In this document: positions 1 through 36,121 of the stretch, one piece after another
Numbering within the stretch: position 1 is the first letter of the stretch
Layout of the letters: the number at the start of each line of letters is the position of its first letter
Virus record (IMG/VR): IMGVR_UViG_2778261180_000005
Reading direction: 5' to 3' (one strand)
Length of the DNA stretch: 36,121 nucleotides
Source: a virus
Lineage: Duplodnaviria > Heunggongvirae > Uroviricota > Caudoviricetes
Made by a program: the position numbers and the translations under genes
The notes under the pieces: model-generated
The model's input: the letters and a program-made list of their open reading frames with translations, nothing else
Database searches by the model: none
What the model was told of the DNA's origin: nothing

Positions 1-387
1 ATGTTCAATATCATGATTCGTAAATTTGGCGAGATGACTTTCGAGAAAGCTGGTGTTGCTCGTACCGAAGAAGAAGCAATGGCCTTAGTTCTGGTAGCAC
101 TGAGATCATCACCTGAGATTATCGACGCTGAATATGTAGCTGCTGAGGGTGAGATTAAAGAGATTAAAGCGGTGGCTAAGGAATTAGGTGTTAAAGGTTT
201 CCGTAAGCTGAGACTATCCCGCGAGTCATATGTAATTGGTAAGCAAGGACAATACCTAGATGAGAATACCGTGATTATTCTACTGAATAAGATCACCCGC
301 TATGGTTTCCAGATTGAGCAATATAAAACGTGTTTCGAATTATACGAAAAAGGTTTGCTGGATACTCTGACCATCGTTCGCGCTTAA
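1..387 (+). CDS. hypothetical protein (128 aa)
   Basis: Long ORF starting at the window edge, so the true start is uncertain; hairpin GGTGGG..CCCACC at 403..420 follows. Confidence 0.5.
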   Translation: MFNIMIRKFGEMTFEKAGVARTEEEAMALVLVALRSSPEIIDAEYVAAEGEIKEIKAVAKELGVKGFRKLRLSRESYVIGKQGQYLDENTVIILLNKITRYGFQIEQYKTCFELYEKGLLDTLTIVRA

Positions 388-443
388 TTAATTTCTAATT
401 TGGTGGGTGTAATTCCCACCGCTGTTTAAATGGAGAATCAAAC

Positions 444-524
444 ATGTTAGCTTTTATCTCATTCGTGGGAGGTAGTCTCACAACTATGATTAGTCTTGCT
501 TATCTTGTCGTTAGTATGGGGTGA
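444..524 (+). CDS. small hydrophobic peptide (26 aa), candidate
   Basis: ATG preceded by GGAGAA at 7 nt; product MLAFISFVGGSLTTMISLAYLVVSMG is entirely hydrophobic. Confidence 0.25.
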   Translation: MLAFISFVGGSLTTMISLAYLVVSMG

Positions 525-527
525 GCA

Positions 528-653
528 ATGAAACAATTTCATGATGGCATTTCATCTAAGACATTCAAGAAAGAATATAGCGGATTGTGTATTAACTGGA
601 TGGATTTGATTGGCGCGGTTGTGTTTGGTCTGATTATTAGTATTAACTTTTAA
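528..653 (+). CDS. small membrane protein (41 aa), candidate
   Basis: ATG 4 nt after the previous stop, with GGGGTGAG upstream; C-terminal transmembrane segment LIGAVVFGLIISINF. Confidence 0.3.
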   Translation: MKQFHDGISSKTFKKEYSGLCINWMDLIGAVVFGLIISINF

Positions 654-698
654 CGATATAAATATATCGTAATTCAAACAACAAGAGGAAATTCTACT

Positions 699-944
699 AT
701 GAAAAAGATTATCGCTGGTGTTGTTCTTGCTCTGGGTTTGGTTGGTGCTGCGAATGCCGAACAATATGTACAGGGTGATAGTGTCAAACGTGCTGCCGTT
801 GCACCTTCTTTAAATCAACTGTGTACTGAATTAGCACAGGTTGCCGGAGTTGGTGACGATGACGACTTTATTACTGCGTGTGTATGGAGTCATATCGAGG
901 ATATTAATAAACGTGATGCAAAACTAACTGGAAAGAAATATTAA
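699..944 (+). CDS. small secreted protein (81 aa) with Sec signal peptide
   Basis: SD AAGAGGA 9 nt upstream; N-terminus MKKIIAGVVLALGLVGAANA with an AxA cleavage motif; two Cys in the mature part. Confidence 0.6.
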   Translation: MKKIIAGVVLALGLVGAANAEQYVQGDSVKRAAVAPSLNQLCTELAQVAGVGDDDDFITACVWSHIEDINKRDAKLTGKKY

Positions 945-960
945 TGACTTACTAACCAAT

Positions 961-1000
961 GCCCCTATCGTTATAATACGCGGTAGGGGCGTTTTTGTTT
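961..1000 (+). terminator. rho-independent terminator
   Basis: GCCCCTA(961-967)/TAGGGGC(984-990) stem followed by TTTTTGTTT. Confidence 0.7.
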
Positions 1001-1009
1001 GGAAATGGT

Positions 1010-2689
1010 ATGAAAACTAAACTGTATTCGTATATTCGCTTCTCGTCTATGAAGCAAGCGGATGGTAGTTCTTATGAACGCCAGAAGAGAACAGCCGCAG
1101 AGATAGCCGCAAAATATGATCTTGAGCTAGTTACAAGCTATCAGGATTTTGGTGTATCTGCATTCAAAGGGGCTAACAGTAGAACAGGTGCACTATCTCG
1201 CTTTCTGGATGAGATTGGTCGATCCGTTCCGGTTGGTAGCTGGCTGGTTGTGGAAAACTTAGACCGTATCTCTCGCCAATCCATCATTGAAGCACAAGAG
1301 CTATTTCTCTCGATTATCCGTAGGGGAATAACTATCGTAACTGGCATGGATGGTAAGGTCTATAGCAAGGAATCGGTTAATGCCAATCCTATTGATTTGC
1401 TGTTGAGTGTCATGTTGTTTGCGAGAGCTAACGAGGAAAGTCAGACTAAGCGCAATCGTACTAACTCAAGCGCATTGATTAAGATTAAAGCTCATCAAGA
1501 AAATCCACAAAATCCGGCTGTTGCAATCGAGGAAATTGGAAAGAATATGTGGTGGACTGATACCACATCTGGTTATGTGCTTCCTCATCCGGTCTTCTTC
1601 CCTATTGTTCAGGAAGTTGTGGAATTACGCAGGAATGGACGGTCAACCGCCGAGATACTGGATCACCTTAACGCGACATACACACCACCACCAGCCGCAA
1701 GTCACAAGAGGCATTCAAACTGGTCACGGGCAATGATTGAAAGGTTGTTCCATACCCGCGCTTTGATTGGTATCAAGGAAATCTCTGTAGATGGCGTTAA
1801 GTATGAGTTAAAGGATTATTATCCTCGTGTGCTAGATGACGCTGAGTTTTATCACCTTAAGAAAAGCATTGGTGTTAGAGCATGTAACTATGGAGACAAG
1901 GAAGAAGTTAAACCTATTCCCTTGCTTAGTGGTGTTGGTCTATTGAAATGTGAACATTGCGGTTCCGCTATGGTTAAGGTGAAAGGAACTAACAAACGTC
2001 CTAACCAATATCGTTATTCATGCGATGCAATGCGCTCTAGTCGTATTGCATGTGTGCATACAAACTGGAGTTTTCGAGGTGATCAATTAGAGAAAGCTGT
2101 ATTGCAATTGCTGGCTGATAAAATCTGGATTGCTGAGGATAAGGCTAATCCGGTTCCGGCTTTGAAAGTACAGATTGATGAAATATCACGCAAGATTGAT
2201 AACCTGATTACCCTTTCTGCTATGACAGGAGCAACGAAGGAGCTAGCCGATCAGATTACTACCCTCAATAGCGAGCGTGAAACACTCTACAATCAAATTA
2301 AGATGGCAGAAGAGGAAATGTATTCTGTTGACTCTCAAGGCTGGGAGAAGCTCGCAGAATTTGATTTAGAAGATGTTTACAACGAGGATCGCATTAAGGT
2401 CCGGTTTAAGATTAAGCAAGCTCTAAAACGGATCGGGTGTAGCAGGATTGACAAGTACAAAAACTTGTTTGTACTGGAATACATCGATGGCAAGACCCAG
2501 AGAGTTGTAATAGAAAATTCAAGAGGACCGAGGAAAGGCCGGATCTTCGTTGATTTGAAAACTATCAATGATAGACAGATTCTGGAAAGTAACGGGCTTG
2601 TTTTGCATCCATGTTTAGACATGCTGACAGATAAGAACTGGAAACCAGAAGAGGAAATACCAGGTCCATTACAGGAATTTGGAATTTAA
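1010..2689 (+). CDS. large serine recombinase (integrase-type), 559 aa
   Basis: N-terminal resolvase-like catalytic region (YIRFSSMKQ..SYERQ); central recombinase domain; Cys-rich zinc-ribbon (CEHCGSAMVKV...YSCDAMRSSRIACVH); C-terminal coiled coil. ATG at 1010 preferred over the TTG at 995. Confidence 0.85.
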   Translation: MKTKLYSYIRFSSMKQADGSSYERQKRTAAEIAAKYDLELVTSYQDFGVSAFKGANSRTGALSRFLDEIGRSVPVGSWLVVENLDRISRQSIIEAQELFLSIIRRGITIVTGMDGKVYSKESVNANPIDLLLSVMLFARANEESQTKRNRTNSSALIKIKAHQENPQNPAVAIEEIGKNMWWTDTTSGYVLPHPVFFPIVQEVVELRRNGRSTAEILDHLNATYTPPPAASHKRHSNWSRAMIERLFHTRALIGIKEISVDGVKYELKDYYPRVLDDAEFYHLKKSIGVRACNYGDKEEVKPIPLLSGVGLLKCEHCGSAMVKVKGTNKRPNQYRYSCDAMRSSRIACVHTNWSFRGDQLEKAVLQLLADKIWIAEDKANPVPALKVQIDEISRKIDNLITLSAMTGATKELADQITTLNSERETLYNQIKMAEEEMYSVDSQGWEKLAEFDLEDVYNEDRIKVRFKIKQALKRIGCSRIDKYKNLFVLEYIDGKTQRVVIENSRGPRKGRIFVDLKTINDRQILESNGLVLHPCLDMLTDKNWKPEEEIPGPLQEFGI

Positions 2690-2725
2690 GCGGCCTAAAT
2701 CGACGTATAACGAGCTAAAACAGTT

Positions 2726-2750
2726 AAGGGGTACATTCGTACCCCTTTTG
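2726..2750. terminator. bidirectional intrinsic terminator between convergent genes
   Basis: AAGGGGTAC attc GTACCCCTT perfect hairpin, flanked by an A-run upstream and TTTT downstream. Confidence 0.7.
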
Positions 2751-2762
2751 AATTTAATTGCG

Positions 2763-3761
2763 TTAGAGAGCCTCTAAAGGGCTTAAATCGAGTTCTAAGT
2801 TTTCCGGTGTTAAATCAGCTAACGGTGCATTCATCCACTGCGATAAATCTCGTTCTATGTCTTCATCACTAATGTAGTTGTTCAGATTGATTGCGTTGGT
2901 ATCATCAAAATACATTGGCTTAGATGGGTTGGTGTGGATGTATTCATTGATGAATGATTTAACATCTTTCAGCTTGCTAATCGGTAGCGTTTCTGTGAAT
3001 CCGCTATTCATTACCTTACGTGGGATTTTCTTGCCCTGAATATTCTTTTTAATCCCCATTTCTAAATCACCAGCTTTCCATCCAATGTTAAACAAATGTG
3101 AGCATTCAAAGGTGATTTTCTCGCTGGTGTGCTTCTGGTGTTCTCTTACCCGTTGCATCGGATCTTTGCGAGTGGTAATTCCATATTTGAAAAACTTCTC
3201 GCCAACACGAATTAGATAAAAGTGCATAGGGCGCTGTGCAAACTTGTTTCTGATAACCTGTTTTCTACCATTCTGAATTGATTTAAGTACACCCCTAACC
3301 AAAGGGCATGTTAACCCGCCTTGTCTGCGGTTATTGTGTAAATCACCTTTCTTGTGAATCTTTCCGTGGCACTTACAACGAAGAATTAGTTTAGTGTCAA
3401 CACCCTGATAAGGTTCAGCCAGACCTAACACATCCCACCCTATCGGCTTGTAGAACTTGCGAGCGTTTTCTAAGTGTTCTTCTTCGGTAAATCTAAACTT
3501 CTTCTTAGGCGGTGATACTCTATCTTTGCCAGTAAACTGACCAGTTAGAACATGACTAATACATGGCGTTTTAACCTTTCCGTTAACTTCTATGCAAACT
3601 TTGGTGTTCTGGAATGGTTTCTTTACAGGAAGCACAAAACCACTGTATAACCATCCATGCGCTTGACAAACTTTAATGATTCTGGTTTCATATTCGACCG
3701 GAGGGGTCGCACGTTTGCTTTTTGCGGTAAATTCGATATCCTTTGCTAAAGTAGTATTCAT
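2763..3761 (-). CDS. Zn-finger plus T5orf172/GIY-YIG-like domain protein (homing-endonuclease-like), 332 aa
   Basis: Start moved to ATG at 3761 (SD GAGGA 7 nt upstream); CxxC..CxxC-type cluster (CKCHGK..TCPLV) followed by FYLIRVGEKFFKYGITTRKDPMQRVREH. Confidence 0.65.
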   Translation of the reverse strand: MNTTLAKDIEFTAKSKRATPPVEYETRIIKVCQAHGWLYSGFVLPVKKPFQNTKVCIEVNGKVKTPCISHVLTGQFTGKDRVSPPKKKFRFTEEEHLENARKFYKPIGWDVLGLAEPYQGVDTKLILRCKCHGKIHKKGDLHNNRRQGGLTCPLVRGVLKSIQNGRKQVIRNKFAQRPMHFYLIRVGEKFFKYGITTRKDPMQRVREHQKHTSEKITFECSHLFNIGWKAGDLEMGIKKNIQGKKIPRKVMNSGFTETLPISKLKDVKSFINEYIHTNPSKPMYFDDTNAINLNNYISDEDIERDLSQWMNAPLADLTPENLELDLSPLEAL

Positions 3762-3796
3762 ATTAGTGTCCTCGAAAATAATAAGTTCACTACTAT

Positions 3797-4249
3797 TTAT
3801 TGAGAAAAATTTGTTGTAATGGTTGAAGACCACGGGCATGAGTAGTAACCACGACCGCCACCGATCAAGCAAATGGTCGGACGGAAGCCAGTAAGATCGC
3901 AAAATGAATCAGTGTCATGTGCTGGGGAACGATGCTCTGCTTCGTTAGAGAAAATGTTGGCTACCGGAGATTCCACTTTAACTTCCGGTGCTTCTTCAAC
4001 ATCTGACTTAACTTCTTCGACCACTGGTTCAACTGCCGGAGATTCTTCTTTTGTTTCTTCAATGACGATCTCAGGTTCTTTCATTGCTTCAACCAGAGAC
4101 GGATCAACTTCGTCGAATACCACTTTATCATCTGCGGTGTCTGCTGCCAGAATAAGATCGTTAATACTGGTTCCTTCTGCCGGAGTTTCTTCTTCCATTT
4201 CGGAAGCCAGTTTAGTTAATTCGGTTTCTACGAACTCGATCATCAACAT
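3797..4249 (-). CDS. acidic hypothetical protein (150 aa)
   Basis: Glu/Asp-rich ORF; the opposite-strand ORF 3873..4277 is Ser/Thr-rich as expected for an antisense artefact; weak RBS. Confidence 0.4.
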   Translation of the reverse strand: MLMIEFVETELTKLASEMEEETPAEGTSINDLILAADTADDKVVFDEVDPSLVEAMKEPEIVIEETKEESPAVEPVVEEVKSDVEEAPEVKVESPVANIFSNEAEHRSPAHDTDSFCDLTGFRPTICLIGGGRGYYSCPWSSTITTNFSQ

Positions 4250-4289
4250 TAAAGGTAATGCCTATAAGATAAATTAAGTGAGGTTTTTT

Positions 4290-4871
4290 ATGATGAATGA
4301 TGTGCGCAAAGCATGTGATATCCCGTTCAATTTTATCCGCACCAAAAATGGCAAAGCGCCATCACATCCAATTGATATGGAAGCAAGGATCGTGACCCGT
4401 ATTGAAAACGAGGGTTTACCCTTGATTTATCACGGATTCAAAGGTGAGTATAAATCAATCAATAGCCGTATTGTGCTAGAGTGTGAAAGCTGCGCAAGAA
4501 TCAGAGATATAACAGCAAAACAATTCTTACATAATCCTACTGTGTGCCCGTGTAATCGTAGCAAATATGACAACAAATATAAAAATGGGCAACCAGTATT
4601 ATATGTTATGCGGTGTGGTGATGTGGGTAAGGTTGGAGTAAGTCACAATGTGTTGACGAGAAAACATAAGCTAAGATGCCAGAATAAGATGAAATTTGAT
4701 ATCATCGAGACTTTCGAATTTCAAGACGAAAAAGACGCATACGCGGCAGAATTGTTTATCAAGAAAAACCTAGTAAAAGGTGATTTTGATATTAAAGAAG
4801 GTGCTACAGAAACGTTTGTTTATAATGAAAAAATGGTCAGAAATATAGCTAACGTCGCCAGCATATTCTAA
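4290..4871 (+). CDS. Zn-finger plus T5orf172/GIY-YIG-like domain protein, paralog of 2763..3761 (193 aa)
   Basis: ATG at 4290 with AGTGAGG SD; CESC..CPC cluster followed by LYVMRCGDVGKVGVSHNVLTRKHKL. Confidence 0.65.
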   Translation: MMNDVRKACDIPFNFIRTKNGKAPSHPIDMEARIVTRIENEGLPLIYHGFKGEYKSINSRIVLECESCARIRDITAKQFLHNPTVCPCNRSKYDNKYKNGQPVLYVMRCGDVGKVGVSHNVLTRKHKLRCQNKMKFDIIETFEFQDEKDAYAAELFIKKNLVKGDFDIKEGATETFVYNEKMVRNIANVASIF

Positions 4872-4872
4872 C

Positions 4873-4905
4873 AAAAAAGCGCCCACTAGAGGCGCTTTAA
4901 TTTTA
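4873..4905. terminator. bidirectional intrinsic terminator
   Basis: AGCGCC cactaga GGCGCT hairpin between an A6 run and TTTAATTTT; sits between convergent genes. Confidence 0.7.
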
Positions 4906-5256
4906 TCCATTCCACCGTGATTTTTTTGATCTGGAATCAATATGCGTAAAGGTTTTATATTTTCCTAAGCCGTATTGAGTAGGATATTTCCCATCAAGAT
5001 AAGCATGGACAATATCAGGGGAGACACCCTTGACCACAATGTCAGCCGCACGGCCTCGAACGTGATAGCTGTTGGTTGCCCCGCCTACATTCTTGTTATG
5101 AGCCGGGCAACGGTTGCCACTGTTAATAATCACTGGTTTACCGAAGTGTTCTCGTACATCCTCAAGAATTACCAGTAATTCAGCGTCGATTGTATCATAA
5201 TCACATTTTCCGCATTTACATTTAAATTCCTTGCGAGAAAAATGTTTGCTTAACAT
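4903..5256 (-). CDS. endolysin, peptidase M15 family (117 aa)
   Basis: Motifs SRKEFKCKCGKC, GGATNSYHVRGRAADI and FTHID typical of zinc M15 peptidoglycan peptidases; SD AAGGGGG. Confidence 0.85.
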   Translation of the reverse strand: MLSKHFSRKEFKCKCGKCDYDTIDAELLVILEDVREHFGKPVIINSGNRCPAHNKNVGGATNSYHVRGRAADIVVKGVSPDIVHAYLDGKYPTQYGLGKYKTFTHIDSRSKKSRWNG

Positions 5257-5265
5257 ATTACCCCC

Positions 5266-5613
5266 TTAGATCATTTCGAAGATATAACCAATAAAGCGCA
5301 TACCCTTGATATAATAAGGAGCAGTGCCTACACACACCGCGCGTGCATCACCCAGACAGTTAAAGCTATAAGGATTAACCACATCAACTTCTTGCCCTAC
5401 ACGAAAACGATATTTAGGACGTTTAGCCAATGTAGCGACACAAAACACGGTCCCTTTTTCATGATCGCGGATACATTCTTTATATTGTTTATGTTTAACT
5501 CTCTTCGCCTCAAAATCATGTGTCATAGATTCTGGGCTAATGCCATTAATAAAAATACCGGAAAGCTGATCGACCGGATAAGTAGGAAATTCAGTGAAAA
5601 TATTTTTAGCCAT
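5266..5613 (-). CDS. hypothetical protein (115 aa)
   Basis: ORF with GGGGG SD 7 nt upstream; no recognisable motif. Confidence 0.55.
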   Translation of the reverse strand: MAKNIFTEFPTYPVDQLSGIFINGISPESMTHDFEAKRVKHKQYKECIRDHEKGTVFCVATLAKRPKYRFRVGQEVDVVNPYSFNCLGDARAVCVGTAPYYIKGMRFIGYIFEMI

Positions 5614-5651
5614 GTTATACCCCCATAAGTTTCTATGAGGGTATTTATGGA

Positions 5652-6335
5652 TTAAACGTATTTCATGCGCGATTTAATGTGCTTATTGATGTTTTCAAGC
5701 ATCATTGCTTCGTTGCTTTCCCACGATCCTAGCGTCGAATAACGAGTAGAAATTTTATCCGATTTAACGGCAACAATTCGCTTACTCTGTTTCTGTATGC
5801 GTTTCTCTAAGCGACGTTTTGCCACCGCCGATCCATTCTTAGCGCGTTTGGTTCGGGATTTCTTAGGCTTGTACTTCTTCATGATAAAAGTCCCTTCCTT
5901 GTTCTCTACCTTGATGAAGTTGCCATTTTCGATGTTACGCATCATCTTACCGCCTTTGATGGCCTTAATGTTCCCGTGGGAGTCTAAGACCTTGCCGTTA
6001 GCGATTGGAACTAGCTTATTGATTTTGCCACCATCGAAATAGTGTTTCAAATAGTCGTCCTGACTTCCGATCTTCTTGTCCTTATCCCTTGCGCCCTTGA
6101 TGAAGATTTGGTGTCTGGTCCCTGATCGGTTCTTGTAGTTGGTATTACCTACAGCTTGCTGAGTCCAGCGAGTAGGTCTATCAACATTCTTGTTAATCTT
6201 CTTCTGGAGTGCTCTGGAAGCAAAGATCGCCCCTTCCCCTATCGCCCTTTCGAATGTATCGGTTGCCTTTTCAGACCATTGCCGTAACGCTTTCTTAGTC
6301 CTTAGAGCGTTTCGTTTATTGGTACTGGTTGCCAT
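5652..6335 (-). CDS. basic hypothetical protein (227 aa)
   Basis: Lys/Arg-rich ORF; AGGGGG SD; start overlaps the stop of the upstream small gene (TAACATG). Confidence 0.6.
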   Translation of the reverse strand: MATSTNKRNALRTKKALRQWSEKATDTFERAIGEGAIFASRALQKKINKNVDRPTRWTQQAVGNTNYKNRSGTRHQIFIKGARDKDKKIGSQDDYLKHYFDGGKINKLVPIANGKVLDSHGNIKAIKGGKMMRNIENGNFIKVENKEGTFIMKKYKPKKSRTKRAKNGSAVAKRRLEKRIQKQSKRIVAVKSDKISTRYSTLGSWESNEAMMLENINKHIKSRMKYV

Positions 6336-6336
6336 G

Positions 6337-6507
6337 TTAGCCCCCTAATAACGAAAAGACCCCCGCCAGTGTCCTTAGCAATTGTTCGTCCACGGTCATA
6401 GCCGGGAGTTCAAGCCCAAAGGACGTAAGCAGAGGTCTAATTGCTACGTTATAAGTGAGGGCGATAATCAAGAGATAACCAAAATATTTCTTAAGTTTAT
6501 TCTTCAT
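6337..6507 (-). CDS. small membrane protein (56 aa), possible holin-like lysis component
   Basis: Not in the ORF track (under 60 aa); AAGGGGTG SD 6 nt upstream; N-terminal TM segment YFGYLLIIALTYNVAI; no Cys, so not a lipoprotein o-spanin. Confidence 0.4.
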   Translation of the reverse strand: MKNKLKKYFGYLLIIALTYNVAIRPLLTSFGLELPAMTVDEQLLRTLAGVFSLLGG

Positions 6508-6525
6508 ATATTCACCCCTTTATTA

Positions 6526-6804
6526 TTATTTTTGTTTGAGTATGTCGAGAACTTGGTCAAATTTAGCGTCCATCGCAACCACTTTCTTTTCTATACCGTG
6601 AAGGGTTTGTTCCATGCGATAAACTCTCTCGGCGATCTGGTCATGGTTACTTTGCATCGTCTCAAACTTCTGGTTTAACAATGCGTCGCTGGATTCTAAT
6701 TTCGACAATCTATTTTCTGTGGCTAATTGATTTCGGTGAAGTCTCCATAATCCACCACAAATTAAGGCGATAACACCGATACCGCCATATATAATTTCAG
6801 TCAT
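6526..6804 (-). CDS. membrane-anchored coiled-coil protein, i-spanin-like (93 aa)
   Basis: Start moved to ATG at 6804 (GGGGGCG SD); N-terminal TM segment IIYGGIGVIALICGGLW followed by a predicted coiled coil. Confidence 0.45.
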   Translation of the reverse strand: MTEIIYGGIGVIALICGGLWRLHRNQLATENRLSKLESSDALLNQKFETMQSNHDQIAERVYRMEQTLHGIEKKVVAMDAKFDQVLDILKQK

Positions 6805-6848
6805 TACGCCCCCGATATTTTTATATAGTTTAATGGCAAAATTATTTA

Positions 6849-6891
6849 GATAAAAATAATCCCGCCTAACCACAAAGAATTAAGCGGGATT
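6849..6891 (-). terminator. intrinsic terminator downstream of the tip-fibre gene
   Basis: AATCCCGC...GCGGGATT stem followed on the minus strand by a U-run. Confidence 0.6.
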
Positions 6892-6909
6892 AATTATAAA
6901 AATTAAATT

Positions 6910-9900
6910 TTAAGAAACAGAAATACCCGTAGCGGCTTTCTTAGTAACAATTACAGAAAGATCGCTGATCCATGTGCTGGGAGTCCAGTTGTTGATTGCG
7001 CTTGAACTTACTTCAAAAGTTAGCGTAACTGGTCCGTGTCCGGCTGGCATATCAATAACAGCACTATACAATCCAGTCTGTCTACCATATGCACGGTTAT
7101 ATAATTCAGCACCGTTCTTGCGAACAATCAAGCGACAGTTATCATAGTAAGTATTGTTATTCGAGCCTTCACGCGCATTAAGACCACCAAAGCTAATAGC
7201 AGGAACGATAATCTGACGATCAAACGGGTGATCATCTTCAATTCGAACAGTGATTGTACCTTGCGGATAACCGGGATAGCCCAATGATGGGTTTTCGTCC
7301 CAATGTGGGAATCGACGACCAATAGCTTTCACGAAGTCACCACGCACCTGATTAGCATCAAGCATACCCAAAATGCGGCAACTTGAATTAATCGTTACGT
7401 TGTTCATTTCGCCGGAATCAGCCACCAAATGACCACGAATATTAGCGTGTCTAAAATGACAAGTGCCATCTTTGCCGATATACCATCCATCGTTACCATT
7501 CCAGTTATAAGACTGGATATAGTTACCAATTTTAGCATTATCGATAGAGCCATCAATAATATGACCTGTTCCGATCTGTGCGTGTTGGATGTGAGCGCCG
7601 TTAATCTGGGCTGTGCCGATCTTAGCCGTGGTAATAGCCGCATCACTAATCTGGGCTGTGCCAATTGCAGCATTACGAATCATCGCATTATCGAGATAAA
7701 CTTTGTTATCTTCGATGCCAAACGGACAAACTTCTGATCCGTCTTGTGGAGCTACCGCGATTTTATCAGCCGTAAAGATGATTCTCGTCGGTTCTGCCGG
7801 ATCATTGGTTGCGCTCATATGAATACCAGCCACGCGACCATCTGCATTAACTGCCAGATTATATTTGCTGTTAATGGTTCCCTTCAAAGCATCGATTTTT
7901 ACATCTGCTTCCTGATTCACACCAGCAATCTTGCCATCCATTTCTACCCGAACTTGATCAATCTTACTTGCGCTTGCTGCCTCACTGGTAGCAATTGCTT
8001 GTTTCAGGGTAGTAGCAGATGCGCTAACTTCATTGGTGATATCGCCTTTCAGTTCAGCTTTAACCTGATCAATCTTAGTGGAGCTAGCTTGCTCGCTGGT
8101 AGCAATCAGACTCTTTAAGGTATTGGCTGAGGCTTGGACCGTCTGCCCTGTTTCGGTAGTGATTTGCTTATGCATTGCATCAATTTTAGCATCGGCATTA
8201 GCGCCAGCTTGAGCAATAGCATCCGCGATAGTTTCATCTAAGCGGTCTTGTAAACCAATCAGGTCTTCCAGTGCTTCTTTGTCCTGATCGTCCCAACTAA
8301 TGGTAGATTTCATTTGCATGAAATACGGTTCAGACCAAACAGCATCATCCATACCGAAAATATCATAGTGAGCACCACGGATATAATAATCACCGTCAGC
8401 CAAATCAAAGGAAGTATGACTAACGCTATTGGTAGTCACTGCCCTTGCATCGGAGAAAGTATTATCGGTTGCATACTGAATGATTGACCCTGCATAGTCA
8501 TGTTCTACGTCATCCGCCCAGCTAACAAACGCAGTATTAAAGCCACCACGCGCACTAAAACCTTTCATTGGCTTATGCTGTGGGTTAATAGCCACTAAAC
8601 GCGCTGGGGCGCTCTCTGAGTTGTTATAGCCCTTAGCCGATACTTCTACCGTAAGTTGACGCGAAAGGCCGTTAAACTGGTTCATATCAAGCGTATAAGT
8701 CCATGATTCAGGATCGCGGGTACGGTACTGAATAGACTTACCAGCCTTGTTAGTTACCTTGATAATGTAGGCTTCAAACAGGTCACTAAACTTGTTAGTT
8801 TCACCGTTGATAACCACATCTAAGGCTTGCTGATTTTCCCATTCGATAATCAGATCATTGCCTTCGAAAGTACCAGGTGAGCTACCCTGATTTTTGATGC
8901 GGATCACTGGCGTAGGCAGTTCATAGGTAACTTCTGGATTCTGGTTAACCAGTTCCACCCATTCGGAACGAGCAATAATACCGAAAGCACAAACGCGGTA
9001 ATCGTAGGAACGATCTTTAGCCAGTGCATTGATATTGAAAATTTGCTGTGAAGTCTGTCCCAGCTTAATCCAGTTAGGTGATCCACTCACACGATAATCA
9101 ATCTGGAAACCGTAGCGGTTAAAATCTTCCGGTGCGTCCCATGTCAAAGTTACGTTTTTACCGTGGATTGTCTCACCAGTTGCCTTAATTCTGAAATTAG
9201 TCGGTTTCTGTACTGTCATTGAATCCGGTAAACCAGTCGGTCTATTGTCTGGAGTCGCCGCATAGTTCAGGTCAGTATAAACCTGAGAATTATATTCTGT
9301 GGCGGTGATAGTCATCATCCCAGCAATACCAGAATCAATCGAGCGATCAATTGCAGTAATACGCCATAAGGAATTATTCAGCTTCAATTCATCATAGGTT
9401 ACGCTGATAACATCCCAAACTTCGGCAGTGAATGCGTCAGTAGTCATAAAGCTGATAACCTGAGTGATACGAGATTTATTTCGCTCAATGCTCGCGAGTT
9501 TATCAATCTGGGTTTTAGACTTAACAAAACGATATTCAATATCTTTAGCGATAATTCGACCATCTTGACGAATAGTAGCATCGTTTTCAGCATCAGCCGG
9601 ATAACGGAGCATTTGCTCGGAATAGTCAATTGATGGTTCTTGATACATCGCGTTAATGGTATTGAAATAACCGTTAGTGCCACCTGTTTTCAGTGATACT
9701 TTTCCCATCATGATATTGTCTTCATTGAAGGTATGCTTAACAATATCAGGAGCATCCAGTTTCAGAGTAATACGTCCAAAGGATTCGAACATTACCCCGC
9801 CGAAAGTCTGCATAAGGCTAGTCAAGTTCTCTTTAAAGCTGGCGTTCGGATCACATGCACCGTTTGAATGCAAATCCATCTGGCGTACTTGCTTACGTAC

Positions 9901-10686
9901 TTTCAGGAATGAATCAACGTTAATGTTTTCAATCGGTACGGATAATCCATATTTTTCATTTGTTAGGTAGTGGAAAATCTGGTCCACGCCGTTAGTGCTA
10001 GCCTCAATAGCATTGGTTTCGAGGTTACGAATTTTAAGGCCGCAAACGTCTACCGCTACCTGGCTATTAGGCTGGAGAATATCAACACCAGCAGCCAAAG
10101 ATTTGTCATCACGACGTAAAACAATACACATAGTCGCAATGCCGTTACCCTGATACCGGTCATCCCAATCAGCGCCCAAATGATGTTTAGCAAGATCTAA
10201 TGCAGTGTTAGGATTTTTACCAGTGCGAAACTCGACTTCTAACACTTTGCGATATTCGTCTTTAATGTTTCCTTTATCGAGAATACCATCACGAATTGTC
10301 ATATTCTGACTAATGAGAACGTTTTTATTATCGATGTGCAGTGCTTTAAAGTGATCGATCTCACCTTCGGCAATAGCAAAAATTTGTACCAGTTTGTTAT
10401 TTTCACGCTGTGAAATTGCTTTGTAAACGCAGATTGCACCAGTTCGGGTAGTACCGAAAAGAACGGGTAATACTGTCTTAGGATCGTTTGATGTTCCTAG
10501 TGTCACCGCATTATCTGGGCTTTGTACTTTCGGTGTTTTTGGTGCGCCTACAGTGGAAGCAATCAAGGTCATTGCACCAGCAGCCATACCGATAGCGACT
10601 GCGGTCATAACAGAAAATGTTGCAGCAGCAGCCATCCCAGCAGACGCACCAGCAATAACCGCGCCTACCAATACTTCAAATCCCAT
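6910..10686 (-). CDS. central tail fibre / host-specificity protein, lambda J-like (1258 aa)
   Basis: Position after K/L/M-like genes; fibronectin-III-like middle; C-terminus (DDHPFDRQIIVPAISFGG...VIDMPAGHG...) resembles the lambda J receptor-binding end; N-terminal Gly/Ala-rich hydrophobic segment resembles the gpI C-terminal region. Confidence 0.85.
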   Translation of the reverse strand: MGFEVLVGAVIAGASAGMAAAATFSVMTAVAIGMAAGAMTLIASTVGAPKTPKVQSPDNAVTLGTSNDPKTVLPVLFGTTRTGAICVYKAISQRENNKLVQIFAIAEGEIDHFKALHIDNKNVLISQNMTIRDGILDKGNIKDEYRKVLEVEFRTGKNPNTALDLAKHHLGADWDDRYQGNGIATMCIVLRRDDKSLAAGVDILQPNSQVAVDVCGLKIRNLETNAIEASTNGVDQIFHYLTNEKYGLSVPIENINVDSFLKVRKQVRQMDLHSNGACDPNASFKENLTSLMQTFGGVMFESFGRITLKLDAPDIVKHTFNEDNIMMGKVSLKTGGTNGYFNTINAMYQEPSIDYSEQMLRYPADAENDATIRQDGRIIAKDIEYRFVKSKTQIDKLASIERNKSRITQVISFMTTDAFTAEVWDVISVTYDELKLNNSLWRITAIDRSIDSGIAGMMTITATEYNSQVYTDLNYAATPDNRPTGLPDSMTVQKPTNFRIKATGETIHGKNVTLTWDAPEDFNRYGFQIDYRVSGSPNWIKLGQTSQQIFNINALAKDRSYDYRVCAFGIIARSEWVELVNQNPEVTYELPTPVIRIKNQGSSPGTFEGNDLIIEWENQQALDVVINGETNKFSDLFEAYIIKVTNKAGKSIQYRTRDPESWTYTLDMNQFNGLSRQLTVEVSAKGYNNSESAPARLVAINPQHKPMKGFSARGGFNTAFVSWADDVEHDYAGSIIQYATDNTFSDARAVTTNSVSHTSFDLADGDYYIRGAHYDIFGMDDAVWSEPYFMQMKSTISWDDQDKEALEDLIGLQDRLDETIADAIAQAGANADAKIDAMHKQITTETGQTVQASANTLKSLIATSEQASSTKIDQVKAELKGDITNEVSASATTLKQAIATSEAASASKIDQVRVEMDGKIAGVNQEADVKIDALKGTINSKYNLAVNADGRVAGIHMSATNDPAEPTRIIFTADKIAVAPQDGSEVCPFGIEDNKVYLDNAMIRNAAIGTAQISDAAITTAKIGTAQINGAHIQHAQIGTGHIIDGSIDNAKIGNYIQSYNWNGNDGWYIGKDGTCHFRHANIRGHLVADSGEMNNVTINSSCRILGMLDANQVRGDFVKAIGRRFPHWDENPSLGYPGYPQGTITVRIEDDHPFDRQIIVPAISFGGLNAREGSNNNTYYDNCRLIVRKNGAELYNRAYGRQTGLYSAVIDMPAGHGPVTLTFEVSSSAINNWTPSTWISDLSVIVTKKAATGISVS

Positions 10687-11105
10687 TATTCACCCCCGAA
10701 TCTATAAACTTGTTCATAGTCAATGTCTGAAACAGGAATGGTCATCCAGATACCATCTTCTTCAACGAGGCCATAACCGGAATAATGAGGAACTACGGAA
10801 TAATATTTGCGGTTTCCTAATTTGTGGGCTGTGACCAGTAAGTCGCCGTCCTGTAAGTCATCAGTGACTAATTTGAAATGTTTCTTAATTGGTTGAAGGA
10901 TATTTGAATACCCGCTTAATTCTTTGCAGATTTTCAAGCCTTCTTCTTTAGTTGAATATTTTTTATAAAGAGAATTATATAGGTCAGTACCAGCGAGAAT
11001 ATCGATGATCTTACATGCAATGAGATTGCAATCATTCTCGCCTTGAACGAACTCCTGACCTATTAAAGAATTGATATAATCGGTGATAAGCCTAGTTTTT
11101 AGCAT
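10686..11105 (-). CDS. tail assembly protein, NlpC/P60-like (gpK-like), 139 aa
   Basis: Start at 11105 with GGAGGT SD; conserved Cys (GENDCNL) and His (VVPHYSGYG); stop overlaps the J-like start (TAATG). Confidence 0.55.
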   Translation of the reverse strand: MLKTRLITDYINSLIGQEFVQGENDCNLIACKIIDILAGTDLYNSLYKKYSTKEEGLKICKELSGYSNILQPIKKHFKLVTDDLQDGDLLVTAHKLGNRKYYSVVPHYSGYGLVEEDGIWMTIPVSDIDYEQVYRFGGE

Positions 11106-11151
11106 GTTGAATACCTCCATGCTGTTATTTACTAGGCTTAGGGAGAAGGGA

Positions 11152-11805
11152 TTATTTCTTCGATGAATGCCACTTACTTTCGCTATTCCAGCGACCCGTC
11201 CTTGAGAAGAATAGATCGTTCTCGTTTCCAACATAGGATCGGTGGATACCATCGGAGGCATGACTTCGAGCGTTTTTATCTAGAACTTCCCAGATACTAT
11301 TAAGCTGAAATTCTGATTCGTTTTTACACTCATCATCTTCATGTTCGATGTTAATACCGATGGAATCGACTACCCCACGGAAAACAGGGTAAGTGGTTTC
11401 AACCTTGCCCGTGTTGGGGTTAAGGAAAACCATCTCGATTTTCACATCAGATTTATCGAATTGCTTGTTTCGAATCAGGGTAATGTATTCTTCGCGAACG
11501 TTAGAAACAGTTACGTTGATCCCGTTGTTGTTGATCTCCTTCTCTTCGGTATTCGATGAGATTTGAAGAAAATCACCCGTTGCGAGATACGTAAAACCGT
11601 TATAGTCCAAATCGAAATACCCATCTGTAAGCCGTAGAACGTCCCCTGACGCTGTTATCACTTCGATAATGTGAAACATCGATCCAGTGGAGAAAAGCTG
11701 CGGTAGTGTCAATCTAGACACGTTCTGACCTGTCTGGTCGTTGTATACCTCGATGAAGTCCAGATTAGTGCATAGTTTGCTGAATGATTCCTGAATAGTT
11801 GCCAT
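11152..11805 (-). CDS. minor tail protein (gpL position), 217 aa
   Basis: Start ATG at 11805 overlapping the upstream stop; synteny within the tail tip module. Confidence 0.55.
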   Translation of the reverse strand: MATIQESFSKLCTNLDFIEVYNDQTGQNVSRLTLPQLFSTGSMFHIIEVITASGDVLRLTDGYFDLDYNGFTYLATGDFLQISSNTEEKEINNNGINVTVSNVREEYITLIRNKQFDKSDVKIEMVFLNPNTGKVETTYPVFRGVVDSIGINIEHEDDECKNESEFQLNSIWEVLDKNARSHASDGIHRSYVGNENDLFFSRTGRWNSESKWHSSKK

Positions 11806-12365
11806 TATACATTCTCCACTAATTCGAATTTCATCTTGCCAATCTGGGCGATCTTCCAATCGATATTTTCAGTTTTGAGAACAAATTCACCTTCTACGTT
11901 CTGATACTTGATCACCTCACCCGCCAGGACGTTCTGACGCAAGTTAGGGAAGAGTTTCATTTCGCCACCTGATTTCACATCTTCGGTGATCGTGTAGATT
12001 TTCTTGTGGTTCTCAAACTGTACAATCGTTCCCGCTTTCAGTGTTCCGGTGAAGTTGGAGAGTCTTACCTTACGCCCACCGCGAGCAGTACCAGCAGCAG
12101 CCGTAACCATCTGGCGTACATCACCTGTATATTTTGAAAAGTAAGACAGTGGCACACTAAAAGGACGACCAAAAAGGTGACGTGCTACAAATTCTTTTAC
12201 TTCGTTAATATCCTGAGCCATGAAATTCGCGGTAAATTCTGCTTCGTAAAAATGGATGCCAGTAAAGCGACGTTGGAACTTACCAGAAATAGATTGCGCC
12301 TTGAAGAAAGGCTGTTTTGATTTAAGAGTAAAATCTGTGATTTTAATATTCTTGGATTTGAACAT
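11805..12365 (-). CDS. minor tail protein (gpM position), 186 aa
   Basis: Second ATG (12365) chosen: GGGGGC SD, and the first ATG is buried in the terminator stem. Confidence 0.55.
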   Translation of the reverse strand: MFKSKNIKITDFTLKSKQPFFKAQSISGKFQRRFTGIHFYEAEFTANFMAQDINEVKEFVARHLFGRPFSVPLSYFSKYTGDVRQMVTAAAGTARGGRKVRLSNFTGTLKAGTIVQFENHKKIYTITEDVKSGGEMKLFPNLRQNVLAGEVIKYQNVEGEFVLKTENIDWKIAQIGKMKFELVENV

Positions 12366-12367
12366 AG

Positions 12368-12414
12368 AAAAAGCCCCCATAGTTTTATGATTATTTATGA
12401 CTATGGGGGCTTTT
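12368..12414 (-). terminator. strong hairpin/terminator after the tape-measure gene, overlapping the next start region
   Basis: 14-bp perfect inverted repeat AAAAGCCCCCATAG...CTATGGGGGCTTTT with a 19-nt loop and a following U-run. Confidence 0.6.
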
Positions 12415-12416
12415 AA

Positions 12417-14846
12417 TTACATCTTACGGCGCTGTGCGTCTTCTACCGCCTGAGCAACTAACTTAGCGTGACGTTTGATAGCATCCATGACCATCTTGTC
12501 TGAGCTATTAACGTTGCCGTTAATGTTCAAAGGCGCATTAACTTCAATCGGCTGAGAGTTACCACCGCCTGATTTTTGAGCAGCAAGGAAGTCTTTCAAA
12601 TCACCGTTAGTACGCTGATCAACTACTCGTTCACCCTTATCAAGCAACCATGTACCCTCACGAGGGATGTTATCAATACCATCATGAGCCATACCGCTAA
12701 CGTTAGTAGACTTGATGTTTGCGATGCTCCCCATGTTCTGAGAAACAGCCAATGCAGCAGCCGCGATTTTTTGACCTGTGGTTACGTTGGTTGGATCGTT
12801 CCATGCATCGGTAGCAGCCGTCCACATGTTCACCGTCGCTTGTCCAATGGAGAATGCTTTATGAGCAGTGAAAGCCATCTGCATAGCTTTAGTGTTTTCC
12901 TGCCCGAAGAGAGTCATTGCAGCAGCAAAACCGCCATACATATCATCGGCTATTGACTGTCGAGCATCAGCATATTTCTTCTCAATTGCAGCCATTCGTT
13001 TTTGATGGTTTTCATTGAGTTTTTCTAATGCTTCCATCCGTTTAGCCGGATCGGTGATCCCATCAATCTTGAGTTTATCGGTTTTATAATCTTGTTCAGC
13101 GTCCGATTTCTCTTTATCGATTGCATTAAATTTAGCAAACGGGTTATTCGAGTCCTGATAATCTAAACCATTGGTCAACTGATTGGTTTTAAAACCATCC
13201 ATTCCCTGTAAAGAATTTTCAATCTGAGAATAGTTTTGCTCGGTATCGTTCACACGACGCATATATTCTTCGTAGGAGATAGCTTTACCATCAAGTAACC
13301 GTTTATGGCTTTCTAGCTCGTTGTCCCTTATTTGTTGCAATTGTGTTAAGGCATTCAAAGCATCAACCGGATCAGCACCTAAAACCATTTTGTATACGTT
13401 TTCAGTATTCTGATCGATTAAGGATTGGCGTTTCGCGGCTGCGTCTTGCTGAGAGATTAAGCCCAGATCTAAAGCAGTGTCCAAATCTTTCAAGCTGGCT
13501 TCTAACTGCTTGTTCTGAGAAGCAATAGACGCGGCGACCTGCCCTTGCAATTTAACATCAAGTGCATTCAGACGCTTGATTGCATCCTCACGTTCTTTCT
13601 GTGCTTTTTCTGCGGCTTCCTTAGCCTTTTTAGCTGCCTCTTCCGCTTTCTTGCGTGCTTCTTCTTCGGCTTTCTTCTCATTGCCAGACTTACCCAATGA
13701 TTCTGGTCTTACTGGTTTATTTGGTATAGTCAAATCACGGTTAGGATCTGCCTTGCGAGTTAGATGTTCCCCGTTATCGACAACAATCAGAGAGCCATTT
13801 TTCTTATAAGAATCACCAAAACGTTTCTTAAATCCTTCAACATCAAAGCCAGCAGTACGAGGATCGACACCAGCACCACGGATCGCGGCCTTTTCCCAAT
13901 CTGCCAGATTATTCCAACGCTTTTCTTTATTGTACTTGTCAATAATCTTTTGAGCGTCTTTATGGTTGGTGTTAAGAATACCACCAGTTGCGGTCTTGCC
14001 TTCTTTATTCAGTCGATCTAATGCCCTGAATAGAGAACTCTTTTCCCAATCAATATTAAACCAGTCAAATAGCCAGTTTAAGCTATCAACCAAAGGACCA
14101 GTAATGGTCATGCCGACACCTTTCAGGTTATTTTCCAGCTTATTAATATTCTGAGAAAATTTATCATATTTTTTAGCGTTTTCTTCGGTGACGTTAACAG
14201 ATTGATTCTGAATAGCGATCATCGCCTCTTGAGCACTATTATATTTCTCAAGCTGGCTGGTCATATGGCTTGAATCACTGGCTAAAGATTCCATCATGAA
14301 CTTGATTTCAGCCATTGATTTTCCGGCTTTCTTCATGTCATAGAACACTTGGATCGCCGCTTTCATACCACCTTGCGGATCTGTCATGAAGTGAGCATAG
14401 TTTTCTAACTTAAGGCCAACCGATTCTAAGTCATCAGCAATACCACCACCGTTAGCCCACGCATCACCCATCTTATCTAAGGTGTCTTTGTTGATATCGC
14501 CAAATTTTTCAACTGTTAAGCCAGTGCCAGAAAATTCCTTTTCCAGTCTTTGAAGGGATTCAATCGAGAGTCCGGTCGCCTTAGATACTTCTGAATACTG
14601 TTTAACGTATTCCGCGCCAGCTTTAGCGGCTGCAACCACTGCGGTCGCAACTAAGCCGATACCACCAGCAGCCAAACCAGCAGAGCCAGCGATCCCACGA
14701 AGAGACCCAGTCAGACCAGATAAGCCACCACCAAAATCAATATTACTTGCCTTTTCAGACAAACTATCGAGAAGGTCGGCGGCTTCATTGGTACTTCTCC
14801 TTAGACCTTTATTATCCCCTTCTATTGTTACTATATGTCTTGTCAT
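12417..14846 (-). CDS. tail tape measure protein (809 aa)
   Basis: Large coiled-coil-rich ORF downstream of the G/T chaperones; Lys/Glu/Ala repeats (KKAEEEARKKAEEAAKKAKEAAEKAQ); AAGGGG SD. Confidence 0.9.
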   Translation of the reverse strand: MTRHIVTIEGDNKGLRRSTNEAADLLDSLSEKASNIDFGGGLSGLTGSLRGIAGSAGLAAGGIGLVATAVVAAAKAGAEYVKQYSEVSKATGLSIESLQRLEKEFSGTGLTVEKFGDINKDTLDKMGDAWANGGGIADDLESVGLKLENYAHFMTDPQGGMKAAIQVFYDMKKAGKSMAEIKFMMESLASDSSHMTSQLEKYNSAQEAMIAIQNQSVNVTEENAKKYDKFSQNINKLENNLKGVGMTITGPLVDSLNWLFDWFNIDWEKSSLFRALDRLNKEGKTATGGILNTNHKDAQKIIDKYNKEKRWNNLADWEKAAIRGAGVDPRTAGFDVEGFKKRFGDSYKKNGSLIVVDNGEHLTRKADPNRDLTIPNKPVRPESLGKSGNEKKAEEEARKKAEEAAKKAKEAAEKAQKEREDAIKRLNALDVKLQGQVAASIASQNKQLEASLKDLDTALDLGLISQQDAAAKRQSLIDQNTENVYKMVLGADPVDALNALTQLQQIRDNELESHKRLLDGKAISYEEYMRRVNDTEQNYSQIENSLQGMDGFKTNQLTNGLDYQDSNNPFAKFNAIDKEKSDAEQDYKTDKLKIDGITDPAKRMEALEKLNENHQKRMAAIEKKYADARQSIADDMYGGFAAAMTLFGQENTKAMQMAFTAHKAFSIGQATVNMWTAATDAWNDPTNVTTGQKIAAAALAVSQNMGSIANIKSTNVSGMAHDGIDNIPREGTWLLDKGERVVDQRTNGDLKDFLAAQKSGGGNSQPIEVNAPLNINGNVNSSDKMVMDAIKRHAKLVAQAVEDAQRRKM

Positions 14847-14857
14847 AAATTACCCCT

Positions 14858-15199
14858 TTAACCGCTTCTGAGTTTCTCAAGCAAAGATGGATCAAACATG
14901 TTCAGCATTGCCGCTTTACGTTCTTCTTCTTTCTTGCGTGCAATTTCTTCCAGTTCTTCTTTAGTTTTAAAGAGTTTTTCTTCTCTAATTAATTGGAATT
15001 GGCTAGGCTTGAGTTTACGTGCAGTTTCGCGTGTCATTCCTTGCGACGTCATATACATGGAATATTGCAACATCGCATTCTGCATATCATGAAACGCGGG
15101 GCTTTGTGGTTCTAAGTAGGTGTCGAAAATGTATAATTTCCAAAACAGAGTGATTGGCATATTATCCATTTCATCTTTACTAAGCCCCGATCTCATCAT
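14858..15199 (-). CDS. tail assembly chaperone, T-like ORF, probably made as a G-T fusion by -1 frameshift
   Basis: No SD before its own ATG; its reading frame is open back to 18 nt upstream of the G stop; candidate slip site AAAG-UAA at the G stop. Confidence 0.5.
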   Translation of the reverse strand: MMRSGLSKDEMDNMPITLFWKLYIFDTYLEPQSPAFHDMQNAMLQYSMYMTSQGMTRETARKLKPSQFQLIREEKLFKTKEELEEIARKKEEERKAAMLNMFDPSLLEKLRSG

Positions 15200-15228
15200 T
15201 TGCCGGAAATAGAAATTCAGAAGCGGGT

Positions 15229-15537
15229 TTACTTTACCTCGTTTTCAATTACTGCCGGATCTTGCATCAATGACGCTTGAGCAACTAAACCGATTAATTC
15301 ACTTCGAACGTTAGTATACAGTGCCTTAACTTGTTCCATAGATTCAAATACTGGCTTACCGTCTTCATCTTCAATACAACGAAGAATAGAACGTTCATCA
15401 CGGTCTTCTTTATCAGTATTGAAAACATGTTCGTTAAATTCTTTTACTGACATAGGGCGAGCATAGAAAGTGAATCCACCGATGGTCAAAGATTCACGTT
15501 TCGGAGAGAGTGCGGCTAACATTTCATTAATATTCAT
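15229..15537 (-). CDS. tail assembly chaperone, G-like (102 aa)
   Basis: Conserved position between tail tube and tape measure; AGGAAA SD. Confidence 0.65.
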   Translation of the reverse strand: MNINEMLAALSPKRESLTIGGFTFYARPMSVKEFNEHVFNTDKEDRDERSILRCIEDEDGKPVFESMEQVKALYTNVRSELIGLVAQASLMQDPAVIENEVK

Positions 15538-15585
15538 TCTTGTTTCCTCTTAAGTTAATTCGATATGTTTATTTAGAATTGGAAA

Positions 15586-15612
15586 CAAAAAAGCCACCCC
15601 GAAGGATGGCTA
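15586..15612 (-). terminator. intrinsic terminator after the major tail gene
   Basis: AGCCATCC ttcg GGGTGGCT hairpin followed by UUUUUU on the minus strand. Confidence 0.7.
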
Positions 15613-15619
15613 GATAATA

Positions 15620-16093
15620 TTAGACGACTTTCTGGAAAACAGCTTGTTTAACCGGAGCACCATCTACTACAAAGGTGAAGGTACGGCCTACTACAGCATC
15701 CTCACCACCAGTCATGGTAGTTTTAGACAGGAAGCCGTTATAAGCGATATGTACACCAGATTTTTTCGTAGCATCGATGTAGTAAGCAATTTTAAGCTGT
15801 ACGCGCTTACCGTCTTCGGTTGCTTTAATCAGTTTTTCGTGTACTTCGTTACCCGGCATGTAGTTGATCGAAAGTTCGATATCCGGTACAGACATACGAC
15901 CAACCAGCTTACGGTTATAAGCACCAGAGAAGTTAGGAACATCGATCGTAGAACGTTCTACACCAGTTTCCGGGAACGCTGCGCATTCTGGGATTTCCAG
16001 ATAGGTTTCAGCATCAAGGTCTTTATTGCTTACGTCTTCTTGCAGAAACAGACCAACGAGGCCACCAGAGAAAATATCAAATTTAGTAGTCAT
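15620..16093 (-). CDS. major tail (tube) protein (157 aa)
   Basis: Immediately upstream of the G/T chaperones; AAGGAAAAG SD; followed by its own terminator. Confidence 0.7.
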   Translation of the reverse strand: MTTKFDIFSGGLVGLFLQEDVSNKDLDAETYLEIPECAAFPETGVERSTIDVPNFSGAYNRKLVGRMSVPDIELSINYMPGNEVHEKLIKATEDGKRVQLKIAYYIDATKKSGVHIAYNGFLSKTTMTGGEDAVVGRTFTFVVDGAPVKQAVFQKVV

Positions 16094-16147
16094 TATTCTT
16101 TTCCTTCTATTTTAAACAATAGGGCACATACCCGTAATTCTATTTAT

Positions 16148-16450
16148 TTAGCGGTTGCTCAAACGTCTATAACGAAGATGAGCGACCCCCCTATTTGTGC
16201 TAACGGTAATTACCGCCCCTTGCGGTGCAATACAAGAATGGATCTGTCCCCAATCATGCCCCTTATGGCTTCCAGAAACACAAAAACCATGAATAAACAA
16301 TTCAGAGTCACCGCCGCCACCACCGGAAGAATGAGCACAGAATGAAATAGTCCCGAAAGCGTCGGCTGTCCAACCGTTAGGAATATCAAACCATCCTTGA
16401 TTTGCTTTACCCGCCCTATTCCCCAAAGCGCCATCTACCCAAAATGCCAT
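16148..16450 (-). CDS. small Gly-rich protein, paralog 3 (FDIPNGW family)
   Basis: One of three tandem paralogs sharing M.xW...FDIPNGW...G-rich...(Y/H)FKF; start overlaps the upstream stop. Confidence 0.6.
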   Translation of the reverse strand: MAFWVDGALGNRAGKANQGWFDIPNGWTADAFGTISFCAHSSGGGGGDSELFIHGFCVSGSHKGHDWGQIHSCIAPQGAVITVSTNRGVAHLRYRRLSNR

Positions 16451-16755
16451 TAGTGCATTCTCCTGAATTTGAAATAATGCAATCCACCTTTACCCAATGT
16501 AAAGCTAACGGTAGCACCAGCGCCAACTAAAGAACTAGCGCCCCAACTTCCGGCATTACCAGCGTGATGACCTGATTCAATCAATCCATTTACAGCCAAT
16601 TCAGAATCAAGATCACCAGCACCGTTAATGGCTTCCATATGAGCAAAAACAATTCCGCATGAATCAGTGACCCAACCGTTGGGGATATCAAAATATCCAC
16701 CATTAGCCCAAATACTAATAGCGTTTGACATTCTTTGATTTATCCATCCAGCCAT
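16450..16755 (-). CDS. small Gly-rich protein, paralog 2 (FDIPNGW family)
   Basis: Tandem paralog, tightly packed with its neighbours. Confidence 0.6.
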   Translation of the reverse strand: MAGWINQRMSNAISIWANGGYFDIPNGWVTDSCGIVFAHMEAINGAGDLDSELAVNGLIESGHHAGNAGSWGASSLVGAGATVSFTLGKGGLHYFKFRRMH

Positions 16756-16757
16756 AA

Positions 16758-17054
16758 TTAAAACTCCATGAATTTAAAATATTCAACACCACCTTCACCC
16801 CCTAAACCAAAGGAGACGGTGCAGCCAGCAGGAACAAACGAATTTATAGTAGATCCCCAATTGGACCCACCACGACGACGAGCAACGGTCAAACCATCTA
16901 CGTTAATATGTGCATCAGACCATCCACCACCAGCATTATGACGCATGACAGCAACGCCAGCGCGAGCAGTACCATAGCCGTTAGGAATATCAAATACATG
17001 CCATTTTAAAGCATCGATTTTAGTATTAATTTCACTACTTACCCAATATCCCAT
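16758..17054 (-). CDS. small Gly-rich protein, paralog 1 (FDIPNGY family)
   Basis: Tandem paralog; AAGGA SD; preceded on the mRNA by hairpin GCGGGGA..TCCCCGC (17068..17085). Confidence 0.6.
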   Translation of the reverse strand: MGYWVSSEINTKIDALKWHVFDIPNGYGTARAGVAVMRHNAGGGWSDAHINVDGLTVARRRGGSNWGSTINSFVPAGCTVSFGLGGEGGVEYFKFMEF

Positions 17055-17091
17055 ATAAGAATCCTTAGCGGGGATTTCTCCCCGCTTCCAA

Positions 17092-20000
17092 TTACCCTAA
17101 TTTAGCTTCAATTGCAGCAAGACGTTCACGAAGAAGTTTATTTTCTTCGCTCATTTCTTGGACCGCTTTAATTAAAAGCGCGTTCACTGCGGAGTTTGAA
17201 ATTGTTAAAATTTCTTCTGGGTTATCAAGAGATCCGACATTAGAAGTGCTAACAGCTTCCGGTAAAATTTCTTGTAAATCCTGTGCGATAATACCAATCT
17301 CATGTGCGATGACTTCTCTGTCAGAAAGAGACTTAACTTTATCGTAGGTTTTAACTTTTAGTTTATTTACCTTATCTACCGCATTTTCTTCGTAGTCTTC
17401 AACGTTAATTTTCAGACGACGGTCGGAACGAATATAAACATCGTTACAGTAAACCGACGCACTAGATGTGAAATCACCATTTGCAGCCCATGAATACCAG
17501 CCGCCTTTGTTCATATGCATCATTACGGTAGCTTGACCACCGCCAGCATGAACACCCATTGCCGCAAGATGATCAACACCCCAATGAGTTGCTTTCCAAA
17601 TTGAATATGCTTGGGTATGTGAATCCTGACAATCTAAGAGAATACCAGCAGGACGGTTGCGCCAGTCATCCCATGCACCACCAGAAACCTCACCACGGAT
17701 AAGAGCGTATTCACCATTATATGGAACACGTTCTCCCGCTTTAATCATTGCACCCTGGAAGTGATGACTAAATGAACCCCCATGATTATTTCGTATATGT
17801 AAAATACCATCATCTGTAGCCCAGATAACAGCCTTTTCCGATTCGCTGTCATCTCTAAACCAGATATGGCGTGCACCAGTTGAGTTTTTGATGGTTATTC
17901 CGGTAGGTCCATGCACGGTCAAAGCACCAGCTACATCAAATAAAACGGTGTTATCTGTTCTACGTTCAGTATAGAAGTGATAACCTTTGGAATCGCCGAT
18001 TTCCATTACTGCCGCGCGTCCAACTTCTGAATTTCCCCAATTGTTGATAGAGAATCGTTCAGAGCTATTATTCATCTGATTTAGGTATAATGTACCGTCA
18101 GTGAATGTTTCGCCAAAGAATCTAGTTTTAATGCTATTGGTTCCGGTGCGTTCAAATTCGGCTAAAAATCCTTTTGAGTCACGAAGACTTAAAACGTTAT
18201 TTCGACCTGTATTGCTTGCCCCCCAATGGACGAGTTCCATATAGTCCATAGATTGACGAGAACCAGATTTAAATAAAAGGTTGTCTTCGAGACGAGTGCT
18301 ACCATCAATTCCCAGGTGCAAACAACGAGCGGTTTCAGTACCACCTAAATATAGTCCACCATCATCAAAATTATAGCTGAATGGTCTGCGATTATTCCAA
18401 CTACCAAAAGAATCTTTTAAATTGGTAGTAAGAATATGGAAGCTAGAACCGTCATTGCGTAACATCAAACCATAGTTACCGCCTTTAACAGCCAAACGAG
18501 CATTTTCAGATAATGCAACTTCGCTATTCATTACAATTTTCTGGCCTTTACCACCAGTAATATGTAATTCACCGTCTTCGATCAAATTTATCGAGTTTTG
18601 ACCGTTATCGTTCCACCAAATAAAATCTTTGGTCGTCAAATCACCAAAACCAAACCAGCCATTACGAACATCTTGACCAGTGCGATAATCCATAAAATTA
18701 AAATGGCTTGCTTCGTTTGGTCCTCGACGAATATCAATACCAGCATTAGAACCGGAACCTAAGCCACCATCGATGGTCAATCTACGAATATGCAAACCGG
18801 TTACAGCCGAAAGCAATAATTGTTGGGTTACATCGGTATATCCAGTAGCAAGACGATAATTTTGGTCATCAACACTTTCGTGCCAGATAGTGGCAGGAGC
18901 AGAACTACGGAAGCGACGCAACATCTTTTTAGCATTTGTCGGTTGTTCGTTCATATGCTCAATGTCGTATTGGCCTTGATGGTTTCCAGCAAAATTTAAC
19001 GTTCCACGGTTGCTAAAGTTATTGAACGATGAAATGTTAAGAGCATCAAAAATTTCATCTGCAACAGGTTTTTCACCACCCAGATATTCAGGAGTATCCA
19101 ACAGGTTTAAAGAAACACCACCGGAAGAAACTTGATATTCTGCTAAAACAAATCCTGTATGTGCACCGTAGTAAGCGTAAAGATCGTAATTATCACCATC
19201 GGTTGGAATAGCGCAAAAATGTTGTTCATAATGCCAAATAGTATAATACGCATTGAATACAACACCTTTCGGGCTATTGTTGCCGCATCGAATCACCAAT
19301 TCGATAATATTGGCTTGTCCATTCATCCCGACGTTATAACCGTTACCACCAACCAAACGGATCTTAGCGGTGCGACCGTGTTGCTGTGGCATTGTCAAAG
19401 TGCCTAGTTTAAACCAACCACCCTCGATCCCAAAATTAAGCGTCTTCTGGAACAGTCGGTCAATTTCTGCTTTCGAATATGCGCCAATTTCAGCCGGAGT
19501 AGGTTTATCGCCTTCATGATACATGCGGTGAGAATATGACAAGTTACCCAATTCATCGTAGCCGTATGTTCTTACCGTATGAACCGGATTAGACCCATAA
19601 GTGAACTCAAAGCCACGAGCATGATTAACACCAGATGGATGCGGAACATGCAAGATCATTGCAATATGACCCGCCAGGTCATTCATGCGGAATGCACCAA
19701 AGTAGTCAAGATTACGCGCACTCGGATCATCAAAATAGTTTGCGGTCTTAGACAACAAATAACCATCAGTATAAGTGTTTACGTGTTTTTTGATGTACTT
19801 GCCATCACTCGATCCGTCGGCTGCATCAATACGGCTTTCTAAGCGTGCCAGTTCAGAATCAGTGTAAGACTTGTTATTGTCAACTTTGCTATGAATTGCT
19901 GAATTTTTGGCTTCAACATCACGGGTTAATGCTGCGACGTTATCCGCTGCCTCTTGCTTATTAGCCGCAATCACACCAGTAAGGTTATTGTAGGTGTCAG

Positions 20001-20613
20001 TTAACTGATTTTCCGCATAGACTTTATTTGCTGCGATAGTGCGGTCAGTTTCTGTCTTAATCAGATCAACTTTGTCATTGATTGCTTTGTCATTACTTGC
20101 GATTGTCGCGTCGGTACGGGATTTAATATCATCAACTTTTTTATTGATGCGGGTGTCCAGTTCCTGAGTTGCTACAGCAGCCGCATTTTTATTAGCGTTG
20201 ATGGTATCCGACAATTCAGCTTTAACACCAGCAAGATCGGAAGCAGCTTTATTTTTATTAGCTTCGATTGTCGCGTCGGTTTCGCGTTTAATTACATCAA
20301 CTTTATTGTTAATTTCTGCATGATTTGCTGCGATAGTAGAATCAGTAGTTTGTTTAATTTCATCTACTTTAGCGTGAATATTGCGGTCATTTACTGCAAT
20401 TGTGCTATCCAATTCTTGTTTGTTAGCATCAACTTTAGATTCTAGTGCCGCGTGAGTTTCAGGAGAAACAGAGATTTGAACTACTTCATGATCTCGGTCT
20501 TTGGTAAAAATAACATGGTCTTTAAGGTTGATTGCCACCTCACCGACCTGTAATTGTTCCGGCGTTGGCTTTTTGCCAGAAACATTAGTTCGTTTAAATT
20601 GGATTGATTGCAT
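17092..20613 (-). CDS. side tail fibre with C-terminal intramolecular chaperone (peptidase S74-like) domain, 1173 aa
   Basis: N-terminus KPTPEQLQVGEVAINLKD; about six ~22-aa repeats (KVDxIKxxTDxTIxAN); C-terminus SDRRLKINVEDYE...GIIAQDLQEILPEAV typical of autocleaving fibre chaperone domains; GAGGTGA SD. Confidence 0.85.
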   Translation of the reverse strand: MQSIQFKRTNVSGKKPTPEQLQVGEVAINLKDHVIFTKDRDHEVVQISVSPETHAALESKVDANKQELDSTIAVNDRNIHAKVDEIKQTTDSTIAANHAEINNKVDVIKRETDATIEANKNKAASDLAGVKAELSDTINANKNAAAVATQELDTRINKKVDDIKSRTDATIASNDKAINDKVDLIKTETDRTIAANKVYAENQLTDTYNNLTGVIAANKQEAADNVAALTRDVEAKNSAIHSKVDNNKSYTDSELARLESRIDAADGSSDGKYIKKHVNTYTDGYLLSKTANYFDDPSARNLDYFGAFRMNDLAGHIAMILHVPHPSGVNHARGFEFTYGSNPVHTVRTYGYDELGNLSYSHRMYHEGDKPTPAEIGAYSKAEIDRLFQKTLNFGIEGGWFKLGTLTMPQQHGRTAKIRLVGGNGYNVGMNGQANIIELVIRCGNNSPKGVVFNAYYTIWHYEQHFCAIPTDGDNYDLYAYYGAHTGFVLAEYQVSSGGVSLNLLDTPEYLGGEKPVADEIFDALNISSFNNFSNRGTLNFAGNHQGQYDIEHMNEQPTNAKKMLRRFRSSAPATIWHESVDDQNYRLATGYTDVTQQLLLSAVTGLHIRRLTIDGGLGSGSNAGIDIRRGPNEASHFNFMDYRTGQDVRNGWFGFGDLTTKDFIWWNDNGQNSINLIEDGELHITGGKGQKIVMNSEVALSENARLAVKGGNYGLMLRNDGSSFHILTTNLKDSFGSWNNRRPFSYNFDDGGLYLGGTETARCLHLGIDGSTRLEDNLLFKSGSRQSMDYMELVHWGASNTGRNNVLSLRDSKGFLAEFERTGTNSIKTRFFGETFTDGTLYLNQMNNSSERFSINNWGNSEVGRAAVMEIGDSKGYHFYTERRTDNTVLFDVAGALTVHGPTGITIKNSTGARHIWFRDDSESEKAVIWATDDGILHIRNNHGGSFSHHFQGAMIKAGERVPYNGEYALIRGEVSGGAWDDWRNRPAGILLDCQDSHTQAYSIWKATHWGVDHLAAMGVHAGGGQATVMMHMNKGGWYSWAANGDFTSSASVYCNDVYIRSDRRLKINVEDYEENAVDKVNKLKVKTYDKVKSLSDREVIAHEIGIIAQDLQEILPEAVSTSNVGSLDNPEEILTISNSAVNALLIKAVQEMSEENKLLRERLAAIEAKLG
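20010..20470 (-). repeat. in-frame tandem coding repeats within the side-fibre gene
   Basis: Recurrent DNA blocks (such as CGATTGTCGCGTCGGT...ATCAACTTT) encoding the KVDxIK..TDxTIxAN repeats; coordinates approximate. Confidence 0.6.
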
Positions 20614-20688
20614 CTAATCACCTCACATAAAACAGGAATAAGGGAGGCGTTAACCTCCCCGCGTCATGTTTTATTTAGGAAGTGAATA

Positions 20689-21522
20689 CTAGAACTCACC
20701 GAAGTCGATCCGGTCATGGATAGAAACGGCTTCAATCTCGGCTGGTGTCGGTTTTTCTTCTGTGGAATACACTTTCACCCATCCCGAATTACCGTCTTTC
20801 TGGACTGTGCGAACTCGTAAACGTGGTGCGCCGGAAGCGGTGCAAGTTAATTGCCATCCACCATCTTCATTAGGTTGAACGTGAATTAGTGAAGTATCAG
20901 CACTAAATGGATTAGATGCGCTCGATCCCTGATAAGTTACGAAACGGTTTCCGGCTAATGCTTCACTATCAATCGGACCAGTGAATGGATGTACACCAGC
21001 ACCAATACCAAAATCACCTTGTCGCAGAATTTTTCCCTCGGTCGCTATACCCCTTGCTAGAATCCCGCCATCTGGTTCAAGTTTAAATTCCAGTGTTACA
21101 GCTTTGTTATCACTACCACGGGTTTTATGTGATGTGACGTAAGCATCATAGATGACATAGTAACCAGTGTTAGCAGCACTATAGCCAGAGTTCACAACAT
21201 AGAACATACGGAAGCGTAAAGGTGTTTTATCCTCTACCGCTTTCATCAACATTGCTTGATGTTCGTCATCCAGAACACGGTTTAACGTGAGTGTCGTCGG
21301 TTCCAGTTTACGATAACCAGCAAGTTTCCCCGTAGCGTCCTGATCATACTCTTCTAACGTCTGGATATCTGTAGATTCGGTTATCGTCGGGAATGCTGCG
21401 ATGTTCTCGATAGGACTAAATGCAGGATCGAAAAAGTCCGGCTGGTTATCCACCATAGTAGACACGGAGACTTCAACATGCGACCCCGTGAAAATGTCTA
21501 AGTTATCTTGTGTAATATTCAT
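20689..21522 (-). CDS. structural protein (277 aa), possibly fibre-associated
   Basis: AAGGGG SD; C-terminal EEKPTPAEIEAVS shares the KPTPAEI motif with the side fibre (DKPTPAEIGAYS). Confidence 0.55.
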   Translation of the reverse strand: MNITQDNLDIFTGSHVEVSVSTMVDNQPDFFDPAFSPIENIAAFPTITESTDIQTLEEYDQDATGKLAGYRKLEPTTLTLNRVLDDEHQAMLMKAVEDKTPLRFRMFYVVNSGYSAANTGYYVIYDAYVTSHKTRGSDNKAVTLEFKLEPDGGILARGIATEGKILRQGDFGIGAGVHPFTGPIDSEALAGNRFVTYQGSSASNPFSADTSLIHVQPNEDGGWQLTCTASGAPRLRVRTVQKDGNSGWVKVYSTEEKPTPAEIEAVSIHDRIDFGEF

Positions 21523-21531
21523 TATTACCCC

Positions 21532-21954
21532 TTAAAAACGCGCTAGATAAGAAAATTTAAGGCTAAGTGTCCCAACGATACCACCATCACTAGAATCATC
21601 GTCATAATCGGTATTAGAGGCTACTGGAGTGATATCTGAAATTGAGAAGCCCAAATCTTTAAAACGTGGGTTATCCGGCTGAATCTGGATTATCTGGCAA
21701 ATACCCTCATGAATTTTTGTTTCATGAATCTGAGAATATAATTGCATTTCGATAACACATTCAGCTTGCATTGCATTACCGCCACGAACACGCGTGTAAG
21801 TCTCATTCATTCCGGTGATCCAACAAACCACGTCATCACTAAAGCCTTGCTGAGTTTGTTCTACGTTTAAAGCCAGACCTAAATCTTGTTCGATAATATC
21901 TTGCAAGGCGCGTTTGATTTTCAGTCTAGGCATGTTATTAACGGTAGCGAGCAT
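21532..21954 (-). CDS. head-tail joining/neck-region protein (140 aa), hypothetical
   Basis: Start moved to ATG at 21954 (GGGGG SD); overlaps the upstream gene by 17 nt. Confidence 0.5.
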   Translation of the reverse strand: MLATVNNMPRLKIKRALQDIIEQDLGLALNVEQTQQGFSDDVVCWITGMNETYTRVRGGNAMQAECVIEMQLYSQIHETKIHEGICQIIQIQPDNPRFKDLGFSISDITPVASNTDYDDDSSDGGIVGTLSLKFSYLARF

Positions 21955-22228
21955 GTGTACCCCCTGCCAGAGTAATAAAGCAATCAGAAGTATTATCACC
22001 ATTGCGCTTAACGTATTGAACTTTGAAACGCTGATTTTCTACAATGACAATATCACCCTGCTTTAAGTCTCCCTCACGACAAAATAGAAATTCTGTTTCT
22101 GTCATTACCCCTTGTTCGTCGGTAGTAGTAATTTCATGATAAGCACGAATTGATTTACCACCTTCCACCGAAAATACAGGAGCACTTCGGAACATTCTTG
22201 ATAATTGTGATTCTGATAATTTGAACAT
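21938..22228 (-). CDS. head completion/connector-region protein (96 aa), hypothetical
   Basis: AAGGGGG SD; first gene after the capsid gene. Confidence 0.55.
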   Translation of the reverse strand: MFKLSESQLSRMFRSAPVFSVEGGKSIRAYHEITTTDEQGVMTETEFLFCREGDLKQGDIVIVENQRFKVQYVKRNGDNTSDCFITLAGGTHARYR

Positions 22229-22257
22229 AGTTACCCCCTTTATGGAGTATTTACATA

Positions 22258-22285
22258 CAAAAAAGCCCCACCGTTAGGCAGGGCT
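22258..22285 (-). terminator. partial terminator in the 200-nt structured region downstream of the capsid gene
   Basis: AGCCC...GGGCT stem followed by a U-run on the minus strand; further hairpins at 22308..22322 and 22384..22402. Confidence 0.45.
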
Positions 22286-22425
22286 AATTATTATTTTGCT
22301 TTCGGTGGACGTCCCACCTTTTTAGCTGTGGCTTTCGCCGTAACCGTCTGGGATTCTTCTTCCTGAGATGGAATCAGATTTTCTTCCCCCAAATCGGGGG
22401 AAGGTACAGAAGGTTCTACGCTAGT

Positions 22426-24405
22426 TCATTCGGAGATGTGAAGAACTTTCAGAGCTTCCGGCTGGGTTACAACATAGTCCAGATCTACCCAGATACGCGG
22501 AACGATAGCGGACTGTGCACGGTAGGTGGTGTCGTCCATATCCAGTTCCAGACCGCCCCACTCACCGATAGTAATACCGGAGAAGTCACCCAGAACGATG
22601 TGATCTGCCGGGATAACACCAGAAGTAACTACATCGTAACCAGCCAGTTTGCCGTTTTCGATGATATAACCGGAAACACCGTTATCTTTCAGGGTAGATT
22701 CCAGTTCAGCAGCAGTTGCACCGCTCATCGCAAACTTGATCGCCTGAGCAGGAACGCCAGCGTCGGTCAGTGCTGCAATTTCTTTCAGGAAGTCTTTGTA
22801 GCTGAAAGCGGCTTTCTTAGTAACACGGCTTGCATCAACCAGTTGTTTAACCAGACCAGCAGGACCGCGCTCATTGTCTTTGTCAGACAGAATCAGTTGT
22901 TCCAGTTTGATGCGAACAGCCTGGTTGATGTGATCAGTGATCAGGGTAGCGATACCCGGAACGGTTTTAATGCTCTGACGGCTGATCGGGTTGCCACCAG
23001 CAAAAGTCTTAGGAGACAGTTTCACGTTTGCAAATTCAGCTTTGCCTTCCGGTGCAGCACCGTTTTCATCAACGAAGCCGAAAGCGTCAACGCTGGATTT
23101 AGTCATTTTTGGAATAGCGGTCGGAGCAGTCAAGCCACTGTAAACAGTCACACCCAGACGACCCAGAACGGATTCCGGCATCAGCATTTCGATGTAGGAT
23201 TCAGTCAGCAGTTTTTCGTCGGTGATAGCAGTCAGGTCAGCTTTGGTGTTACCAGCAGCAGCAGCACGCATAGCAGCAGCAGGAACGAATACAGAGCCAC
23301 CACGAGCAGCACGACCACGCTGCATAGTTGCAGTAGCAGCCATTGCGGAATATTCAGCTTCATGAGCGCCGAGCACGTCGCCATCTACCAGGGAGCGGAT
23401 TACGTTATTAAGATCGAAAGTTTTTTCCATTTTAGAGTCCTTAATTTGTTGTTCGTTGTTACGTTGAGCAGTAGCGATTTTATTTAGTGCCTTAGTGCGG
23501 AATGCTTCCGGCGTCATGTCTTTAATTGCTAATGCGCGTTTCAATTCTTCGTCATCAATATTTAGTTCGCGTGCAATTTCGCGAATTTCTAATTCGTCTT
23601 CTTCGGAACGTTCAGCCACTTCTTCGATTTTTTCTTCTTCAATCGGAGCGGCTTCACGTTCTTCTTTTACTTCTTCTGCTTCCCGAACAGTTGAACTATC
23701 ATCATCAACACTTTCAGGATGTTCAGCGTCTTTTCCGTCTTCGAGATTTTCATCTTCTTTATTCTCTTCAACTTTCGGTTCTTTATTTTCTTCTACCGGA
23801 GTTTCTTCAACCTGAGCGGGTTCTTGTTCTTCTTTGATTTCTTCGATTTGTTCTTTAGTCATATCGCGTTTAGCCTCCAAATTAACTGTGATAGTATTTA
23901 GAGAGCGATTTAAACCGACCGTATCGTCAGCAGGAACTGTCACAAATGAAATTTCAAAGGGTGCCCACTTAGTAACAATCAATTGTCCTTTAGCGTAATC
24001 GATGTGATACTCTTTAATGTCATAGCCGACCGATATTTTTTCCATCGTACCTTCAATGACTTTATTACGAATATCATTAGCCAAAGTCCCATGCTTAGAG
24101 AATTTAACCAGAGCACGGCCTACGTTATCCGCATCGATTCGAGCGTTACAGACAACACCAATGTGATTATCGAAATTATGATTGAACAGCAACGGAGCGT
24201 TATTATTCAGGCGAGACAGATCAACCGCTTCCGGTGTATGTACCAGAATTTCATCTAATACCACCATTTCTTGATTTTGCTCATCCCAGAATTGGCGCTG
24301 GTAAGGCTGGGTACTGGAGAAAGCAATTTCAAATTCGTATTGATCGTTATGCCCTTCGTTAATAACTCCACCGTAACCGTTAAGATCGCGGCGAAATTTA
24401 AGCAT
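22426..24405 (-). CDS. prohead protease - scaffold - major capsid protein fusion (659 aa)
   Basis: N-terminal HK97-type prohead protease motifs (LLFNHNFDNHIGVV, KISVGYD, EISFVTVPAD); acidic linker; C-terminal HK97-fold capsid-like region; host-like codon usage; AAGGTGA SD. Confidence 0.8.
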   Translation of the reverse strand: MLKFRRDLNGYGGVINEGHNDQYEFEIAFSSTQPYQRQFWDEQNQEMVVLDEILVHTPEAVDLSRLNNNAPLLFNHNFDNHIGVVCNARIDADNVGRALVKFSKHGTLANDIRNKVIEGTMEKISVGYDIKEYHIDYAKGQLIVTKWAPFEISFVTVPADDTVGLNRSLNTITVNLEAKRDMTKEQIEEIKEEQEPAQVEETPVEENKEPKVEENKEDENLEDGKDAEHPESVDDDSSTVREAEEVKEEREAAPIEEEKIEEVAERSEEDELEIREIARELNIDDEELKRALAIKDMTPEAFRTKALNKIATAQRNNEQQIKDSKMEKTFDLNNVIRSLVDGDVLGAHEAEYSAMAATATMQRGRAARGGSVFVPAAAMRAAAAGNTKADLTAITDEKLLTESYIEMLMPESVLGRLGVTVYSGLTAPTAIPKMTKSSVDAFGFVDENGAAPEGKAEFANVKLSPKTFAGGNPISRQSIKTVPGIATLITDHINQAVRIKLEQLILSDKDNERGPAGLVKQLVDASRVTKKAAFSYKDFLKEIAALTDAGVPAQAIKFAMSGATAAELESTLKDNGVSGYIIENGKLAGYDVVTSGVIPADHIVLGDFSGITIGEWGGLELDMDDTTYRAQSAIVPRIWVDLDYVVTQPEALKVLHISE

Positions 24406-24450
24406 TTAATCACCTTTAATTAATTGGGGGCATTGCGCCCCCGTTGGTTA

Positions 24451-25962
24451 TTAGGGATCGGCTGGGGAATTTTTTTCTTCACCCTCGCCATTAACGATAA
24501 TATTTAGTGCGCTCTTTTCGGCTTGAATCTCTGAGAATACTTTTTCAGGATCATCACCACGTTCCAATATAACGGCAGTACGTGATTTAAGTCCGTTATC
24601 AATTAAAGCAATCTCGGCGCTTACGTCTTTAAATGGATCGACGGATTCAAAACGCGGACGGATAATAGTTGTATTATCGATAATATGCGGAATTGCAGTA
24701 ATACGAATCGGAACAATACCACGCGCGGAATAATGGCGTAGATATGCTTCGAAAATTGGCAATACCACTGTTTCAATTAATTTGTTTTGCAGTGCTTTAA
24801 CTCGTGTGCGCTGGGTTAATTCACCAAAACGTGCGGCTGAGTAGTTGATCTGGGAAGTGTCACCAGTCAAGCCCTGTTTAAACACGCCTAAGCCCATTGA
24901 TACGCTAGTAAACATCGCATCATTGAAGCTGTTAAAATCATCGCCTGATTGAGTAGATTGGATTGATTTAATCGTTGCCCCTTCCGGTAATTCCTGAATA
25001 GTACCTGGCGCGAAATCGTGAATAACTTCTGGCGCTTGATATTGTTCATCATCTTCACCAGTATCAAAATCGTCACCAGAATCTTTCGGACGCTCGATGA
25101 ACGCCATGTTACAAGCTGAAATTCGTTTCATGACCAGTACAGCTTCGCGGAATGCGTCTTGATGTGCGATATCCTTAATCACTGGCAGGAAGTCAGTCAC
25201 ACCACGTAAACTTTCCGCGCACAGTGGCTGGTAGTAGTGGCACACCTGAGAAGCATCTACGCGATAATTTTCGCCAGTGTAGGTCTGAGTCAGTAGATTG
25301 ATTTTTCTAAACCAGTATGCTACAGGGCGCATTGTGTCTACGTCATACTCAATCCCCTGATAGATCGCACGTTCTTTGCTTATTTCACGACTAAGCGACC
25401 AGTCGCACCTATCAGCAGACAGAATAGAAACTTGTAACTCATTGTTCTCTTTGGTTAAAACGATGAAGCATTCTCCACCCTGAACACGTTCAGATTCTGC
25501 CATTGCCAGCATTTCACGGAAGTTAAAGCGACCGTTGCGAGAGAAGCGTTTAGCACTCTGCGCCCACTTCCAGAAAGCATTCTCGATCTGCTTATTCAGT
25601 GCGGTGTCAAGTTTGCCATTTGATTTAACGATTGATGGTTTCGGATCAAGCCCCGTACCAACAACTTGGTCAACGATATACTGCTTGTATCGCTTACCTA
25701 CAGCATTGTTTATAGCCAGAGTACGACCCTGATCATAAAGGCGCTTACCGTTCGATTTGAGAGCCTTATTGAAGGTTCCTGTAATGGTGTCTTGTTGAAG
25801 CTGTCCATCAATGCGATCACCGACTAAGCCCAAAGAACGCTTAGACAAATCTTTCTGGAATTTTTCTACTTGTTTGTCGATAAAGATTTTTTGTTGTTGC
25901 TGGCGGTGATTAGTTTTAACTGGAGTTTCTACCGCCTTTTTGCGTCGAAAAAGATTAAACAT
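24451..25962 (-). CDS. portal protein (503 aa)
   Basis: Size and position between terminase and capsid; AAGGGG SD. Confidence 0.65.
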   Translation of the reverse strand: MFNLFRRKKAVETPVKTNHRQQQQKIFIDKQVEKFQKDLSKRSLGLVGDRIDGQLQQDTITGTFNKALKSNGKRLYDQGRTLAINNAVGKRYKQYIVDQVVGTGLDPKPSIVKSNGKLDTALNKQIENAFWKWAQSAKRFSRNGRFNFREMLAMAESERVQGGECFIVLTKENNELQVSILSADRCDWSLSREISKERAIYQGIEYDVDTMRPVAYWFRKINLLTQTYTGENYRVDASQVCHYYQPLCAESLRGVTDFLPVIKDIAHQDAFREAVLVMKRISACNMAFIERPKDSGDDFDTGEDDEQYQAPEVIHDFAPGTIQELPEGATIKSIQSTQSGDDFNSFNDAMFTSVSMGLGVFKQGLTGDTSQINYSAARFGELTQRTRVKALQNKLIETVVLPIFEAYLRHYSARGIVPIRITAIPHIIDNTTIIRPRFESVDPFKDVSAEIALIDNGLKSRTAVILERGDDPEKVFSEIQAEKSALNIIVNGEGEEKNSPADP

Positions 25963-25972
25963 GATTTACCCC

Positions 25973-26467
25973 TTATCGCGTAAGACGTACTTTAATATTT
26001 TTAATCGGGCTAATTCCCTGTTTACGTCGTTCGGCTTGAATTAATTTAGACAGTTGACGTTCATAATCAGTCTTTAATTGCTGGAGAACACCTAATGACT
26101 CATAGGCGAAAGTATTCCCTTTCACGGTCATTTGAGATAATGCGGCTTCGTCCCCAGATAAACGGGCGAAAATAACTTGCTCGATTAAGGCGATAGTTTC
26201 CCGCAGATATTCTTTTTTGGATTGTTTGGCGAATACTGGCAAAACAGTTAATTCCTGCATTGATACCAGTTCATCATCCAAAGTTATTACGATGGTATAT
26301 TTACCTTCGGCAAAATCTAAGGTTTTAATCTCATGATTAGCCGGAGTATCATCAACCTGATAAATGATACCTTTACTATTTCCTACCTGAATTGTTACAC
26401 CCTCTTCATTCGCCAGCGTGATTTTTTCGCCTTTACGAATTACTAAGGGAATTAGTTCTAAACTCAT
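25973..26467 (-). CDS. hypothetical head-associated protein (164 aa)
   Basis: Lies between the large terminase and portal genes; AAGGGG SD. Confidence 0.55.
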   Translation of the reverse strand: MSLELIPLVIRKGEKITLANEEGVTIQVGNSKGIIYQVDDTPANHEIKTLDFAEGKYTIVITLDDELVSMQELTVLPVFAKQSKKEYLRETIALIEQVIFARLSGDEAALSQMTVKGNTFAYESLGVLQQLKTDYERQLSKLIQAERRKQGISPIKNIKVRLTR

Positions 26468-26539
26468 AATTACCCCTTATTTAATTGTTATTGGATTAAC
26501 AATATTTAGGAGTAAGCCGCCCCGAAGGACGGCGAGTTA

Positions 26540-28444
26540 TTAGAACGATGTTACCCAACTACGGCCTCTATTTGGACGTCTGGCGATGTTTTTACGTTGT
26601 GGTCGTGTGATTGGCTTAGTTTCTTCGATTTTCTCGTCAGATTGCGATTTAGGAGCTTTTACGGGTTCTTCGACAACACGGTTTAAGCTGTCTTTCATTG
26701 CAATGAGTTTATCCCATGACATTTTTGAAAGGACGTAGCGAGAAGCCGCTGTAGCATACACGGCGCAGTCGAGCGCCTCGTTCCTAACGCCTGGGTTCTT
26801 TACCCATCTCACGCCAGTAGTAGTACGCTTGACAGATTCACTTAAAAGCTGATCGAGATAATCATCAGGAACGGTGTCTGATATTTCTAAGCCAATATGA
26901 GGATTATCTTTCAGGTTCCTAGCCAACATTTCACGAAATGCAGTTTTACCCACATTAACACCCAACATAAGCAATTCATGACCACCTGTGCGGGTAGGTT
27001 TAACCGGAATGATCGGAGCGTTACCAGCAGAACTACCTTTGATAGCGTGTAAGTTCTTCCACTTGCCGCAAATACGGTATCCAGCTTGAGTGAATCGACC
27101 GTTCGATGTATCAAGGAAGCTGGCGAGCATAGGAACACGATCACCCGATACAGTAGTAAATTTGGTTTTATGGAAGTTGATTAATCTATCCCATACAGGG
27201 GATTCATATCGTTCACAGTTATGATCGTAAAAGCTGCGATGATCCAGAATATAAATCTTATCCTTTGCCACGCCCATGATTGTAGTTTCTGCGCGATCTA
27301 ATTGCTGGTCGGTACCCGCACACAAGAAAATCACGTCATCAGGGATATTCTCGATAGAAACATCTGTTTTTAGTTGTTCCAGTTCATTTGCTTCTACTGC
27401 CGTGTCCTGATCGTCGTATACCTTGCCTAACACGGTGTTATAAAATGATTGTAAATCAAAGGATTGCCACGCATGGCTAAAATCAACCACACAAGCGCGG
27501 ATCGTGCTGAAAGGTGAATACAGACGGCTGATCCAGAATCCTGCTACCTCACTTTCACGGGTTGCTCTCCACTCGCCTTGTGCTACTGCCCTGATTCGTT
27601 CCCCTTCGGTCCATGCGTTCTTACAGTGGGGGCAAATATAACGAGCGGTATCAGGATCGGGTAAGTTCTTACCATCGATGTTACGCCATTCAAATTGAAC
27701 GTTTTCCCACTCGATCACCTGGTGTTCCCCGCAATGAGGACACGGAACAAAAAACATACGCATATCACTTGATAACCATTGCTGGTTAATGCTTCCGAGC
27801 TTACTGGTCGGGGTACTGGATACGACTAATCGGCCTTCATCGCCAAAGGTAGTTAAACGGTTAGCAGCCAGTGCCACCGGATCACCTTCTTCTGAGGCTG
27901 TAGCAGCATCGATTTCGTCAAGCAATCCAACCTTTGCGGTCTTACCGCGTAGGGTTGATGGACTAGTAAGCGATACCATATAAAGGAAGTGGTTTGATTT
28001 GAGCTGGAGCTGATTGTTGTTATTAACAGAATTGCGATCATTCTTGTCTGTAACCACGTCTTTTAATGCATCACATGCTTCGATAGACGGTCGGATCTTA
28101 CCCGCGAGATATTGAGACATTTCTTTAGCGGTTGATTGTCCGATAATCATATTGCATGGATCGTTAGCCATCTGGTTAAACAGGATACCGTTTAGGATGG
28201 TAGTTTTTCCGATCTGCGCACTGGTCATCAGTACATACTTTTTCTTATTCTCAAGGAAAGGAGCATCAATCATGCCTTTCTGGAATGACAGCAATTTAAC
28301 TTTATCCCCCGCTTGAGGACCATCTACCAGCACCATATTCGCTTCGCACCATTCAGAAGGAAGGAGTTTAGGCGGTGGCGTAATATATTTGGCTGCATTT
28401 TTGAGAATCTTTTTTAATTTGGCCTTATTAGAAATCAGTTTCAT
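26540..28444 (-). CDS. terminase large subunit, lambda gpA family (634 aa)
   Basis: Walker A (SAQIGKTT); gpA-like motifs [30 protein letters not shown]; GAGGGT SD. Confidence 0.9.
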
Positions 28445-28487
28445 GTAATTACCCTCATTACGAAATATGAAGGTATTTATTAAATTG

Positions 28488-28515
28488 TTGATATTTTGAT
28501 AAATACGGGTATTAA
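28488..28515 (+). promoter_or_regulatory. candidate sigma70 promoter for the rightward accessory genes
   Basis: TTGATA, 16-nt spacer, TATTAA. Confidence 0.35.
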
Positions 28516-28529
28516 TTAAAGGGGGGTGT

Positions 28530-29132
28530 ATGCTAATTAATCAGCAACAAAGAGATGAATTAGAATTAGCCTTGTCTTGTACCGATCATGAATATCGTTT
28601 ACCAGTTAAGCATAAGCATTTAAAAACCGACTACACAACATCTGGCTTTAGTCGTGAGGAAGCGAAAGAGATTTTAATAGAGTTTTACCGCGATAATGGT
28701 TATACAGACGTTCACAACTTCTTTAAGAAGCATAGAACATCACATACAGAGTTTCGGAGAGTCCGAGATTGGTTTGATTTTGATATCAAGCGTTATTATC
28801 GAGTGGATGACGGTCCTATCTATCGGTTGCAGTGGACACCGATCAGGGAAGTGTTGAAACAGAAGAGATTGAATCACGCAATTACACGCTATCGTAACGA
28901 GGCTTTCAAGAAAGGCTATGGTGATACAAGGGAACTATTCGTTGAACTCGCTAACGTGCGTTATAGCCACTATTACAACGATCCTAAAGGGTTCTTTGAA
29001 GTGCTTCGCAAGGTTGATATAAGTCGGGGTACATACTATTCACGGTTGAAGAAGTACGGGATTAAGGCAGAGTTCTTTATGAGTATTGACGATGGAGAAC
29101 TTTTTCCGATAAAATGTAAGTCCTCTAAATAA
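28530..29132 (+). CDS. hypothetical protein with C-terminal HTH (200 aa)
   Basis: AAAGGGGGG SD; C-terminal [17 protein letters not shown] is homologous to the HTH of the 77-aa and 60-aa proteins. Confidence 0.6.
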
Positions 29133-29160
29133 AGGTGAACATTCACTTTAATTTGGAGAA

Positions 29161-29394
29161 ATGACTATGACTACTAAAGCTACTCGCGGTCGTCCTTGCC
29201 GTTTTAACGCTGAACAGATGGCTGATATTGCCTACGCTTACTATACAGCGGATCGTGGTAAGGAAGCGAAAGAACAGATTCTTAGTGAACATGGGATCTC
29301 AATCGCCCAATTCTATAAGAATATGAAGAAGTTAGACATTAAATTCTATGTTCAGATCGGTGATGGTCAGATCGTAGAAGCAACAGGTTTTTGA
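29161..29394 (+). CDS. small HTH protein (77 aa), terminase-small-subunit N-domain-like
   Basis: RGRPCRFNAEQ...GISIAQFYKNMKKLDIK; the ATG at 29167 has better SD spacing than 29161. Confidence 0.6.
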   Translation: MTMTTKATRGRPCRFNAEQMADIAYAYYTADRGKEAKEQILSEHGISIAQFYKNMKKLDIKFYVQIGDGQIVEATGF

Positions 29395-29409
29395 GTTTTG
29401 ATTCTCTTT

Positions 29410-29433
29410 GCCACTCTTCGGAGTGGCTTTTTT
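29410..29433 (+). terminator. intrinsic terminator
   Basis: GCCACTC ttcg GAGTGGC followed by TTTTTT. Confidence 0.85.
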
Positions 29434-29566
29434 GTATGTAAAACAATCTCGCCAGTTTTGGTGAGATCTATAGATGCCCTCAAAACTGAGGGGATGTGCT
29501 TAAAGTTCAGCATATCTATCTAAGTGGTTGATTCTTTCTAGAAATCCAAATCTGGATGCATCAGAT

Positions 29567-29598
29567 ACAAAAAAGCCCAGCGCAATTATGCGCCGGGC
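29567..29598 (-). terminator. intrinsic terminator after the Rha-like gene
   Basis: GCCCAGCGCA atta TGCGCCGGGC stem followed by a U-run on the minus strand. Confidence 0.8.
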
Positions 29599-29604
29599 GA
29601 TTAA

Positions 29605-30435
29605 TCAGATCCCAAAATCAACAAGGGAAATTACGTTACCTGATTCACGAATCTGTTTAGCAGCTTTGTTTTGAATCAGAATAGTGTTGTTCGGCTTAGG
29701 AAGATTCAGAGTTGCTTTTTGTTCTTCTTCCAGAATACCCAATTCAACCAACACAGGAAGAACATCAACCGTAAACTCAAGTTGGTAGTGAGCATTCATG
29801 CGGCAGAAAGACAGAGAAGAGTCATTAGCAACATACCCACACGGCTTGTTATTTTCATCGTAGACGCGCTCAATGTAGCCAGCAGTACGCAAGGCCGTTA
29901 GTGCTTCTTTAACCTTCGTAGCGCCCTTTTTAGCGCCTAACAGACGGGTCATTGAATGGCTATCTACTGATTTGCGAACATGAAGTTCAATCAGCTTTTT
30001 ATTTTCGCGAGTTTTCTTTAATGCCAGTTCGATCCAGTCTGTTTCTTCAAAGTCTGCATATGGATTAACGGCTAAACGTTCCTGACGCAGTTTTTCATTT
30101 TCTTCTTTCAGTCGCTTCCATTCCTGAATAACAACCATTCGACGCTTAACATCGTAACCAGTGACAAGAGTCAGCGTCATTTCTTCGTCTAAGTGATATA
30201 CTGGTTCTTTAACAGCATATCCTAAGTTATTGATTCTCTCGACAAATTCAGTTTTGAGCTGATCGATAATACCTAAAGATTCGTACATTTCGCGAATATC
30301 GCGCATTACATTGCTGTGCTTCTTATCGGTAAATTCAGCGATCTGACGAGAAGACATGGTCAGCGGTTTGGTGTTATCAACAACCAGAGACATTGAAGCA
30401 GTTTTAACAGTATTCATAGTAGTAACAGTATTCAT
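29605..30435 (-). CDS. Rha-family phage regulatory protein (antirepressor-like), 276 aa
   Basis: N-terminal LTMSSRQIAEFTDKKHSNVMRDIRE; start uncertain because of a tandem ATGAATACTGTTA duplication at the 5' end. Confidence 0.7.
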   Translation of the reverse strand: MNTVTTMNTVKTASMSLVVDNTKPLTMSSRQIAEFTDKKHSNVMRDIREMYESLGIIDQLKTEFVERINNLGYAVKEPVYHLDEEMTLTLVTGYDVKRRMVVIQEWKRLKEENEKLRQERLAVNPYADFEETDWIELALKKTRENKKLIELHVRKSVDSHSMTRLLGAKKGATKVKEALTALRTAGYIERVYDENNKPCGYVANDSSLSFCRMNAHYQLEFTVDVLPVLVELGILEEEQKATLNLPKPNNTILIQNKAAKQIRESGNVISLVDFGI

Positions 30436-30538
30436 AGTAAAAATTCCCCTTAAACGGTTTAGTGATTGATTCTCCTGTTTTTAACTGTCCACACGCCAAC
30501 GGCGCGCGGAACAATTTTATTTATAAGAAGTTTTTATC

Positions 30539-30685
30539 TCATTTAGATTCAGCAATCGCGCGATCAATTTCTTCTTGAATGCGACGCTGGCGTTCATGGA
30601 AGTCAACCATTGAGAAATTCAGGTTTGGGGTCCACGGTTTGCGGTTCGGGTTTTTACGTCCATCAATTTTCTTAGTAGTGTTCAT
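30539..30685 (-). CDS. small basic protein (48 aa), candidate
   Basis: Not in the ORF track (under 60 aa); AAGAGGA SD 7 nt upstream; consensus promoter directly upstream. Confidence 0.5.
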   Translation of the reverse strand: MNTTKKIDGRKNPNRKPWTPNLNFSMVDFHERQRRIQEEIDRAIAESK

Positions 30686-30743
30686 AATTAACATCCTCTT
30701 TACAAATCTAGGTCAAATAGGTTCAAAGTTGTCAAGTGCGATA

Positions 30744-30772
30744 ATCATAAAAAAGTCATAAAATTTTGTCAA
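30744..30772 (-). promoter_or_regulatory. sigma70 promoter (minus strand)
   Basis: TTGACA, 17-nt spacer, TATGAT when read on the minus strand. Confidence 0.6.
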
Positions 30773-30807
30773 TACCCCTTGACAAGACGCCAAAGGGTTG
30801 ACCTAAC

Positions 30808-31260
30808 TTACAGCATATCTAAGCCTTCATCGTAACCGTAGAAGCCATTCTGAGAAGAGAAGCAGATTGGTGCGTAGTCGTCGTCATCTTCGTCTTGTTC
30901 ATCGTGTTCTGGGGCTTCCTGAGCGGGTTGTTTACCATAATCAGCCATAATCTGGTCAAGATCGGCGATCCCATAGTAAGAGCCTAAATCAACGTCATAT
31001 TCACGAACATCAAACGGCAGGTCATCACGAACAATAATTGCCGGAATGTTGTTGTATTGTTCACGACCTTCATCAGTAAAGCAGTCTACGATCACCGTAG
31101 GGCGACCATTACGTTTAAGAGCATAGAAAGCAGTTGAGAAATTGGAGTCTTCGGAATGACGAATGATGTTATAACCACGATTAGCGAAAACATGCATCAT
31201 AGCCAGATTATCATCATGGTTCAGACCCAGAAGAATGAAAGGAGTTTTAGTATTGATCAT
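30808..31260 (-). CDS. hypothetical protein with acidic C-terminal tail (150 aa)
   Basis: AGAGGA SD; a 6-bp inverted repeat operator-like site sits upstream. Confidence 0.6.
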   Translation of the reverse strand: MINTKTPFILLGLNHDDNLAMMHVFANRGYNIIRHSEDSNFSTAFYALKRNGRPTVIVDCFTDEGREQYNNIPAIIVRDDLPFDVREYDVDLGSYYGIADLDQIMADYGKQPAQEAPEHDEQDEDDDDYAPICFSSQNGFYGYDEGLDML

Positions 31261-31281
31261 AGTGGAAATCCTCTAAAAGAA

Positions 31282-31303
31282 AGTGAATCAAAGTAAGTTC
31301 ACT
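31282..31303. promoter_or_regulatory. palindromic operator-like site
   Basis: AGTGAA-N10-TTCACT between the putative promoter and RBS of the 150-aa gene. Confidence 0.4.
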
Positions 31304-31464
31304 ATTATTTATAACGAGAAATTTTTGTCTAATTTGAAAGGAATTGGTATTCAGTCGGCTTCGCCTCCTTCATAGATTTTGATTAAATCATCATCAAAAC
31401 GAAGAAGTATCTTTAGAATATAAGAATCTTTCTTTTGGAGAAATAATAATCCGGAAGCAATTTA

Positions 31465-31493
31465 GCAACCGAAGGTTGCAATCCCGAAGGGAT
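31465..31493. other. two adjacent short hairpins with GAAG loops
   Basis: GCAACC gaag GTTGC and ATCCC gaa GGGAT. Confidence 0.4.
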
Positions 31494-31522
31494 ACCAATA
31501 CCTTTCATGATCATTAAAGTGA

Positions 31523-31750
31523 TCTAGAATCATCTAGTAACCAGTTAACTACTATTATCTTCAAAGTGATTATTACTATCTTTCTAGAATCAGTTAGTAA
31601 CTAGTTTAAAATCCCTTTCAAGAAAATCCTTTCAGAAGTGATTCTCGATGCCACGCAGTGGCGTCGCAGACGTTTGAGAGTGAGCGAAGCGAGCGAGCAA
31701 ACTAGTTAATTCCTTCTAAGACCATCTAGTATCATCTAGTTTAAATTAGT
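31523..31750. repeat. CTAG-rich direct repeats (about 27 bp, 3 copies)
   Basis: TCTAGAATCATCTAGTAACCAGTTAAC at 31523, TCTAGAATCAGTTAGTAACTAGTTTAA at 31583, related copy at 31723; TCTAGAA also occurs at 29537. Confidence 0.6.
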
Positions 31751-31943
31751 GTTACTAGAAGTAATTGGTTAGCGCTTCGCGCAGTCGGGCTACGCCCTCC
31801 TAATATCTTTTTGGTTATTTGTTGTTTTTGGTTTTACACATGAGCGTAGCGAATGTGTTATATAATATCTATGCACGCCCGATCCCCCGCTTTTGCCCCT
31901 CACTAAGTTAATGTTTTATAAAGAGTTTTTCTCACCAATCCTT

Positions 31944-32131
31944 TTCGGGGGCAAATTTCAGGGGCAAAAATTAGATTTTCAGGGGCAATTATTGGCATTT
32001 CAGGGGCAAAAATGAGGGGCAAAATCACTGTTTCCCAGAATTTCAGGGGCAAAAATAGTGGGTTTCAGGGGCAAAAATGGGATAGTGAAATCTAGGGGAT
32101 TTTGGTTCAGGGGCAAAATTCAGGGGCAAAT
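31944..32131. repeat. iteron array, about 10 copies of TTCAGGGGCAAAA
   Basis: Copies begin at about 31944, 31957, 31978, 31999, 32013, 32041, 32063, 32092 (variant), 32106 and 32119; spacing is mostly 13-22 bp. Confidence 0.85.
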
Positions 32132-32135
32132 TTCA

Positions 32136-32185
32136 TAGTGTAGGGCTAGTGTAGGTTTGAAAATCCTTTGTTGACACTGTGTAGG
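32136..32185. promoter_or_regulatory. TAGTGTAGG direct repeats (2 copies plus a TGTGTAGG inside the promoter spacer)
   Basis: Copies at 32136..32144 and 32147..32155; related copy at 32178..32185. Confidence 0.5.
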
Positions 32186-32199
32186 ATCGGTGGTATACT
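32171..32199 (+). promoter_or_regulatory. near-consensus sigma70 promoter
   Basis: TTGACA (32171-32176), 17-nt spacer, TATACT (32194-32199). Confidence 0.75.
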
Positions 32200-32591
32200 T
32201 GAAAATTCGAGATAAATATGTTATAATATTTGTATTGAAAGTGAAAATTTACCGATTTTCCTTCCTATTGTTATCACTGTGTTAAATTGTTATATGTCTG
32301 TGAAGATTTGGATCTGAGAGAAAATCTTGTAACAAATCTTTACAATTCATAGCTCAATTAATGCTCACCGCTTTAGCAAAAAGTGCTATGCCTTTTTCTA
32401 AATTGATTGAATAAACATCAATTTGGTTAATTCGTGTTCTTCTCTTTAGCAATTCGTGCTGCGGTTTAACACATTTAACACGCCTGATAACATCCAAATA
32501 ACATTTTAACATATCTCTGTTCTAAATACATATATAAGAGATAAATGTGAGGGGTTGAAAAATTAAAAACAATCCCCATATAAATAATAGT

Positions 32592-32612
32592 GAGCGGTTA
32601 ACGCTCTTTTTT
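32592..32612 (+). terminator. intrinsic terminator/attenuator ending a ~400-nt untranslated transcript
   Basis: GAGCG gttaa CGCTC followed by TTTTTT. Confidence 0.55.
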
Positions 32613-32647
32613 AAGAAATCATTAATCCAGATTTAGGAGGATTCAAG

Positions 32648-32830
32648 ATGGCACGACCTGTTAAGTTCACTCGTGAAATCGTTTTAGAAATGGCAAAGCG
32701 TTATTTTGAACTGACGCCTGATGTAGTGATTGGTGAATGGTTTAAAGGTGAAGGTATTGATCAATCAACCTTCCACAAACTCTTAAAGAAGTATGACATT
32801 AAAGTAAAGATAACCGCAGAGGTTTACTGA
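32648..32830 (+). CDS. small HTH protein (60 aa), paralog of the 77-aa protein
   Basis: Strong SD TAGGAGGA at 7 nt; MARPVKFTRE...GIDQSTFHKLLKKYDIK. Confidence 0.7.
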   Translation: MARPVKFTREIVLEMAKRYFELTPDVVIGEWFKGEGIDQSTFHKLLKKYDIKVKITAEVY

Positions 32831-32871
32831 TACTTTGACTGAGAATTATATGATGGCTTTAAAAATAAAAA

Positions 32872-32900
32872 AGCCCCCTTGCGGCAACAAGGAGGCTTTT
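32872..32900. terminator. intrinsic terminator (leaky/bidirectional)
   Basis: AGCCCCCTTG cggcaa CAAGGAGGCT followed by TTTT; an A-run lies upstream. Confidence 0.65.
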
Positions 32901-32942
32901 GCGATGAACAATTAAAACTAACTTTCCACAGGAGTATTTATA

Positions 32943-33884
32943 ATGTTATTTTCCGCTAACTTTTTCACTAACGAAGTAACCAACGCTAAAGCAGTTATCA
33001 AATTTGGCACCGAAGCAAACAAGAAGATTCAGCCGAAAGTTGTTGCTCATGTTTCCTTTGCGCAGCAGAAATCCGCTTTCGCTGGCTTTAAAGCACATCG
33101 TGAAGCACTGATCGCGGCTGGCTTTGGTGTTGACGGTAAACTGCCTAACGGCATTCGTAAAGCAATCGACCGCGTTAAACCTGCTAAAGACGTTGCAGTA
33201 GACCACATCGTTACTTTTACCGTTAAGAACTCTTCTGAACTGTTCCACCTGGTTATTGCTGGTGATACTGCTATCGTTTCCGCTCCTAACATGGATTTTC
33301 AGGATACCGCTGATTGCCAGATCACCTTCGGTCGTCGTAAAGAAGTTACCGGAAAAGCTAAACTGAACTTCACTAAATCCGGCAATCCTTACTTTGCTGT
33401 TTTCTTTAACAGCCACGCTACCGAAAAAGAAGTTGTAGAACTGGTTGCTTATGAAGGTGAAGAGAAAGAACGTATTGAATCTTGCGAAGCATTTCTGGAA
33501 CTGGAAGCACAGGTGAATGCTGTTTCTCCGGTTGTTGAAGATCGCTTTGCTGCACTGGAAGCACAGATCGCAGAACTGAAAGCTGCACTGGAAGAAAAAG
33601 ACCAGATTATCGAAGCACAGAAAGCTGAGATTGAAGAACTGAAAGCTAAAGAAGTTGCTCCGGTAGCAGTAGTTGAAAACGCGGCTGATGAGGCCGCAAA
33701 TGATGAAGTAGAAGTGAAAATCGATGTGATGCGTGATCCGATGGCTGCACTGCAATTACTTCGTTCTTTTAAGGGCAAATCTCATTTTTCTAGTGATGTA
33801 GAAGATGAGGAAGAAGAACAGAAACGCAATGCTGCAATGCTTCATGATGAAATGTACGGTACTAACTTTTCTTACTGCCAATAA
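32943..33884 (+). CDS. hypothetical coiled-coil protein with strongly host-optimised codon usage (313 aa)
   Basis: SD AGGAG; codons dominated by CTG, CGT, GGT, GAA, AAA and CCG, unlike the rest of the element; central coiled coil and acidic C-terminus. Confidence 0.8.
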   Translation: MLFSANFFTNEVTNAKAVIKFGTEANKKIQPKVVAHVSFAQQKSAFAGFKAHREALIAAGFGVDGKLPNGIRKAIDRVKPAKDVAVDHIVTFTVKNSSELFHLVIAGDTAIVSAPNMDFQDTADCQITFGRRKEVTGKAKLNFTKSGNPYFAVFFNSHATEKEVVELVAYEGEEKERIESCEAFLELEAQVNAVSPVVEDRFAALEAQIAELKAALEEKDQIIEAQKAEIEELKAKEVAPVAVVENAADEAANDEVEVKIDVMRDPMAALQLLRSFKGKSHFSSDVEDEEEEQKRNAAMLHDEMYGTNFSYCQ

Positions 33885-33906
33885 AAAAGGGACTCCGAAG
33901 AGTCCC
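33883..33906. terminator. intrinsic terminator (mainly for minus-strand transcripts; hairpin abuts the stop of the 313-aa gene)
   Basis: A6 then GGGACTC cgaa GAGTCCC. Confidence 0.7.
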
Positions 33907-33983
33907 TAGTAAGTTTAGGTTAGGTTTTGCACAACAAAGATGAGGTTATAATGAACATAATGCTACATTATTCTTTAAAGCCA

Positions 33984-34010
33984 GAAAAATAACCGCCCCC
34001 TTCGGGGCGG
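33984..34010 (-). terminator. intrinsic terminator (minus strand)
   Basis: CCGCCCC cttc GGGGCGG preceded on the plus strand by AAAAATAA, which is a U-run on the minus strand. Confidence 0.7.
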
Positions 34011-34168
34011 GAGGATTAATACTCAATCTATACTTGTTATGTTTTTATGTTGTATAGTCACTGACTATGAAAACACTGTACTGAATGTGTTTTATGGCTT
34101 TTAATCGGGAACTCTCTTTCGAAAATTCCCTGTTAAAACCACATAAGGAGAAAAGGCAGATTACAATA

Positions 34169-34453
34169 TTATTTAGTCTGTTTGAAAACAAACGTTAAAA
34201 ATTCGATTAAGCAATATACCCAAAGTACGGTCAGCATCAAATGCATAGCAATAGTTGGATGGAAGTTAAAAAGTGTCATACTAACTAGGCCAACAATATA
34301 AGAAATCCCTTCGACAATTAACGCAAGGCTAGCAAATGCAACAAACGCACCTAAGAATAATTCGCCTCGTTCTTTCGGTTCGGTTCCGAGTTTATAAGCA
34401 GAGATAGCAGCCAGAATAGTAATGATGACAGCATAGGTAATAAAAGTAGCCAT
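34169..34453 (-). CDS. small integral membrane protein (94 aa, about 3 TM segments)
   Basis: AAGAGGA SD; hydrophobic segments ITYAVIITILAAISAY, LGAFVAFASLALIVEGISYIVGLV and LMLTVLWVYCLIEFLTFVF. Confidence 0.65.
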   Translation of the reverse strand: MATFITYAVIITILAAISAYKLGTEPKERGELFLGAFVAFASLALIVEGISYIVGLVSMTLFNFHPTIAMHLMLTVLWVYCLIEFLTFVFKQTK

Positions 34454-34547
34454 AGTTTTATATCCTCTTAAAAGTTAAGCGGGGGATGTTCTCCCCCGTA
34501 GACGTTGACCCGTTCAACATCTTTCTCACTATTATTTATAACGCGTT

Positions 34548-35105
34548 TTAAGACACATCAAATTCATCGTCTTCTTCTGGTTCTTGTTCTTCCGGTTCAT
34601 CCATTAATGGTAATTCTTCTTCCTCGTCTTCTCCCAAATCTGCATTTTCGAACAAGTCCCCTACTTCATTTAAACGACGCTCGATAATCTCCCTTAGCTT
34701 ATTCTTTAATGTTTTCTGGTCAGTGGCAGATTCGAGAATTTCTAAAGCGTCGATTGTGGCGATCTGCAAAATAGTCTGCTTCACTTTCCCGCAGTATTCC
34801 GCTAGCTCCTGCTCCACATAACCGACGGGAATCAGGAGATTCATTTTTTCCTGGTTCTCTCGTTCGATGGCGTCCGCTAATGCTCTTTCTCTGCGGAGAC
34901 GTTCTTGATCAATCGCTTCTTTGATTGAAGTTTGTTTAAGTGGGTTAATTACGTTCTTTAGCACCCAATCGCAACCTTCCTTTGCTGGTACACGACGCGT
35001 GTGGGTGTTCATCGGTAGTCCCCTTTCTAACCATCGCTTACCGCCACCATTCAATGTATAGCCATATAAACGGGAAATTTCTGTAAGGGTTAATTCTTCT
35101 TTCAT
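34548..35105 (-). CDS. Nu1-like winged-HTH protein; candidate terminase small subunit (or other DNA-binding factor), 185 aa
   Basis: GGAGGA SD; N-terminal LTLTEISRLYGYT...WLERGLP resembles the Nu1/MerR-type wHTH; coiled coil; acidic C-terminal tail. Confidence 0.5.
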   Translation of the reverse strand: MKEELTLTEISRLYGYTLNGGGKRWLERGLPMNTHTRRVPAKEGCDWVLKNVINPLKQTSIKEAIDQERLRRERALADAIERENQEKMNLLIPVGYVEQELAEYCGKVKQTILQIATIDALEILESATDQKTLKNKLREIIERRLNEVGDLFENADLGEDEEEELPLMDEPEEQEPEEDDEFDVS

Positions 35106-35401
35106 TGGTTATCCTCCATTAAATTTGCGTAATTTTATTTATTGGTTTTACGCAAAATCTAAGCGCCTAAATCGCATTCTAACGAAGGGAAAGATCCAGT
35201 AATGGTAAGGGTTAGGAAGTGGGTTAATAGTCGCGTAGCGACCGCGCCATGAGTGAAGTGATCACGTTTTAGATCCTGACGCGCACATCAAATAACGGGG
35301 TGCCGAAAACTCGCTTTATTTCACCCGTGGAACAGTACCTTTTGATTTTGTCAAGTCTTTTTTATAAATAATCGAAAATATTTTTCACGCGAGGGCAAAT
35401 C

Positions 35402-35707
35402 ATGAAGACTAAAGATATTAAGATTGAATTTGAAACTGTTGATGACGTTCGGGAACATCGTATTGATTCTACTGGCTGCATCTTCCAGCTTACTAACTCC
35501 CCTATTGGATTGATTATCTATGTAGCAGAAGATGACGTGTACGCTATGTGGGATGGACAGGATGAATTTAAAGGCGGGAATAGCCATCTGATCAATACTC
35601 ATGAGGGATTCGATCCGACTCCTGTCTGTATGCTTGCTTATCACGTAACACTGGATGAACTACCGGAAGCAAGCGCGCGTATCCGTAAAATGAAAGATAT
35701 TAAGTGA
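35402..35707 (+). CDS. hypothetical protein (101 aa)
   Basis: GAGGG SD 7 nt upstream; followed by a terminator. Confidence 0.6.
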   Translation: MKTKDIKIEFETVDDVREHRIDSTGCIFQLTNSPIGLIIYVAEDDVYAMWDGQDEFKGGNSHLINTHEGFDPTPVCMLAYHVTLDELPEASARIRKMKDIK

Positions 35708-35726
35708 TGTAAGTGATTGATTCTAT

Positions 35727-35755
35727 AGCCCTGTCCTTGTGATGGGGCTTTTTTA
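35727..35755 (+). terminator. intrinsic terminator
   Basis: AGCCC...GGGCT stem followed by TTTTTTATT. Confidence 0.6.
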
Positions 35756-35770
35756 TTGCAAAAATTTTAG

Positions 35771-36121
35771 TTATTGGGGTTTACAACATTTAGGTTTGCC
35801 AATTCGCCTGGCTAACTCTTGCTGAGTGATTTCTGACTGTAAAAAAGCATTTAACAGCAATACTTTAGAGGCGACGCTCAAAGGTACTTCAATAAAGTGA
35901 TCATGACTATTTAATGGCGAAGGTAACGGGATAAGCTCGTTATCTTCAAAATAAAAATCAAATGCGGTCAGTAAAGCATCTTTTGCCGCTTCCATCGCTT
36001 CAGCGACAGTTTCGCCCTGCGTCAACGCTTCAGGGATATCCACAAAAGAAACCATATAACCGCCTTCCGGCGCGGGTGTAAGAGTGACGGGATAACGCAT
36101 AATTTCGACTGTCTCTCGCAT
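35771..36121 (-). CDS. hicB: HicB-like antitoxin, apparently truncated at its 3' end
   Basis: MRYPVTLTPAPEGGYMVSFVDIPEALTQGETVAEA... N-domain with enterobacterial-like codon usage; HTH begins (SEITQQELARRIGKPK) but the ORF ends CCKPQ* five codons later, at the composition switch. Confidence 0.7.
   Translation of the reverse strand: MRETVEIMRYPVTLTPAPEGGYMVSFVDIPEALTQGETVAEAMEAAKDALLTAFDFYFEDNELIPLPSPLNSHDHFIEVPLSVASKVLLLNAFLQSEITQQELARRIGKPKCCKPQ

Follow-up and report, generated by a model that had tools for sequence, protein, structure and literature searches.

Between gene 1 and a recombinase gene at the left end of this prophage sequence lie several very short open reading frames (ORFs), and the question they raise is whether they encode proteins at all and, if so, what such proteins might do for the phage or its host. 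We addressed this question in the window, by which we mean the whole 36,121-nucleotide stretch of DNA (IMG/VR record IMGVR_UViG_2778261180_000005), and among related loci. The initial annotation had described Shine-Dalgarno sites, ORFs of 26, 41, and 81 amino acids (aa), and a terminator, and all of these lie where it had placed them (Table 1). We conclude that the three ORFs are genuine protein-coding genes, and that the module they form is a solid gene discovery, with a function that, judging from sequence, is probably in the cell envelope.

The source of the window is an E. coli prophage in a split hicB. The halves of hicB flank the prophage, and a TTTAGGTTT core is common to both ends, one copy lying at attL, ~36 nt to the left of window position 1, and the other at 35789-35797. 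The module sits at the attL end of this prophage, beside the integration enzyme, which bears out its earlier placement at a prophage end. That enzyme had been described as an integrase-type recombinase; an integrase it is, although of the serine rather than the tyrosine type, combining a catalytic Resolvase domain (PF00239, 7.5e-15), a Recombinase domain (PF07508, 1.3e-7), and a zinc beta-ribbon (Zn_ribbon_recom, PF13408, 6.8e-10), as a large serine recombinase (LSR) does. The prophage family is carried by ~1% of complete E. coli genomes (57-58/5,426), and two integration-site lineages, hicB and ycdX, occur among its members. A search of the literature on hicB-integrating serine-recombinase prophages returned nothing relevant.

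The operon runs rightward from gene 1 through the 26-, 41-, and 81-aa genes and closes at the terminator just before the LSR gene. The terminator, 7 nt ahead of the LSR start codon, has a stem of 14 pairs, 7 of them G-C; the GCCCCTA...TAGGGGC sequence of this stem is conserved in both lineages. Gene 1, the first gene of this left-arm operon and the upstream neighbor of the small ORFs, is kept in some relatives and replaced in others, and the hairpin that follows it is retained in hicB-lineage loci, even those without gene 1. Homologues of the gene 1 C-terminal domain occur in RB49-like phages, in a genomic context that was uninformative. In base composition, the module does not look foreign next to the neighboring phage genes: the window as a whole has a G+C content of 0.417 and the LSR gene one of 0.426, compared with 0.381 over positions 388-1009 and 0.415 within the 81-aa gene, and the only module part with a lower value is the 41-aa ORF (0.325).

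Table 1. Features of the module and its surroundings, in window coordinates.
Feature	Coordinates	Strand	Description
Gene 1	1..387	+	128 aa, phrog_14908; weak HeH/Rho_N-like motif
6-bp G+C hairpin	402..420	+	GGTGGG-7 nt-CCCACC, between gene 1 and the 26-aa ORF; T-tract after it weak
26-aa micro-protein gene	444..524	+	Predicted single transmembrane (TM) segment; MLAFISFVGGSLTTMISLAYLVVSMG; uncharged
41-aa micro-protein gene	528..653	+	Predicted tail anchor; invariant head MKQFHDGISSKTFKK; C-terminal TM variable
Perfect 8-bp inverted repeat	653..670		ACGATATA-AA-TATATCGT; 41-aa/81-aa spacer; left border of variable cargo slot
81-aa secreted protein gene	699..944	+	Predicted signal peptide 699-758; mature 61-aa domain 759-941
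Intrinsic terminator	958..1003	+	Hairpin 958-993, T-rich tail; closes the small-gene operon
LSR gene (prophage integrase)	1010..2689	+	559 aa; phrog_95 integrase; PGAP start at 1010
Endolysin gene	4903-5256	-	Peptidase_M15_3/phrog_894

Neither the 26-aa nor the 41-aa ORF is ever called in PGAP annotation. The initial annotation had made its reading depend on the conservation of these small ORFs in related elements, and conserved they are, both being intact in 47/47 related loci. Across the two ORFs, third codon positions hold 17/23 of the polymorphic sites (combined binomial p = 8e-5). For the 26-aa ORF, which is represented among relatives by 13 distinct sequences, all intact, the sites at the three codon positions number 2, 1, and 7 (third, 7/10; pN/pS 0.175), and for the 41-aa ORF, which carries an in-frame 3-nt deletion in some loci, they number 3, 0, and 10 (third, 10/13; pN/pS 0.065). 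Prophages with an LSR that is 66-71% identical keep both ORFs, with pS at ~0.7-0.8 versus pN at ~0.25-0.39, and in that lineage ATGA start/stop overlaps chain the genes together. Copies of the 26-aa ORF with about half of their nucleotides changed are still 26 codons long and keep S6, F7, T14, S17, Y20, and V22-V23. Similarly, codons 1-15 of the 41-aa ORF differ from those of three relatives (L050-L052) by 7 nucleotide changes and 0 amino-acid changes, and a switch between serine codon families (TCT->AGC), together with other synonymous changes, leaves the peptide unaltered. Given such synonymous changes, we rejected the idea that the invariant head of the 41-aa ORF is conserved as a DNA element or att site. 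Hydrophobicity by itself does not set the small ORFs beyond chance, because equally hydrophobic small off-frame ORFs occur elsewhere in the window; their conservation, in contrast, does.

The 26/41 pair is a conserved backbone that is strictly linked to the LSR over the two integration-site lineages. Wherever the locus sequence reaches that far, the 41-aa gene is directly upstream of the same terminator and LSR, and this adjacency holds at both att sites, down to 66% LSR identity. The spacing within the pair is freer: the gap between the two ORFs is 4 nt in loci L083 and L085, and they overlap or are separated in other lineages. The consequent loss of the frame relation in L083, L085, and the other lineage rejects a programmed TGA read-through joining the two in-frame ORFs. 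A natural in-frame fusion does occur (P0004), in which the 26- and 41-aa ORFs give a 68-aa protein; a single-sequence AF2 model of it, which carries little weight, has helices at residues 2-35 and 39-67 (pLDDT 76). We also rejected the 41-aa ORF as a leader peptide or an attenuation device: its stop codon lies at an unremarkable distance from the hairpin, and in the lineage of the window cargo genes come in between.

The hydropathy and charge distribution of the two small products fit membrane insertion, and hence envelope targeting. The 26-aa ORF, preceded by a GGAG Shine-Dalgarno site at 432-435, 8 nt ahead of its ATG, has zero charged residues in its product and a GRAVY of 1.72. The invariant polar residues of the peptide cluster on one helix face (200-320 degrees), and we infer that the product amounts to a transmembrane helix and little else, S6, T14, S17, and Y20 forming its single conserved polar face. 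The 41-aa ORF has a Shine-Dalgarno site (GGGGTGAG, 518-525) that reaches back into the last codons of the 26-aa ORF. The 41-aa product has 4 Lys within residues 1-15, its most hydrophobic 19-residue stretch begins at residue 21, and the family head pattern M[KR]QFH[DE]GISSKT is invariant while the TM segment drifts. These features suggest a tail-anchored, N-in/C-out protein whose first 15 residues, basic and invariant, would face the cytoplasm.

The 81-aa ORF has GAGGA at 685-689 ahead of its ATG, and its product has what a Sec-exported periplasmic protein should have. By inspection under the (-3,-1) rule, we called a signal peptide of the form MKK-IIAGVVLALGLVG-AANA/EQ (the slash marking the cleavage site), with a KK n-region, a hydrophobic core, and an A-N-A/EQ cleavage motif; no Cys stands at +1 of that motif, so there is no lipobox. 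Cys42 and Cys61 are invariant in 12 homologues (73-98% identity). An AF2 model places helices at residues 28-49 and 55-77, with a core pLDDT of 78-93, and residues 1-26 are modeled at low confidence, apart from the folded core. Taken together, sequence and model point to Sec export, cleavage after ANA, and folding into a hairpin of helices, which a disulfide between Cys42 and Cys61 could hold together. Comparison of the model with PDB and BFVD gave no fold match, all E-values being >0.8.

The position of the secreted protein is a variable slot, which in relatives holds the 81-aa gene, a gene for a 137/139-aa protein, a 130-aa lipoprotein gene, a 113-aa gene plus an 81-aa gene, a 348-aa gene, or nothing. 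The alternative cargoes are envelope proteins (137/139-aa secreted proteins, 130-aa and 106-aa lipoproteins, and a 113-aa bitopic protein), and in relatives the signal peptide of the 81-aa protein also stands in front of different envelope proteins. Since hhalign aligned the signal peptide only, homology of mature domains between the 81-aa family and the two-Cys secreted proteins of the ycdX lineage is unproven. The 113-aa variant has a weak Rz-like/coiled-coil match, and the 106-aa lipoprotein matches PHROG families labeled as unknown-function or "lipoprotein". In one relative (L095), a gene for an OmpW-like outer membrane beta-barrel lies upstream of the small-ORF module, in the left-arm region and outside the cargo slot. 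A polymorphic slot of secreted proteins and lipoproteins resembles an arms-race locus.

Searches for relatives led back to a single phage family, to which all homologues found belong. Pfam, NCBIfam, and PHROGs gave no match for the 26-, 41-, and 81-aa proteins, PADLOC gave none for the 41- and 81-aa proteins, and the module proteins showed no homology to exclusion families (YebO/gp15, Imm, Sp, SieA, and Cor among them) or to defense, lysis, or toxin families in these four collections, where most cargo variants were likewise without a family. Positions 1-3000 of the window matched none of 50,697 phage records in near or distant search modes, and tblastn of the 81- and 41-aa proteins against the same records returned chance matches only. 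Scans with one genome per species, one using the LSR and one a degenerate 41-aa head pattern, found none; GTDB representative genomes do not contain the family. Pattern scans of viral and metagenome sequences recovered the same prophage family and nothing else, and a search of 1.84 billion representatives gave just 9 clusters for the 41-aa family.

How might the module be expressed? A consensus scan of the plus strand over positions 1-1000 found no sigma-70-like promoter. The 26/41 pair seems to lack a separate promoter, and its translation is coupled to that of the neighboring genes. A single weak promoter-like match on the minus strand (662->633) lies in a spacer that is missing from the ycdX lineage; promoter-like matches totaled 2, versus 7.6 expected from shuffles. 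In the reconstructed attP, by contrast, TTTACA-18-TATAAT stands upstream of gene 1 (11/12 matches), whereas attL, where this site is broken, has no comparable match, and the ycdX lineage shows the same geometry (TTGACT-18-TATCAT). Expression would most likely come from this candidate promoter spanning attP, although the hexamers may simply be LSR half-site sequence. If the promoter is real, the module would act mainly on the circular genome, early after infection or following excision, with weak expression at most from attL; expression from a repressed prophage is thus questionable, and low expression in stable lysogens would be a poor fit to classical prophage-expressed exclusion.

We favor, tentatively and at somewhat under an even chance, the reading that the three genes form a small envelope module that blocks the entry of other phages' DNA, which is most plausible, or that alters the envelope. 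The 26- and 41-aa proteins would form a conserved core in the inner membrane, where the invariant head would bind a conserved membrane-proximal target, and the periplasmic partner would be exchangeable. Core and partner would alter an inner-membrane or periplasmic step, most plausibly DNA entry of other phages (superinfection exclusion); failing that, what they alter would be some other feature of the envelope in infected or lysogenic cells. The location of the module at a prophage end by the integrase, and cargo alternatives that are all envelope proteins, suggest an accessory or exclusion-type context. Several observations count against the exclusion reading: the lack of matching families and folds, a G+C content that is not foreign, the universality and strict LSR linkage of the 26/41 pair, and a plus strand in which the scan found no promoter. 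Whether the three products physically interact is pure conjecture. An improbable and bolder version would have the 26-aa helix, the tail-anchored 41-aa protein, and the exchangeable periplasmic disulfide hairpin make up a three-part transmembrane micro-complex, a "circular-genome-only" envelope switch of serine-integrase phages; its synthesis would follow the physical state of the genome, because its promoter would exist only across attP and be destroyed by integration.

A different reading, which we consider unlikely, is that the module serves the phage life cycle, in connection with the recombinase or the decision for lysogeny, rather than protecting the host, and is made from the circular genome along with the LSR. 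The head would then bind or sequester a membrane-side factor of host or phage origin, biasing the establishment of lysogeny or controlling excision; candidate targets are a protease or regulator (compare lambda CIII acting on FtsH), the LSR, or an LSR directionality factor. The strict adjacency of the 41-aa gene to the terminator and LSR at both att sites is what such a function would lead one to expect, but it could also reflect mere gene-order conservation in a narrow phage family, and the terminator stands between the module and the LSR gene. The invariance of the cytoplasmic 15-mer, the backbone status of the 26/41 pair, and an attP-spanning promoter that would shut the operon off upon integration also speak for it; known LSR accessory factors, however, include no membrane micro-protein, and the linked periplasmic and lipoprotein cargo has no obvious part in a cytoplasmic decision.

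Rather less probable is that the peptides are toxic or time lysis by permeabilizing or depolarizing the inner membrane, in the manner of holins and antiholins, abortive infection proteins, or type I toxins. The initial annotation had raised the possibility of toxin-like peptides, and in its size and extreme hydrophobicity the 26-mer does resemble toxins of the ShoB/Ibs/TisB type. Type I toxins (the Ibs, ShoB, TisB, and Hok families) are very short hydrophobic peptides encoded in stand-alone loci that need a cis or trans antisense RNA, whereas the genes here are translationally coupled within an operon and have no conserved antisense partner with a promoter of its own, the weak 662->633 match being the one candidate and Rfam offering none. 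The fusion P0004, as a two-helix 68-aa protein, is of holin-like size, and no PHROG or Pfam holin match identifies this phage's holin; but the in-frame 26/41 arrangement is not conserved, lysis PHROGs do not match any of the three ORFs, the module lies outside a lysis cassette and lacks similarity to holin, antiholin, or spanin families, the endolysin gene is 4 kb away on the opposite strand, and at 6337-6507 and 6526-6806, within the lysis/tail region, there are membrane ORFs in better positions. We accordingly disfavor the toxin and lysis readings. Finally, it is very improbable that the ORFs are untranslated and that their conservation reflects a DNA or RNA element (a recombinase site, an operator, or a leader). 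The region's high nucleotide-level conservation within the hicB lineage, its short inverted repeats, and the silence of PGAP would be in keeping with this, but the pile-up of substitutions at third codon positions, the serine codon switch and other synonymous changes, the length kept at about half nucleotide identity, and the ATGA coupling all argue for translation, the att core lies elsewhere, and Rfam has no family that matches the module region.

The favored reading, an envelope module acting on DNA entry, has several partial precedents. T4 Imm and Sp are an early-expressed small envelope pair, one in the membrane and one facing the periplasm, that block the DNA entry of later phages, a timing that the module would share if it were made from the circular genome. 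T4 is virulent, however, Imm and Sp are ~80-100 aa compared with the 26 and 41 aa of the module, and no homology was detected. AcrZ, MgtS, SgrT, and MgrB are single-TM E. coli proteins of <50 aa that modulate a larger membrane protein through a short soluble segment or a TM face, and the module, with its invariant head and its conserved polar face on a helix, may follow the same logic; the E. coli proteins are chromosomal, stand-alone, and individually regulated, and have no homology to it.

Among prophage products, HK97 gp15 (YebO-like) is a small inner-membrane protein that blocks genome injection and leaves the outer-membrane receptor untouched (PMC3594210). It shares with the module the E. 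coli host, the size class, the accessory position, and, by prediction, the inner-membrane compartment, but it is a sporadic, self-contained unit in the tail operon, whereas the 26/41 pair is universal in its family, operon-coupled, and LSR-tied; Pfam, NCBIfam, and PHROGs indicate no sequence relationship. DicB (PMC6832061) and P22 SieA (PMC10883804) also protect the host at inner-membrane DNA-uptake steps. DicB works in the cytoplasm via MinC, SieA is a membrane protein of far greater size, and neither has sequence similarity to the module. A moron is an accessory unit of a phage genome that is transcribed independently (PMC3594210), and the module has its own terminator directly after the 81-aa gene, with no distinct base composition. 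The suggestion of a lysogenic-conversion cluster fits part of the locus: the slot after the 41-aa gene behaves as an accessory or conversion slot might, the 81-aa gene being replaced in relatives by other secreted proteins or lipoproteins, whereas the 26/41 pair is universal and strictly LSR-linked, unlike typical sporadic exclusion morons.

These results mean that two of the most strongly constrained genes of this prophage family were missed by standard annotation, and they single out the 41-aa protein as an experimentally tractable candidate for a previously unrecognized micro-protein that regulates an inner-membrane process. A dependence of the module on the attP-spanning promoter would exemplify integration-state-dependent gene control in a serine-integrase phage. 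Were the micro-complex to exist, it may close the cell to DNA or signal across the membrane in the interval from injection to integration or from excision to lysis, and such an envelope switch would be previously undescribed. Should it prove to block the entry of phage DNA, the module would count as a new, very small exclusion system, of relevance where phages are used therapeutically against ETEC and other E. coli.

Between gene 1 and the large serine recombinase (LSR), the region from 388 to 1009 is laid out exactly as the initial annotation described it, with all of its ORFs, Shine-Dalgarno sites, signal peptide, and terminator present. The 41-aa ORF starts 3 nt past the TGA stop of the 26-aa ORF and in the identical frame, its ribosome-binding site, GGGGTGAG, overlapping the 3′ end of the 26-aa ORF. 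After a 45-nt spacer comes the 81-aa ORF, whose product carries two cysteines and a Sec signal peptide of classical build (KK, hydrophobic core, ANA|EQ). The LSR gene begins 7 nt past the terminator tail. This neighbor had been called an integrase-type recombinase, and it is indeed an integrase by its family match; its domains place it among the large serine recombinases.

Features of the small-gene region and other small membrane ORFs in the window
Feature	Position (nt)	Strand	Description
26-aa ORF	444-524	+	Product MLAFISFVGGSLTTMISLAYLVVSMG; 26 codons; GGAG 8 nt 5′ of ATG
41-aa ORF	528-653	+	Product MKQFHDGISSKTFKKEYSGLCINWMDLIGAVVFGLIISINF; 41 codons
Inverted repeat	653-670		Perfect 8 bp, ACGATATA-AA-TATATCGT; in 41-aa/81-aa spacer, left border of variable slot
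81-aa ORF	699-944	+	81 codons; GAGGA Shine-Dalgarno site in front
Intrinsic terminator	958-993	+	14-pair hairpin, T-rich tail
LSR	1010-2689	+	559 aa; Resolvase, Recombinase, and Zn-ribbon domains; phrog_95 "integrase"
56-aa membrane ORF	6337-6507	-	One N-terminal TM segment, short hydrophobic C-terminal stretch
~92-aa membrane ORF	6526-6806	-	TM-plus-coiled-coil; between tail-tip and endolysin genes
94-aa membrane ORF	34169-34453	-	Multi-TM; near right end of window

Hydrophobicity alone is no proof that the two smallest ORFs are genes, since chance ORFs elsewhere in the window are just as hydrophobic. PGAP annotates neither in any genome examined. We compared the region across 28 related IMG/VR prophages, 9 metagenome contigs, complete genomes, and distant relatives reached via the protein database. 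All 47 loci having a 41-aa-type ORF have a hydrophobic ORF of 25 to 32 aa upstream (in one, L085, it misses the hydropathy filter and was counted by eye) and the LSR downstream wherever the sequence reaches far enough, so that the conservation in related elements on which the initial annotation had made these ORFs depend is borne out. Within the close set, polymorphic sites at first, second, and third codon positions number 2, 1, and 7 in the 26-aa ORF (pN/pS 0.175) and 3, 0, and 10 in the 41-aa ORF (pN/pS 0.065), a third-position excess with a combined p of 8e-5, and several loci carry an in-frame 3-nt deletion within the 41-aa ORF. Both ORFs are also kept, at equal lengths, in a second lineage whose LSR is 66-71% identical to that of the window and whose synonymous sites are near saturation (pS 0.7-0.8). 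There, ATGA start/stop overlaps chain the genes, and codons 1-15 of the 41-aa ORF carry 7 nucleotide differences from the window, among them a serine switch from TCT to AGC, that leave the amino acids unchanged. Given this conservation, substitution pattern, and ATGA chaining, we conclude that the 26-aa and 41-aa ORFs are translated, selected genes, and we consider it very probable that the genes are real.

The two smallest ORFs (444-653) share one frame with only TGA-GCA between them, and in one database sequence (P0004, 68 aa) a TGA to TGG change joins them as a two-helix protein. This shared frame is not conserved (loci L083 and L085 have a 4-nt gap), and programmed read-through is therefore unlikely.

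Searching 1.84 billion cluster representatives with a 41-aa family profile retrieved only 9 clusters. All have the head M[KR]QFH[DEQ]GISSKT[FY], then a TM segment that is variable but keeps a conserved G-L..S. Each retrieved context belongs to one prophage family, with the gene immediately 5′ of that family's terminator and LSR. The 26-aa peptides fall into two classes, of which the second (MKLLELL...) occupies the equivalent position in three loci. The uncharged class retains S6, F7, T14, S17, Y20, and V22-V23, and its conserved polar residues share one helix face, which suggests a helix-helix contact. Homologues of the 81-aa protein occur only in E. coli (73-98% identity), with both cysteines invariant and the loop between them variable. 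Its AlphaFold2 model has helices at 28-49 and 55-77 (core pLDDT 78-93) and places Cys42 and Cys61 symmetrically around the loop, making a disulfide-stapled hairpin plausible. It has no fold match in PDB or BFVD and no family match in Pfam, NCBIfam, PHROG, or PADLOC.

In hicB-type loci, the window's own lineage, the 26-aa gene and then the 41-aa gene are followed in turn by a variable slot, the terminator, and the LSR. What fills the slot differs: the 81-aa protein; a 137/139-aa secreted protein that has the same signal peptide; a 130-aa lipoprotein; the 81-aa gene accompanied by one for a 113-aa TM-plus-coiled-coil protein; an endonuclease-like insertion of 348 aa (L027); or nothing. The other lineage has the 26-aa gene, (a 62-aa gene), a gene for a 75-80-aa secreted two-cysteine protein, a 40-aa gene, terminator, and LSR, sometimes with a lipoprotein or OmpW-like barrel gene farther upstream. 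Comparing these orders, the two micro-proteins form the backbone, and what is exchanged is their periplasmic or lipoprotein partner, a pattern to be expected where diversifying pressure acts on a locus. Profile comparison of the two secreted two-cysteine families aligns their signal peptides and nothing more; the families are analogous in architecture rather than demonstrable homologues. A nearly identical signal peptide, MKKIIAG(V/I)VLALGLVGAANA, precedes unrelated mature domains of proteins of 81, 77, and 137/139 aa (window 699-760 compared with L006-L011, L018, L022, L025, L026, L055, L085, and L089), which indicates that cargo cassettes are swapped by recombination within the signal-peptide/5′ region. 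The inverted repeat bordering the slot might act as an operator, mark a recombination hotspot, or form a small hairpin. Some 137-aa variants are truncated or frameshifted (P0024-P0027). Two endonuclease-like paralogues (phrog_681; 2763-3902, minus strand, and 4278-4871, plus strand), whose relatives give T5orf172/CapR-like matches, flank the region 3′ of the LSR, and the insertion in L027 (578-1624) is a third, which suggests homing-endonuclease-type mobility.

PHROG matches to terminase, portal, a fused protease/major-capsid protein, tape measure, tail fibres, and M15 endolysin identify the window as the genome of a siphovirus-type phage. Among 50,697 deposited phages none matches it at the DNA level; of 5,426 complete E. 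coli genomes, 58 do. In one strain, ETEC1717 (99.9% identity), the window's left end adjoins a hicB pseudogene without its N-terminus, beside ydcR. The missing N-terminal part is the window's last ORF (35771-36121, minus strand), which runs to ...RRIGKPK plus a 5-residue phage-derived tail, and the C-terminal 40 codons lie past the left end. Because hicB is split in this way and attL and attR have the core TTTAGGTTT in common (attR core at 35789-35797; attL ~36 nt left of position 1, L049 5950-5965), we place the prophage inside the hicB antitoxin gene; the small genes thus do lie at a prophage end, with the integration enzyme adjacent, as had been proposed. Since the break lies within the C-terminal HTH region and the N-terminal domain stays whole, lysogens may have altered hicAB regulation. 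Members of the family integrate at either of two chromosomal sites, hicB or ycdX (beside ycdY/ghrA; L050-L056, L092-L095, and L097-L099 versus the window), with similar cores (TTTAGGTTT versus TT(T/C)GGG(A/T)TT). The LSR of L055 is found at ycdX despite 86% identity to that of the window, so a shift in site choice goes with modest recombinase divergence. At 45% identity, the C-terminal domain of gene 1 (150-384) matches a hypothetical protein from the early region of RB49-like T4-type phages. UvsW- and UvsY-like genes occur in relatives of this siphovirus-type prophage (L052 9642-11578), pointing to a mosaic ancestry that involves T4-like phages.

We found no sigma-70-like promoter on the plus strand within 1-1000. 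When we rebuilt attP from the phage-side arms of attR and attL (35765-35797 plus the 36 nt before position 1), a sigma-70-like promoter sequence appeared, TTTACA-18 nt-TATAAT (11/12 matches), directed toward gene 1 and the small ORFs. This site exists only across attP; in attL, hicB sequence replaces the -35 hexamer. The ycdX lineage has equal geometry (TTGACT-18-TATCAT; L099 ~5885-5900 joined to L097 ~1190-1205), which suggests that the operon would be driven mainly from the circular genome. These hexamers could provide integration-state-dependent control or could simply be recombinase half-site sequence. The terminator stem before the LSR, GCCCCTA...TAGGGGC, is kept in sequence across both lineages (958-1009; L050 5138-5186; L092, L094, and L095). 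Its loop has TATAAT in most copies (L095 lacks it), possibly the -10 of an LSR promoter lying inside the terminator.

Our comparisons establish three genuine genes in an operon closed by a terminator, at the attL end beside a serine integrase, and consisting of a conserved pair with a polymorphic partner; sequence features mark all three products as predicted envelope-directed proteins. Tentatively, we propose that this inner-membrane/periplasm module would interfere with a step at the envelope, DNA entry by other phages being the most plausible one. We favor this reading by analogy to small inner-membrane exclusion proteins such as HK97 gp15 (PMC3594210), and because the alternative cargo genes all encode envelope proteins. 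A role in the life cycle, tied to the LSR or to the decision for lysogeny, would accord with the strict linkage to the LSR, the invariant cytoplasmic head of the 41-aa protein, and the putative attP promoter, and we consider it rather unlikely.

That the peptides are membrane toxic or time lysis is still more doubtful, given that the genes are coupled in an operon, no conserved antisense element was found, and the endolysin is distant. The membrane ORFs at 6337-6507 and 6526-6806 are better placed for such a function; together with that at 34169-34453 they are likely holin or spanin candidates, and none of the three has a family match. An untranslated conserved element is contradicted by the substitution pattern and seems highly improbable.

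In the envelope-interference working that we propose, the module would most resemble small prophage envelope proteins of the gp15, Imm/Sp, and SieA exclusion type, or chromosomal regulatory micro-proteins of the AcrZ/MgtS/SgrT type, yet by sequence it belongs to none of these families. Nor is it more than partly a moron: it ends in its own terminator, we found no promoter belonging to it, its GC content does not stand out, and sporadic distribution is confined to the 81-aa slot. There is no sign so far of an unusual mechanism; the gene discovery is solid and testable, and what is new is a set of micro-protein families of narrow distribution, carried by an uncharacterised E. coli prophage.

Follow-up and report, generated by a model that had tools for sequence, protein, structure and literature searches.

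A candidate homing-endonuclease island bracketing a truncated T4-like inh gene in a temperate E. coli prophage

The window, a 36,121-nucleotide stretch of DNA from a rare E. coli prophage, carries two genes of a predicted nuclease family, termed A and B, that bracket a truncated copy of the T4-like head gene inh. Judging from the sequences, we propose with a probability of about 0.6 that this locus is a small island of homing endonuclease genes (HEGs), in which two homing-endonuclease-type genes enclose a fragment of inh and exchange DNA with Krischviruses (RB49-like phages). The T4-like origin of the enclosed cargo is the main point, which was missed by an earlier note on this DNA.

The locus occupies an accessory slot between the integrase and lysis genes of the temperate prophage. 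All three open reading frames (ORFs) reported in the earlier note are present where it had placed them, and A and B are confirmed as proteins with a T5orf172/GIY-YIG domain, preceded by a CapR-type zinc finger in B and a CapR-like one in A, on either side of an acidic ORF, termed inh'. The features of the region are as follows.

995..2689, plus strand: large serine recombinase that serves as the prophage integrase (PHROG 95 integrase; Pfam Resolvase, Recombinase and Zn_ribbon_recom), bordering the variable locus on the left
2726..2747, unstranded: bidirectional terminator-like hairpin in the gap between recombinase and A, with a 9-bp stem including five GC pairs, scoring on both strands
2763..3761, minus strand: gene A, 332 residues, ATG at 3761, CapR-like modules and a predicted nuclease domain
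3797..4249, minus strand: acidic ORF inh', 150 residues (or 148, with a start at 4243), corresponding to an internal part of T4-like Inh
3829..4243, unstranded: recent gene-conversion tract derived from Krischvirus, 415 bp, 99.5% identical to inh of RB49-like phages
4290..4871, plus strand: gene B, 193 residues, ATG at 4290 (alternative GTG at 4278), CapR finger and a predicted nuclease domain
4815..4871, plus strand: the final ~57 nt of B, a remnant retained by all B-less relatives
4876..4898, unstranded: bidirectional terminator-like hairpin in the gap between B and endolysin, both strands scoring
4903..5256, minus strand: M15 peptidase endolysin (Pfam Peptidase_M15_3, E 2e-28; PHROG 894 endolysin), bordering the variable locus on the right

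A and the acidic ORF share the minus strand in tandem, and B points away from both; A converges with the serine recombinase, and B with the M15 endolysin. The bidirectional terminators noted earlier on both sides were recovered as the hairpins at 2726-2747 and 4876-4898, and the region contains 11 terminator-like sites, compared with 2.1 expected from shuffled sequence. The most likely start of A is the ATG at 3761, which has GAGGA upstream and agrees with the RefSeq annotation of identical prophages; a TTG at 3902 was set aside in its favor. The most likely start of B is the ATG at 4290, with GAGG upstream, in place of the GTG at 4278. An assembly chimera was dismissed, because the full module is found in seven complete E. 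coli genomes at 97-99.6% identity. A search of the plasmid collection with the window yielded zero matches.

B consists of a lone CapR zinc finger (C65xxC68...C86xC88) and a predicted nuclease domain of the T5orf172/GIY-YIG superfamily. The finger scores 26.0 bits against the Pfam CapR homology domain (PF21817), compared to a cut-off of 24.2, and its cysteines, arranged in the CxxC...CxC motif carried by CapR-type domains (PMC10448857), are invariant in the B family. The match of B to T5orf172 reaches 16.8 bits, below the Pfam cut-off of 20, and the matches to MUG113 and GIY-YIG are weak too; five members of the B family (P0023, P0030, P0031, P0033 and P0034) pass the T5orf172 cut-off. RefSeq names an identical protein “GIY-YIG nuclease family protein”. 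Residues Y105, K114-x-G116, R124 and E174 are invariant among six homologues, and the dN/dS of the gene is 0.14. The last ~57 nt encode a C-terminal motif, YNEKMV..I.N, that belongs to B itself and recurs in homologues of 55% identity. The profile of B collects 221 representative relatives, mostly longer proteins with multiple CapR domains. No B-type gene was found in T4-like phages among 50,697 phage genomes, IMG/VR, metagenome contigs and 5.8 billion proteins, and in every context examined the B-type gene is confined to this prophage family. Contigs of 150-162 kb with a B-type gene were considered as phage genomes and rejected, as they are pieces of bacterial chromosomes bearing the same prophage.

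A comprises two CapR-like modules, the first degenerate and the second of the form CxCH...C, followed by a predicted nuclease domain of the same superfamily (residues ~178-278) and an acidic C-terminal tail. Its Pfam matches, to CapR (16 bits) and MUG113, are weak; a CapR match at E≤0.01 is found in 4 of 16 A-family members, and the zinc pattern of A itself is a variant with partly degenerate sites. Residues Y182, K192-x-G194, R204 and E257 (numbered from the ATG at 3761) are invariant in 16 homologues. The AlphaFold model of A has a pLDDT of 81 and a β-β-α-β-α topology. Structural similarity search against BFVD revealed 112 fold matches at E≤0.001 (best E 1.5e-13) to lytic-phage proteins labelled CapR, T5 Orf172, GIY-YIG or homing endonuclease, and a Foldseek search of the A and B models against the PDB returned zero solved GIY-YIG structures. 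Across E. coli, Salmonella and Proteus, purifying selection on A is strong, with a dN/dS of 0.09-0.17; a domesticated, host-useful gene would be expected to show such selection too. A role for A as a directionality factor of the integrase was dismissed in view of its nuclease architecture and of the ~20 relatives that keep the recombinase without A.

Comparison of the two proteins revealed a distant kinship. Direct BLASTP of A against B is marginal (E 0.012), and hhalign of the A family against the B family gives a probability of 86% (E 5e-6) over 127 columns, aligning A113-264 with B49-181; the earlier term “diverged paralogs” can therefore stand if it is taken to mean distant homologues that share an architecture. 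The block of hydrophobic, YxxR and K-x-G elements on which that term had been founded is real in both proteins, reading FYLIRVG..FKYGITT..R..EH...GFTETL in A and LYVMRCG..GKVGVS..R...GATETF in B. The Cys cluster described alongside it holds for B, and A has the variant form with a weak CapR match. The profile searches proposed as a check place both proteins in PHROG 681 “endonuclease”, with E-values of 3e-20 for A and 2e-22 for B. The motif set of the family, namely a Tyr in strand 1, K/Y-x-G in strand 2, an Arg in helix 1 and a Glu, is invariant in both the A and B families, and we take these residues to have the catalytic or metal-binding roles of their counterparts in I-TevI-type enzymes. 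By profile and motif residues, A and B are assigned to the proteins with a T5orf172/GIY-YIG-superfamily nuclease domain, and the motifs predict that both would be active nucleases. An NCBIfam search yielded nothing for A, B or the acidic ORF. PADLOC-DB gave weak matches only (E 0.004-0.007), to PD-Lambda-1 over 22-44 residues of A and to HamB over 58 residues of the acidic ORF, and no catalogued defence profile.

The acidic ORF has a pI of 4.05, with 35 Asp and Glu against 9 Lys and Arg. It matches PHROG 1051 (Inh, inhibitor of prohead protease) with an E-value of 4e-21 and aligns to residues ~49-186 of the 241-residue Krischvirus Inh, missing the N-terminal 48 and the C-terminal ~55 residues. 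Both ends are prophage-specific, the protein starting with MLMI and finishing with SSTITTNFSQ, and its neighbours are the integrase and the endolysin instead of the head-gene cluster. By homology, it derives from the T4-like head protein Inh by truncation and is not a nuclease inhibitor. Within it, the 415-bp segment at 3829-4243 shares 99.5% nucleotide identity with Krischvirus inh. The inh' alleles of prophages L008 and L006 have their best matches in the phage collection also in Krischvirus inh, at 73% and 67% identity. Since these two alleles are so much less identical, inh' is an old resident that has been recently overwritten in the lineage of the window only; the possibility that every prophage allele is a near-identical copy from a different T4-like genus was rejected on the same values. 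The conversion tract ends 46 bp before the ATG of B (34 bp before the GTG at 4278) and contains no HEG. In the first 25 kb of the window, only the inh and tail-fibre segments have a near match in the phage collection. The tail-fibre segment, at 16132-19750, is a second T-even-derived segment, with no adjoining HEG within the window.

Further analysis of relatives showed that the module is complete in 7 of 57 E. coli genomes and that most relatives lack part or all of it. The cargo between the A-like and B-like genes varies, comprising diverged inh fragments, a hoc fragment, or a full uvsW with or without uvsW.1 or uvsY; the uvsW cargo has 70-80% amino acid identity, and a gp51/27 fragment was also seen. 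Throughout the prophage family, the cargo at the slot can all be traced to one contiguous ~8-kb T4-like region (hoc, inh, uvsW, uvsW.1, uvsY, 51/27), and in several lineages the fragments remain open reading frames that have start codons of their own. The B-like gene lies directly upstream of uvsW in L013 and L025-L028. Sibling prophages L015 and L016 have an additional CapR-T5orf172 gene, inserted elsewhere. B is not a clean insertion into an empty site, as the B-less or “empty” relatives keep the last ~57 nt of B, a 68-bp inh patch and the tail of A. Because the last ~57 nt of B persist in all of them, the B-less relatives are deletion derivatives; deletions at microhomologies are frequent at the locus, and the small ORFs that RefSeq records at these loci are chimeras.

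Several observations show that DNA has been exchanged at this locus. Compared with L002, the window is 99.8% identical in A, 98.9% in inh' and 99.3% in B, against 86.8% in the recombinase and 96.3% in the endolysin; A and B thus sit at a sharp recombination boundary, and the module travels whole between prophage backbones that have diverged. Two independent recent conversions from Krischvirus to prophage were found, one in inh' of the window and the other in uvsW of L013, where nucleotides 841-1320 (~480 bp) are 97-100% identical to Krischvirus and the flanks 48-80%. Purifying selection acts on A, inh' and B (dN/dS 0.09-0.23), all of which have intact ORFs. As to whether homologues interrupt genes in related phages, which the earlier note had suggested checking, the evidence is divided: in Krischvirus JK32, an A-like gene lies between uvsW and uvsW.1, at a distance of 1.6 kb from inh, where 011D4 has none, and the additional gene of L015 and L016 is likewise a presence/absence insert, whereas at the locus of the window the genomes without A or B retain remnants and are deletion derivatives instead of clean, unoccupied homing sites.

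In the proposed mechanism, A and B would introduce site-specific double-strand breaks into HEG-less or heterologous copies of the region, either in sibling prophages or in co-resident Krischviruses, and recombinational repair would then copy the nuclease genes together with neighbouring DNA into the cut copy. This would keep the locus an exchange hot spot, with the gene fragments as hitch-hikers. B may hold a slot beside inh or uvsW equivalent to that of T4 segE, and synteny alone suggests that its “home” would be at inh/uvsW of T4-like phages. Conversion from Krischvirus to prophage requires the prophage copy as recipient, which a prophage-encoded HEG alone would not cause.

Of the two possibilities raised in the earlier note, a homing-endonuclease-like pair fits the evidence from PHROG 681, the CapR and T5orf172 family matches, the BFVD folds, the recombination boundary and the JK32 insertion. 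The other, a toxin-immunity module in which the acidic protein would neutralise A and/or B as a DNA mimic or immunity factor, is unsupported. A protein of pI 4.05 does lie between two basic proteins (pI 9.1-9.6), in an operon-like position upstream of A; however, it is an Inh fragment, a non-acidic Hoc fragment takes its place in L014, A-like and B-like genes occur without it in L013 and L019-L028 and are direct neighbours in many relatives, and it is kept in other relatives in which B has been deleted. This lack of co-occurrence largely refutes the reading, to which we assign almost no weight.

A domesticated anti-Krischvirus module, kept for the benefit of the prophage or host, is an unlikely alternative. 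A and B would then cut the hoc-inh-uvsW region of an invading Krischvirus, as ICP1 Odn cuts PLE, or repress head genes in the manner of CapR, and truncated Inh or Hoc would serve as dominant-negative decoys that interfere with head maturation. The position in the accessory slot next to the integrase, the conservation of A across genera under strong purifying selection and the cargo fragments with ORFs and start codons of their own in several lineages are consistent with such a role; the 99.5%-identical Krischvirus DNA implies that cells or prophages outlived contact with the phage, and T5orf172 and CapR proteins have precedents in phage-satellite conflicts (PMC8096241; PMC10448857). However, no defence-system profile matches beyond the short and weak PADLOC hits, the module is partly or totally lost in most relatives and full in 7 of 57 E. 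coli genomes, and the cargo varies by lineage and does not occur in the uvsW-type variants. The phage would find a repair template in homologous cargo of the prophage, and the purifying selection on inh' may be inherited from T4-like donors. A bolder form, for which we see little likelihood, makes the island a weapon whose CapR-finger nucleases cut hoc-inh-uvsW, while the prophage fragments act as sabotaging repair templates or dominant-negative Inh/Hoc decoys, refreshed by conversion from circulating phages; if true, this would be a recombination-based, non-CRISPR, sequence-specific anti-phage memory. Passive mosaicism, in which A and B are inactive or irrelevant relics and the fragments and conversion tracts arose through homologous or illegitimate recombination of the ordinary kind when Krischviruses infected lysogens, also appears improbable. 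It could account for the T-even-derived tail-fibre segment without an adjoining HEG in the window, for the frequent microhomology deletions and for conversion tracts that contain no HEG, whereas it leaves unaccounted for that A and B have intact ORFs, invariant motif residues and a dN/dS near 0.1, that all slot cargo stems from a single ~8-kb T4-like region, itself a documented HEG site in T4 with a related HEG in JK32, and that the cargo is always accompanied by both A-like and B-like genes.

The two independent tracts of 97-100% identity, both at a locus marked by homing-endonuclease-type genes, are direct evidence in the sequence that virulent T4-like coliphages and a temperate prophage continue to exchange DNA. 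This suggests that prophages can serve as reservoirs of such nucleases and of T4-like alleles, which is relevant to phage-therapy cocktails that contain Krischviruses. B, at 193 residues, is a compact one-finger CapR-T5orf172 predicted enzyme, and its probable target region, inh/uvsW, is narrow.

The island resembles several known systems and differs from each of them. CapR/T5orf172 homing endonuclease genes are found in vibriophage ICP1 and other lytic phages (PMC8096241; PMC10448857); similarly, A and B are free-standing, place one or more CapR modules before a T5orf172 domain and lie at exchange boundaries, although they reside in a temperate prophage, and B, compared to its mostly multi-CapR relatives, is a minimal form restricted to this family. 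The homologue in JK32 (JK32_00173, 361 residues) matches A over its whole length (N-terminus, E 4e-9; nuclease domain, 35% identity, E 7e-23); it is distant (26-35% identity), lacks the acidic tail and belongs to a lytic phage. In T4, the GIY-YIG free-standing gene segE lies between inh and uvsW, and SegE cleaves uvsW (PMC2988022). B and B-like genes likewise adjoin inh' in the window or uvsW in L013 and L025-L028 and belong to the same nuclease superfamily; however, B is a T5orf172 protein with a CapR finger, not a classical Seg protein, and its locus is in a prophage, not in a T4-like genome.

HEG-islands have HEGs on both sides of a cargo that is >90% identical between phages otherwise without nucleotide similarity (PMC10448857). 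Here A and B bracket inh' with its 415-bp tract, and the HEG content is unstable among relatives, as in those islands, whereas the tracts measure 0.4-0.5 kb instead of >10 kb, the cargo consists of truncated non-essential fragments (inh', hoc') or accessory recombination genes, and the exchange partners are a temperate prophage and virulent T4-like phages. The cargo protein itself is homologous to residues 49-186 of the Krischvirus member of PHROG 1051; unlike T4-like Inh, it is truncated at both ends, has new start and stop sequences and lies outside a head-gene cluster. PLE CapR and ICP1 Odn are domesticated HEG derivatives that act in conflicts between co-hosted mobile elements (PMC8096241; PMC10448857). 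A and B draw on the same domain repertoire and, compared to these two proteins, retain both domains.

The locus consists of three ORFs set between a large serine recombinase and an endolysin gene:

995-2689 (+), large serine recombinase, left flank
2726-2747, terminator-like hairpin, scoring on both strands
2763-3761 (-), gene A, 332 aa, ATG at 3761 preceded by GAGGA
3797-4249 (-), acidic ORF, 150 aa, pI 4.05
4290-4871 (+), gene B, 193 aa, ATG preceded by GAGG
4876-4898, terminator-like hairpin, scoring on both strands
4903-5256 (-), M15 endolysin, right flank

The earlier note's description of three ORFs with bidirectional terminators was borne out, with the gene starts corrected; the region holds 11 terminator-like sites against 2.1 expected. 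A longer, TTG-started A ORF (to 3902) is probably not genuine, and the ATG at 3761 is preferred. Identical prophages in RefSeq have the same starts, with B named 'GIY-YIG nuclease family protein'.

A and B are homologous and share a domain architecture, as the earlier note had read them: diverged paralogs with a zinc finger and a T5orf172/GIY-YIG-like domain. Direct BLASTP was marginal (E 0.012); when the alignments of the two families (16 homologues of A, 6 of B) were compared, hhalign superimposed A113-264 on B49-181 with a probability of 86% (E 5e-6), a span comprising one zinc-finger module and the nuclease domain. In the profile searches that the note had proposed, both A (3e-20) and B (2e-22) matched PHROG 681 'endonuclease', and B scored above the Pfam cut-off for the CapR homology domain. 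The T5orf172, MUG113 and GIY-YIG matches of B all fell below the Pfam threshold, and five more distant members of its family exceeded the T5orf172 cut-off. B also possesses the CxxC...CxC motif, the defining mark of CapR-type domains (PMC10448857). In the GIY-YIG-type motif block, a Tyr, K-x-G, an Arg and a Glu are invariant across both families, and the AlphaFold models (pLDDT 81 for A and 75 for B) display the expected β-β-α-β-α order. Foldseek searches of both models against the PDB gave nothing significant; the A model matched 112 predicted viral structures at E<=0.001, the top ones including a zinc-ribbon protein of Krischvirus JEP8, many 'CapR homology domain' proteins, and one each of 'GIY-YIG domain', 'homing endonuclease' and 'T5 Orf172'. 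The B profile retrieved 221 representative relatives among 1.84 billion proteins, most of them longer with repeated finger matches, which makes B a minimal member of its family. The dN/dS values (0.09-0.17 for A, 0.14 for B) indicate that both are maintained as proteins. Altogether, A and B are putative nucleases that add two new members to the CapR/T5orf172 homing-endonuclease kind.

The acidic ORF, termed inh', encodes a truncated form of Inh, with a match (4e-21) to PHROG 1051 'minor head protein inhibitor of protease'. The tract 3829-4243 shares 99.5% nucleotide identity with inh of the RB49-like Krischviruses, with matches of at least 99% in twenty phage records, and covers codons ~49-186 of the 241-codon phage gene; the opening codons (MLMI) and the final ten (SSTITTNFSQ*) are prophage-specific. 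The proposal that the acidic protein is an inhibitor, DNA mimic or immunity factor was thus not sustained, and a nuclease-inhibitor pair fails the co-occurrence test: A-like and B-like genes are found without the acidic ORF, a Hoc fragment substitutes for it in E. coli STEC1575, and it stays where B is deleted.

The cargo of this slot across relatives originates from one T4-like region, as hoc, inh, uvsW, uvsW.1, uvsY and 51/27 are all neighbours in Krischvirus genomes. The A-inh'-B layout recurs in L008, a diverged relative in E. coli, and in L006, a relative in Salmonella, where B is 87% and 55% identical to that of the window, respectively; the module is old. In STEC1575, the Hoc fragment between A and B (L014 2820-3224, -) has its own start codon and corresponds to internal residues 198-324 of the 404-aa Krischvirus Hoc (58% identity, E 4e-54). 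Many further relatives have A-like and B-like genes side by side, with a full uvsW directly after the B-like gene, its product sharing 70-80% amino acid identity with Krischvirus UvsW; some add uvsW.1, uvsY (47% identity, E 1e-52) or a gp51/27 fragment. Such Krischvirus-type uvsW segments, with or without uvsW.1 or uvsY, occupy L013 4513-6003, L025 3415-5361 and L026 6570-8414.

Two recent Krischvirus-to-prophage conversions are evident. The inh' alleles of L008 and L006 have no more than 73% and 67% identity to the inh of any phage, indicating that the window's lineage recently replaced its resident inh' with Krischvirus sequence. In L013, uvsW nt 841-1320 are 97-100% identical to phage 011D4 between flanks of 48-80%, a second recent conversion independent of the inh tract. 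The module also transfers among prophages: comparison of the window with prophage L002 gives identities of 99.8% for A, 98.9% for inh' and 99.3% for B, beside 86.8% for the recombinase and 96.3% for the endolysin, with a sharp mosaic boundary between 995-2689 and 2763-4871, so the module travels as a unit among diverged backbones.

Elsewhere in the window, a tail-fibre ORF (17092-20613, -, 1173 aa) carries Gp34_trimer and Peptidase_S74 chaperone domains. The segment 16132-19750 is 87-95% identical in nucleotides to the T-even/Krischvirus distal long-tail-fibre gene 37, marking a second site at which DNA has been exchanged with T4-like phages; in the window it has no adjacent HEG. A 75-bp stretch (31378-31451) shares 80% identity with Krischvirus 011D4 (L001 1038-1111), in an intergenic or hypothetical-gene region of that phage.

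The prophage is rare in E. coli (60/5,426 complete genomes, chromosomal every time), and its near relatives among sequenced phages are none besides the inh tract and the T-even-like tail-fibre segment. Just 7 of the 57 E. coli genomes carrying the locus have the full module. Relatives that lack B or are 'empty' derive from deletions: they retain the last ~57 nt of B, a 68-bp patch of inh and A's end, joined at short repeats; the C-terminal motif encoded by those ~57 nt is B's own, even in homologues of 55% identity. Such relatives are not vacant homing sites. A's acidic C-terminal tail, ...PLADLEPEDLELDLSPLEAL (2763-2830), is kept even in alleles 36% identical overall, and its remnant DLELDLSQL* persists in 'empty' variants, so that the exchangeable cassette has its left boundary within the final ~20 codons of A. 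Small antisense ORFs (4770-4940, -; 2035-2232, -, in the 'empty' variant L005), annotated by RefSeq in deletion variants (e.g. WP_000361806.1, 65 aa), are chimeras that pass through the terminator hairpin and B's 3' remnant into an inh patch and A's tail, and are probably not genes. L005 also has ~340 bp of unrelated sequence 3' of the recombinase (1691-2034), possibly encoding a small lipoprotein-like peptide.

The homing-endonuclease-like pair suggested by the earlier note fits the evidence. Krischvirus JK32 encodes a 361-aa protein homologous to A over its length (E 4e-9 and 7e-23), its gene being inserted between uvsW and uvsW.1 and missing in 011D4. Some siblings carry an additional gene of 345 aa that combines CapR-type repeats with a T5orf172-like motif block (L015 2580-3617, -; L016 2198-3235, -), sited between the endolysin and its upstream neighbour, a homologue of window ORF 5266-5613. 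L013 has, close to its tail genes (12285-12532, -), a DNA-binding protein to which RefSeq assigns a NUMOD3 domain, as is typical of GIY-YIG/HNH homing endonucleases.

We propose that A and B would act as site-specific nucleases whose breaks drive exchange at the locus, and that the ancestral home of B may be the inh/uvsW site of T4-like phages. This proposal is weakened by the failure to find a B-type gene in any T4-like genome (phage genomes, IMG/VR, metagenome contigs and protein collection), by conversion tracts without a HEG, and by the requirement for a break or invasion in the prophage copy being converted. Passive mosaicism alone is less likely, since the cargo, derived from a documented HEG site, and genes of HEG type always occur together. 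A less probable alternative to our proposal is that A, B and inh' have been domesticated against Krischviruses, as nuclease, repressor or decoy, which would agree with the strong selection that A is under. What is surprising is that virulent and temperate phages have exchanged DNA repeatedly and recently at a single locus, which also supplies a target region where two uncharacterised putative nucleases can be tested directly.

T4 segE, a free-standing GIY-YIG endonuclease gene between inh and uvsW, cleaves uvsW (PMC2988022); B and its B-like relatives hold the same position relative to inh' or uvsW. Nuclease genes have been described at exchange boundaries, and in 'HEG-islands' HEGs bracket cargo that is near-identical between otherwise unrelated phages (PMC10448857). 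The window locus fits this pattern, although its tracts are far smaller and its cargo consists of gene fragments; A and B are best read as forming a small HEG-island with cargo from virulent T4-like phages.

Follow-up and report, generated by a model that had tools for sequence, protein, structure and literature searches.

The N-terminal module of a predicted central tail-tip protein is homologous to the C-terminal half of lambda gpI and shares one chain with a T5 pb3-like hub

A gene in the 36,121-nucleotide stretch of DNA analyzed here (the window) encodes a 1258-aa protein. Its residues 1–98 correspond, as homologues, to the part of lambda gpI that Iyer et al. (2006) named 'TAPI-C', the C-terminal half. 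The matches place five parts in order from the N- to the C-terminus: a gpI-like plug module, a baseplate hub, a fibronectin-III-like (FN3) string, a helical and straight fibre, and a receptor-binding domain. Both the homology and this architecture were demonstrated. The gene probably belongs to a temperate E. coli siphophage and encodes its trimeric central tail-tip protein, with all five parts in one polypeptide. Its features were as follows:

6910..10686 (-), whole CDS (1258 aa, from the ORF list), predicted central tail-tip protein
10549..10686 (-), residues 1–46, Gly/Ala-rich hydrophobic segment (hydropathy, AF2 model, family conservation)
10477..10548 (-), residues 47–70, polar linker GAPKTPKVQSPDNAVTLGTSNDPK (BLASTP and HMMER alignments to gpI 156–183)
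10393..10476 (-), residues 71–98, conserved strand segment TVLPVLFGTTRTGAICVYKAIS (matches gpI 184–215, NVLPVLYGEMRVGSRVVSQEIS, and T5 pb3 262–290)
10312..10392 (-), residues 99–125, segment LVQIFAIAEGEIDHFKALHIDNKNVLI (contiguous with the preceding strand in T5 pb3, 291–313)
9247..10311 (-), residues 126–480, baseplate hub domains of HDII, insertion, HDIII and HDIV type (profile A2, hhalign, Foldseek)
8197..9246 (-), residues 481–830, FN3-like string (Pfam fn3, PHROG)
7486..8196 (-), residues 831–1067, alpha-helical segment followed by straight central fibre, Phage_Tail_Tip (Pfam, PDB)
6913..7485 (-), residues 1068–1258, lambda-J-type distal fibre and receptor-binding domain (Pfam, PDB, BLASTP)

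The CDS ends with a stop codon at 6910–6912. Its ATG shares one base with the stop of the upstream gene (TAATG) and is preceded by the ribosome-binding site GGGGGTG. The module had been predicted to be in frame with the J-like body, and this was correct: there is a single 1258-aa ORF, and PGAP (the NCBI annotation pipeline) called the identical CDS in E. coli prophages. Seen from lambda, such an ORF looks unusual, and nothing else favors an annotation or assembly artefact, in which a frameshift or sequencing error would have run a small, separate I-like gene into the hub gene. We consider an artefact extremely improbable. A search of 5426 complete genomes found the protein full-length and in the identical frame, annotated as one CDS, in 51, all of them E. 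coli. The frame was also uninterrupted in prophage contigs from IMG/VR that are independent (L005-L012, L015) and in distant relatives, 64 of them distinct, and T5 pb3 carries the strand segment and, after it, the EGEID segment in one continuous chain.

The N-terminus was compared with gpI by several methods. Residues 48–107 aligned with gpI 156–223 at 35% identity over 68 aa (BLASTP, pairwise E = 6e-7), so the predicted likeness to gpI was significant over this part. In semi-global alignment of residues 48–100 with the same part of gpI, the z-score was 9.7, and 0 of 2000 shuffles scored as high. A profile of 16 N-terminal family sequences was searched against all 177,635 PDB sequences. Its top match was gpI (residues 117–220, E = 9.2e-8), followed by T5 pb3 262–312, and hhalign of the same profile with gpI gave 96% probability and E = 3e-9. 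With a broader profile, A4, gpI matched at E = 1e-5. The best eight PDB matches of A4 were two T5-like pb3 proteins, three lambda gpI entries, the C-terminal halves of the tail assembly proteins from F2 pyocin and T1, and the RcGTA megatron at its N-terminus (6tba/6teh, residues 20–143). The megatron match was marginal (E = 0.035) and was listed with A4 only, not with profiles A1 and A2.

The three segments of the module differed in how they matched. The hydrophobic segment had a Kyte-Doolittle 19-residue mean of 1.4–1.7 at centre positions 12–40, similar to gpI 104–148, and its identity among family members was 45–60%. AF2 placed helices at residues 4–12 and 24–45 with low confidence; the model was poor (mean pLDDT 48.5, residues 1–85 below 50). 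Residues 1–46 probably form two helices that match in position the gpI helices H1/H2 (101–155) and the iris/penetration helices of the RcGTA megatron. Their alignment with gpI 97–156 was no better than with shuffled sequence (z = 0.3). By sequence, they resemble gpI 101–155 in composition, length and position only, and the order of residues is not alike. The original prediction that the first ~90 residues resemble the C-terminal part of gpI therefore stood for the plug and strand and was reduced to composition and position for residues 1–46. The TAPI-C order (Gly-rich hydrophobic stretch, plug, LPVLYG strand) was found, with significance limited to the plug and strand part. As aligned, residues 47–70 correspond to the gpI 'plug' (159–175), as defined in PMC11101478, and to the loop after it. 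In the strand segment, G78 was invariant and G83 was invariant or nearly so in the family alignment. The lambda counterpart of residues 99–125 is probably the gpJ N-terminus (22–54), just beyond the lambda I/J split; the alignments were weak (hhalign E = 0.016, probability 3%; N-terminal profile positions 90–122 versus gpJ 20–56, E = 0.11). The lambda I/J cut maps to about residues 92–98.

Could the likeness reflect chance, or the hydrophobic composition of a signal or anchor at the N-terminus, with no homology to gpI? The shuffling result for residues 1–46 fits this explanation, as do a marginal single-sequence phmmer match of the N-terminus in the PDB (E = 0.03) and the result with PF06805 (Lambda_tail_I), which, even at E ≤ 10, matched neither the whole protein nor residues 1–120. 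For comparison, PF06805 matched lambda gpI at E = 1e-28 on residues 14–97. The Pfam model covers gpI 14–97 only, which is the ubiquitin-like domain, and is blind to the plug region, so its silence here is uninformative. Chance is very unlikely because of the z-score of residues 48–100 and because gpI was the best or near-best PDB profile match, together with its T1 and F2-pyocin homologues. In addition, the distribution of the module among relatives is complementary to that of a separate I gene.

The homologous module shares three elements with gpI: a helical stretch that is hydrophobic and rich in Gly/Ala, a polar plug of the form APK..TP+(V/I)Q..DN and a (V)LPVL(F/Y)G..R.G strand. The differences lie in its setting. 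In lambda, it ends a separate 223-aa protein, whereas here it begins a hub and fibre protein. Lambda I is a stand-alone gene of ~200–225 aa between K and J, beside a JAB+NlpC/P60 protein, whereas the module here is in frame with the hub. The ubiquitin-like domain of gpI, with its conserved terminal Gly, is absent here, and gpI 1–100 had no match when the window was translated in six frames. No second copy of the plug module was found in the window. The polar linker here is ~8 residues shorter.

The hub was then compared with T5 pb3 and lambda gpJ. Profile A2 matched T5 pb3 401–742 in the PDB at E = 3.4e-36 and gpJ 267–485 at E = 1e-8. The pb3 match consisted of two colinear stretches (71–121 to 262–312, and 169–496 to 401–742). 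The hhalign probability for the hub versus gpJ was 96.7%, and Pfam Phage-tail_3 was sub-threshold at 285–447 (19.3 versus 23 bits). Foldseek with the low-confidence model gave the T5, DT57C, JBD30 and lambda hub proteins as top matches. FNIII-A_GpJ, Ig_J and Ig_J_second, all of them strong in lambda J (as is Phage-tail_3), were not found by a Pfam scan of the 1258-aa protein. By these profile scores, the hub body is nearer to T5 pb3 than to lambda J. It had been called J-like; this holds insofar as the hub core is homologous to gpJ, but pb3 is much closer.

T5 pb3 is the best solved relative of residues ~71–480. In both proteins, the plug stands directly before the strand, and the PVVYG strand and AEGEID segment are contiguous (profile positions 69–119, one stretch). 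The two proteins differ in three respects. The HDI/gpL-like N-terminal part belongs to the pb3 chain and has its own gene upstream here. The pb3 plug, although it adjoins the shared strand, is hydrophilic, refolds into a β-hairpin and is without Gly/Ala hydrophobic helices, so membrane insertion by helices is not universal. Finally, pb3 stops after two FN3 domains, with pb4 as a separate fibre and pb5 as a separate receptor-binding protein. With gpJ, the protein shares the hub core, the FN3 string joining hub to fibre, and the distal fibre and receptor-binding domain (Phage_Tail_Tip, Ig_GpJ_C). It differs from gpJ in the N-terminal third, and the I-like module sits in the same chain here.

The genes upstream run in the order tape measure, distal tail protein, hub (Gp84_N) and DUF6950 protein, followed by the 1258-aa gene. 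Two of them bear on the comparison:

10686..11105 (-), 139-aa DUF6950 protein at the position of lambda K and RcGTA g14, upstream (Pfam E = 3e-12; PGAP 139-aa form)
11152..11805 (-), separate hub protein, 217 aa from M19, at the position of gpL, RcGTA g13 and the T5 pb3 N-terminal part

The 217-aa hub protein matched Pfam Phage_phiJL001_Gp84_N, 'baseplate hub protein, N-terminal attachment domain' (E = 1e-5, 26.2 versus 26 bits), and PHROG 2048 tail protein; its M19 start follows PGAP (as in L002). The DUF6950 protein is probably papain/NlpC-like, judging from a weak match of the DUF6950 model to the start of the lambda gpK NlpC/P60 region (E = 0.067). Pfam found DUF6950 only, and no JAB domain, in this K-position gene. 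Lambda gpK (annotated as 199 aa, with only the JAB tail included) matched nothing in the six frames of the window. In RcGTA, the order is hub g13, peptidase g14 and megatron g15, the last with N-terminal iris/penetration helices (PMC7296036; bioRxiv 10.1101/2022.09.20.507954), and the layout in the window corresponds to it. Both have a separate Gp84_N-type hub, a small peptidase-like protein and a large protein opening with hydrophobic channel-closing helices. The hub and megatron of RcGTA superimpose on pb3 according to the T5 study (bioRxiv 10.1101/2022.09.20.507954). Where the present protein has an FN3 string and a lambda-type receptor-binding domain, adhesin-like, peripheral and fibre-binding domains are found in the megatron, and the RcGTA tail fibres are separate.

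The C-terminal parts were identified with Pfam, PHROG, PDB and BLASTP searches. Pfam fn3 was found at 506–575 (E = 4e-5 when the segment was scanned alone; 24.1 bits versus a 25-bit cut-off), and PHROG tail-fibre families 5616 (273–586) and 496 (698–1257) overlapped parts of the FN3 region. Phage_Tail_Tip (PF09327) matched residues 932–1029 at E = 2.5e-18 (66.6 bits, cut-off 22; E = 1e-21 scanned alone), and the T1 tail fibre (9l9p_S, 938–1110) matched the fibre segment at E = 4e-17. Ig_GpJ_C (PF12421) matched residues 1123–1258 at E = 1.8e-35 (122 bits, cut-off 26.2). The original prediction of a lambda-J-like receptor-binding C-terminus was borne out by BLASTP, in which residues 1073–1258 aligned with lambda J 952–1131 at 41% identity over 186 aa (E = 3e-34), and the alignment took in the quoted DDHPFDRQI and MPAG(H/R)G motifs. 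The receptor of lambda J is LamB, and receptor specificity in the J-type family can shift with few substitutions. The C-terminus here was 41–53% identical to any characterized or deposited J protein; the best deposited-phage matches of the receptor-binding region were lambdoid and Stx-phage J proteins, at 53%. In a PDB search, the closest solved receptor-binding region was that of the A8 gpJ chimera (PDB 9wca/9wcb; Brodel et al. 2024), with 48% identity over 194 aa (9wca, E = 3.5e-50), and lambda gpJ followed with 41% identity (E = 8e-34). The use of OmpC by A8 gpJ was demonstrated experimentally (PMC11338833), and identity to it is below 50%, so that specificity is not confidently transferable. 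From this likeness, a porin receptor is plausible, with OmpC as a first guess.

The distribution of the module among relatives indicated which arrangement is usual. In 64 of 71 distinct viral relatives from IMG/VR, the plug module was N-terminal in the large protein, a position common to relatives down to ~20% identity. Three of the 71 were without it; each had a gpI-like gene directly upstream, with the module in the gpI-like C-terminal half. The complete gpI-like ORFs (~225 aa, three loci) ended at the J start. A separate upstream gene for the module was seen only in lambda-J-type relatives, and in T5 pb3 the module is internal. Given the 64 N-terminal modules, this hub lineage usually has the fused state and the lambda split is a variant. 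The module had been thought normally to be a separate gene, present here through an I-J fusion or as a short I remnant; neither view agrees with this distribution.

It is unlikely that I and J genes of lambda type were recently fused in a lambdoid ancestor, or that deletion of the N-terminal domain left a short I remnant. Fusion has precedent, as I-J fusions were recorded in 2006 (prophage TAPI fused to TAPJ; Iyer et al., PMC1779556), and the C-terminal 190 aa are clearly lambdoid. However, the hub is much nearer to T5 pb3, the three lambda J domains named above were not found, and the neighbors are of GTA/phiJL001 type (Gp84_N, DUF6950), not Phage_tail_L or JAB-NlpC. The shared N-terminal position in relatives of ~20% identity also argues against it. 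For the lambdoid C-terminal part, the best explanation is that the distal fibre was exchanged as a module; the C-termini of other family members (P0009, P0010, P0012-14) differ.

In five IMG/VR loci (L038, L039, L052, L067, L077), a Hint/intein-like domain ending VHN|KGGGG preceded the module. The plug module may have three interchangeable N-terminal states: a ubiquitin-like domain (lambda, T1), a self-cleaving Hint/intein-like domain, and no pro-domain (this window). We offer this as a tentative and rather doubtful reading. The ubiquitin-like domain of gpI is predicted to be removed by the JAB peptidase, and gpI is resolved from residue 101 on, just past Gly99-Gly100, which fits such removal. 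Met1-Gly2 of the 1258-aa protein coincides with the gpI di-glycine position. If the reading is true, a free N-terminus ahead of the hydrophobic helices would be a functional requirement of the plug, and the ubiquitin-like and Hint domains would be removable assembly pro-domains, dispensed with in this lineage.

The virion location of the module, its membrane insertion and the identity of the receptor are predicted from the lambda, T5 and RcGTA structures, with lumen location and release taken from lambda (PMC11101478, PMC10721106). In lambda, this gpI segment comprises the plug, the hydrophobic helices H1/H2 and a β-augmentation with gpJ (PMC11101478, PMC10721106, PMC12617516). There, gpI plugs the lumen of the tip, touches the tape-measure C-terminus and threads between gpJ hub domains, and its entry into the outer membrane has been proposed. 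By analogy, the N-terminal module here likely plugs the lumen and is inserted into the outer membrane. Three N-terminal modules would lie inside the tip lumen of the virion. Their strands would thread between the hub domains, their plugs would seal the channel, and the modules would support the C-terminus of the tape-measure protein. The C-terminal domain would bind an outer-membrane protein, most likely a porin. This binding would be relayed up the fibre and the hub would open; the plug would then drop, and the hydrophobic helices would insert into the outer membrane.

The current understanding of tail function is unchanged by these results: with the module confirmed, the protein is an ordinary variant of known tail tips. 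A Pfam Lambda_tail_I search misses the functional half of gpI, so that genomes of this kind seem to be without I though they are not. The diverged lambda-J-type C-terminal binder, closest to the OmpC-specific one, may serve host-range engineering. At the sequence level, the protein is a bridge between three solved tail tips, those of lambda (L/K/I/J), T5 (pb3 as a single chain) and RcGTA (hub/peptidase/megatron), whose parts follow one common linear order and which differ in where it is cut.

A complete temperate phage of ~36 kb makes up the window; it resides in E. coli chromosomes. Of 5426 complete E. coli genomes searched by megablast, 55 had a match to the tip-protein gene; the match was full-length in 51 and chromosomal in all. 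The element in one E. coli genome adjoins ycdY/csg and encodes a serine recombinase, and near-identical prophage contigs of 35-36 kb are present in IMG/VR. The large serine recombinase (Resolvase, Recombinase and Zn_ribbon_recom domains) encoded at window 995-2689 (+) is likely the integrase of the element. No match for the gene was found by megablast among 50,697 phage records, and the nearest deposited phage protein was from Escherichia phage DCP80 (42% identity). This homologue (1253 aa; PQ671644.1, 5917-9675) carries the N-terminal module as well. The DCP80 record is 141 kb long and is classed as Straboviridae/Gaprivervirus, a group of myoviruses, which would not be expected to have a tip protein of siphophage type; the record may be chimeric or misclassified.

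The tip-protein ORF was recovered as originally predicted, at 6910..10686 on the minus strand and encoding 1258 aa. The start codon and the upstream gene's stop codon have one base in common (TAATG), and a GGGGGTG ribosome-binding site precedes the ATG. PGAP gives the identical CDS the product name 'phage tail tip domain-containing protein'. The gene contains no tandem repeats at the DNA level. It is the last in the following tail-module order.

Genes of the tail module, in order
12417-14846, minus strand, tape measure
11805-12380, minus strand, distal tail protein (PHROG 1302)
11152-11805, minus strand, hub protein (Pfam Phage_phiJL001_Gp84_N, at threshold)
10686-11105, minus strand, DUF6950 protein, 139 aa, directly preceding the tip gene
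6910-10686, minus strand, tip protein, 1258 aa

For the DUF6950 gene, the mechanical ORF (10686-11261, minus strand) encodes 191 aa and overlaps the hub gene; translation more likely starts at M53, giving 139 aa in agreement with PGAP. The related prophage in E. coli BS74R-D (L002:10762-11535) has an inserted NUMOD3 homing-endonuclease-like gene between its hub and DUF6950 genes, and this gene is absent from the window. On the opposite strand, a 197-aa ORF with a CapR homology domain (4278-4871, plus strand; PF21817, E=1e-5) is bordered on one side by a Peptidase_M15 endolysin-like gene (4903-5256; PF08291, E=2e-28). The ORF is possibly a mobile nuclease or regulator.

The N-terminus of the tip protein had been predicted to resemble the C-terminal part of lambda gpI. 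BLASTP aligned residues 48-107 with gpI 156-223 (35% identity, pairwise E=6e-7). In a shuffle test, each half of the module was scored separately. Residues 48-100, the polar and strand part, gave z=9.7 against gpI 156-223, a score reached by 0 of 2000 shuffles. The Gly/Ala-rich hydrophobic residues 1-47 gave z=0.3 against gpI 97-156, not above shuffles. The similarity to gpI is specific in the polar and strand part; the hydrophobic part is like gpI in composition, length and position alone. Hydropathy confirmed the positional match: the Kyte-Doolittle 19-residue mean was 1.4-1.7 at centre positions 12-40 of the tip protein and 1.0-1.6 at gpI 104-148.

A single-sequence search of the whole PDB sequence set returned gpI chains alone, at E ~0.03. 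With a 16-sequence family profile, the first match was gpI 117-220 (E=9.2e-8) and the second was T5 pb3 261-311 (E=2.2e-7), and hhalign of the family N-terminus with gpI gave 96% probability. A broader profile of 32 sequences from metagenomic relatives was also searched against the PDB, and its top eight matches were coherent. They were two T5-like pb3 (best E=1.6e-9), three lambda gpI (best E=1.1e-5), the C-terminal halves of two gpI homologues, from F2 pyocin (E=4.6e-4) and T1 (E=2.7e-3), and the RcGTA megatron's N-terminus (residues 20-143, E=0.035). Pfam Lambda_tail_I did not match the tip protein, which is uninformative because that model spans the ubiquitin-like (Ubl) domain alone (gpI 14-97). 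Of gpI's two halves, the tip protein carries the C-terminal one and not the ubiquitin-like one. Searched in six frames, the window gave no second module copy or I-like gene and no hit to Ubl or to JAB, the peptidase domain of lambda gpK.

Word-indexed protein searches returned 8 and 10 close relatives only, probably because they were swamped by Ala/Gly-rich words. These searches were too narrow, so breadth was taken from an exhaustive phmmer search and an IMG/VR scan. Residues 1-115 matched 14 of 1.84 billion cluster representatives at E<=1e-3. The match was N-terminal in 13 of these clusters, the exception being a repeat protein; the matched proteins were mostly >600 aa, and the few short ones were apparently truncated. 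The IMG/VR scan yielded 79 loci, among which 71 N-termini were distinct. The module was at the N-terminus of the large protein in 64 of the 71, with identity down to about 20%; in four, an additional N-terminal domain of about 150-190 aa stood ahead of it. What the original prediction observed is confirmed, and its interpretation is supported in part. It had read the arrangement as an in-frame I-J fusion or a remnant of I; the presence of this arrangement in 64 of 71 distinct relatives instead identifies it as the usual architecture of the T5/GTA-type hub lineage.

The remaining 3 of 71 had a lambda-J-type N-terminus (FNIII-A_GpJ) instead of the module. These three lineages comprise four loci (L069:3-374, L076:66-740, L078:1264-1941 and L079:1536-2213), each with a gpI-like gene directly upstream of the J-like gene. 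The module was found in the C-terminal half of the gpI-like gene, whose N-terminal part closes with a Gly run (..VPAI(I/V)GGGGK). The gpI-like ORF is complete in L076, L078 and L079, where its length is about 225 aa and its end coincides with the J start; the L069 copy is interrupted by the contig end. The module therefore either closes an I gene or opens a hub gene; the two states are mutually exclusive and never occur together. Iyer et al. (2006) defined 'TAPI-C' and noted a fusion of the I and J proteins (TAPI-TAPJ) in some prophages (PMC1779556). They also predicted cleavage of the ubiquitin-like domain from gpI by gpK's JAB domain (PMC1779556).

In five metagenomic relatives (L038 at 3425-4200, L039, L052, L067 and L077), a Hint/intein-like N-terminal domain of about 150-160 aa lies ahead of the module. 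It has a Cys start (..CC|CFDADTEI..) and a canonical end (...YANN(Y/F)(L/V)VHN), and is followed by KGGGG, an amphipathic segment and a PVIYG strand. Pfam Hint, Vint and Intein_splicing matched it at E ~2e-5, all below their gathering thresholds. It looks like a candidate self-cleaving pro-domain. Its VHN-KGGGG junction parallels the junction of Ubl-GG with the hydrophobic part in lambda gpI. Because of these Hint-domain relatives, we tentatively consider that the module N-terminus could exist in three states across phages, namely behind a cleavable Ubl, behind a Hint domain, or free, although we hold this to be rather doubtful.

A profile of residues 1-480 matched T5 pb3 at E=3.4e-36, in two colinear stretches (71-121 to pb3 262-312, and 169-496 to pb3 401-742). 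The same profile matched lambda gpJ 267-485 only at E=1e-8 (hhalign 96.7%). Residues 1-520 were modeled using AlphaFold2 with an 11-sequence alignment; mean pLDDT was 48.5, pTM was 0.30 and residues 1-85 were below 50, and the model was used qualitatively. Foldseek placed the hub proteins of T5, DT57C, JBD30, lambda, Chi and T1 first, at TM ~0.3, a ranking from a poor model that is consistent with the hub assignment and goes no further.

In T5 pb3, one uninterrupted chain comprises the PVVYG strand and the 'AEGEID' segment that comes next, whereas in lambda the profile divides, with positions 9-91 matching gpI 131-222 and positions 90-122 matching gpJ 20-56. Residues 99-125 aligned with the gpJ N-terminus in the expected register (gpJ 22-54), at a non-significant level (hhalign probability 3%, E=0.016; profile E=0.11). 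The profile split maps the lambda I/J cut to about residues 92-98 of the tip protein, the gpJ side of this mapping being weak and suggestive. That gpL plus gpI plus gpJ's N-terminal part equal T5 pb3 was proposed earlier (PLoS Biology lambda structure paper, PMC10721106).

At the other end, the predicted lambda-J-like receptor-binding region was confirmed. Pfam placed Ig_GpJ_C on residues 1123-1258 (E=1.8e-35) and Phage_Tail_Tip on 932-1029, and BLASTP aligned residues 1073-1258, which include the motifs quoted in the prediction, with lambda J 952-1131 (41% identity, E=3e-34). The best solved relative was 'A8 gpJ 713' (9wca; E=3.5e-50, 48% identity over 194 aa). OmpC use has been demonstrated for A8, a natural C-terminal part of J grafted onto lambda (PMC11338833). 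Among deposited phages, the J proteins of lambdoid and Stx prophages were the closest (53%). The DNA of the receptor-binding segment was found in 28 E. coli genomes only, each time within the tip-protein family, and other members of the family carry unrelated C-termini, indicating that the distal end is an exchangeable module. In E. coli BS74R-D (NZ_CP063332.1), the receptor-binding end matched twice (36432-40208 and 445340-445915), which suggests two related prophages in this chromosome. The tip gene has the usual architecture of the T5/GTA-type hub lineage with an acquired lambdoid distal fibre.

A second large fibre protein (1173 aa; 17092-20613, minus strand) is encoded upstream of the tail-tube genes. 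Pfam detects in it a trimerisation domain of T4 gp34 type (PF21446, E=7e-17) and, at the C-terminus, an intramolecular chaperone (Peptidase_S74, E=2e-14). This probable side tail fibre may give the phage a second receptor.

In lambda, gpI from residue 101 forms two hydrophobic helices and a lumen-sealing plug (159-175) beneath the tape-measure C-terminus, and its strands run between gpJ hub domains; once LamB is bound the plug drops, and entry of the helices into the outer membrane has been proposed (PMC11101478, PMC12617516). In the RcGTA megatron, an iris of N-terminal helices closes the channel, and a pore lined by these helices has been proposed (PMC7296036). Because the plug of T5 is hydrophilic, membrane helices are a lineage-specific feature. 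By homology and position, residues 1-98 of the tip protein would serve as plug and membrane helices as in lambda and RcGTA, and would be triggered once the C-terminal domain has bound an outer-membrane protein.

Follow-up and report, generated by a model that had tools for sequence, protein, structure and literature searches.

A probable programmed −1 frameshift on G_GUA_AAG joining the tail assembly chaperone genes G and T of an enterobacterial prophage family

The stretch of viral DNA analysed here (36,121 nucleotides, IMG/VR record IMGVR_UViG_2778261180_000005, Caudoviricetes; hereafter the window) carries two small open reading frames, G and T, between its major tail tube and tape measure genes. 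The locus as a whole is best explained, with high probability in our judgement, by a −1 ribosomal slip on the sequence G_GUA_AAG that joins G and T, and we hold a −1 shift at A_AAG, by whatever route, to be about equally probable. Most ribosomes would translate G and terminate at its UAA, while a small fraction would slip back by one base on G_GUA_AAG, with tRNA-Lys moving from AAG to AAA, aided by a partial re-pairing of tRNA-Val from GUA to GGU, and would then continue in the T frame to produce a G-T fusion of 226 residues, T having no independent translation start.

The genes for the tail tube, G, T and the tape measure follow one another in this order, all on the minus strand (Table 1), and the relatives keep the same order. 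The 3′ end of G reads ATT GAA AAC GAG GTA AAG TAA, with the AAG codon at 15234-15232, and T lies in the −1 frame relative to it, as a preliminary description of this DNA had stated and as translation bears out. The first ATG of T, at 15199, has the G stop 30 nt upstream, and a second ATG follows at 15196. The preliminary description took the −1 frame to be open over the last 18 nt, or six codons, of G; it is in fact closed by a TGA further downstream than this would allow, so that any shift joining G to T is limited to the last 13 nt of G before its stop, made up of AAC GAG GTA AAG and the last base of GAA. This open stretch also measures 13 nt in several relatives, L034 among them, and 13-25 nt in most. 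The conceptual −1 fusion, ...ENEVK-VNPLLNFYFRQMMRSG... (226 aa, ∼25 kDa), reproduces exactly the junction proposed earlier, ENEVK-VNPLLNFYFRQ. Written across the junction, the sequence runs ...ENEVK and then VNPLLNFYFRQMMR...; trypsin would cut it exactly at the junction, and the predicted junction-spanning Glu-C peptide is VKVNPLLNFYFRQMMRSGLSKDE.

Table 1. Features of the G/T locus, in coordinates of the window.
Feature	Coordinates	Strand	Basis or remark
Tape measure gene	12417..14846	−	PHROG 13674 'tail length tape measure protein', E 2.6e-64; directly downstream of T
T open reading frame, 113 aa from ATG	14858..15199	−	ORF-finder call; putative C-terminal T-like domain of the predicted 226-aa G-T fusion
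11 T-frame codons (VNPLLNFYFRQ) from slip site to first T ATG	15200..15232	−	Translatable solely within a G-T fusion
G stop UAA, directly 3′ of the putative slip codon	15229..15231	−	Possible auxiliary pause signal
Gene G, predicted tail assembly chaperone, 102 aa	15229..15537	−	PHROG 344; TAC fold in the model
Putative slip site G_GUA_AAG	15232..15238	−	A_AAG in frame in 64/64 non-redundant loci
TGA in the −1 (T) frame, upstream closure of the T frame	15245..15247	−	Direct reading and translation
Major tail tube gene, directly upstream of G	15620..16093	−	PHROG 158 'major tail protein', E 6.7e-20; RefSeq 'phage tail tube protein'

The first of the two products matches PHROG 344, 'tail assembly chaperone' (TAC), with an E-value of 1.8e-7, and according to its AF2 model (pLDDT 78.9, built from 23 homologues) G is a TAC-fold protein: the best match of the model in the PDB is the HK97 tail assembly chaperone (2OB9, probability 1.00, TM 0.61), and its best matches among viral models are annotated TACs. 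Against the Pfam family Phage_TAC_13, which is matched by five of six divergent relatives, G scores 22.2 bits and thus stays below the cut-off of 28.8; T scores 21.8 bits against Phage_tail_T (PF06223; cut-off 25.9, E 2.5e-4), with weak matches in three of the six divergent relatives. A profile search of G against PDB sequences returned EncB at chance level and nothing else. The last ∼11 residues of G, which bear the slip site, are predicted to be disordered, which fits the expectation for a linker. We consider it highly likely that G and T, encoded by an enterobacterial prophage resembling siphoviruses, are a pair of tail assembly chaperones of the lambda type, and by analogy with lambda the G part would bind the tape measure and the T part would recruit the tube protein.

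Relatives were gathered from viral contigs, genomes, metagenomes and an exact-protein look-up, and after the removal of duplicates 64 loci with 44-100% protein identity remained, including the window. At the DNA level, the phage collection yielded no close annotated phage and short mosaic matches only, while the scan of genome contigs gave no match with a single protein and one locus (L070) with a profile. In all 64 loci, A_AAG stands in frame at the aligned position and inside the open T-frame stretch (Table 2), and G[U/A/C]A_AAG, being the sole sequence that the relatives have in common within the stretch where a shift is permitted, is the only candidate site. The strongest single pointer to this codon comes from a distant relative (L093), in which the canonical dnaX heptamer A_AAA_AAG occupies the aligned position. 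The mere presence of the 7-mer AAAGTAA is uninformative, as it occurs in the window about as often as expected by chance (9 found, 8.9 expected); what gives it weight is where it lies and that relatives conserve it. The comparison thus places the shift where the preliminary description had put it, at the A_AAG that ends G, with T-frame constraint beginning directly after it.

Table 2. Sequence variants at the aligned slip site among the 64 non-redundant loci.
Slip-site sequence and following codons	Loci
G_GTA_AAG then TAA	48 (34 distinct haplotypes)
G_GAA_AAG then TAA	5
G_GTA_AAG then TGA	1 (L073)
G_GTA_AAG then TAG	1 (L012)
G_GCA_AAG then TAA	1 (L091)
T_GTA_AAG then TAA	1 (L097)
G_GTA_AAG then AAA, stop 4 sense codons past AAG	2 (L069, L096)
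G_GAA_AAG then AAC, TAA	1 (L087)
A_GAA_AAG then AAA, TAA	1 (L088)
A_GAA_AAG then CCC, TGA	1 (L089)
A_GTA_AAG then GAA, stop 11 sense codons past AAG	1 (L086)
A_AAA_AAG then TCC, stop 6 sense codons past AAG	1 (L093)

The other tetramer of this kind in the permitted stretch of the window, A_AAC (in GAA AAC), was tried as the shift site and rejected, because it is not conserved: relatives with the same arrangement read GAA GAA TCG (L023, L034) or GAA AGC instead, and in E. coli tRNA-Asn shifts poorly as a single tRNA (PMC5009743). Transcriptional slippage would have to act on runs of A that do not exceed 4 nt, whereas RNA polymerase would need far longer ones. That G and T are joined by either of these, or by another ribosomal event elsewhere near the end of G, appears to us very improbable.

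The heptamer is constrained at the nucleotide level. Among 37 distinct sequences of the clade of the window, column entropy is zero at the third position of each of the four G-frame codons that make up G-GTA-AAG-TAA, whereas third positions elsewhere within the final 30 codons of G mostly reach 0.5-1.6. The lysine at the site is always encoded by AAG, despite a local AAA:AAG ratio of 119:50, and the codon before GTA, which may specify Glu, Ser or Ala, ends in G in each case (GAG, TCG, GCG), GAG accounting for 20 of the 158 local Glu codons (GAA:GAG = 138:20). The one exception, L097, has Asp (GAT) before GTA, an amino acid without any G-ending codon. That the first position of the heptamer has been kept as G across GAG, TCG and GCG implies selection on the re-pairing of tRNA-Val from GUA to GGU, a pairing that carries a mismatch at the middle base; this position is nevertheless non-essential, since it is T in L097 (T_GUA_AAG) and A in the relatives with A_G[U/A]A_AAG. 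The preliminary description had seen no classic heptamer at the end of G, and there is indeed no strict X_XXY_YYZ in the permitted stretch, but G_GUA_AAG (15238-15232) belongs to a recognised near-canonical type and, given the implied re-pairing of tRNA-Val, is better termed a near-canonical heptamer than described as the lack of one.

Downstream of the site, translation in the T frame leaves its mark well before the first possible ATG. In the same 37 sequences, the coding signature of the T frame, in which entropy is low at the first two codon positions and high at the third, begins at the first codons past the site and hence 11 codons upstream of the T ATG. Within these codons, leucine alternates between CTT and CTC (and TTC) at one site and between CTG, TTA and TTG at another, Phe between TTC and TTT, Tyr between TAT and TAC, and Gln between CAA and CAG, and the arginine at 15200 and following is encoded by all six of its codons (AGA, AGG, CGA, CGC, CGG, CGT). 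The 11 codons contain no ATG, GTG or TTG start in the window. A non-ATG start of T was considered and rejected, as the TTG that occurs in some relatives follows the conserved VNP and is 15 nt away from the sole SD-like sequence.

These data also bear on the view that no frameshift takes place and that T is made separately from the ATG at 15199 or 15196, for example by re-initiation after the G stop, which is near enough for translational coupling in principle. Most relatives do have ATG, and thus Met, at this place, and RefSeq and other annotators call a T gene of its own, but at least six different methionines serve as T starts across database records. The ATGs of the window are replaced in relatives by ATT, GCG or TTA and by CTA or CTT, and two lineages (L088, with RAIL, and L091, with RQAL) have lost both methionines of the MM seen in the window. 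For neither T ATG does the anti-SD duplex exceed −1.7 kcal/mol in strength, compared with −5.7 to −7.9 kcal/mol for the tube, G (−6.0 kcal/mol), tape measure, fibre and neighbouring genes, in agreement with the earlier remark that T has no SD sequence. As separate synthesis would further leave unexplained both the T-frame evolution of the 11 upstream codons and the invariance of the nucleotides of G GTA AAG, we regard it as quite unlikely, if less so than an event at another site.

The sequence features of the favoured −1 slip on G_GUA_AAG have precedents in several known systems. The frameshift that produces lambda G-T occurs on G_GGA_AAG, and the G/GT arrangement is conserved in long-tailed phages (Levin 1993; Xu 2004; both as reviewed in PMC5009743). 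Our locus resembles it in having two small ORFs flanked by the genes for the tail tube and the tape measure, in a second ORF that lies in the −1 frame and lacks a start signal of its own, in a shift near the end of G with an A-site AAG read by tRNA-Lys, in the Gly-Lys that the −1 frame encodes across the site in both, and in the TAC fold predicted for G, the match of T to Phage_tail_T being weak. It differs in that the P-site codon is GUA here and GGA in lambda, so that the heptamer does not conform to X_XXY_YYZ, in that no sense codon of G follows the slip codon, and in that G and T fall below the curated Pfam cut-offs.

Slippage of tRNA-Lys from AAG to AAA next to a P-site codon that is unable to re-pair fully is likewise seen at the NNA_AAG sites used by IS1222 (G_CGA_AAG) and present in Bacillus subtilis cdd (A_CGA_AAG) (PMC5009743), and at the A_AAG of IS3 (PMC4066793); there, however, strong downstream pseudoknots or stem-loops (IS3, IS1222) or an upstream SD (cdd) accompany the site, whereas we found no conserved stimulator. 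G_GU is an accepted context for partial re-pairing, as in T7 gene 10 (PMC5009743), whose 10A/10B site G_GUU_UUC shares with ours the X_XX of G_GU and the re-pairing of tRNA-Val from GUN to GGU, but has UUC (Phe) in the A site and lies in a capsid gene. Read as a sequence, G_GUA_AAG joins the G_GU of T7 gene 10 to the A_AAG found in lambda G-T and in dnaX. With synteny, a second ORF in the −1 frame without start signals, a conserved slippery sequence and a first ORF of predicted TAC fold, the locus is well supported by sequence comparison as a programmed −1 frameshift that joins the known G/GT class, at a mildly unusual site.

What might stimulate the slip is less apparent. In the window alone, the fold downstream of the site is no better than that of shuffled sequences (MFE z-score +1.05), and RNAalifold returned 0 pairs both in the wide alignment and in the clade-only alignment. 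A candidate CCCG/CGGG hairpin was rejected, since it is paired in 65% of cells, which equals the shuffled mean, and fails the shuffled and slid controls. GAGG, two bases before AAG, was also rejected as an SD-like stimulator: it is unconserved, with TCGG, CTGG, ACAG, ATAG and GATG as its equivalents in relatives, and is too close for stimulation of the dnaX type; no SD-like element was found at the dnaX-type distance of 10-14 nt upstream. The locus shows neither the conserved downstream hairpin or pseudoknot nor the upstream SD-like element of the stimulated dnaX/IS3-type cassette. In E. coli, no tetramer is more prone to shifting than A_AAG; in a reporter, A_AA.G yields ∼0.15% frameshifting without a stimulator, which is near background, and 5.6% with a pseudoknot (PMC4066793). 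Apart from the re-pairing at position 1 and, possibly, the stop codon, the sequence shows no candidate for an enhancer.

The stop codon directly after the slip site merits separate consideration. It is present, as TAA, TGA or TAG, in 57 of the 64 loci, next to two separate heptamer contexts, G_GUA_AAG and G_GAA_AAG. Where it has changed it has stayed a stop: in L073 TAA has become TGA, which in the T frame is the synonymous change GTA to GTG, and in L012 an insertion of 3 nt yields AAG TAG. In line with this, the T-frame valine is encoded by GTA or GTG and never by GTT or GTC, either of which would remove the stop, though GTT is the commonest Val codon locally. Such a pattern is what would favour a stop-gated slip of a single tRNA (a 'hungry' or 'shifty stop'), in which the delay until a release factor arrives at the UAA in the A site would let tRNA-Lys slip from AAG to AAA, the UAA being the main stimulator and the availability of release factor setting the ratio of G to GT. 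That one tRNA can slip while the A site is vacant, independently of any structure downstream, is well established (PMC6771820), and this would accord with the failure to find an RNA structure or an SD stimulator at this locus.

Several observations weigh against a gating role of the stop. In seven lineages (L069, L096, L086, L087, L088, L089, L093), AAG is separated from the stop by 1, 4, 6 or 11 sense codons, with AAA, AAC, CCC, GAA or UCC directly past AAG, which indicates that an adjacent stop is not required; in six of the seven the heptamer is still non-canonical, so that the loss of the stop has not been compensated by a better slip site. The stop is followed by A in the window (UAA-A) and by U in the group of L070 (UAA-U). 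Both UAA-A and UAA-U are efficient terminators in E. coli, not weak 'shifty' ones. The selection for G at position 1, moreover, points to the re-pairing of a second tRNA. Work in E. coli cited in PMC4373837 found −1 frameshifting to be reduced when a stop was placed behind a slippery heptamer, and to be abolished by overexpression of release factor. We accordingly rate stop-gated slippage of one tRNA as an unlikely, though not negligible, account of the shift, and find it slightly more doubtful still that the ratio of G to GT is set by a structure-free slip of this kind whose rate tracks the availability of release factor, and hence the physiology of the host. If true, it would represent a natural bacterial −1 'shifty stop' recoding in an essential step of virion assembly.

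A milder role of the stop is easier to reconcile with these data. With tRNA-Lys on AAG in the P site, the A site would be empty, and the adjacent stop may raise the efficiency of the slip in this way; as no other stimulator was found, a stop-assisted, 'hungry' slip of one tRNA remains a reasonable proposal and is plausible at the end of G. The two-tRNA route and the stop-gated one-tRNA route predict an identical fusion sequence. Of the 'shifty stop' put forward in the preliminary description, the adjacency of the stop thus stands for the large majority of loci, while its necessity does not, and the shift probably does not hinge on the stop, which would be an aid or a coincidence; the essential stop that characterises the 'shifty stop' class is not what the relatives display. 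Zero-frame stops directly after the shift site are also known from the −1 sites of Rous sarcoma virus gag-pol and barley yellow dwarf virus (PMC4373837) and from the +1 'shifty stops' of prfB and antizyme. The two viral sites differ from ours in having canonical heptamers and strong RNA structures, and the stop of Rous sarcoma virus is reported to be without effect on efficiency, while prfB and antizyme differ in the direction of the shift and in their weak stop contexts.

The element is a prophage of E. coli and related bacteria, carried for instance by E. coli L3Cip3 (NZ_CP062211). The region occurs in 52 of 5,426 complete E. coli genomes, and Salmonella, Shigella, Proteus, Providencia and Edwardsiella have homologues. 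In public records, G appears as 'cytochrome' or 'hypothetical protein' and T as 'hypothetical protein', and no joined G-T product is given. The label 'cytochrome' is attached to G in many NCBI/RefSeq records from E. coli, Salmonella, Proteus and Edwardsiella (homologues P0072-P0103), and because both the fold and the PHROG match indicate a TAC, we take it to be a propagated misannotation. The reading proposed here, a −1 slip on G_GUA_AAG, would provide a corrected gene model for G and T in a prophage family whose T starts are annotated inconsistently, and a natural example of −1 frameshifting on a non-canonical heptamer with no detectable RNA stimulator. Frameshift predictors confined to XXXYYYZ would overlook sites of the G_GUA_AAG type. 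The lineages with and without an adjacent stop, in turn, form a natural contrast for the effect of the stop on bacterial −1 slippage.

A few of the collected sequences are anomalous around the junction or in their origin. One (L022) has a premature stop in T, 93 T-frame codons after the slip site, another (L080) a −1 frame that is open over 43 codons, and a third (P0091) an indel at the slip region, where it reads ENEVK-C-KPASEF... in the +1 frame; such copies probably reflect prophage decay or faulty assembly. The locus recovered by the profile scan of genome contigs (L070, JBEBQJ010000175.1; 57% identity) lies on a 10-kb contig binned in a Sphingobacterium MAG. For a prophage module of enterobacterial type this assignment is doubtful; junctions near-identical to that of L070 occur in four loci from other metagenomes (L082-L085).

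The tail region upstream of the tube gene has features of its own. A gene at 17092-20613 on the minus strand encodes a long-tail-fibre-like protein of 1173 aa (PHROG 1699, E 1e-132), which carries a T4 Gp34 trimerisation domain and, at its C terminus, an intramolecular chaperone of the Peptidase_S74 type, and the location of a fibre gene upstream of the tube, TAC and tape measure genes is an unusual order for a tail module of siphovirus type. Between the long tail fibre and tail tube genes lie three tandem paralogous ORFs of ∼100 aa each (16148-16450, 16450-16755 and 16758-17054, minus strand), which share the motif (F/W)DIPNG(W/Y), have no match in Pfam or PHROG, and might be fibre-associated or adhesin-like. 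In three relatives (L092, L093, L098), Gp38_N/GP38 adhesin domains are found beside the tube gene. Finally, 69 nt at ∼16132-16200 match the T4-like Escherichia phage vB_EcoM_G37-3 with 100% identity and further T-even phages with 82-87%, which suggests a recent mosaic exchange.

Follow-up and report, generated by a model that had tools for sequence, protein, structure and literature searches.

What do three similar genes of about 100 codons each contribute when they are packed directly behind a phage fibre gene? The question is raised by a 36,121-nucleotide stretch of DNA from a virus of the Caudoviricetes (IMG/VR record IMGVR_UViG_2778261180_000005), which we refer to at its full length as the window, and which is a siphovirus-type E. 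coli prophage. In an attempt to answer it, we describe here which genes make up the set, how well conserved and how constantly ordered they are, the fold predicted for them, the genomic slot that they occupy and their exchange as a cassette. The three genes are a genuine and conserved module, not characterised before, that is tied to S74-type fibres and interchangeable with the adhesin gene gp38; the model that we favour for the module, a heterotrimeric cap adhesin on the fibre tip, is well motivated but unproven.

All three open reading frames are on the minus strand, where a preliminary description of this DNA had placed three paralogous genes. Gene A (16758..17054; 98 aa) would encode the first subunit, gene B (16450..16755; 101 aa, with an N-terminal extension of 10-30 aa in other lineages) the second, and gene C (16148..16450; 100 aa) the third. 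Each is preceded by a Shine-Dalgarno sequence. The stop/start overlaps that had been reported hold for B and C, where the stop codon of B and the start of C share 1 nt (TAATG), but not for A and B, which are 2 nt apart, so that there is a true overlap at one junction only. Pairwise BLASTP (A-B, 2.6e-13; A-C, 1.5e-8; B-C, 3.3e-14) indicates paralogy far above chance as judged from the protein sequences. The common MxxW, FDIPNG and glycine features were likewise recovered, with M1, W4, FDIPNG and several Gly residues invariant and Gly contents of ~17% in each protein. The (Y/H)FKF ending that had been ascribed to all three proteins was found in A and B, which terminate in a YFKF motif (...YFKFMEF at the C-terminal end of A), but not in C, which has HLRY there. 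The pI values range from 6.1 to 8.6, and we found no signal peptide, lipobox or transmembrane/hydrophobic segment in A, B or C (maximum KD19 0.9).

The gene directly upstream of A-B-C (17092..20613, minus strand) encodes a gp37-like side/long tail fibre of 1173 aa, which matches the PHROG for the long tail fibre distal subunit (E=1e-132) and contains the Pfam domains Gp34_trimer and Peptidase_S74. This agrees with the earlier view that the neighbouring fibre carries a self-cleaving chaperone domain, cleavage itself being predicted. The C-terminal S74 intramolecular chaperone domain (17095..17427, minus strand; PF13884, E=2.4e-14, aa 1063-1121) begins at Ser1063 in a YIR/SD motif and carries the conserved S74 Ser-Asp...Lys cleavage motif (...NDVYIR/SDRRLK, with the slash at the cleavage site); the domain is predicted to be auto-cleaved off. 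Immediately before it is the last fibre domain (17428..17736, minus strand; ~aa 960-1062), which we propose as the docking platform for a cap. The C-terminal part of the fibre is homologous to the S16 gp37 construct of PDB 6F45 (E=1.3e-9), and an NDVYIR-like end right before the cleavage Ser-Asp could be aligned in all fibres that precede either the triple or gp38. Downstream of C we found a tail tube gene (15620-16093, minus strand; 157 aa; PHROG major tail protein) and, after it, a strong intrinsic terminator in a terminator scan (15611-15592, minus strand). The fibre, A, B, C and tube genes are likely co-transcribed as one unit. This prophage also encodes a serine integrase, terminase, portal, protease-capsid fusion, tape measure and J-like central fibre, and among 5426 complete E. 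coli genomes, 55 have relatives of its fibre region.

Two further features of this region were observed. A hairpin with a 7-bp GC-rich stem and a GAAA loop, read from the sequence, lies between the fibre stop codon and gene A (17068..17085, minus strand). It was not scored as a terminator in a simple terminator scan because it has no T-run, and at the corresponding position in phage G2248 the annotation gives a putative terminator; we infer that the hairpin may have a role at this junction. In addition, the 277-aa product of 20689-21522 (minus strand), upstream of the fibre gene, matches the major-tail-protein PHROG phrog_158, as does the tube protein of 15620-16093 (minus strand), and the fibre and triple therefore form a cassette between two tube-like genes. 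The fibre and triple of Salmonella prophages L024 and L025 are likewise found between two tube-like genes.

The preliminary description did not recognise the family, and our searches were consistent with this. A, B and C had no matches in Pfam (E<0.1), PHROGs, NCBIfam or PADLOC and no sequence homologue in the PDB, where matches to designed Pizza proteins were judged spurious. A word-seeded search of 5.8 billion proteins returned 35 clusters, the named members of which come from E. coli, Shigella and Salmonella and are all annotated as hypothetical, while an exhaustive profile search of 1.84 billion representative proteins returned ~15 genuine clusters, all of 97-131 aa. Much longer profile matches (1118-3591 aa, with many matched stretches) were treated as repeat or compositional artefacts; four of them, when scanned against Pfam, proved unrelated, containing ankyrin repeats, HYR domains, DUF4347 or no family. 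One long-protein match without a Pfam family (P0056, E=8.7e-4) had the look of a jelly roll by eye. A scan of genome contigs for relatives was negative. The full triple is present in 22 complete E. coli genomes, in two allele groups, and in 3 of 50,697 phage records (Krischvirus G37-3, G2248 and UPWr_E1), as compared with 615 phage records for gp38. Literature searches found no description of the A-B-C module; Korf et al. (2019) reported that some new gp37 sequences resemble neither T4 nor S16 gp37 (PMC6563267).

We then considered how constant the set is. Loci were gathered from annotated phages and E. coli chromosomes, IMG/VR contigs and contigs of the most divergent members, and members were counted by applying a family HMM to six-frame ORFs. 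The ~20 complete loci, meaning those not cut by a contig end, each had three members and no more, always ordered A-B-C, with junctions of at most 4 nt and a constant layout in which the fibre ORF is followed by genes of ~98 aa, 101-125 aa and 98-110 aa. Three annotated genes lie under the full-length match in 22/22 E. coli genomes, and in one Salmonella locus the third gene is uncalled in the annotation, yet present. Wherever the C-terminus of the upstream fibre was on the contig, it consisted of an S74 domain. The carriers comprise siphovirus-type prophages of E. coli and Salmonella, T4-like Krischvirus myoviruses and one metagenomic contig with a T7-type fibre (615 aa, with a Phage_T7_tail N-terminus). 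Incomplete sets occurred only as remnants or as a frameshifted copy (KFS-EC, TO6, ETEC4085 and L012). In the last of these, an IMG/VR contig, B is interrupted (5983-6219), leaving an ORF of 79 aa, and the locus has one base more than its siblings, which may represent either a frameshift pseudogene or a sequencing error.

When all proteins were compared with one another, the nearest neighbour was the same-position protein of another locus in 30/30 cases. Mean identity within a position was 46% for A, 40% for B and 48% for C, as compared with 24-30% between positions, which indicates that the triplication is old and fixed and predates all known members. Between the two E. coli allele groups, dN/dS was 0.23 for A, 0.16 for B and 0.10 for C; all three genes are thus protein-coding and under purifying selection, and this comparison of two alleles gave no sign of diversifying selection. 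The earlier suggestion that the triple reflects tandem diversification typical of host-range determinants is not borne out by these data, as recent tandem diversification or positive selection is ruled out by the ancient position-specific orthology of a set that is always three, together with the dN/dS values.

Single structures were also predicted, as the preliminary description had suggested. AlphaFold2 models built with family alignments (pLDDT 85.1 for A and 84.7 for B) begin with an N-terminal helix of low confidence and continue as a beta-sandwich of seven to eight strands that is modelled with confidence, and the predicted jelly roll can be superimposed on gC1q or TNF domains. Matches in a viral structure library (BFVD) include phage C1q-domain proteins, collagen-repeat proteins and tail-fibre C-termini. 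At the level of the fold, A/B/C are thus modelled as small C1q/TNF-like jelly rolls, with no Pfam match at E<0.1 to C1q (PF00386) or TNF (PF00229). The heads formed by C1q, collagen NC1, BclA and TNF domains are trimers, and in C1q itself three paralogous chains (A, B and C) from clustered genes make up a heterotrimer. Using the alternation of antiparallel strands, we assigned the loops of the models to two poles. Loops 21-33 (FDIPNGW), 56-57 and 78-81 make up a conserved pole with an entropy of ~1.2 bits and no indels, and the chain termini should be located at this pole in the models. Loops 42-48, 66-69 and 88-90 make up a variable pole with an entropy of ~2.0-2.2 bits, and it is here that nearly all internal indels and the majority of the Gly-rich segments are located.

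The genomic position of the triple in virulent phages bears on its function. Gene order is gp37 - A - B - C - small ORF - holin in the Krischvirus phages G37-3, G2248 and UPWr_E1, and gp37 - gp38 - holin in IME340; the Krischvirus triple occupies the classical gp38 position, between gp37 and the holin gene. G37-3 is a T4-like phage isolated on E. coli that has A-B-C but no detectable gp38: tblastn over 98% of its genome found no gp38 homologue, and no further members of the family were found beyond the triple in the same 98%. In other phages, fibre tips of its type have gp38 behind them. No gp38 was found in the window either. Residues 827-1158 of the window fibre are nearly identical to gp37 of Tequatrovirus IME340, with one residue of difference in the last domain before the cleavage site and few in this domain and the S74 domain together, and the homology stops within the last ~15 codons, where triple-associated fibres end in ...EENKLLRERLAAIEAKLG and gp38-associated fibres in ...EEIKELKTPFFTKIARKISKYFKF. 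A tip that is paired with gp38 in other phages is thus paired with A-B-C in the window.

The sibling E. coli prophages TO6 and ETEC4085 carry gp38 (in TO6, PF05268 1e-69 and PF21721 6e-19) together with a remnant of C at the same site. The remnant is the C-terminal part of paralogue C, about half to two thirds of it (L002 2646-2858, a 70-aa ORF, in TO6; L031 2290-2622 in ETEC4085). In TO6 the first nine residues of the remnant ORF (MVYNIIIGA) match the N-terminus (MVYNIVIGA) of the small Krischvirus ORF, which sits between the gp38 slot and the holin gene. This is a scar left by recombination when one cassette replaced the other, and the TO6 remnant marks the right-hand junction of the exchange. 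It was also observed that B of the virulent Krischvirus G2248 (L022 5001-5306) has 100% protein identity to that of a temperate-phage IMG/VR contig (L011 6001-6306), with A 98% identical and different distal fibre tip domains; near-identical A and B behind different tips indicate that virulent and temperate phages have recently exchanged the cassette. The gp38 slot, the swap against gp38 and the IME340-like tip strengthen the tie to the fibre that had been proposed, and fibre-tip adhesin, one of the roles then considered, is the best reading of the locus. A possible resemblance of the A/B/C N-termini (MxxW...) to the three W-repeats of the gp38 attachment domain was also considered and rejected, as a PSSM made from the A/B/C N-termini did not pick out the repeats of the gp38 N-domain and placed the W9 site only sixth, at 2.4 bits, which is not significant; the resemblance is loose.

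Pairing with a tip does not imply pairing with one particular tip. Among IMG/VR prophages, one triple allele (B 97-98% identical) was found behind three unrelated penultimate tip domains, which rules out that the triple co-varies with one specific tip domain; docking, if any, must use the short conserved fibre end before the cleavage site. Since gp38 is likewise found behind differing tips (TO6-type in TO6 and EC416-type in ETEC4085), tip independence is no specific argument against a cap. There are also loci without an intact module. In E. coli EC416, an S74 fibre with a different tip domain is separated by only 88 bp from the tail tube gene (L003 2592-2679), with neither the triple nor gp38 between them, so that not every prophage of this lineage carries the module. 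In KFS-EC (L030, MH560358), the only ORF between gp37 and the small pre-holin ORF encodes a 107-aa A/C chimera (2618-2941), in which A (residues 1-89) is joined to a fragment of C within a Gly-rich stretch, after which the sequence is truncated. The chimera is a decayed triple, and KFS-EC was isolated on a host. The KFS-EC fibre tip is of the EC416 type, and the two loci together indicate that the module is dispensable for this type of tip, barring a gp38 elsewhere in the genome.

The gp38 slot and the predicted C1q/TNF-like fold suggest that A-B-C is probably an undescribed three-subunit cap that sets host attachment. In favour of a cap we counted the fixed set of three, the link to S74 fibres, the gp38 slot, the shared docking platform, the head-like fold, the polarity of the loops, the absence of a signal peptide or transmembrane segment and the dN/dS values; against it we counted the three tip types, the EC416 and KFS-EC fibres, the non-significance of the W-repeats and the lack of diversifying selection. 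On balance, we consider it an evenly poised proposition that A, B and C make up a 1:1:1 heterotrimeric cap adhesin on the fibre tip, the complex, its docking, its presence in the virion and its binding of a receptor all being putative. The more specific statement, that A-B-C is an asymmetric heterotrimeric C1q-like head on a freshly cleaved S74-type fibre end and a portable receptor-binding module, is put forward tentatively. According to this scheme, each subunit would be a compact C1q/TNF-like jelly roll behind a short N-terminal helix. The fibre would trimerise and its C-terminal S74 chaperone domain would cleave itself off, the A/B/C complex would dock on the exposed three-fold tip via the conserved pole and the three N-terminal helices, and the variable Gly-rich pole would face outward and bind the host receptor. 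Because the penultimate tip domain can differ, the module may be called portable; it would be interchangeable with gp38 and common to a podovirus-type fibre, siphovirus-type prophages and myoviruses, and to virulent and temperate phages alike.

In this role, the module would do the work that the monomeric adhesin gp38 (PF05268 and PF21721; PDB 6F45) does in T2/T6/S16-type phages, as an analogue and not a homologue, and it is swapped against gp38 as a cassette between virulent T4-like and temperate phages. Like the triple, gp38 is separately encoded after an S74-ending gp37, and it has the same slot (gp37/holin), the same fibre tip and Gly-rich variable loops. However, gp38 is a single monomer of 260 aa, in which an N-terminal attachment domain is combined with a polyglycine-II sandwich, whereas the triple consists of three predicted jelly rolls of ~100 aa, with no sequence similarity to gp38 found by Pfam or PSSM; gp38 is also common and the triple rare. 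The other likeness is to C1q/TNF heads (C1q A/B/C, collagen VIII/X NC1, adiponectin, BclA and phage C1q-domain fibre ends), which end trimeric fibres. The A/B/C domain has ~80 residues as compared with ~130 in these heads, and A/B/C are free-standing proteins that would form a putative trimer, and are not fused to a collagen or fibre stalk. That the conserved, translationally coupled paralogues number exactly three lends such a trimer indirect support. We know of no described phage fibre tip that is made of three different, separately encoded subunits.

Alternatively, A, B and C may be cytoplasmic assembly or maturation factors for S74-type fibres that are absent from the virion, in the manner of T4 gp38, Tfa or Pam3 gp25, and might act in folding, S74 cleavage or tip stabilisation; we rank this first among the alternatives, ahead of three alternative adhesins and of unrelated cargo, and regard it as unlikely, though still a serious rival. 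Like Tfa (of lambda, Mu and P2), T4 gp38 and Pam3 gp25, with which they may be compared in this respect, A/B/C are small proteins, also soluble, and their genes immediately follow the fibre gene, where fibre chaperones are usually encoded. Their link is always to the S74 domain and not to one tip domain, some fibres of the same type manage without them, and purifying selection without hypervariability would suit a housekeeping helper. TfaMu is reported to stay bound to the fibre tip. Pam3 gp25 and TfaMu also consist of a beta-sandwich and a helix and work as trimers (PMC9608196), but the domain order is reversed in A/B/C, where the helix comes first, and A/B/C are three different genes whereas Tfa-type chaperones are encoded by one. 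Each Tfa-type chaperone is reported to bind its own fibre at the distal tip (PMC9608196), whereas the module is not tip-specific. S74 fibres, including the partner fibre of the window, already have an intramolecular chaperone of their own, and A/B/C had no match to a chaperone family in Pfam, PHROGs or NCBIfam. Furthermore, the module is exchanged against a structural adhesin, gp38, and not against a chaperone; G37-3 was isolated on E. coli with a gp38-type tip and no detectable gp38; and the C1q/TNF-like fold, with its single variable pole, is typical of terminal heads.

It is also conceivable that each paralogue is a separate adhesin, acting as a monomer or homotrimer and competing with the other two for one tip, such that a phage population would display three receptor specificities. 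This is consistent with gp38 being a single separately encoded protein that caps such a tip, with the ability of C1q-like domains to homotrimerise and with the paralogues differing most in the loops of the variable pole. Under this alternative, however, the number and order of the genes would be expected to vary between phages, and what we observed was always three genes in a fixed order, with position-specific orthology that extends to ~25-40% identity and no locus in which an intact subset was retained. The tight translational coupling of the genes further suggests equimolar synthesis. Position-specific orthology and the retention of three copies are what one would expect of three non-equivalent subunits of one complex, and the pattern fits this better than it fits three alternative adhesins, which we consider improbable. 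Least probable by far, in our opinion, is that A/B/C are cargo for superinfection exclusion, receptor masking or anti-defence that travels with fibre 3′ ends: although such genes often adjoin receptor-binding genes (e.g., T5 llp and T1 cor) and the family is without annotated relatives, the proteins have no signal peptide, lipobox, membrane segment or PADLOC match, the module is located within late structural operons ahead of the tail tube gene and terminator, it is kept in strictly virulent T4-like phages at the gp38 slot, and its predicted fold is that of fibre heads.

Receptor-binding tips decide the host range of phages and are the main target for the engineering of therapeutic phages and for genome-based receptor prediction, and the gp38 adhesin is the paradigm of a separately encoded tip protein. 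If the cap model is true, the same fibre tips would have a second kind of cap, unrelated to gp38 and different in structure, which would widen this paradigm and would explain the host attachment of gp38-less phages such as G37-3. In the heterotrimeric head, complement C1q would also have a parallel among bacterial viruses, and the compact three-gene cassette could be swapped for fibre retargeting. Models for receptor prediction depend on recognised receptor-binding proteins (10.64898/2026.04.02.716166), a blind spot that the module would help to fill.

Elsewhere in the window, two observations concern the prophage itself. A large serine recombinase-type integrase is encoded at the prophage end (995-2689, plus strand; phrog_95, E=9e-57). 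A stretch of 415 bp (3829-4243, within an ORF at 3797-4249 on the minus strand) has 99.5% identity to T4-like inh ("inhibitor of prohead protease"), carriers of which among T4-like phages include kvi, FL04 and KFS-EC. The inh-like ORF is flanked by two ORFs (2763-3902, minus strand, and 4278-4871, plus strand) that both match the endonuclease phrog_681. The inh-like stretch has the look of DNA acquired from a T-even phage very recently, and a homing-type endonuclease, split or duplicated, may be connected with the transfer.

Follow-up and report, generated by a model that had tools for sequence, protein, structure and literature searches.

A gp37-type fibre preceded by a tail-tube paralog with a gp36-type end in a lambda-like E. 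coli prophage

The whole stretch of 36,121 nucleotides analysed here, referred to as the window, comes from an E. coli prophage of a rare kind, whose tail is lambda-like. The two ORFs singled out in a preliminary description, encoding a 1173-aa fibre and a 277-aa protein (here called the adaptor), were both confirmed in position and on the minus strand (Table 1). On the neck side lies the gene of a 140-aa protein, whose AF2 model (pLDDT 77) matched lambda gpU (3fzb, 3fz2, 8iyd), T5 p142 and a pyocin collar in a Foldseek search against the PDB (E ~1e-5), and whose orthologues gave weak PHROG 'tail terminator' matches. This protein, and not the 277-aa adaptor, is the tail terminator, and the fibre cassette therefore lies between the tail terminator gene and the canonical tube gene. 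The 157-aa product of the latter matched phrog_158 (E 6.7e-20), as well as Pfam Phage_TTP_12 and Phage_TTP_11, both below the cut-off. A separate canonical tube gene before the G/GT-like genes was present in every relative examined; in one of these, L003, the tube protein is extended at its C-terminus by a further domain, apparently Ig-like on visual inspection. Thus, the fibre does lie between neck-side genes and the tube gene, as first described, but its upstream neighbour is a tail-tube paralog rather than a neck gene. The suggestion of two fibre systems was borne out, as a J-like tip protein with Phage_Tail_Tip and Ig_GpJ_C domains (6910-10686) is present besides the 1173-aa fibre. Hairpins similar to that in the adaptor-fibre gap were found at 22264-22285, 3' of the capsid gene, and at 15592-15611, 3' of the tube gene.

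Table 1. Coordinates of the fibre cassette, its parts and its flanking genes
Feature	Position (nt)	Strand	Basis or remark
Tail terminator (lambda gpU-like), 140 aa	21532..21954	minus	AF2, Foldseek, PHROG; neck-side cassette boundary
Adaptor ORF, 277 aa	20689-21522	minus	
Adaptor N-terminal tail-tube-protein-like domain, aa 1-160	21043..21522	minus	PHROG, AF2, Foldseek
Adaptor C-terminal part, aa 161-277 + stop	20689..21042	minus	Conserved Gly-rich linker, gp36-type fibre module
KPTPAEI in adaptor, aa 257-263	20734..20754	minus	Homologue alignment
C-terminal 'plug' RIDFGEF-COOH, adaptor aa 271-277	20692..20712	minus	Equivalent to gp36 C-terminal tail
G+C-rich stem-loop in 75-nt adaptor-fibre gap	20641..20660	minus	Terminator-like, weak T tail
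Fibre ORF, 1173 aa	17092-20613	minus	
gp37-type N-terminal domain ('socket'), fibre aa 1-52, IQFKRT…GEVAINLKDHVIFTKD	20458..20613	minus	Similarity to gp37 N-termini
Inserted helical repeat region, 22-aa units, fibre aa ~55-284	19762..20451	minus	Self-similarity
gp37-type shaft and tip, fibre aa 285-1062	17428..19761	minus	G37-3 gp37 identity, phrog_1699, Pfam
S74 intramolecular chaperone, fibre aa 1063-1173	17092..17427	minus	Pfam PF13884, alignments to 6f45 and 7dc3
Three tandem paralogs, ~100 aa each	16758-17054, 16450-16755, 16148-16450	minus	Slot of gp38 in T-even phages
Canonical major tail tube protein, 157 aa	15620..16093	minus	Directly upstream of G/GT-like and tape-measure genes

Judged from its sequence, the 1173-aa fibre is homologous in full to gp37, the distal subunit of T-even long tail fibres, and is laid out as a gp37 N-terminal domain, an inserted coiled coil, a gp37 shaft and an S74 domain. 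The N-terminus, already recognised as conserved, turned out to be the gp37 N-terminal domain: fibre aa 1-58 are 36% identical to aa 4-63 of Krischvirus G37-3 gp37, and the T4 gp37 N-terminus is the same domain. A tblastn search with this domain returned 1088 phage records; all of those listed or inspected were T4-like phages, with the protein mostly annotated as the distal long-tail-fibre subunit. The rest of the fibre (aa 285-1173) is 79% identical to aa 71-954 of G37-3 gp37 and matched phrog_1699 (E 1e-132), with a Pfam Gp34_trimer domain at aa 647-747. At the DNA level, identity to G37-3 fell from 94% near the 3' end of the gene to 67% at ~nt 19400.

The helical repeat insert between these parts is absent from Krischvirus gp37. 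Its self-similarity peaked at lags of 22, 33, 44 and 55 aa, with 31% identity at the 22-aa lag. The earlier estimate of about six 22-aa repeats visible in the DNA was roughly right: KVDxIKxxTDxTIxxN occurs in four strict copies (at aa 82, 104, 159 and 181), and the DNA shows five in-register 48-nt copies with 66-nt spacing, which are 65-73% identical. The repeats were not scored by Tandem Repeats Finder.

At the C-terminal end, Pfam Peptidase_S74 (PF13884) matched fibre aa 1063-1121 (E 2.4e-14; 53.8 bits, cut-off 22), in agreement with the intramolecular chaperone proposed there. Alignment to S74-type domains located the Ser/Lys signature: SDRRLK, starting at aa 1063, lines up with SSDRRIK in the gp37 fragment of Salmonella phage S16 (PDB 6f45), and the region also aligned with the MYRF auto-processing domain (7dc3). 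Self-cleavage is predicted at Ser1063, with Lys1068.

The adaptor combines two dissimilar parts. Its aa 11-154 matched phrog_158 'major tail protein' (E 8.9e-9), and the AF2 model reached a pLDDT of 80-93 over most of aa 15-160, with lower values in the blocks at aa 51-70 and 111-120. The best Foldseek match of this domain was the lambda gpV tube (8k36_A, E 2.4e-7), followed by the 80alpha and monocin tubes; paralogy with the 157-aa tube protein was detectable across loci. The C-terminal half was poorly modelled (pLDDT 30-65), as expected for the monomer prediction of a trimeric module. The best PHROG of the adaptor was phrog_16472, the Krischvirus gp36 family, matched weakly (E 0.006) at the C-terminal end of the profile; a long homologue (P0083) matched it at E 7e-20, also reaching that end, and in another (P0118) the tube domain is followed by what by eye is a near-complete T4-like gp36. 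No sequence match to gp36 was found among solved structures. The last 28 aa of the adaptor are 50% identical to those of G37-3 gp36 (BLASTP, E 1e-5). The gp36 proteins of T4, G37-3, Thanatos-1, PhT2 and KMI10, T4-like phages that have different hosts and include two named genera not shared with the others, end in …DFGx[FY]-COOH and are followed by a gp37 with an IQF[KL]R…GE/ALAIN domain. Within the window, the adaptor was the only one of 128 six-frame segments with a plug-type ending. Across 19 homologues (40-90% identity), the invariant residues include G158, G163, G169, G172, G174, G176, K257, P258, D273 and G275. By homology, then, the 277-aa protein is a tail tube paralog extended by a gp36-type module, with the gp36 C-terminal tail as its end.

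Downstream of the fibre, the three small paralogs are 25-38% identical to one another and had no Pfam or PHROG match. Their DNA is 98.7-99.7% identical to that of Krischvirus G37-3, whose copies are located between the gp37 and holin genes; together with a 415-bp inh fragment at 99.5% identity, these matches are a clear sign of recent DNA exchange with Krischvirus. In relatives, the same slot is filled either by a Gp38_N/GP38 protein or by one whose end resembles that of the L003 fibre. The three paralogs are candidate tip adhesins or assembly factors.

We then surveyed 84 related loci (1090 ORFs) for the co-occurrence of plug and socket. Plug endings were found in 61 ORFs, comprising 59 recognisable adaptors, one truncated adaptor and one extension piece from Proteus. 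All socket-bearing ORFs (57/57) were directly preceded by a plug-ending ORF, and at the level of adaptor clusters (70% identity) every plug-bearing cluster (11/11) had an adjacent socket. In the only plug-less adaptor lineage (563 aa), the next protein, of 940 aa, has no socket. In Proteus, the counterpart of the helical repeat segment stands alone as a 198-aa protein that bears both a socket and a plug, giving a chain with two joints: the adaptor (…IDFGEF), the 198-aa piece (socket…MDFGTF) and a 675-aa fibre with a socket. Plug and socket possibly covary, with DFG plugs accompanying socket F and DAG plugs accompanying HY. Part of the co-occurrence could reflect inheritance of the gp36 C-terminus and gp37 as one block. 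No cultured and imaged phage of this lineage was found; the phage collection had a single record of it, DCP80, apparently a chimeric assembly.

From these domain identities, homologies and co-occurrences, we infer that the cassette (16148-21522) encodes a T-even-type distal half-fibre carried on a lambda-like non-contractile tail and docked to the tube-paralog adaptor, a reading to which we assign a probability of roughly two in three. The adaptor tube domain would probably form a ring in line with the tail tube, and its extension, the gp36-type module ending …KPTPAEIEAVSIHDRIDFGEF-COOH, would serve as the docking point of the fibre. The most likely mechanism is docking of the gp37-type N-domain onto trimerised C-terminal modules of the adaptor, such that a hexameric ring would carry two fibre trimers; the mismatch between such a ring and trimeric fibres would call for an adjustment of symmetry. 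In T4-like phages, the gp36 trimer binds the N-terminal region of gp37 (PMC3004832), and no structure or experiment was found showing the gp36-gp37 contact at residue level. The helical segment of ~230 aa would lengthen the fibre, the S74 domain would aid folding and trimerisation of the tip before cutting itself off at Ser1063, and the three proteins in the gp38 slot may function at the tip thus exposed, either as adhesins or in assembly.

The preliminary description had proposed that the adaptor and fibre share KPTPAEI as a docking or adaptor motif, by which they would recognise each other or a common partner. The seven residues are indeed identical despite differing DNA (16/21 nt; 31/54 nt over 18 codons), the two genes are adjacent, and K257 and P258 are invariant in adaptor homologues, with T259 nearly so. 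Nor is the match due to chance, which had been named as an alternative, because the similarity extends over 81 aa (27% identity, BLASTP E 0.002). However, the motif recurs within single proteins, with four copies of this type in G37-3 gp36 and three in long adaptor homologues (465-482 aa), and the C-terminus of T4 gp34 has one copy. The adaptor and fibre motifs are not a specific docking pair, because a ~94%-identical prophage (UTME-9) has KPTPAEI in its adaptor but KPSPSEL at the corresponding fibre position. The L003 fibre has no such motif although an adaptor precedes it, and the 198-aa Proteus piece has the motif only inside its N-terminal socket and none before its plug; both belong to the same kind of chain. 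Moreover, the fibre copy (aa 370-376, nt 19486-19506) lies within the shaft beyond the coiled coil, ~370 residues from the N-terminal attachment end. KPTPAEI is thus a generic mark of module ends in T-even fibre proteins of the gp34, gp36 and gp37 types, and a docking role for it is highly improbable. The hunch that the 277-aa protein is the adaptor of the fibre nevertheless gained support, from the co-occurrence of plug and socket rather than from KPTPAEI.

The tube fold of the 277-aa protein would also suit a decorated tube subunit, or second major tail protein, whose fibre-like C-terminus would merely decorate the surface, with the fibre attached elsewhere, such as at the tip complex. C-terminal decoration domains on tube proteins are familiar, one being the Ig-like domain of lambda gpV (PMC12617516), and the terminator-like hairpin 3' of the adaptor gene resembles those after the capsid and tube genes. 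We consider this unlikely, since the adaptor C-terminus is homologous, to the last residue, with the tail of gp36, the protein encoded just before gp37 in T4-like phages, and its plug pairs perfectly with socket-bearing fibres. The extension reaches ~1200 aa and is still plug-ended, more than 100 metagenomic protein clusters are whole fibres with the same tube-like domain at the N-terminus (some with S74), and the canonical tube protein of L003 already has its own extra C-terminal domain. The resemblance to T-even fibres might instead be a by-product of recombination, in which a T-even fibre cassette landed beside a duplicated tube gene and the fused gp36 remnant has no attachment role. Fibre genes are notoriously mosaic (PMC3157838), and the Krischvirus exchange described above fits such an origin, yet the same fusion is kept, at 40-97% identity, in E. 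coli, Salmonella, Providencia, Edwardsiella, Proteus and metagenomic lineages, with no variation in the Gly-rich linker or in plug residues D273 and G275, and the plug persists while adaptor length ranges from 275 to 1209 aa. This reading therefore seems very unlikely, and a distal half-fibre docked to the tube-paralog adaptor is the reading we prefer.

In the long tail fibres of S16 and T2, the S74 domain is cleaved and gp38 caps the tip. The prophage cassette shares with T4/T2-type distal half-fibres the gp37 N-domain, the gp37 shaft, an S74 end aligned to S16 gp37, an adhesin or assembly-protein slot after gp37 (occupied by a true Gp38_N/GP38 protein in the Edwardsiella relative) and a gp36 tail directly before the gp37 gene. 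Unlike those phages, the prophage has no gp34, gp35 or N-terminal part of gp36; its gp36 end forms part of a tail-tube paralog, a ~230-aa helical insert follows the N-domain, and three small paralogs replace gp38. Lambda (Ur-lambda) likewise has a non-contractile tail with host-adsorption side fibres, the Stf proteins, besides the central J fibre. Stf binds OmpC much as T4 gp37 does and is self-anchored, with 12 N-terminal domains forming a collar around the gpV-gpM junction (PMC12617516), whereas the prophage fibre has a gp37-type N-domain and its candidate anchor is a separate tube paralog. The T5 L-shaped fibre pb1 with p132, and DT57C LtfA/B-LtfC, are also side fibres of siphovirus tails, held by a dedicated anchor protein instead of their own N-termini. 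T5 pb1 also has an S74-type self-cleaving chaperone; its anchor, however, is a dodecameric p132 collar around the tube, not a tube-fold protein with a fibre stub, and the system has no gp36/gp37-type joint. The adaptor resembles lambda gpV and SPP1 gp17.1*, both tail tube proteins with C-terminal extensions, in joining a tube-fold N-domain to an extra C-terminal domain on the tail exterior. In both, the extension decorates the major subunit, whereas the prophage has a separate paralog with a fibre module ending in a fibre-joint peptide.

Both open reading frames of the preliminary description, the 1173-aa fibre and the 277-aa adaptor, are present on the minus strand. The S74-type chaperone proposed for the fibre C-terminus was recovered as Pfam PF13884 Peptidase_S74 (aa 1063-1121 of 1173; E 2.4e-14, 53.8 bits against a cut-off of 22), and S74 alignment located its Ser/Lys pair in S1063-D-R-R-L-K1068, with the signature S-D-x-x-x-K at the domain start. 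In the gp37 fragment of Salmonella phage S16 (PDB 6f45) the aligned counterpart of SDRRLK is SSDRRIK, and the MYRF auto-processing domain aligned as well; a cut at Ser1063 would release the S74 domain. A Pfam Gp34_trimer domain was detected at aa 647-747. The 22-aa repeats described earlier are real at both the protein and the DNA level, but they are degenerate, and Tandem Repeats Finder reported no 66-nt array in 17000-21600; the repeats were seen through another repeat search and in the protein. Four strict KVDxIKxxTDxTIxxN units lie at aa 82, 104, 159 and 181, self-similarity has maxima at 22, 33, 44 and 55 aa, each lag a multiple of 11, and the DNA holds five 48-nt copies in register, spaced 66 nt apart and 65-73% identical.

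S74-bearing gp37 proteins are already known in T4-like phages (PMC12143355), and the fibre is an ordinary member of that class. The DNA at 16132-19527 is 87% identical to that of the T4-like Krischvirus vB_EcoM_G37-3 (G37-3). There the stretch corresponds to the gene of the 954-aa distal long-tail-fibre subunit and to three small ORFs that separate it from the holin. Identity is 98.7-99.7% in the small ORFs and 94% in the S74 region, falling to 67% near nt 19400. In the protein, aa 285-1173 share 79% identity with G37-3 gp37 over ~890 aa, the shaft matching phrog_1699 (E 1e-132), and aa 1-58 share 36% identity with the gp37 N-terminus (aa 4-63); between N-domain and shaft lies the repeat segment of ~225 aa, absent from G37-3 gp37. 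A recombination junction was considered at nt 19527, the megablast boundary a short way upstream of the KPTPAEI codons, and dropped, since gp37 homology runs on to aa 285 and is found again at aa 1-58. The fibre N-domain (IQFKR…GE.AIN.D) is of the gp36-receiving type and is that of T4 gp37. By tblastn, gp37-type N-domains were found in 1088 phage records; all those listed or inspected were T4-like, mostly annotated as the distal fibre subunit. Neither gp34 nor gp35 was found, and the fibre locus is a lambda-like prophage module, not the gp34-gp35-gp36-gp37 locus of a contractile-tailed T4-like phage. The related prophage of E. coli strain UTME-9 has a differing fibre tip between nt 17148 and 18113, which marks the distal fibre end as a swapping hot spot.

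The N-domain of the adaptor is a paralog of the tube protein. Its first ~155 residues matched PHROG 158 'major tail protein' (E 8.9e-9), and the 157-aa protein fell in the same family (E 6.7e-20). AF2 modelled this domain with confidence over the greater part of its length (pLDDT 80-93 across most of aa 15-160), and the model's best Foldseek match in the PDB was the lambda gpV tube (8k36_A; E 2.4e-7, TM 0.60 normalised to the target), followed by the 80alpha and monocin tubes. It is the 157-aa protein, not the adaptor, whose gene lies immediately upstream of those for the G/GT chaperone and the tape measure.

At its other end, the last 28 residues of the adaptor, KVYSTEEKPTPAEIEAVSIHDRIDFGEF-COOH, are 50% identical to the last 28 of G37-3 gp36, ELYHEGHKPTPAEVGAVPLNAVIDFGTF-COOH (BLASTP E 1e-5). 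The best PHROG for the C-terminal half was phrog_16472, the Krischvirus gp36 family, aligned to the profile end (E 0.006); a 482-aa homologue, P0083, matched this family at E 7e-20 and PHROG 158 too. The gp36 proteins of T4 (…VQDFGYY), Thanatos-1 (…IQDFGLY), Acinetobacter PhT2 (…ILDFGTF) and Klebsiella KMI10 (…IIDFGSY) are each followed by a gp37 with an IQF[KL]R…GE/ALAIN domain. With G37-3, five T4-like phages have a …[IVLQ]DFGx[FY]-COOH tail just before gp37, and the adaptor ends in the same way (RIDFGEF-COOH). The gp36 N-terminal region (MADLK.GST.GG…, the gp35 side) is replaced by the tube-fold domain, so the adaptor holds a gp36 module and is not itself a gp36. The gp37 N-terminal region is bound by the gp36 trimer (PMC3004832). 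Among solved structures none shows the gp36-gp37 contact, gp36 of G37-3 and T4 has no solved relative, and the 277-aa family profile gave no match to PDB sequences.

The 277-aa family occurs in E. coli, Shigella, Salmonella, Providencia, Edwardsiella, Proteus and metagenomes at 40-97% identity, with K257, P258, D273, G275 and a Gly-rich linker invariant. Co-occurrence was scored over 1090 matched-strand ORFs of 84 related loci, drawn from IMG/VR and from the protein collection; the ORF end [IVLMQ][DN][FLA]Gx[FYL] was taken as the gp36-type tail, or plug, and the gp37-type N-domain as the socket. Plugs ended 61 of the 1090 ORFs: 59 recognisable adaptors, one truncated adaptor and one Proteus extension piece. 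Every ORF with a gp37 N-domain had a plug-ending ORF directly before it (57/57), and all 11 adaptor clusters bearing a plug had a socket in the adjoining ORF. The Proteus mirabilis arrangement is a chain of three links, in which an adaptor (…EEIDFGEF) is followed by a 198-aa protein that combines a socket, repeats like those of the fibre and a plug of its own (…LIMDFGTF), and then by a 675-aa fibre with a socket. Plug and socket variants paired as DFG with F, DLG with F, I or M, and DAG with HY, in statistics that ignore relatedness; these pairings hint that the two sides may covary. In loci L046 and L060 the adaptor end …LDAGEF is followed by the fibre start …K[VR/VK]HYRTK, against …IQFKRT in other loci, possibly a compensatory change across the proposed joint. 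The sole plugless lineage is a distant one (L064-L087 of IMG/VR; e.g. L064:7313-11823), with a 563-aa tube-domain fusion that lacks the gp36-type tail. The fusion gene overlaps that of a 940-aa protein without socket or Pfam match; the pair looks like a different fibre or spike system borne by an anchor of this type.

When the adaptor profile was run with HMMER against all 1.84 billion representative proteins, 153 matched below 1e-10. More than 100 were whole fibres of 560-1560 aa with the tube-like domain and linker as their N-terminal 240 residues, some with a C-terminal S74 domain (P0124, P0160). Others were long adaptors of ~1200 aa that keep the plug at their end (P0111, …FDEGTF; P0112, …IDAGTF), and in P0118 a tube domain precedes what, judged by eye, is a near-complete T4-like gp36. 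The fused forms support the view that adaptor and fibre make up one continuous fibre rooted in a tube-fold domain. The adaptor-profile search of genome contigs found no relative. No cultured, imaged phage of the lineage was found, the sole tblastn match being Escherichia phage DCP80 (L093; PQ671644.1), a 141-kb record classed as T4-like Gaprivervirus. Its nt 1-18560 hold the same siphovirus-type module (terminase, portal, capsid, terminator, 698-aa adaptor, fibre, tube protein and tape measure), so this T4-like record was probably assembled as a chimera that includes an induced prophage.

From the domain identities, homologies and co-occurrence observed here, we propose that a T-even distal fibre is mounted on a tube-paralog adaptor via a plug-socket joint, a reading to which we give a probability of about 0.68. 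As a ring in line with the tube, the adaptor would receive the fibre N-domain on its trimerised C-terminal modules, and the three small proteins encoded beside the fibre would act at its tip.

The shared KPTPAEI had previously been read as the docking or adaptor motif. It does occur in both proteins with differing coding DNA (16/21 nt identical), within an 81-aa similarity between them (27% identity, E 0.002). However, G37-3 gp36 has four copies of the wider signature that contains it, Y-x-x-x-x-[KN]-P-[TS]-[PA]-x-[ED]-[ILV], and the long adaptors have three; the signature is also present at the C-terminus of T4 gp34 (NPPQPSDIGALP) and, as KPSPSEL, in G37-3 gp37. The UTME-9 fibre has KPSPSEL at the position of the window's KPTPAEI, the adaptors of both keeping KPTPAEI, and the fibre of locus L003 lacks the signature. 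The docking role was therefore not borne out, and the motif is better explained by common descent of modules than by a specific docking pair; that KPTPAEI itself serves docking is the least probable of the alternatives. The adaptor might also be a second, decorated tube protein that has nothing to do with the fibre. Such a protein would share the tube fold seen here, and we consider it unlikely beside the constant adjacency of plug and socket. More doubtful still is a C-terminus that is a functionless recombination remnant: the near-identity of the small ORFs to Krischvirus DNA would favour it, but two residues of the tail itself are invariant across the family.

A related prophage is present in 16 of 5,426 complete E. 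coli genomes, with ~93% identity to window 19600-36121, for which megablast found no match among 50,697 phage records. In UTME-9 it spans ~36 kb, encodes a serine recombinase and interrupts the hicB gene; as this matching prophage splits hicB, the window appears to cover almost the entire prophage. The late region follows a lambda-like gene order, starting with a gpA-type terminase (TerL), portal and protease-capsid fusion. Next come a 96-aa protein with a weak match to Pfam Phage_attach (head-tail attachment), a 140-aa protein, the adaptor, the fibre, three small ORFs and the 157-aa tube protein, and then G/GT-like genes, an 809-aa tape measure and a J-like tip protein with Phage_Tail_Tip and Ig_GpJ_C. 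Terminator-like sites numbered 14 against 5.7 ± 2.1 expected from shuffles; these hairpins may set the relative dosage of late proteins. The window also encodes a large serine recombinase and a protein with a CapR homology domain. A 150-aa ORF of the accessory region contains 415 bp that match an interior stretch of the Krischvirus inh gene ('inhibitor of prohead protease', 726 bp) at 99.5% identity; this DNA was either captured very recently from a lytic T4-like phage or kept as a fragment with a function.

Positions of individual features in the window
Feature	Position	Strand	Remark
Large serine recombinase	995-2689	plus	564 aa
inh-like stretch	3829-4243
CapR homology domain protein	4278-4871	plus	197 aa
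Terminator-like hairpin, G+C-rich	15592-15611	minus	3' of tube gene
Tube protein	15620-16093		157 aa
Three tandem paralogs, ~100 aa each	16148-17054	minus	conserved FDIPNG motif; gp38 slot in G37-3
Fibre	17092-20613	minus	1173 aa
Terminator-like hairpin, G+C-rich	20641-20660	minus	3' of 277-aa adaptor gene
Adaptor	20689-21522	minus	277 aa
Terminator-like hairpin, G+C-rich	22264-22285	minus	3' of capsid gene

By sequence, the 140-aa protein found nothing in Pfam or by PDB profile search and reached only E 0.016 against gpU with hhalign, and its orthologues gave weak PHROG terminator matches. Its AF2 model (pLDDT 77) matched lambda gpU, T5 p142 and pyocin collar proteins (E ~1e-5), and on this model it is the tail terminator. 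The adaptor, which occupies the lambda U position, was considered as terminator and rejected, the gpU fold being that of the 140-aa protein and the adaptor's best fold matches being tube proteins. With the 140-aa protein as terminator, the fibre cassette lies between the terminator and tube genes, as it does in every relative examined. The T4 distal half-fibre is ~70 nm long. The lambda tube measures 132.7 nm with a tape measure of 853 aa (PMC12617516), and scaling from these values would give a tail of roughly 125 nm and a fibre of roughly 80 nm. Gene order would suggest a ring just below the terminator; function and the lambda and T5 precedents (PMC12617516) would suggest one at the distal end.

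The slot of the small ORFs in G37-3 corresponds to the gp38 position in T4. Among T4-like phages, only four distinct ones carry these paralogs; the other occurrences are in genomes of E. coli, Shigella and Salmonella, probably within prophages, and the annotation is 'hypothetical' throughout. They had no Pfam or PHROG match, only 11 clusters of 'hypothetical' homologues. Three different small proteins beside a trimeric self-cleaving tip might form a heterotrimeric cap. The fibre of an Edwardsiella relative is followed by a protein in which Pfam detects Gp38_N and GP38. The accessory gene has no fixed position: downstream of the tube gene, and not immediately after the fibre gene, locus L020 and ~20 E. 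coli loci like it encode a 168-aa protein that weakly resembles this Edwardsiella gp38-type protein (phmmer E ~1e-9).

T-even/lambdoid fibre exchange has long been known. Exchange of fibre parts also occurs among T4-type phages (PMC3157838). We see even odds that tube paralogs extended into fibres are a widespread third side-fibre mount on non-contractile tails, with the gp36-tail/gp37-N-domain pair as a portable joint that lets phages swap T-even distal fibres, extension pieces and adhesin sets between unrelated tails. The instance of exchange behind the portable joint is the ~99% DNA identity between an E. coli prophage and lytic Krischvirus phages; temperate prophages and lytic T4-like phages that share a host may trade receptor-binding parts in this way. 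The joint looks modular (split, fused or chained via an extension piece) and is thus a candidate for plug-in host-range engineering. The analysis also corrects the annotation of a prophage family labelled almost wholly 'hypothetical protein'. In the limited literature covered, we found no published account of a tube-fold protein as fibre root, or of the gp36-tail/gp37-N-domain pair outside T4-like phages.

Only for a few phages, lambda and the T5 family among them, is it known how side fibres are attached to a flexible tail. A tube-fold anchor with a T4-type joint, if true, would be a different solution, for which the cassette supplies a defined peptide pair. Lambda Stf is a self-collaring fibre, whereas the window's fibre has a gp37-type N-terminus. 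T5 uses a separate collar protein, p132, whereas the candidate anchor here is a tube-fold paralog. The gp36 of T4-like phages has the same C-terminal tail as the adaptor, but the N-terminus of the adaptor is a tube fold.

Follow-up and report, generated by a model that had tools for sequence, protein, structure and literature searches.

A protease-scaffold-capsid fusion gene with a conserved candidate internal start and a candidate readthrough extension in a lambda-like prophage

Results

A single reading frame holds protease, linker and capsid domains

The window, by which we mean the whole 36,121-nt stretch of DNA that was analysed, carries terminase, head-tail joining protein, portal, fusion gene and tail genes in that order. 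The fusion gene is the single 659-aa ORF described in the initial annotation, and the ORF call on the minus strand agrees with it. Across independent assemblies, 46 distinct coding sequences contain this ORF (659-670 aa) intact, which disposes of the sequencing or annotation error considered at the outset and means that the fusion is not an assembly artefact. Its close homologues number roughly 2,500, and E275a (NZ_CP035865) is one strain that carries the prophage. The gene serves head assembly in a lambda-like E. coli/Shigella prophage, with a single ORF in place of lambda C, Nu3 and E. This architecture is already known from PHROG 617, PHROG 4523, NCBIfam NF045541 and phage genome papers. 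The PHROG 617 profile is matched over its full length (E 9.9e-92, aa 23-655 to profile positions 26-621 of 626), and the description of phrog_4523 is 'major head and protease protein'. NF045541 aligns only to aa 22-339, the N-terminal half (2e-40), and scores 139 bits against a cutoff of 525, indicating the same architecture in a different lineage. The closest isolated phage shares only 47% identity with the fusion protein. A DNA-level search of an isolated-phage collection gave only a 14% match (DCP80), with no close cultured relative there; among species-representative genomes, a single-protein scan found no relatives and an alignment-based scan only three distant matches.

Profile searches delimit the domains at both ends of the protein. 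Pfam PF04586 (Peptidase_S78) matches aa 40-162 (E 5.7e-11, 43.3 bits, cutoff 21), confirming the HK97-type prohead protease that had been recognised from motifs. TIGR01543, the HK97 proheadase equivalog model, scores 36.3 bits, below its cutoff of 59, so that the domain is homologous to that enzyme but not an equivalog. In a four-sequence alignment (42-92% identity), H76 (LLFNHN) and S125 (KISVGY) are invariant, and they may correspond to H65 and S114 of HK97 gp4. Compared with PDB sequences, the protease domain on its own gave chance-level SATB1 matches only. At the other end, Pfam PF05065 (Phage_capsid) matches aa 402-656 (E 4e-25, 89.2 bits, cutoff 24.2) and the solved capsid chain of phage R4C (8gta) aligns to aa 402-653 (3.1e-24), so that the proposed HK97-family capsid region also holds. 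Since the R4C gene encodes 629 aa and its solved capsid chain comprises the C-terminal 268 aa only, the N-terminal part is absent from the R4C mature shell. From the start of that chain, we infer that the mature capsid N-terminus would lie near ...GNTK/ADLT.

Between the two domains, aa 182-300 contain 49 D/E and 16 K/R residues, a net charge of -33, in agreement with the acidic linker of the initial annotation. A single-sequence AlphaFold2 model was poor (pLDDT 36) and showed helices only at aa 268-361. Codon bias is uneven along the ORF: the fraction of E. coli optimal codons is 0.52 in the protease domain and 0.86 in the capsid domain, and 0.75-0.86 downstream of Met182. The codon usage previously called host-like is so only in part; GC3 is 0.37 compared with about 0.5 in flanking host genes.

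Table 1. Features of the fusion gene and its flanks (positions in the window; aa, residues of the fusion protein)
Feature	Position	Strand	Details
5' hairpin GGGGGC-GCAAU-GCCCCC	24426..24442	minus	-12.4 kcal/mol; between portal stop (24451) and capsid start
Weak Shine-Dalgarno AAAGGUGA of annotated start ATG 24405..24403	24410..24417	minus	anti-SD duplex
Protease-scaffold-capsid fusion ORF	22426..24405	minus	659 aa; ATG start; TGA stop (22428..22426)
Peptidase_S78 prohead protease domain, aa 40-162	23920..24288	minus	Pfam profile
Candidate internal start	23860..23878	minus	GGAGG 23878..23874, 11-nt spacer, in-frame ATG (Met182) 23862..23860
Scaffold-like linker, aa 182-388	23242..23862	minus	acidic core aa 182-300, then Ala-rich helical part
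HK97-family capsid domain, ~aa 389-659	22429..23241	minus	profile and R4C alignment
Candidate readthrough extension TSVEPSVPSPDLGEENLIPSQEEESQTVTAKATAKKVGRPPKAK	22294..22425	minus	44 codons in capsid frame; acidic first, then basic
Branched RNA structure	22342..22415	minus	-28.6 kcal/mol; begins 10 nt past UGA
8-bp hairpin CUUCCCCC-GAUUU-GGGGGAAG inside branched structure	22403..22383	minus	folding
Helix GGC-GAAA-GCC	22339..22330	minus	folding
Hairpin GGUGG-GACGU-CCACC inside extension	22304..22318	minus	compensatory U-A to C-G
Tandem stop TAATAA ending extension frame	22288..22293	minus	TAATAA in 57/58 loci, TGATAA in L175
Intrinsic terminator AGCCCUGCC/GGUGGGGCU	22258..22285	minus	9-bp stem (6 GC pairs), 4-nt loop, U6; -15.0 kcal/mol
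Small hairpin ACUCC/GGGGU	22233..22248	minus	-4.6 kcal/mol; pairs with SD of next gene (ATG 22228)

A conserved candidate start lies at the protease/linker boundary

The initial annotation took the gene to make a single polyprotein only, in which every subunit excises its own protease and scaffold and the flanks are untranslated RNA that stabilises or processes the message. The uninterrupted ORF and the annotation of the family as one protein agree with this. However, a Shine-Dalgarno sequence and an in-frame ATG (Met182) lie exactly at the protease/linker boundary, and the predicted product from this codon, 478 aa long, comprises scaffold and capsid without the protease. The anti-SD duplex at this site reaches -9.3 kcal/mol, compared with -4.3 kcal/mol at the annotated start, making it the strongest in-frame combination of SD and start codon in the fusion ORF. 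Local folding is weak (-3.2 kcal/mol, where the average over the ORF is -10.3 +/- 4.4).

The site recurs across the family. Using 91 distinct fusion ORFs, we found that the best in-frame SD and start lie 5-70 aa past the protease SIVTVPAD motif in 60, a window that makes up about 12% of the scanned positions, and about 20 further ORFs have their second-best site there. The internal site is found in relatives down to about 25% identity, phage R4C included, and in an E. coli prophage at 38% identity it is present with GTG as the start codon. The GGAG core falls in differing codon phases across relatives, where it encodes K-E-A, P-G-G, D-R-S and other peptides, and in nearly all of them an in-frame ATG or GTG follows at a start-like spacing of 4-11 nt. 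A conserved segment resembling a protein N-terminus comes next (M-K-R... or M-x4-N-A-P-A-G...). Among close relatives, the DNA around the Met182 site is almost invariant while codons just upstream vary synonymously. Low synonymous diversity spans the whole acidic linker, and since the dip is therefore not specific to a start, we dropped it as support for the internal site.

The sequences thus hold a conserved in-frame start with its ribosome-binding site downstream of the protease domain, the arrangement of lambda C/Nu3. Such conservation implies a nested gene of that type, whose main product would lack the protease. If the internal start is used, stoichiometry would be solved at translation rather than by mRNA processing. 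The polyprotein claim stands in that one ORF encodes protease, linker and capsid, but an additional product from the SD and ATG at Met182 is probable. A polyprotein as the sole product accounts neither for an SD and start that the whole family keeps where protease and linker meet, whatever the codon phase, nor for the step in codon bias. This step and the difference in SD strength are indirect signs that the two co-terminal products would be made in unequal amounts.

Pausing of ribosomes has been proposed at SD-like motifs within ORFs. Since such motifs may be pause sites, this counts against the internal start, as does the 11-nt spacing between GGAGG and ATG182, which is long for E. coli. A pause at the GGAGG could let the protease fold before the linker emerges, and the placement of the motif at the domain boundary would suit this role. 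We nevertheless consider it quite unlikely that the motif is a pause site and not a start, given the appropriately spaced in-frame start codons, the N-terminal-like segment after them and the unusually unstructured RNA. The searched literature, which covers few subscription journals, yielded no account of internal initiation in S78-capsid fusions.

Conserved RNA structures flank the gene

The GGGGGC/GCCCCC hairpin reported ahead of the gene was recovered exactly. It is nearly invariant in 40 relatives, making covariation uninformative, and the sense strand past it has no U-tract. Downstream, a region of about 200 nt had been described as containing three hairpins, among them a partial terminator. 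This 197-nt region is indeed structured, being more stable than 200 of 200 shuffles (z = -4.25), but it holds more than three helices. The terminator is also present, as a GC-rich stem-loop followed directly by T6; it is conserved, and its changes are one-sided and only strengthen the stem.

Relatives fall into two length classes. All 27 long-class haplotypes share the first 3' hairpin unchanged; the short class has an 11-bp GAAA-loop hairpin instead, at the same 10-nt distance from the UGA and with one compensatory pair. The GGUGG/CCACC hairpin inside the extension is missing from variants whose tail ends in ...KKQRKTKE. An Rfam search that included SECIS returned sub-threshold noise only. 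Parts of the extension are more conserved than synonymous sites, and compensatory changes occur in two stems; to judge by this comparison, RNA-level selection certainly acts on the extension and could account for much of its conservation. The strong conservation of the hairpins, the two compensatory pairs and the canonical terminator are also in line with flanks that serve only to stabilise or process the mRNA.

An open capsid frame follows the TGA

TAA closes 27 of the 32 ORFs in the window and TGA closes three besides the fusion gene, whose stop is TGA-A, the leakiest context. TGA-A is present in 58/58 loci, followed by 28, 42, 43, 44 or 45 open codons and the same tandem stop. At least four indel or replacement events have occurred in the extension, every one a multiple of 3 nt, compared with four indels in the adjoining 65 nt, all of 1-2 nt (Fisher p = 0.014). 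The frame has remained open despite a 48-nt replacement and in each of three alternative tail endings. In relatives of about 40% identity, Ala/Lys tails are fused in frame or lie in the -1 frame after TAA. The region downstream of the gene, which the initial annotation regarded as untranslated, is probably not simply so, with the capsid frame open in all 58 relatives and indels of the coding type. A leaky stop followed by an in-frame ORF held open across relatives is what Qbeta A1 displays, and the frame past the TGA fits a readthrough-extended minor form of the capsid protein.

The open-frame statistics are suggestive, not overwhelming, the probability of no stop arising in 53 neutral substitutions being about 0.10. 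At least 31 open post-stop codons follow 8 of the 32 ORFs in the window, and a 44-codon stretch alone is not significant, so that the case for the extension rests on comparative data. Most of these eight ORFs presumably run into the next gene. Substitutions at the three codon positions number 14/20/19 in the extension and 31/26/99 in the capsid domain. Without a third-position bias, the peptide sequence appears barely constrained: purifying selection on the peptide was not detected, and conservation extends only to the frame, the length class and the pattern of charge.

These observations bear on the view that the polyprotein is the only product, which does not explain why indels are multiples of 3 nt before TAATAA and 1-2 nt after it, or why TGA is used exclusively here and relatives carry in-frame tails. 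Taken with the unexplained internal site, this makes it unlikely. They bear also on an RNA-based explanation, in which the stretch from TGA to terminator is a non-coding module, either a 3'-end stabiliser or a small RNA derived from the 3' UTR, and its open frame is incidental. The stable fold, with its hairpins, A/U-rich stretch and terminator with U-tail, is consistent with such a module, as are the invariance of the first long-class hairpin, the compensatory pairs and the equal substitution of all three codon positions. The succession of AAUAAUAAUUA, hairpin and U6 is also reminiscent of an Hfq-type 3' module, which counts in the same direction. However, a non-coding module does not predict indels in multiples of three, a frame kept through the 48-nt replacement or an in-frame tandem stop, and it has no Rfam match; we regard it as possible but doubtful. 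An RNA module and translation of the region past the TGA can coexist.

Two other accounts of the region have far lower probability. One annotator called an independent 33-aa gene starting at a TTG (22392); it appears in the ORF list, and nr contains a 33-aa 'hypothetical protein'. This candidate was rejected, and we consider it highly improbable: it has no upstream SD, the TTG is buried in a hairpin of -14.4 kcal/mol, three variants have TTA or TCG in its place with the frame still open, and the 4-11 codons from TGA to TTG are likewise always open. We give almost no credence to the idea that a SECIS-like hairpin directs selenocysteine insertion at the UGA. In its favour, E. coli possesses the Sec machinery, the structure begins 10 nt past the UGA, and G is the first base of both apical loops. 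However, E. coli SelB needs a hairpin about 11 nt past the UGA whose apical loop contains GU, together with a bulged U; the loops here (GAUUU and GAAA) lack GU, no U is bulged, the distance from UGA to apical loop differs between the two classes, and Rfam gives no match. A suppressor tRNA or a change of genetic code was also rejected, since the window contains no tRNA and TGA ends three other ORFs normally.

The 10-nt spacer between UGA and structure exceeds that of known readthrough stimulators, which counts against the extension. RF2 is more efficient in wild E. coli than in K-12, so that readthrough may fall below 1%. A UGA reporter in E. coli gave about 2-4% readthrough (PMC10570021). No natural variant was found in which a sense codon replaces the TGA, a weak absence in that a single candidate, the 33-aa annotated ORF, was retrieved. 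In the searched literature, which covers few subscription journals, we found nothing on readthrough in tailed-phage capsid genes; it likewise contained no description of a post-stop extension for the protease/MCP fusion family.

Discussion

A model of nested products

We propose a nested gene with a minority of full-length protein, a bulk product from Met182 and a minor capsid form made by UGA readthrough, and we put the probability of this model as a whole at roughly 60%. The weak first start, with a hairpin upstream, would yield a minority of full-length protease-scaffold-capsid chains, and the strong, unstructured start at Met182 would yield the bulk scaffold-capsid product. Both would co-assemble through their shared scaffold-capsid part, placing a sub-stoichiometric amount of protease in the prohead. 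The protease would then trim the chains back to about residue 389, so that a mature capsid protein of about 271 aa remains. Ribosomes may read through TGA-A a small percentage of the time, probably inserting Trp, and would add a flexible tail of 28-45 residues, acidic and then Lys/Arg-rich, that runs to the tandem TAATAA. The tailed form would be a minority capsid protein comparable to T7 10B or Qbeta A1. The structure 10 nt past the UGA may tune readthrough, shield the 3' end of the mRNA, or both, and the terminator past the extension probably lifts capsid mRNA relative to the downstream tail genes.

A stronger version of this model, which we hold tentatively and would sooner bet against, has three nested capsid-lineage proteins made from one frame: the full-length chain, the scaffold-capsid chain from the internal start, and a form with a surface tail that arises by programmed readthrough tuned by RNA structure. 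Relatives would reach the tail by in-frame fusion or -1 frameshift. If true, it would give the capsid gene of a tailed dsDNA phage its first case of programmed stop-codon readthrough, and it would involve a non-SECIS stimulatory structure in E. coli.

The fusion alone is ordinary. If the nested model is right, it would explain how phages with protease-capsid fusions, a widespread head-gene family, avoid one protease per subunit, and thousands of entries annotated as a single 'major capsid protein' would encode nested products. This stoichiometry puzzle is testable in R4C, whose capsid is already solved. Readthrough yielding a minor capsid species would also offer a genetically tractable case with an E. 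coli host. The natural variants (in-frame, -1 frame and UGA) are useful for asking why sub-stoichiometric capsid tails are selected, and a structured '3' UTR' past a phage capsid gene is worth checking for recoding before it is called untranslated.

Comparison with known systems

The gene shares its three-part ORF, directly after portal, with the protease/MCP fusions of R4C, the Rhodobacter RcC-cluster phages and Francisella phage KIRK (Fhv_0017). It shares the architecture, but not the lineage, of NF045541 'scaf_prot_MCP2'. An S78-family protease and an HK97-family capsid domain are common to it and to HK97 gp4 and gp5, and the predicted Met182 product resembles HK97 gp5, whose N-terminal assembly (delta) domain is removed by the protease. 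In contrast to HK97, the protease is fused rather than encoded by a separate gene, and the linker, at 207 aa, is strongly acidic.

Published work on the archaeal virus HFTV1 (gp17/gp17.5), which cites lambda C/Nu3 and HSV-1 UL26/UL26.5 as well, describes an in-frame internal start after the protease domain; the C-terminal product is abundant, and the full-length protease, made in smaller amounts, is targeted by way of the part common to both. The gene order here is lambda-like, and the candidate internal start has the same relative place as in C/Nu3. Unlike in lambda, HSV-1 and HFTV1, the shared part would include the capsid itself and not the scaffold alone.

To our knowledge, extension of a coat protein by UGA readthrough occurs in the ssRNA phage Qbeta and not in tailed phages. 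Minority coat subunits with a C-terminal extension are known from T7/T3 10A/10B, Lactobacillus phage A2 and Listeria phages A118/A500/PSA, which use frameshifts, and from Qbeta A1, and we propose the same here. Coat-protein extension by recoding is established for T3, T7, A2, A118, A500 and PSA (PMC5009743). With Ig-like extensions, some relatives have the module in frame and others arrive at it through a change of frame (PMC5009743), and so it is with the relatives of the fusion gene. The tail here is a short peptide of low complexity, acidic and then basic, and not a folded domain, and its mechanism would be in-frame UGA readthrough in a dsDNA phage, whereas the extensions of T7/T3, A2 and the Listeria phages arise by frameshifting.

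Domain organization and genomic setting of the fusion gene

We examined the gene in which the initial annotation had recognized a prohead protease and a capsid region within one 659-aa reading frame. The fusion ORF, with an ATG start and a TGA stop, contains both domains: Peptidase_S78 and Phage_capsid are matched above their Pfam cutoffs, PHROG 617 matches from end to end (1e-91), and phrog_4523, also matched, carries the name 'major head and protease protein'. The capsid chain of roseophage R4C (8gta), the sole solved relative, aligns with aa 402-653 (3e-24). The acidic linker proposed between the two parts is likewise present, with a net charge of -33 over aa 182-300. The fused ORF did not arise by misassembly, since it recurs as 46 distinct versions of 659-670 aa across metagenomes, IMG/VR contigs and genomes of E. 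coli/Shigella from independent sources.

Coordinates of features in the window and of domains in the fusion ORF
Feature	Position	Strand	Remarks
Tail-fibre protein	17092..20613	(-)	1,173 aa
ACUCC/GGGGU hairpin	22233..22248	(-)	pairs with GGGGG SD of next gene (ATG at 22228); kept in all relatives
TAATAA closing the extension	22293..22288	(-)	just ahead of terminator
Fusion ORF	22426..24405	(-)	
Capsid TGA	22428..22426	(-)	
ATG of Met182	23862..23860	(-)	
Internal GGAGG	23878..23874	(-)	11 nt before ATG of Met182
GGGGGC/GCCCCC 5′ hairpin	24442..24426	(-)	near-invariant; no U-tract on sense strand
313-aa ORF	32943..33884	(+)	outside late operon
Peptidase_S78	aa 40-162		Pfam, 43.3 bits vs cutoff 21
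Phage_capsid	aa 402-656		Pfam, 89.2 bits vs cutoff 24.2

Among the 5,426 complete genomes of E. coli, 55 carry the prophage, and in strain E275a it adjoins ydcL and hicAB. The genes follow a lambda-like order, from large terminase through head-tail joining protein, portal, fusion ORF and two small ORFs to major tail protein and beyond, so that the fusion ORF stands where lambda has C, Nu3, (D) and E. Protease-capsid fusions are already a known kind. NCBIfam NF045541, 'prohead protease/major capsid protein fusion protein', is matched at 2e-40 with a score far under its cutoff, and since the fused architecture is catalogued, the headline of the initial annotation is correct but not new. The R4C gene encodes 629 aa, of which the last 268 make up the deposited capsid chain, a gap that fits removal of the N-terminal part.

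Several variants of the region occur. In some prophages an extra hypothetical ORF separates the capsid gene from the portal gene, inserted at the site of the conserved 5′ hairpin (341 aa at 460-1482 of L007, a locus of ETEC1718). IS903B and IS1 insertions lie in or near the capsid gene of some strains (hits H53 and H68), and in a capsid gene split by IS1, PGAP annotates one 'HK97 family phage prohead protease' gene and one 'phage major capsid protein' gene. The record of locus L041 (PQ671644.1, Escherichia phage DCP80) is classed as a 141-kb Straboviridae (T4-like) genome, and its first ~10 kb hold a siphovirus-type terminase-portal-fusion-capsid module in which most genes bear the label hypothetical; the record is possibly a chimeric assembly. 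Elsewhere in the window, repeats of ~20 residues (VD.IK..TD.TI.AN...) form an N-terminal array in the tail-fibre protein, whose C-terminal region matches distal subunits of long tail fibres.

A probable internal start at the protease boundary

Scanning the fusion ORF for in-frame starts with anti-SD complementarity upstream gave one outstanding site, a GGAGG ahead of Met182, at the exact junction of protease domain and acidic linker. The SD duplex energy is -9.3 kcal/mol at Met182 versus -4.3 at the annotated start, and the 60 nt around the site fold with only -3.2 kcal/mol, compared with -10.3 +/- 4.4 for windows along the ORF. Across ~40 close relatives the DNA of the site is near-invariant and the codons immediately upstream vary synonymously; low synonymous diversity also runs through the linker, so this invariance is not a specific signal. 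In ~40%-identity relatives the boundary peptide is unalignable, and AAGGA stands 6-11 nt ahead of a conserved Met that is followed by Lys-Arg. Environmental relatives with 24-30% identity have GGAGG or AAGGAG 4-8 nt ahead of an in-frame ATG or GTG, 30-45 residues past the SIVTVPAD motif. Their GGAG core occupies every one of the three codon phases and codes for varying residues, an indication that the RNA, not the protein, is under selection. In 60 of 91 distinct fusion ORFs, the top-ranking in-frame site lies within the boundary window (~12% of the positions scanned), and in ~20 more the second-ranking one does. The site of a 38%-identity E. coli prophage is a GTG with GGAGGG, and R4C has an internal site too.

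Codon usage agrees with an internal start. The optimal-codon fraction, computed from a list of E. coli optimal codons, is 0.52 in the protease domain and climbs to 0.75 for the linker and 0.86 for the capsid domain; other prophage genes, which the protease domain resembles, range from 0.38 to 0.62 with one exception. That exception, the 313-aa ORF, ranks second in the window with 0.79, close to the value of the capsid domain. We consider it quite likely, from these comparisons, that the fusion family is organized as a nested gene, of the same kind as lambda C/Nu3, HSV UL26/UL26.5 or HFTV1 gp17/gp17.5.

An open frame beyond the capsid stop codon

Past the TGA, the capsid frame continues for 44 codons up to TAATAA, a stretch that is unremarkable in a single sequence; the weight lies with the comparative data. 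TGA is followed by A in 58/58 loci, with 28, 42, 43, 44 or 45 open codons before the same tandem stop. The variants include one 48-nt replacement and tails ending in ...KKVGRPPKAK, ...KKQRKTKE, ...KKERKTKAK or ...KRGRKPKE. All length changes between TGA and TAATAA are multiples of three, versus four indels of 1-2 nt in the next 65 nt (Fisher p = 0.014). With 4.3% of possible substitutions creating stops, a neutrally evolving stretch would stay free of stops through 53 or more substitution events with a chance of ~0.10. Stop usage in the window is extremely skewed: TAA ends 27 of the 32 gene-like ORFs and TGA only four, the capsid gene among them; the other three TGA-ended ORFs lie in the non-structural region, two with 34-35 open codons after the stop. 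A 33-aa gene-caller ORF was rejected: its TTG start has no SD, lies within a -14.4 kcal/mol hairpin and is mutated in three variants in which the frame is still open.

Two results argue against a constrained peptide, namely the even spread of substitutions over codon positions (14/20/19) and the finding of no sense codon in place of the capsid TGA among natural variants, in a search that yielded a single candidate. A UGA reporter in E. coli K-12 gave ~2-4% readthrough (PMC10570021); if the shell has ~415 subunits (T=7), as we assume given the genome size, such a rate could plausibly extend a few subunits in each capsid with no stimulator at all. On balance, we lean toward the extension being a selected, translated feature.

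RNA structures flanking the gene

The 5′ hairpin lies exactly where the initial annotation had placed it, and could act as a processing boundary, stabilize the mRNA or dampen initiation at the weak first start codon. The structured 3′ region that had been proposed together with a terminator was also recovered: the 197 nt from the capsid stop to the next gene fold better than 200/200 shuffles (z = -4.25) and end in a canonical intrinsic terminator (9-bp stem, T6). Same-strand tail genes downstream would imply some read-through or antitermination there. Grouping relatives by the length of the post-TGA region, we found the first 3′ hairpin invariant in 27 long-class haplotypes and replaced in the short class by an unrelated 11-bp GAAA-loop hairpin with one compensatory pair. 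The GGUGG/CCACC stem also has one compensatory pair, and neither it nor the short-class hairpin has a broken pair, a pattern by which we judge the hairpins real and under RNA-level selection.

In both classes the structure begins exactly 10 nt past UGA. This placement suggests a role in stop decoding and is equally compatible with mRNA 3′-end protection or a 3′UTR-derived RNA. A SECIS element was rejected, as the loops mismatch E. coli requirements and Rfam gave no match. Further downstream, the ACUCC/GGGGU hairpin may curb translation of the small head-completion gene.

Tails in distant relatives

In L175, a prophage of E. coli 39EVA (NZ_CP138416, 452-2700) whose 684-aa fusion capsid protein is 38% identical, the capsid gene is directly followed by TGA-A, a 42-codon extension and a terminator block as in the window's prophage; a recombination junction falls at about the last codons of the gene. 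Capsid 3′ ends of ~40%-identity relatives (loci L041, L076, L077, L085, L075/78/79/83) have Ala/Lys-rich tails, in some fused in frame (...EKGTPAEAKAAKQ, then the stop) and in others after TAA in the -1 frame. One -1-frame locus, L085, is alone among these in carrying a perfect slippery heptamer, A_AAA_AAA, immediately ahead of the stop, which suggests -1 frameshifting there. The Ala/Lys-rich tails look like the window's extension module in other configurations. The recoding literature notes an indifference to access route for the coat extensions of T3, T7, A2, A118, A500 and PSA (PMC5009743), and the tails here are alike in this respect.

A model for capsid expression

What was observed comprises the domain content, an internal SD and start codon kept across relatives, a conserved TGA followed by an open frame, and the conserved structures and terminator. 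We give the overall model, a nested start plus a readthrough extension, a probability of roughly 0.6 from sequence comparison. A minority of full-length chains would co-assemble with a majority of Met182-initiated scaffold-capsid chains, and the fused protease would therefore be encapsidated in limited copies. It would then trim all chains near ...GNTK/ADLT, at about residue 389, the position with which the first residue of the R4C chain aligns. Rare readthrough would give a few subunits a flexible tail, acidic at first and basic further on. If T7 10B and encapsulins are a guide, the tail would be exposed on the capsid outer surface, with surface adhesion or inter-capsomer contacts as possible functions. 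The initial annotation, which had proposed one polyprotein with structured untranslated flanks, is thus confirmed in its observation and only partly supported in its interpretation.

No earlier report of the nested start or the leaky-stop extension was found in the literature searched, and we regard both as new variants of known strategies. Unlike in lambda C/Nu3, HSV UL26/UL26.5 and HFTV1 gp17/gp17.5, the C-terminal part common to both products would here contain the capsid protein itself.
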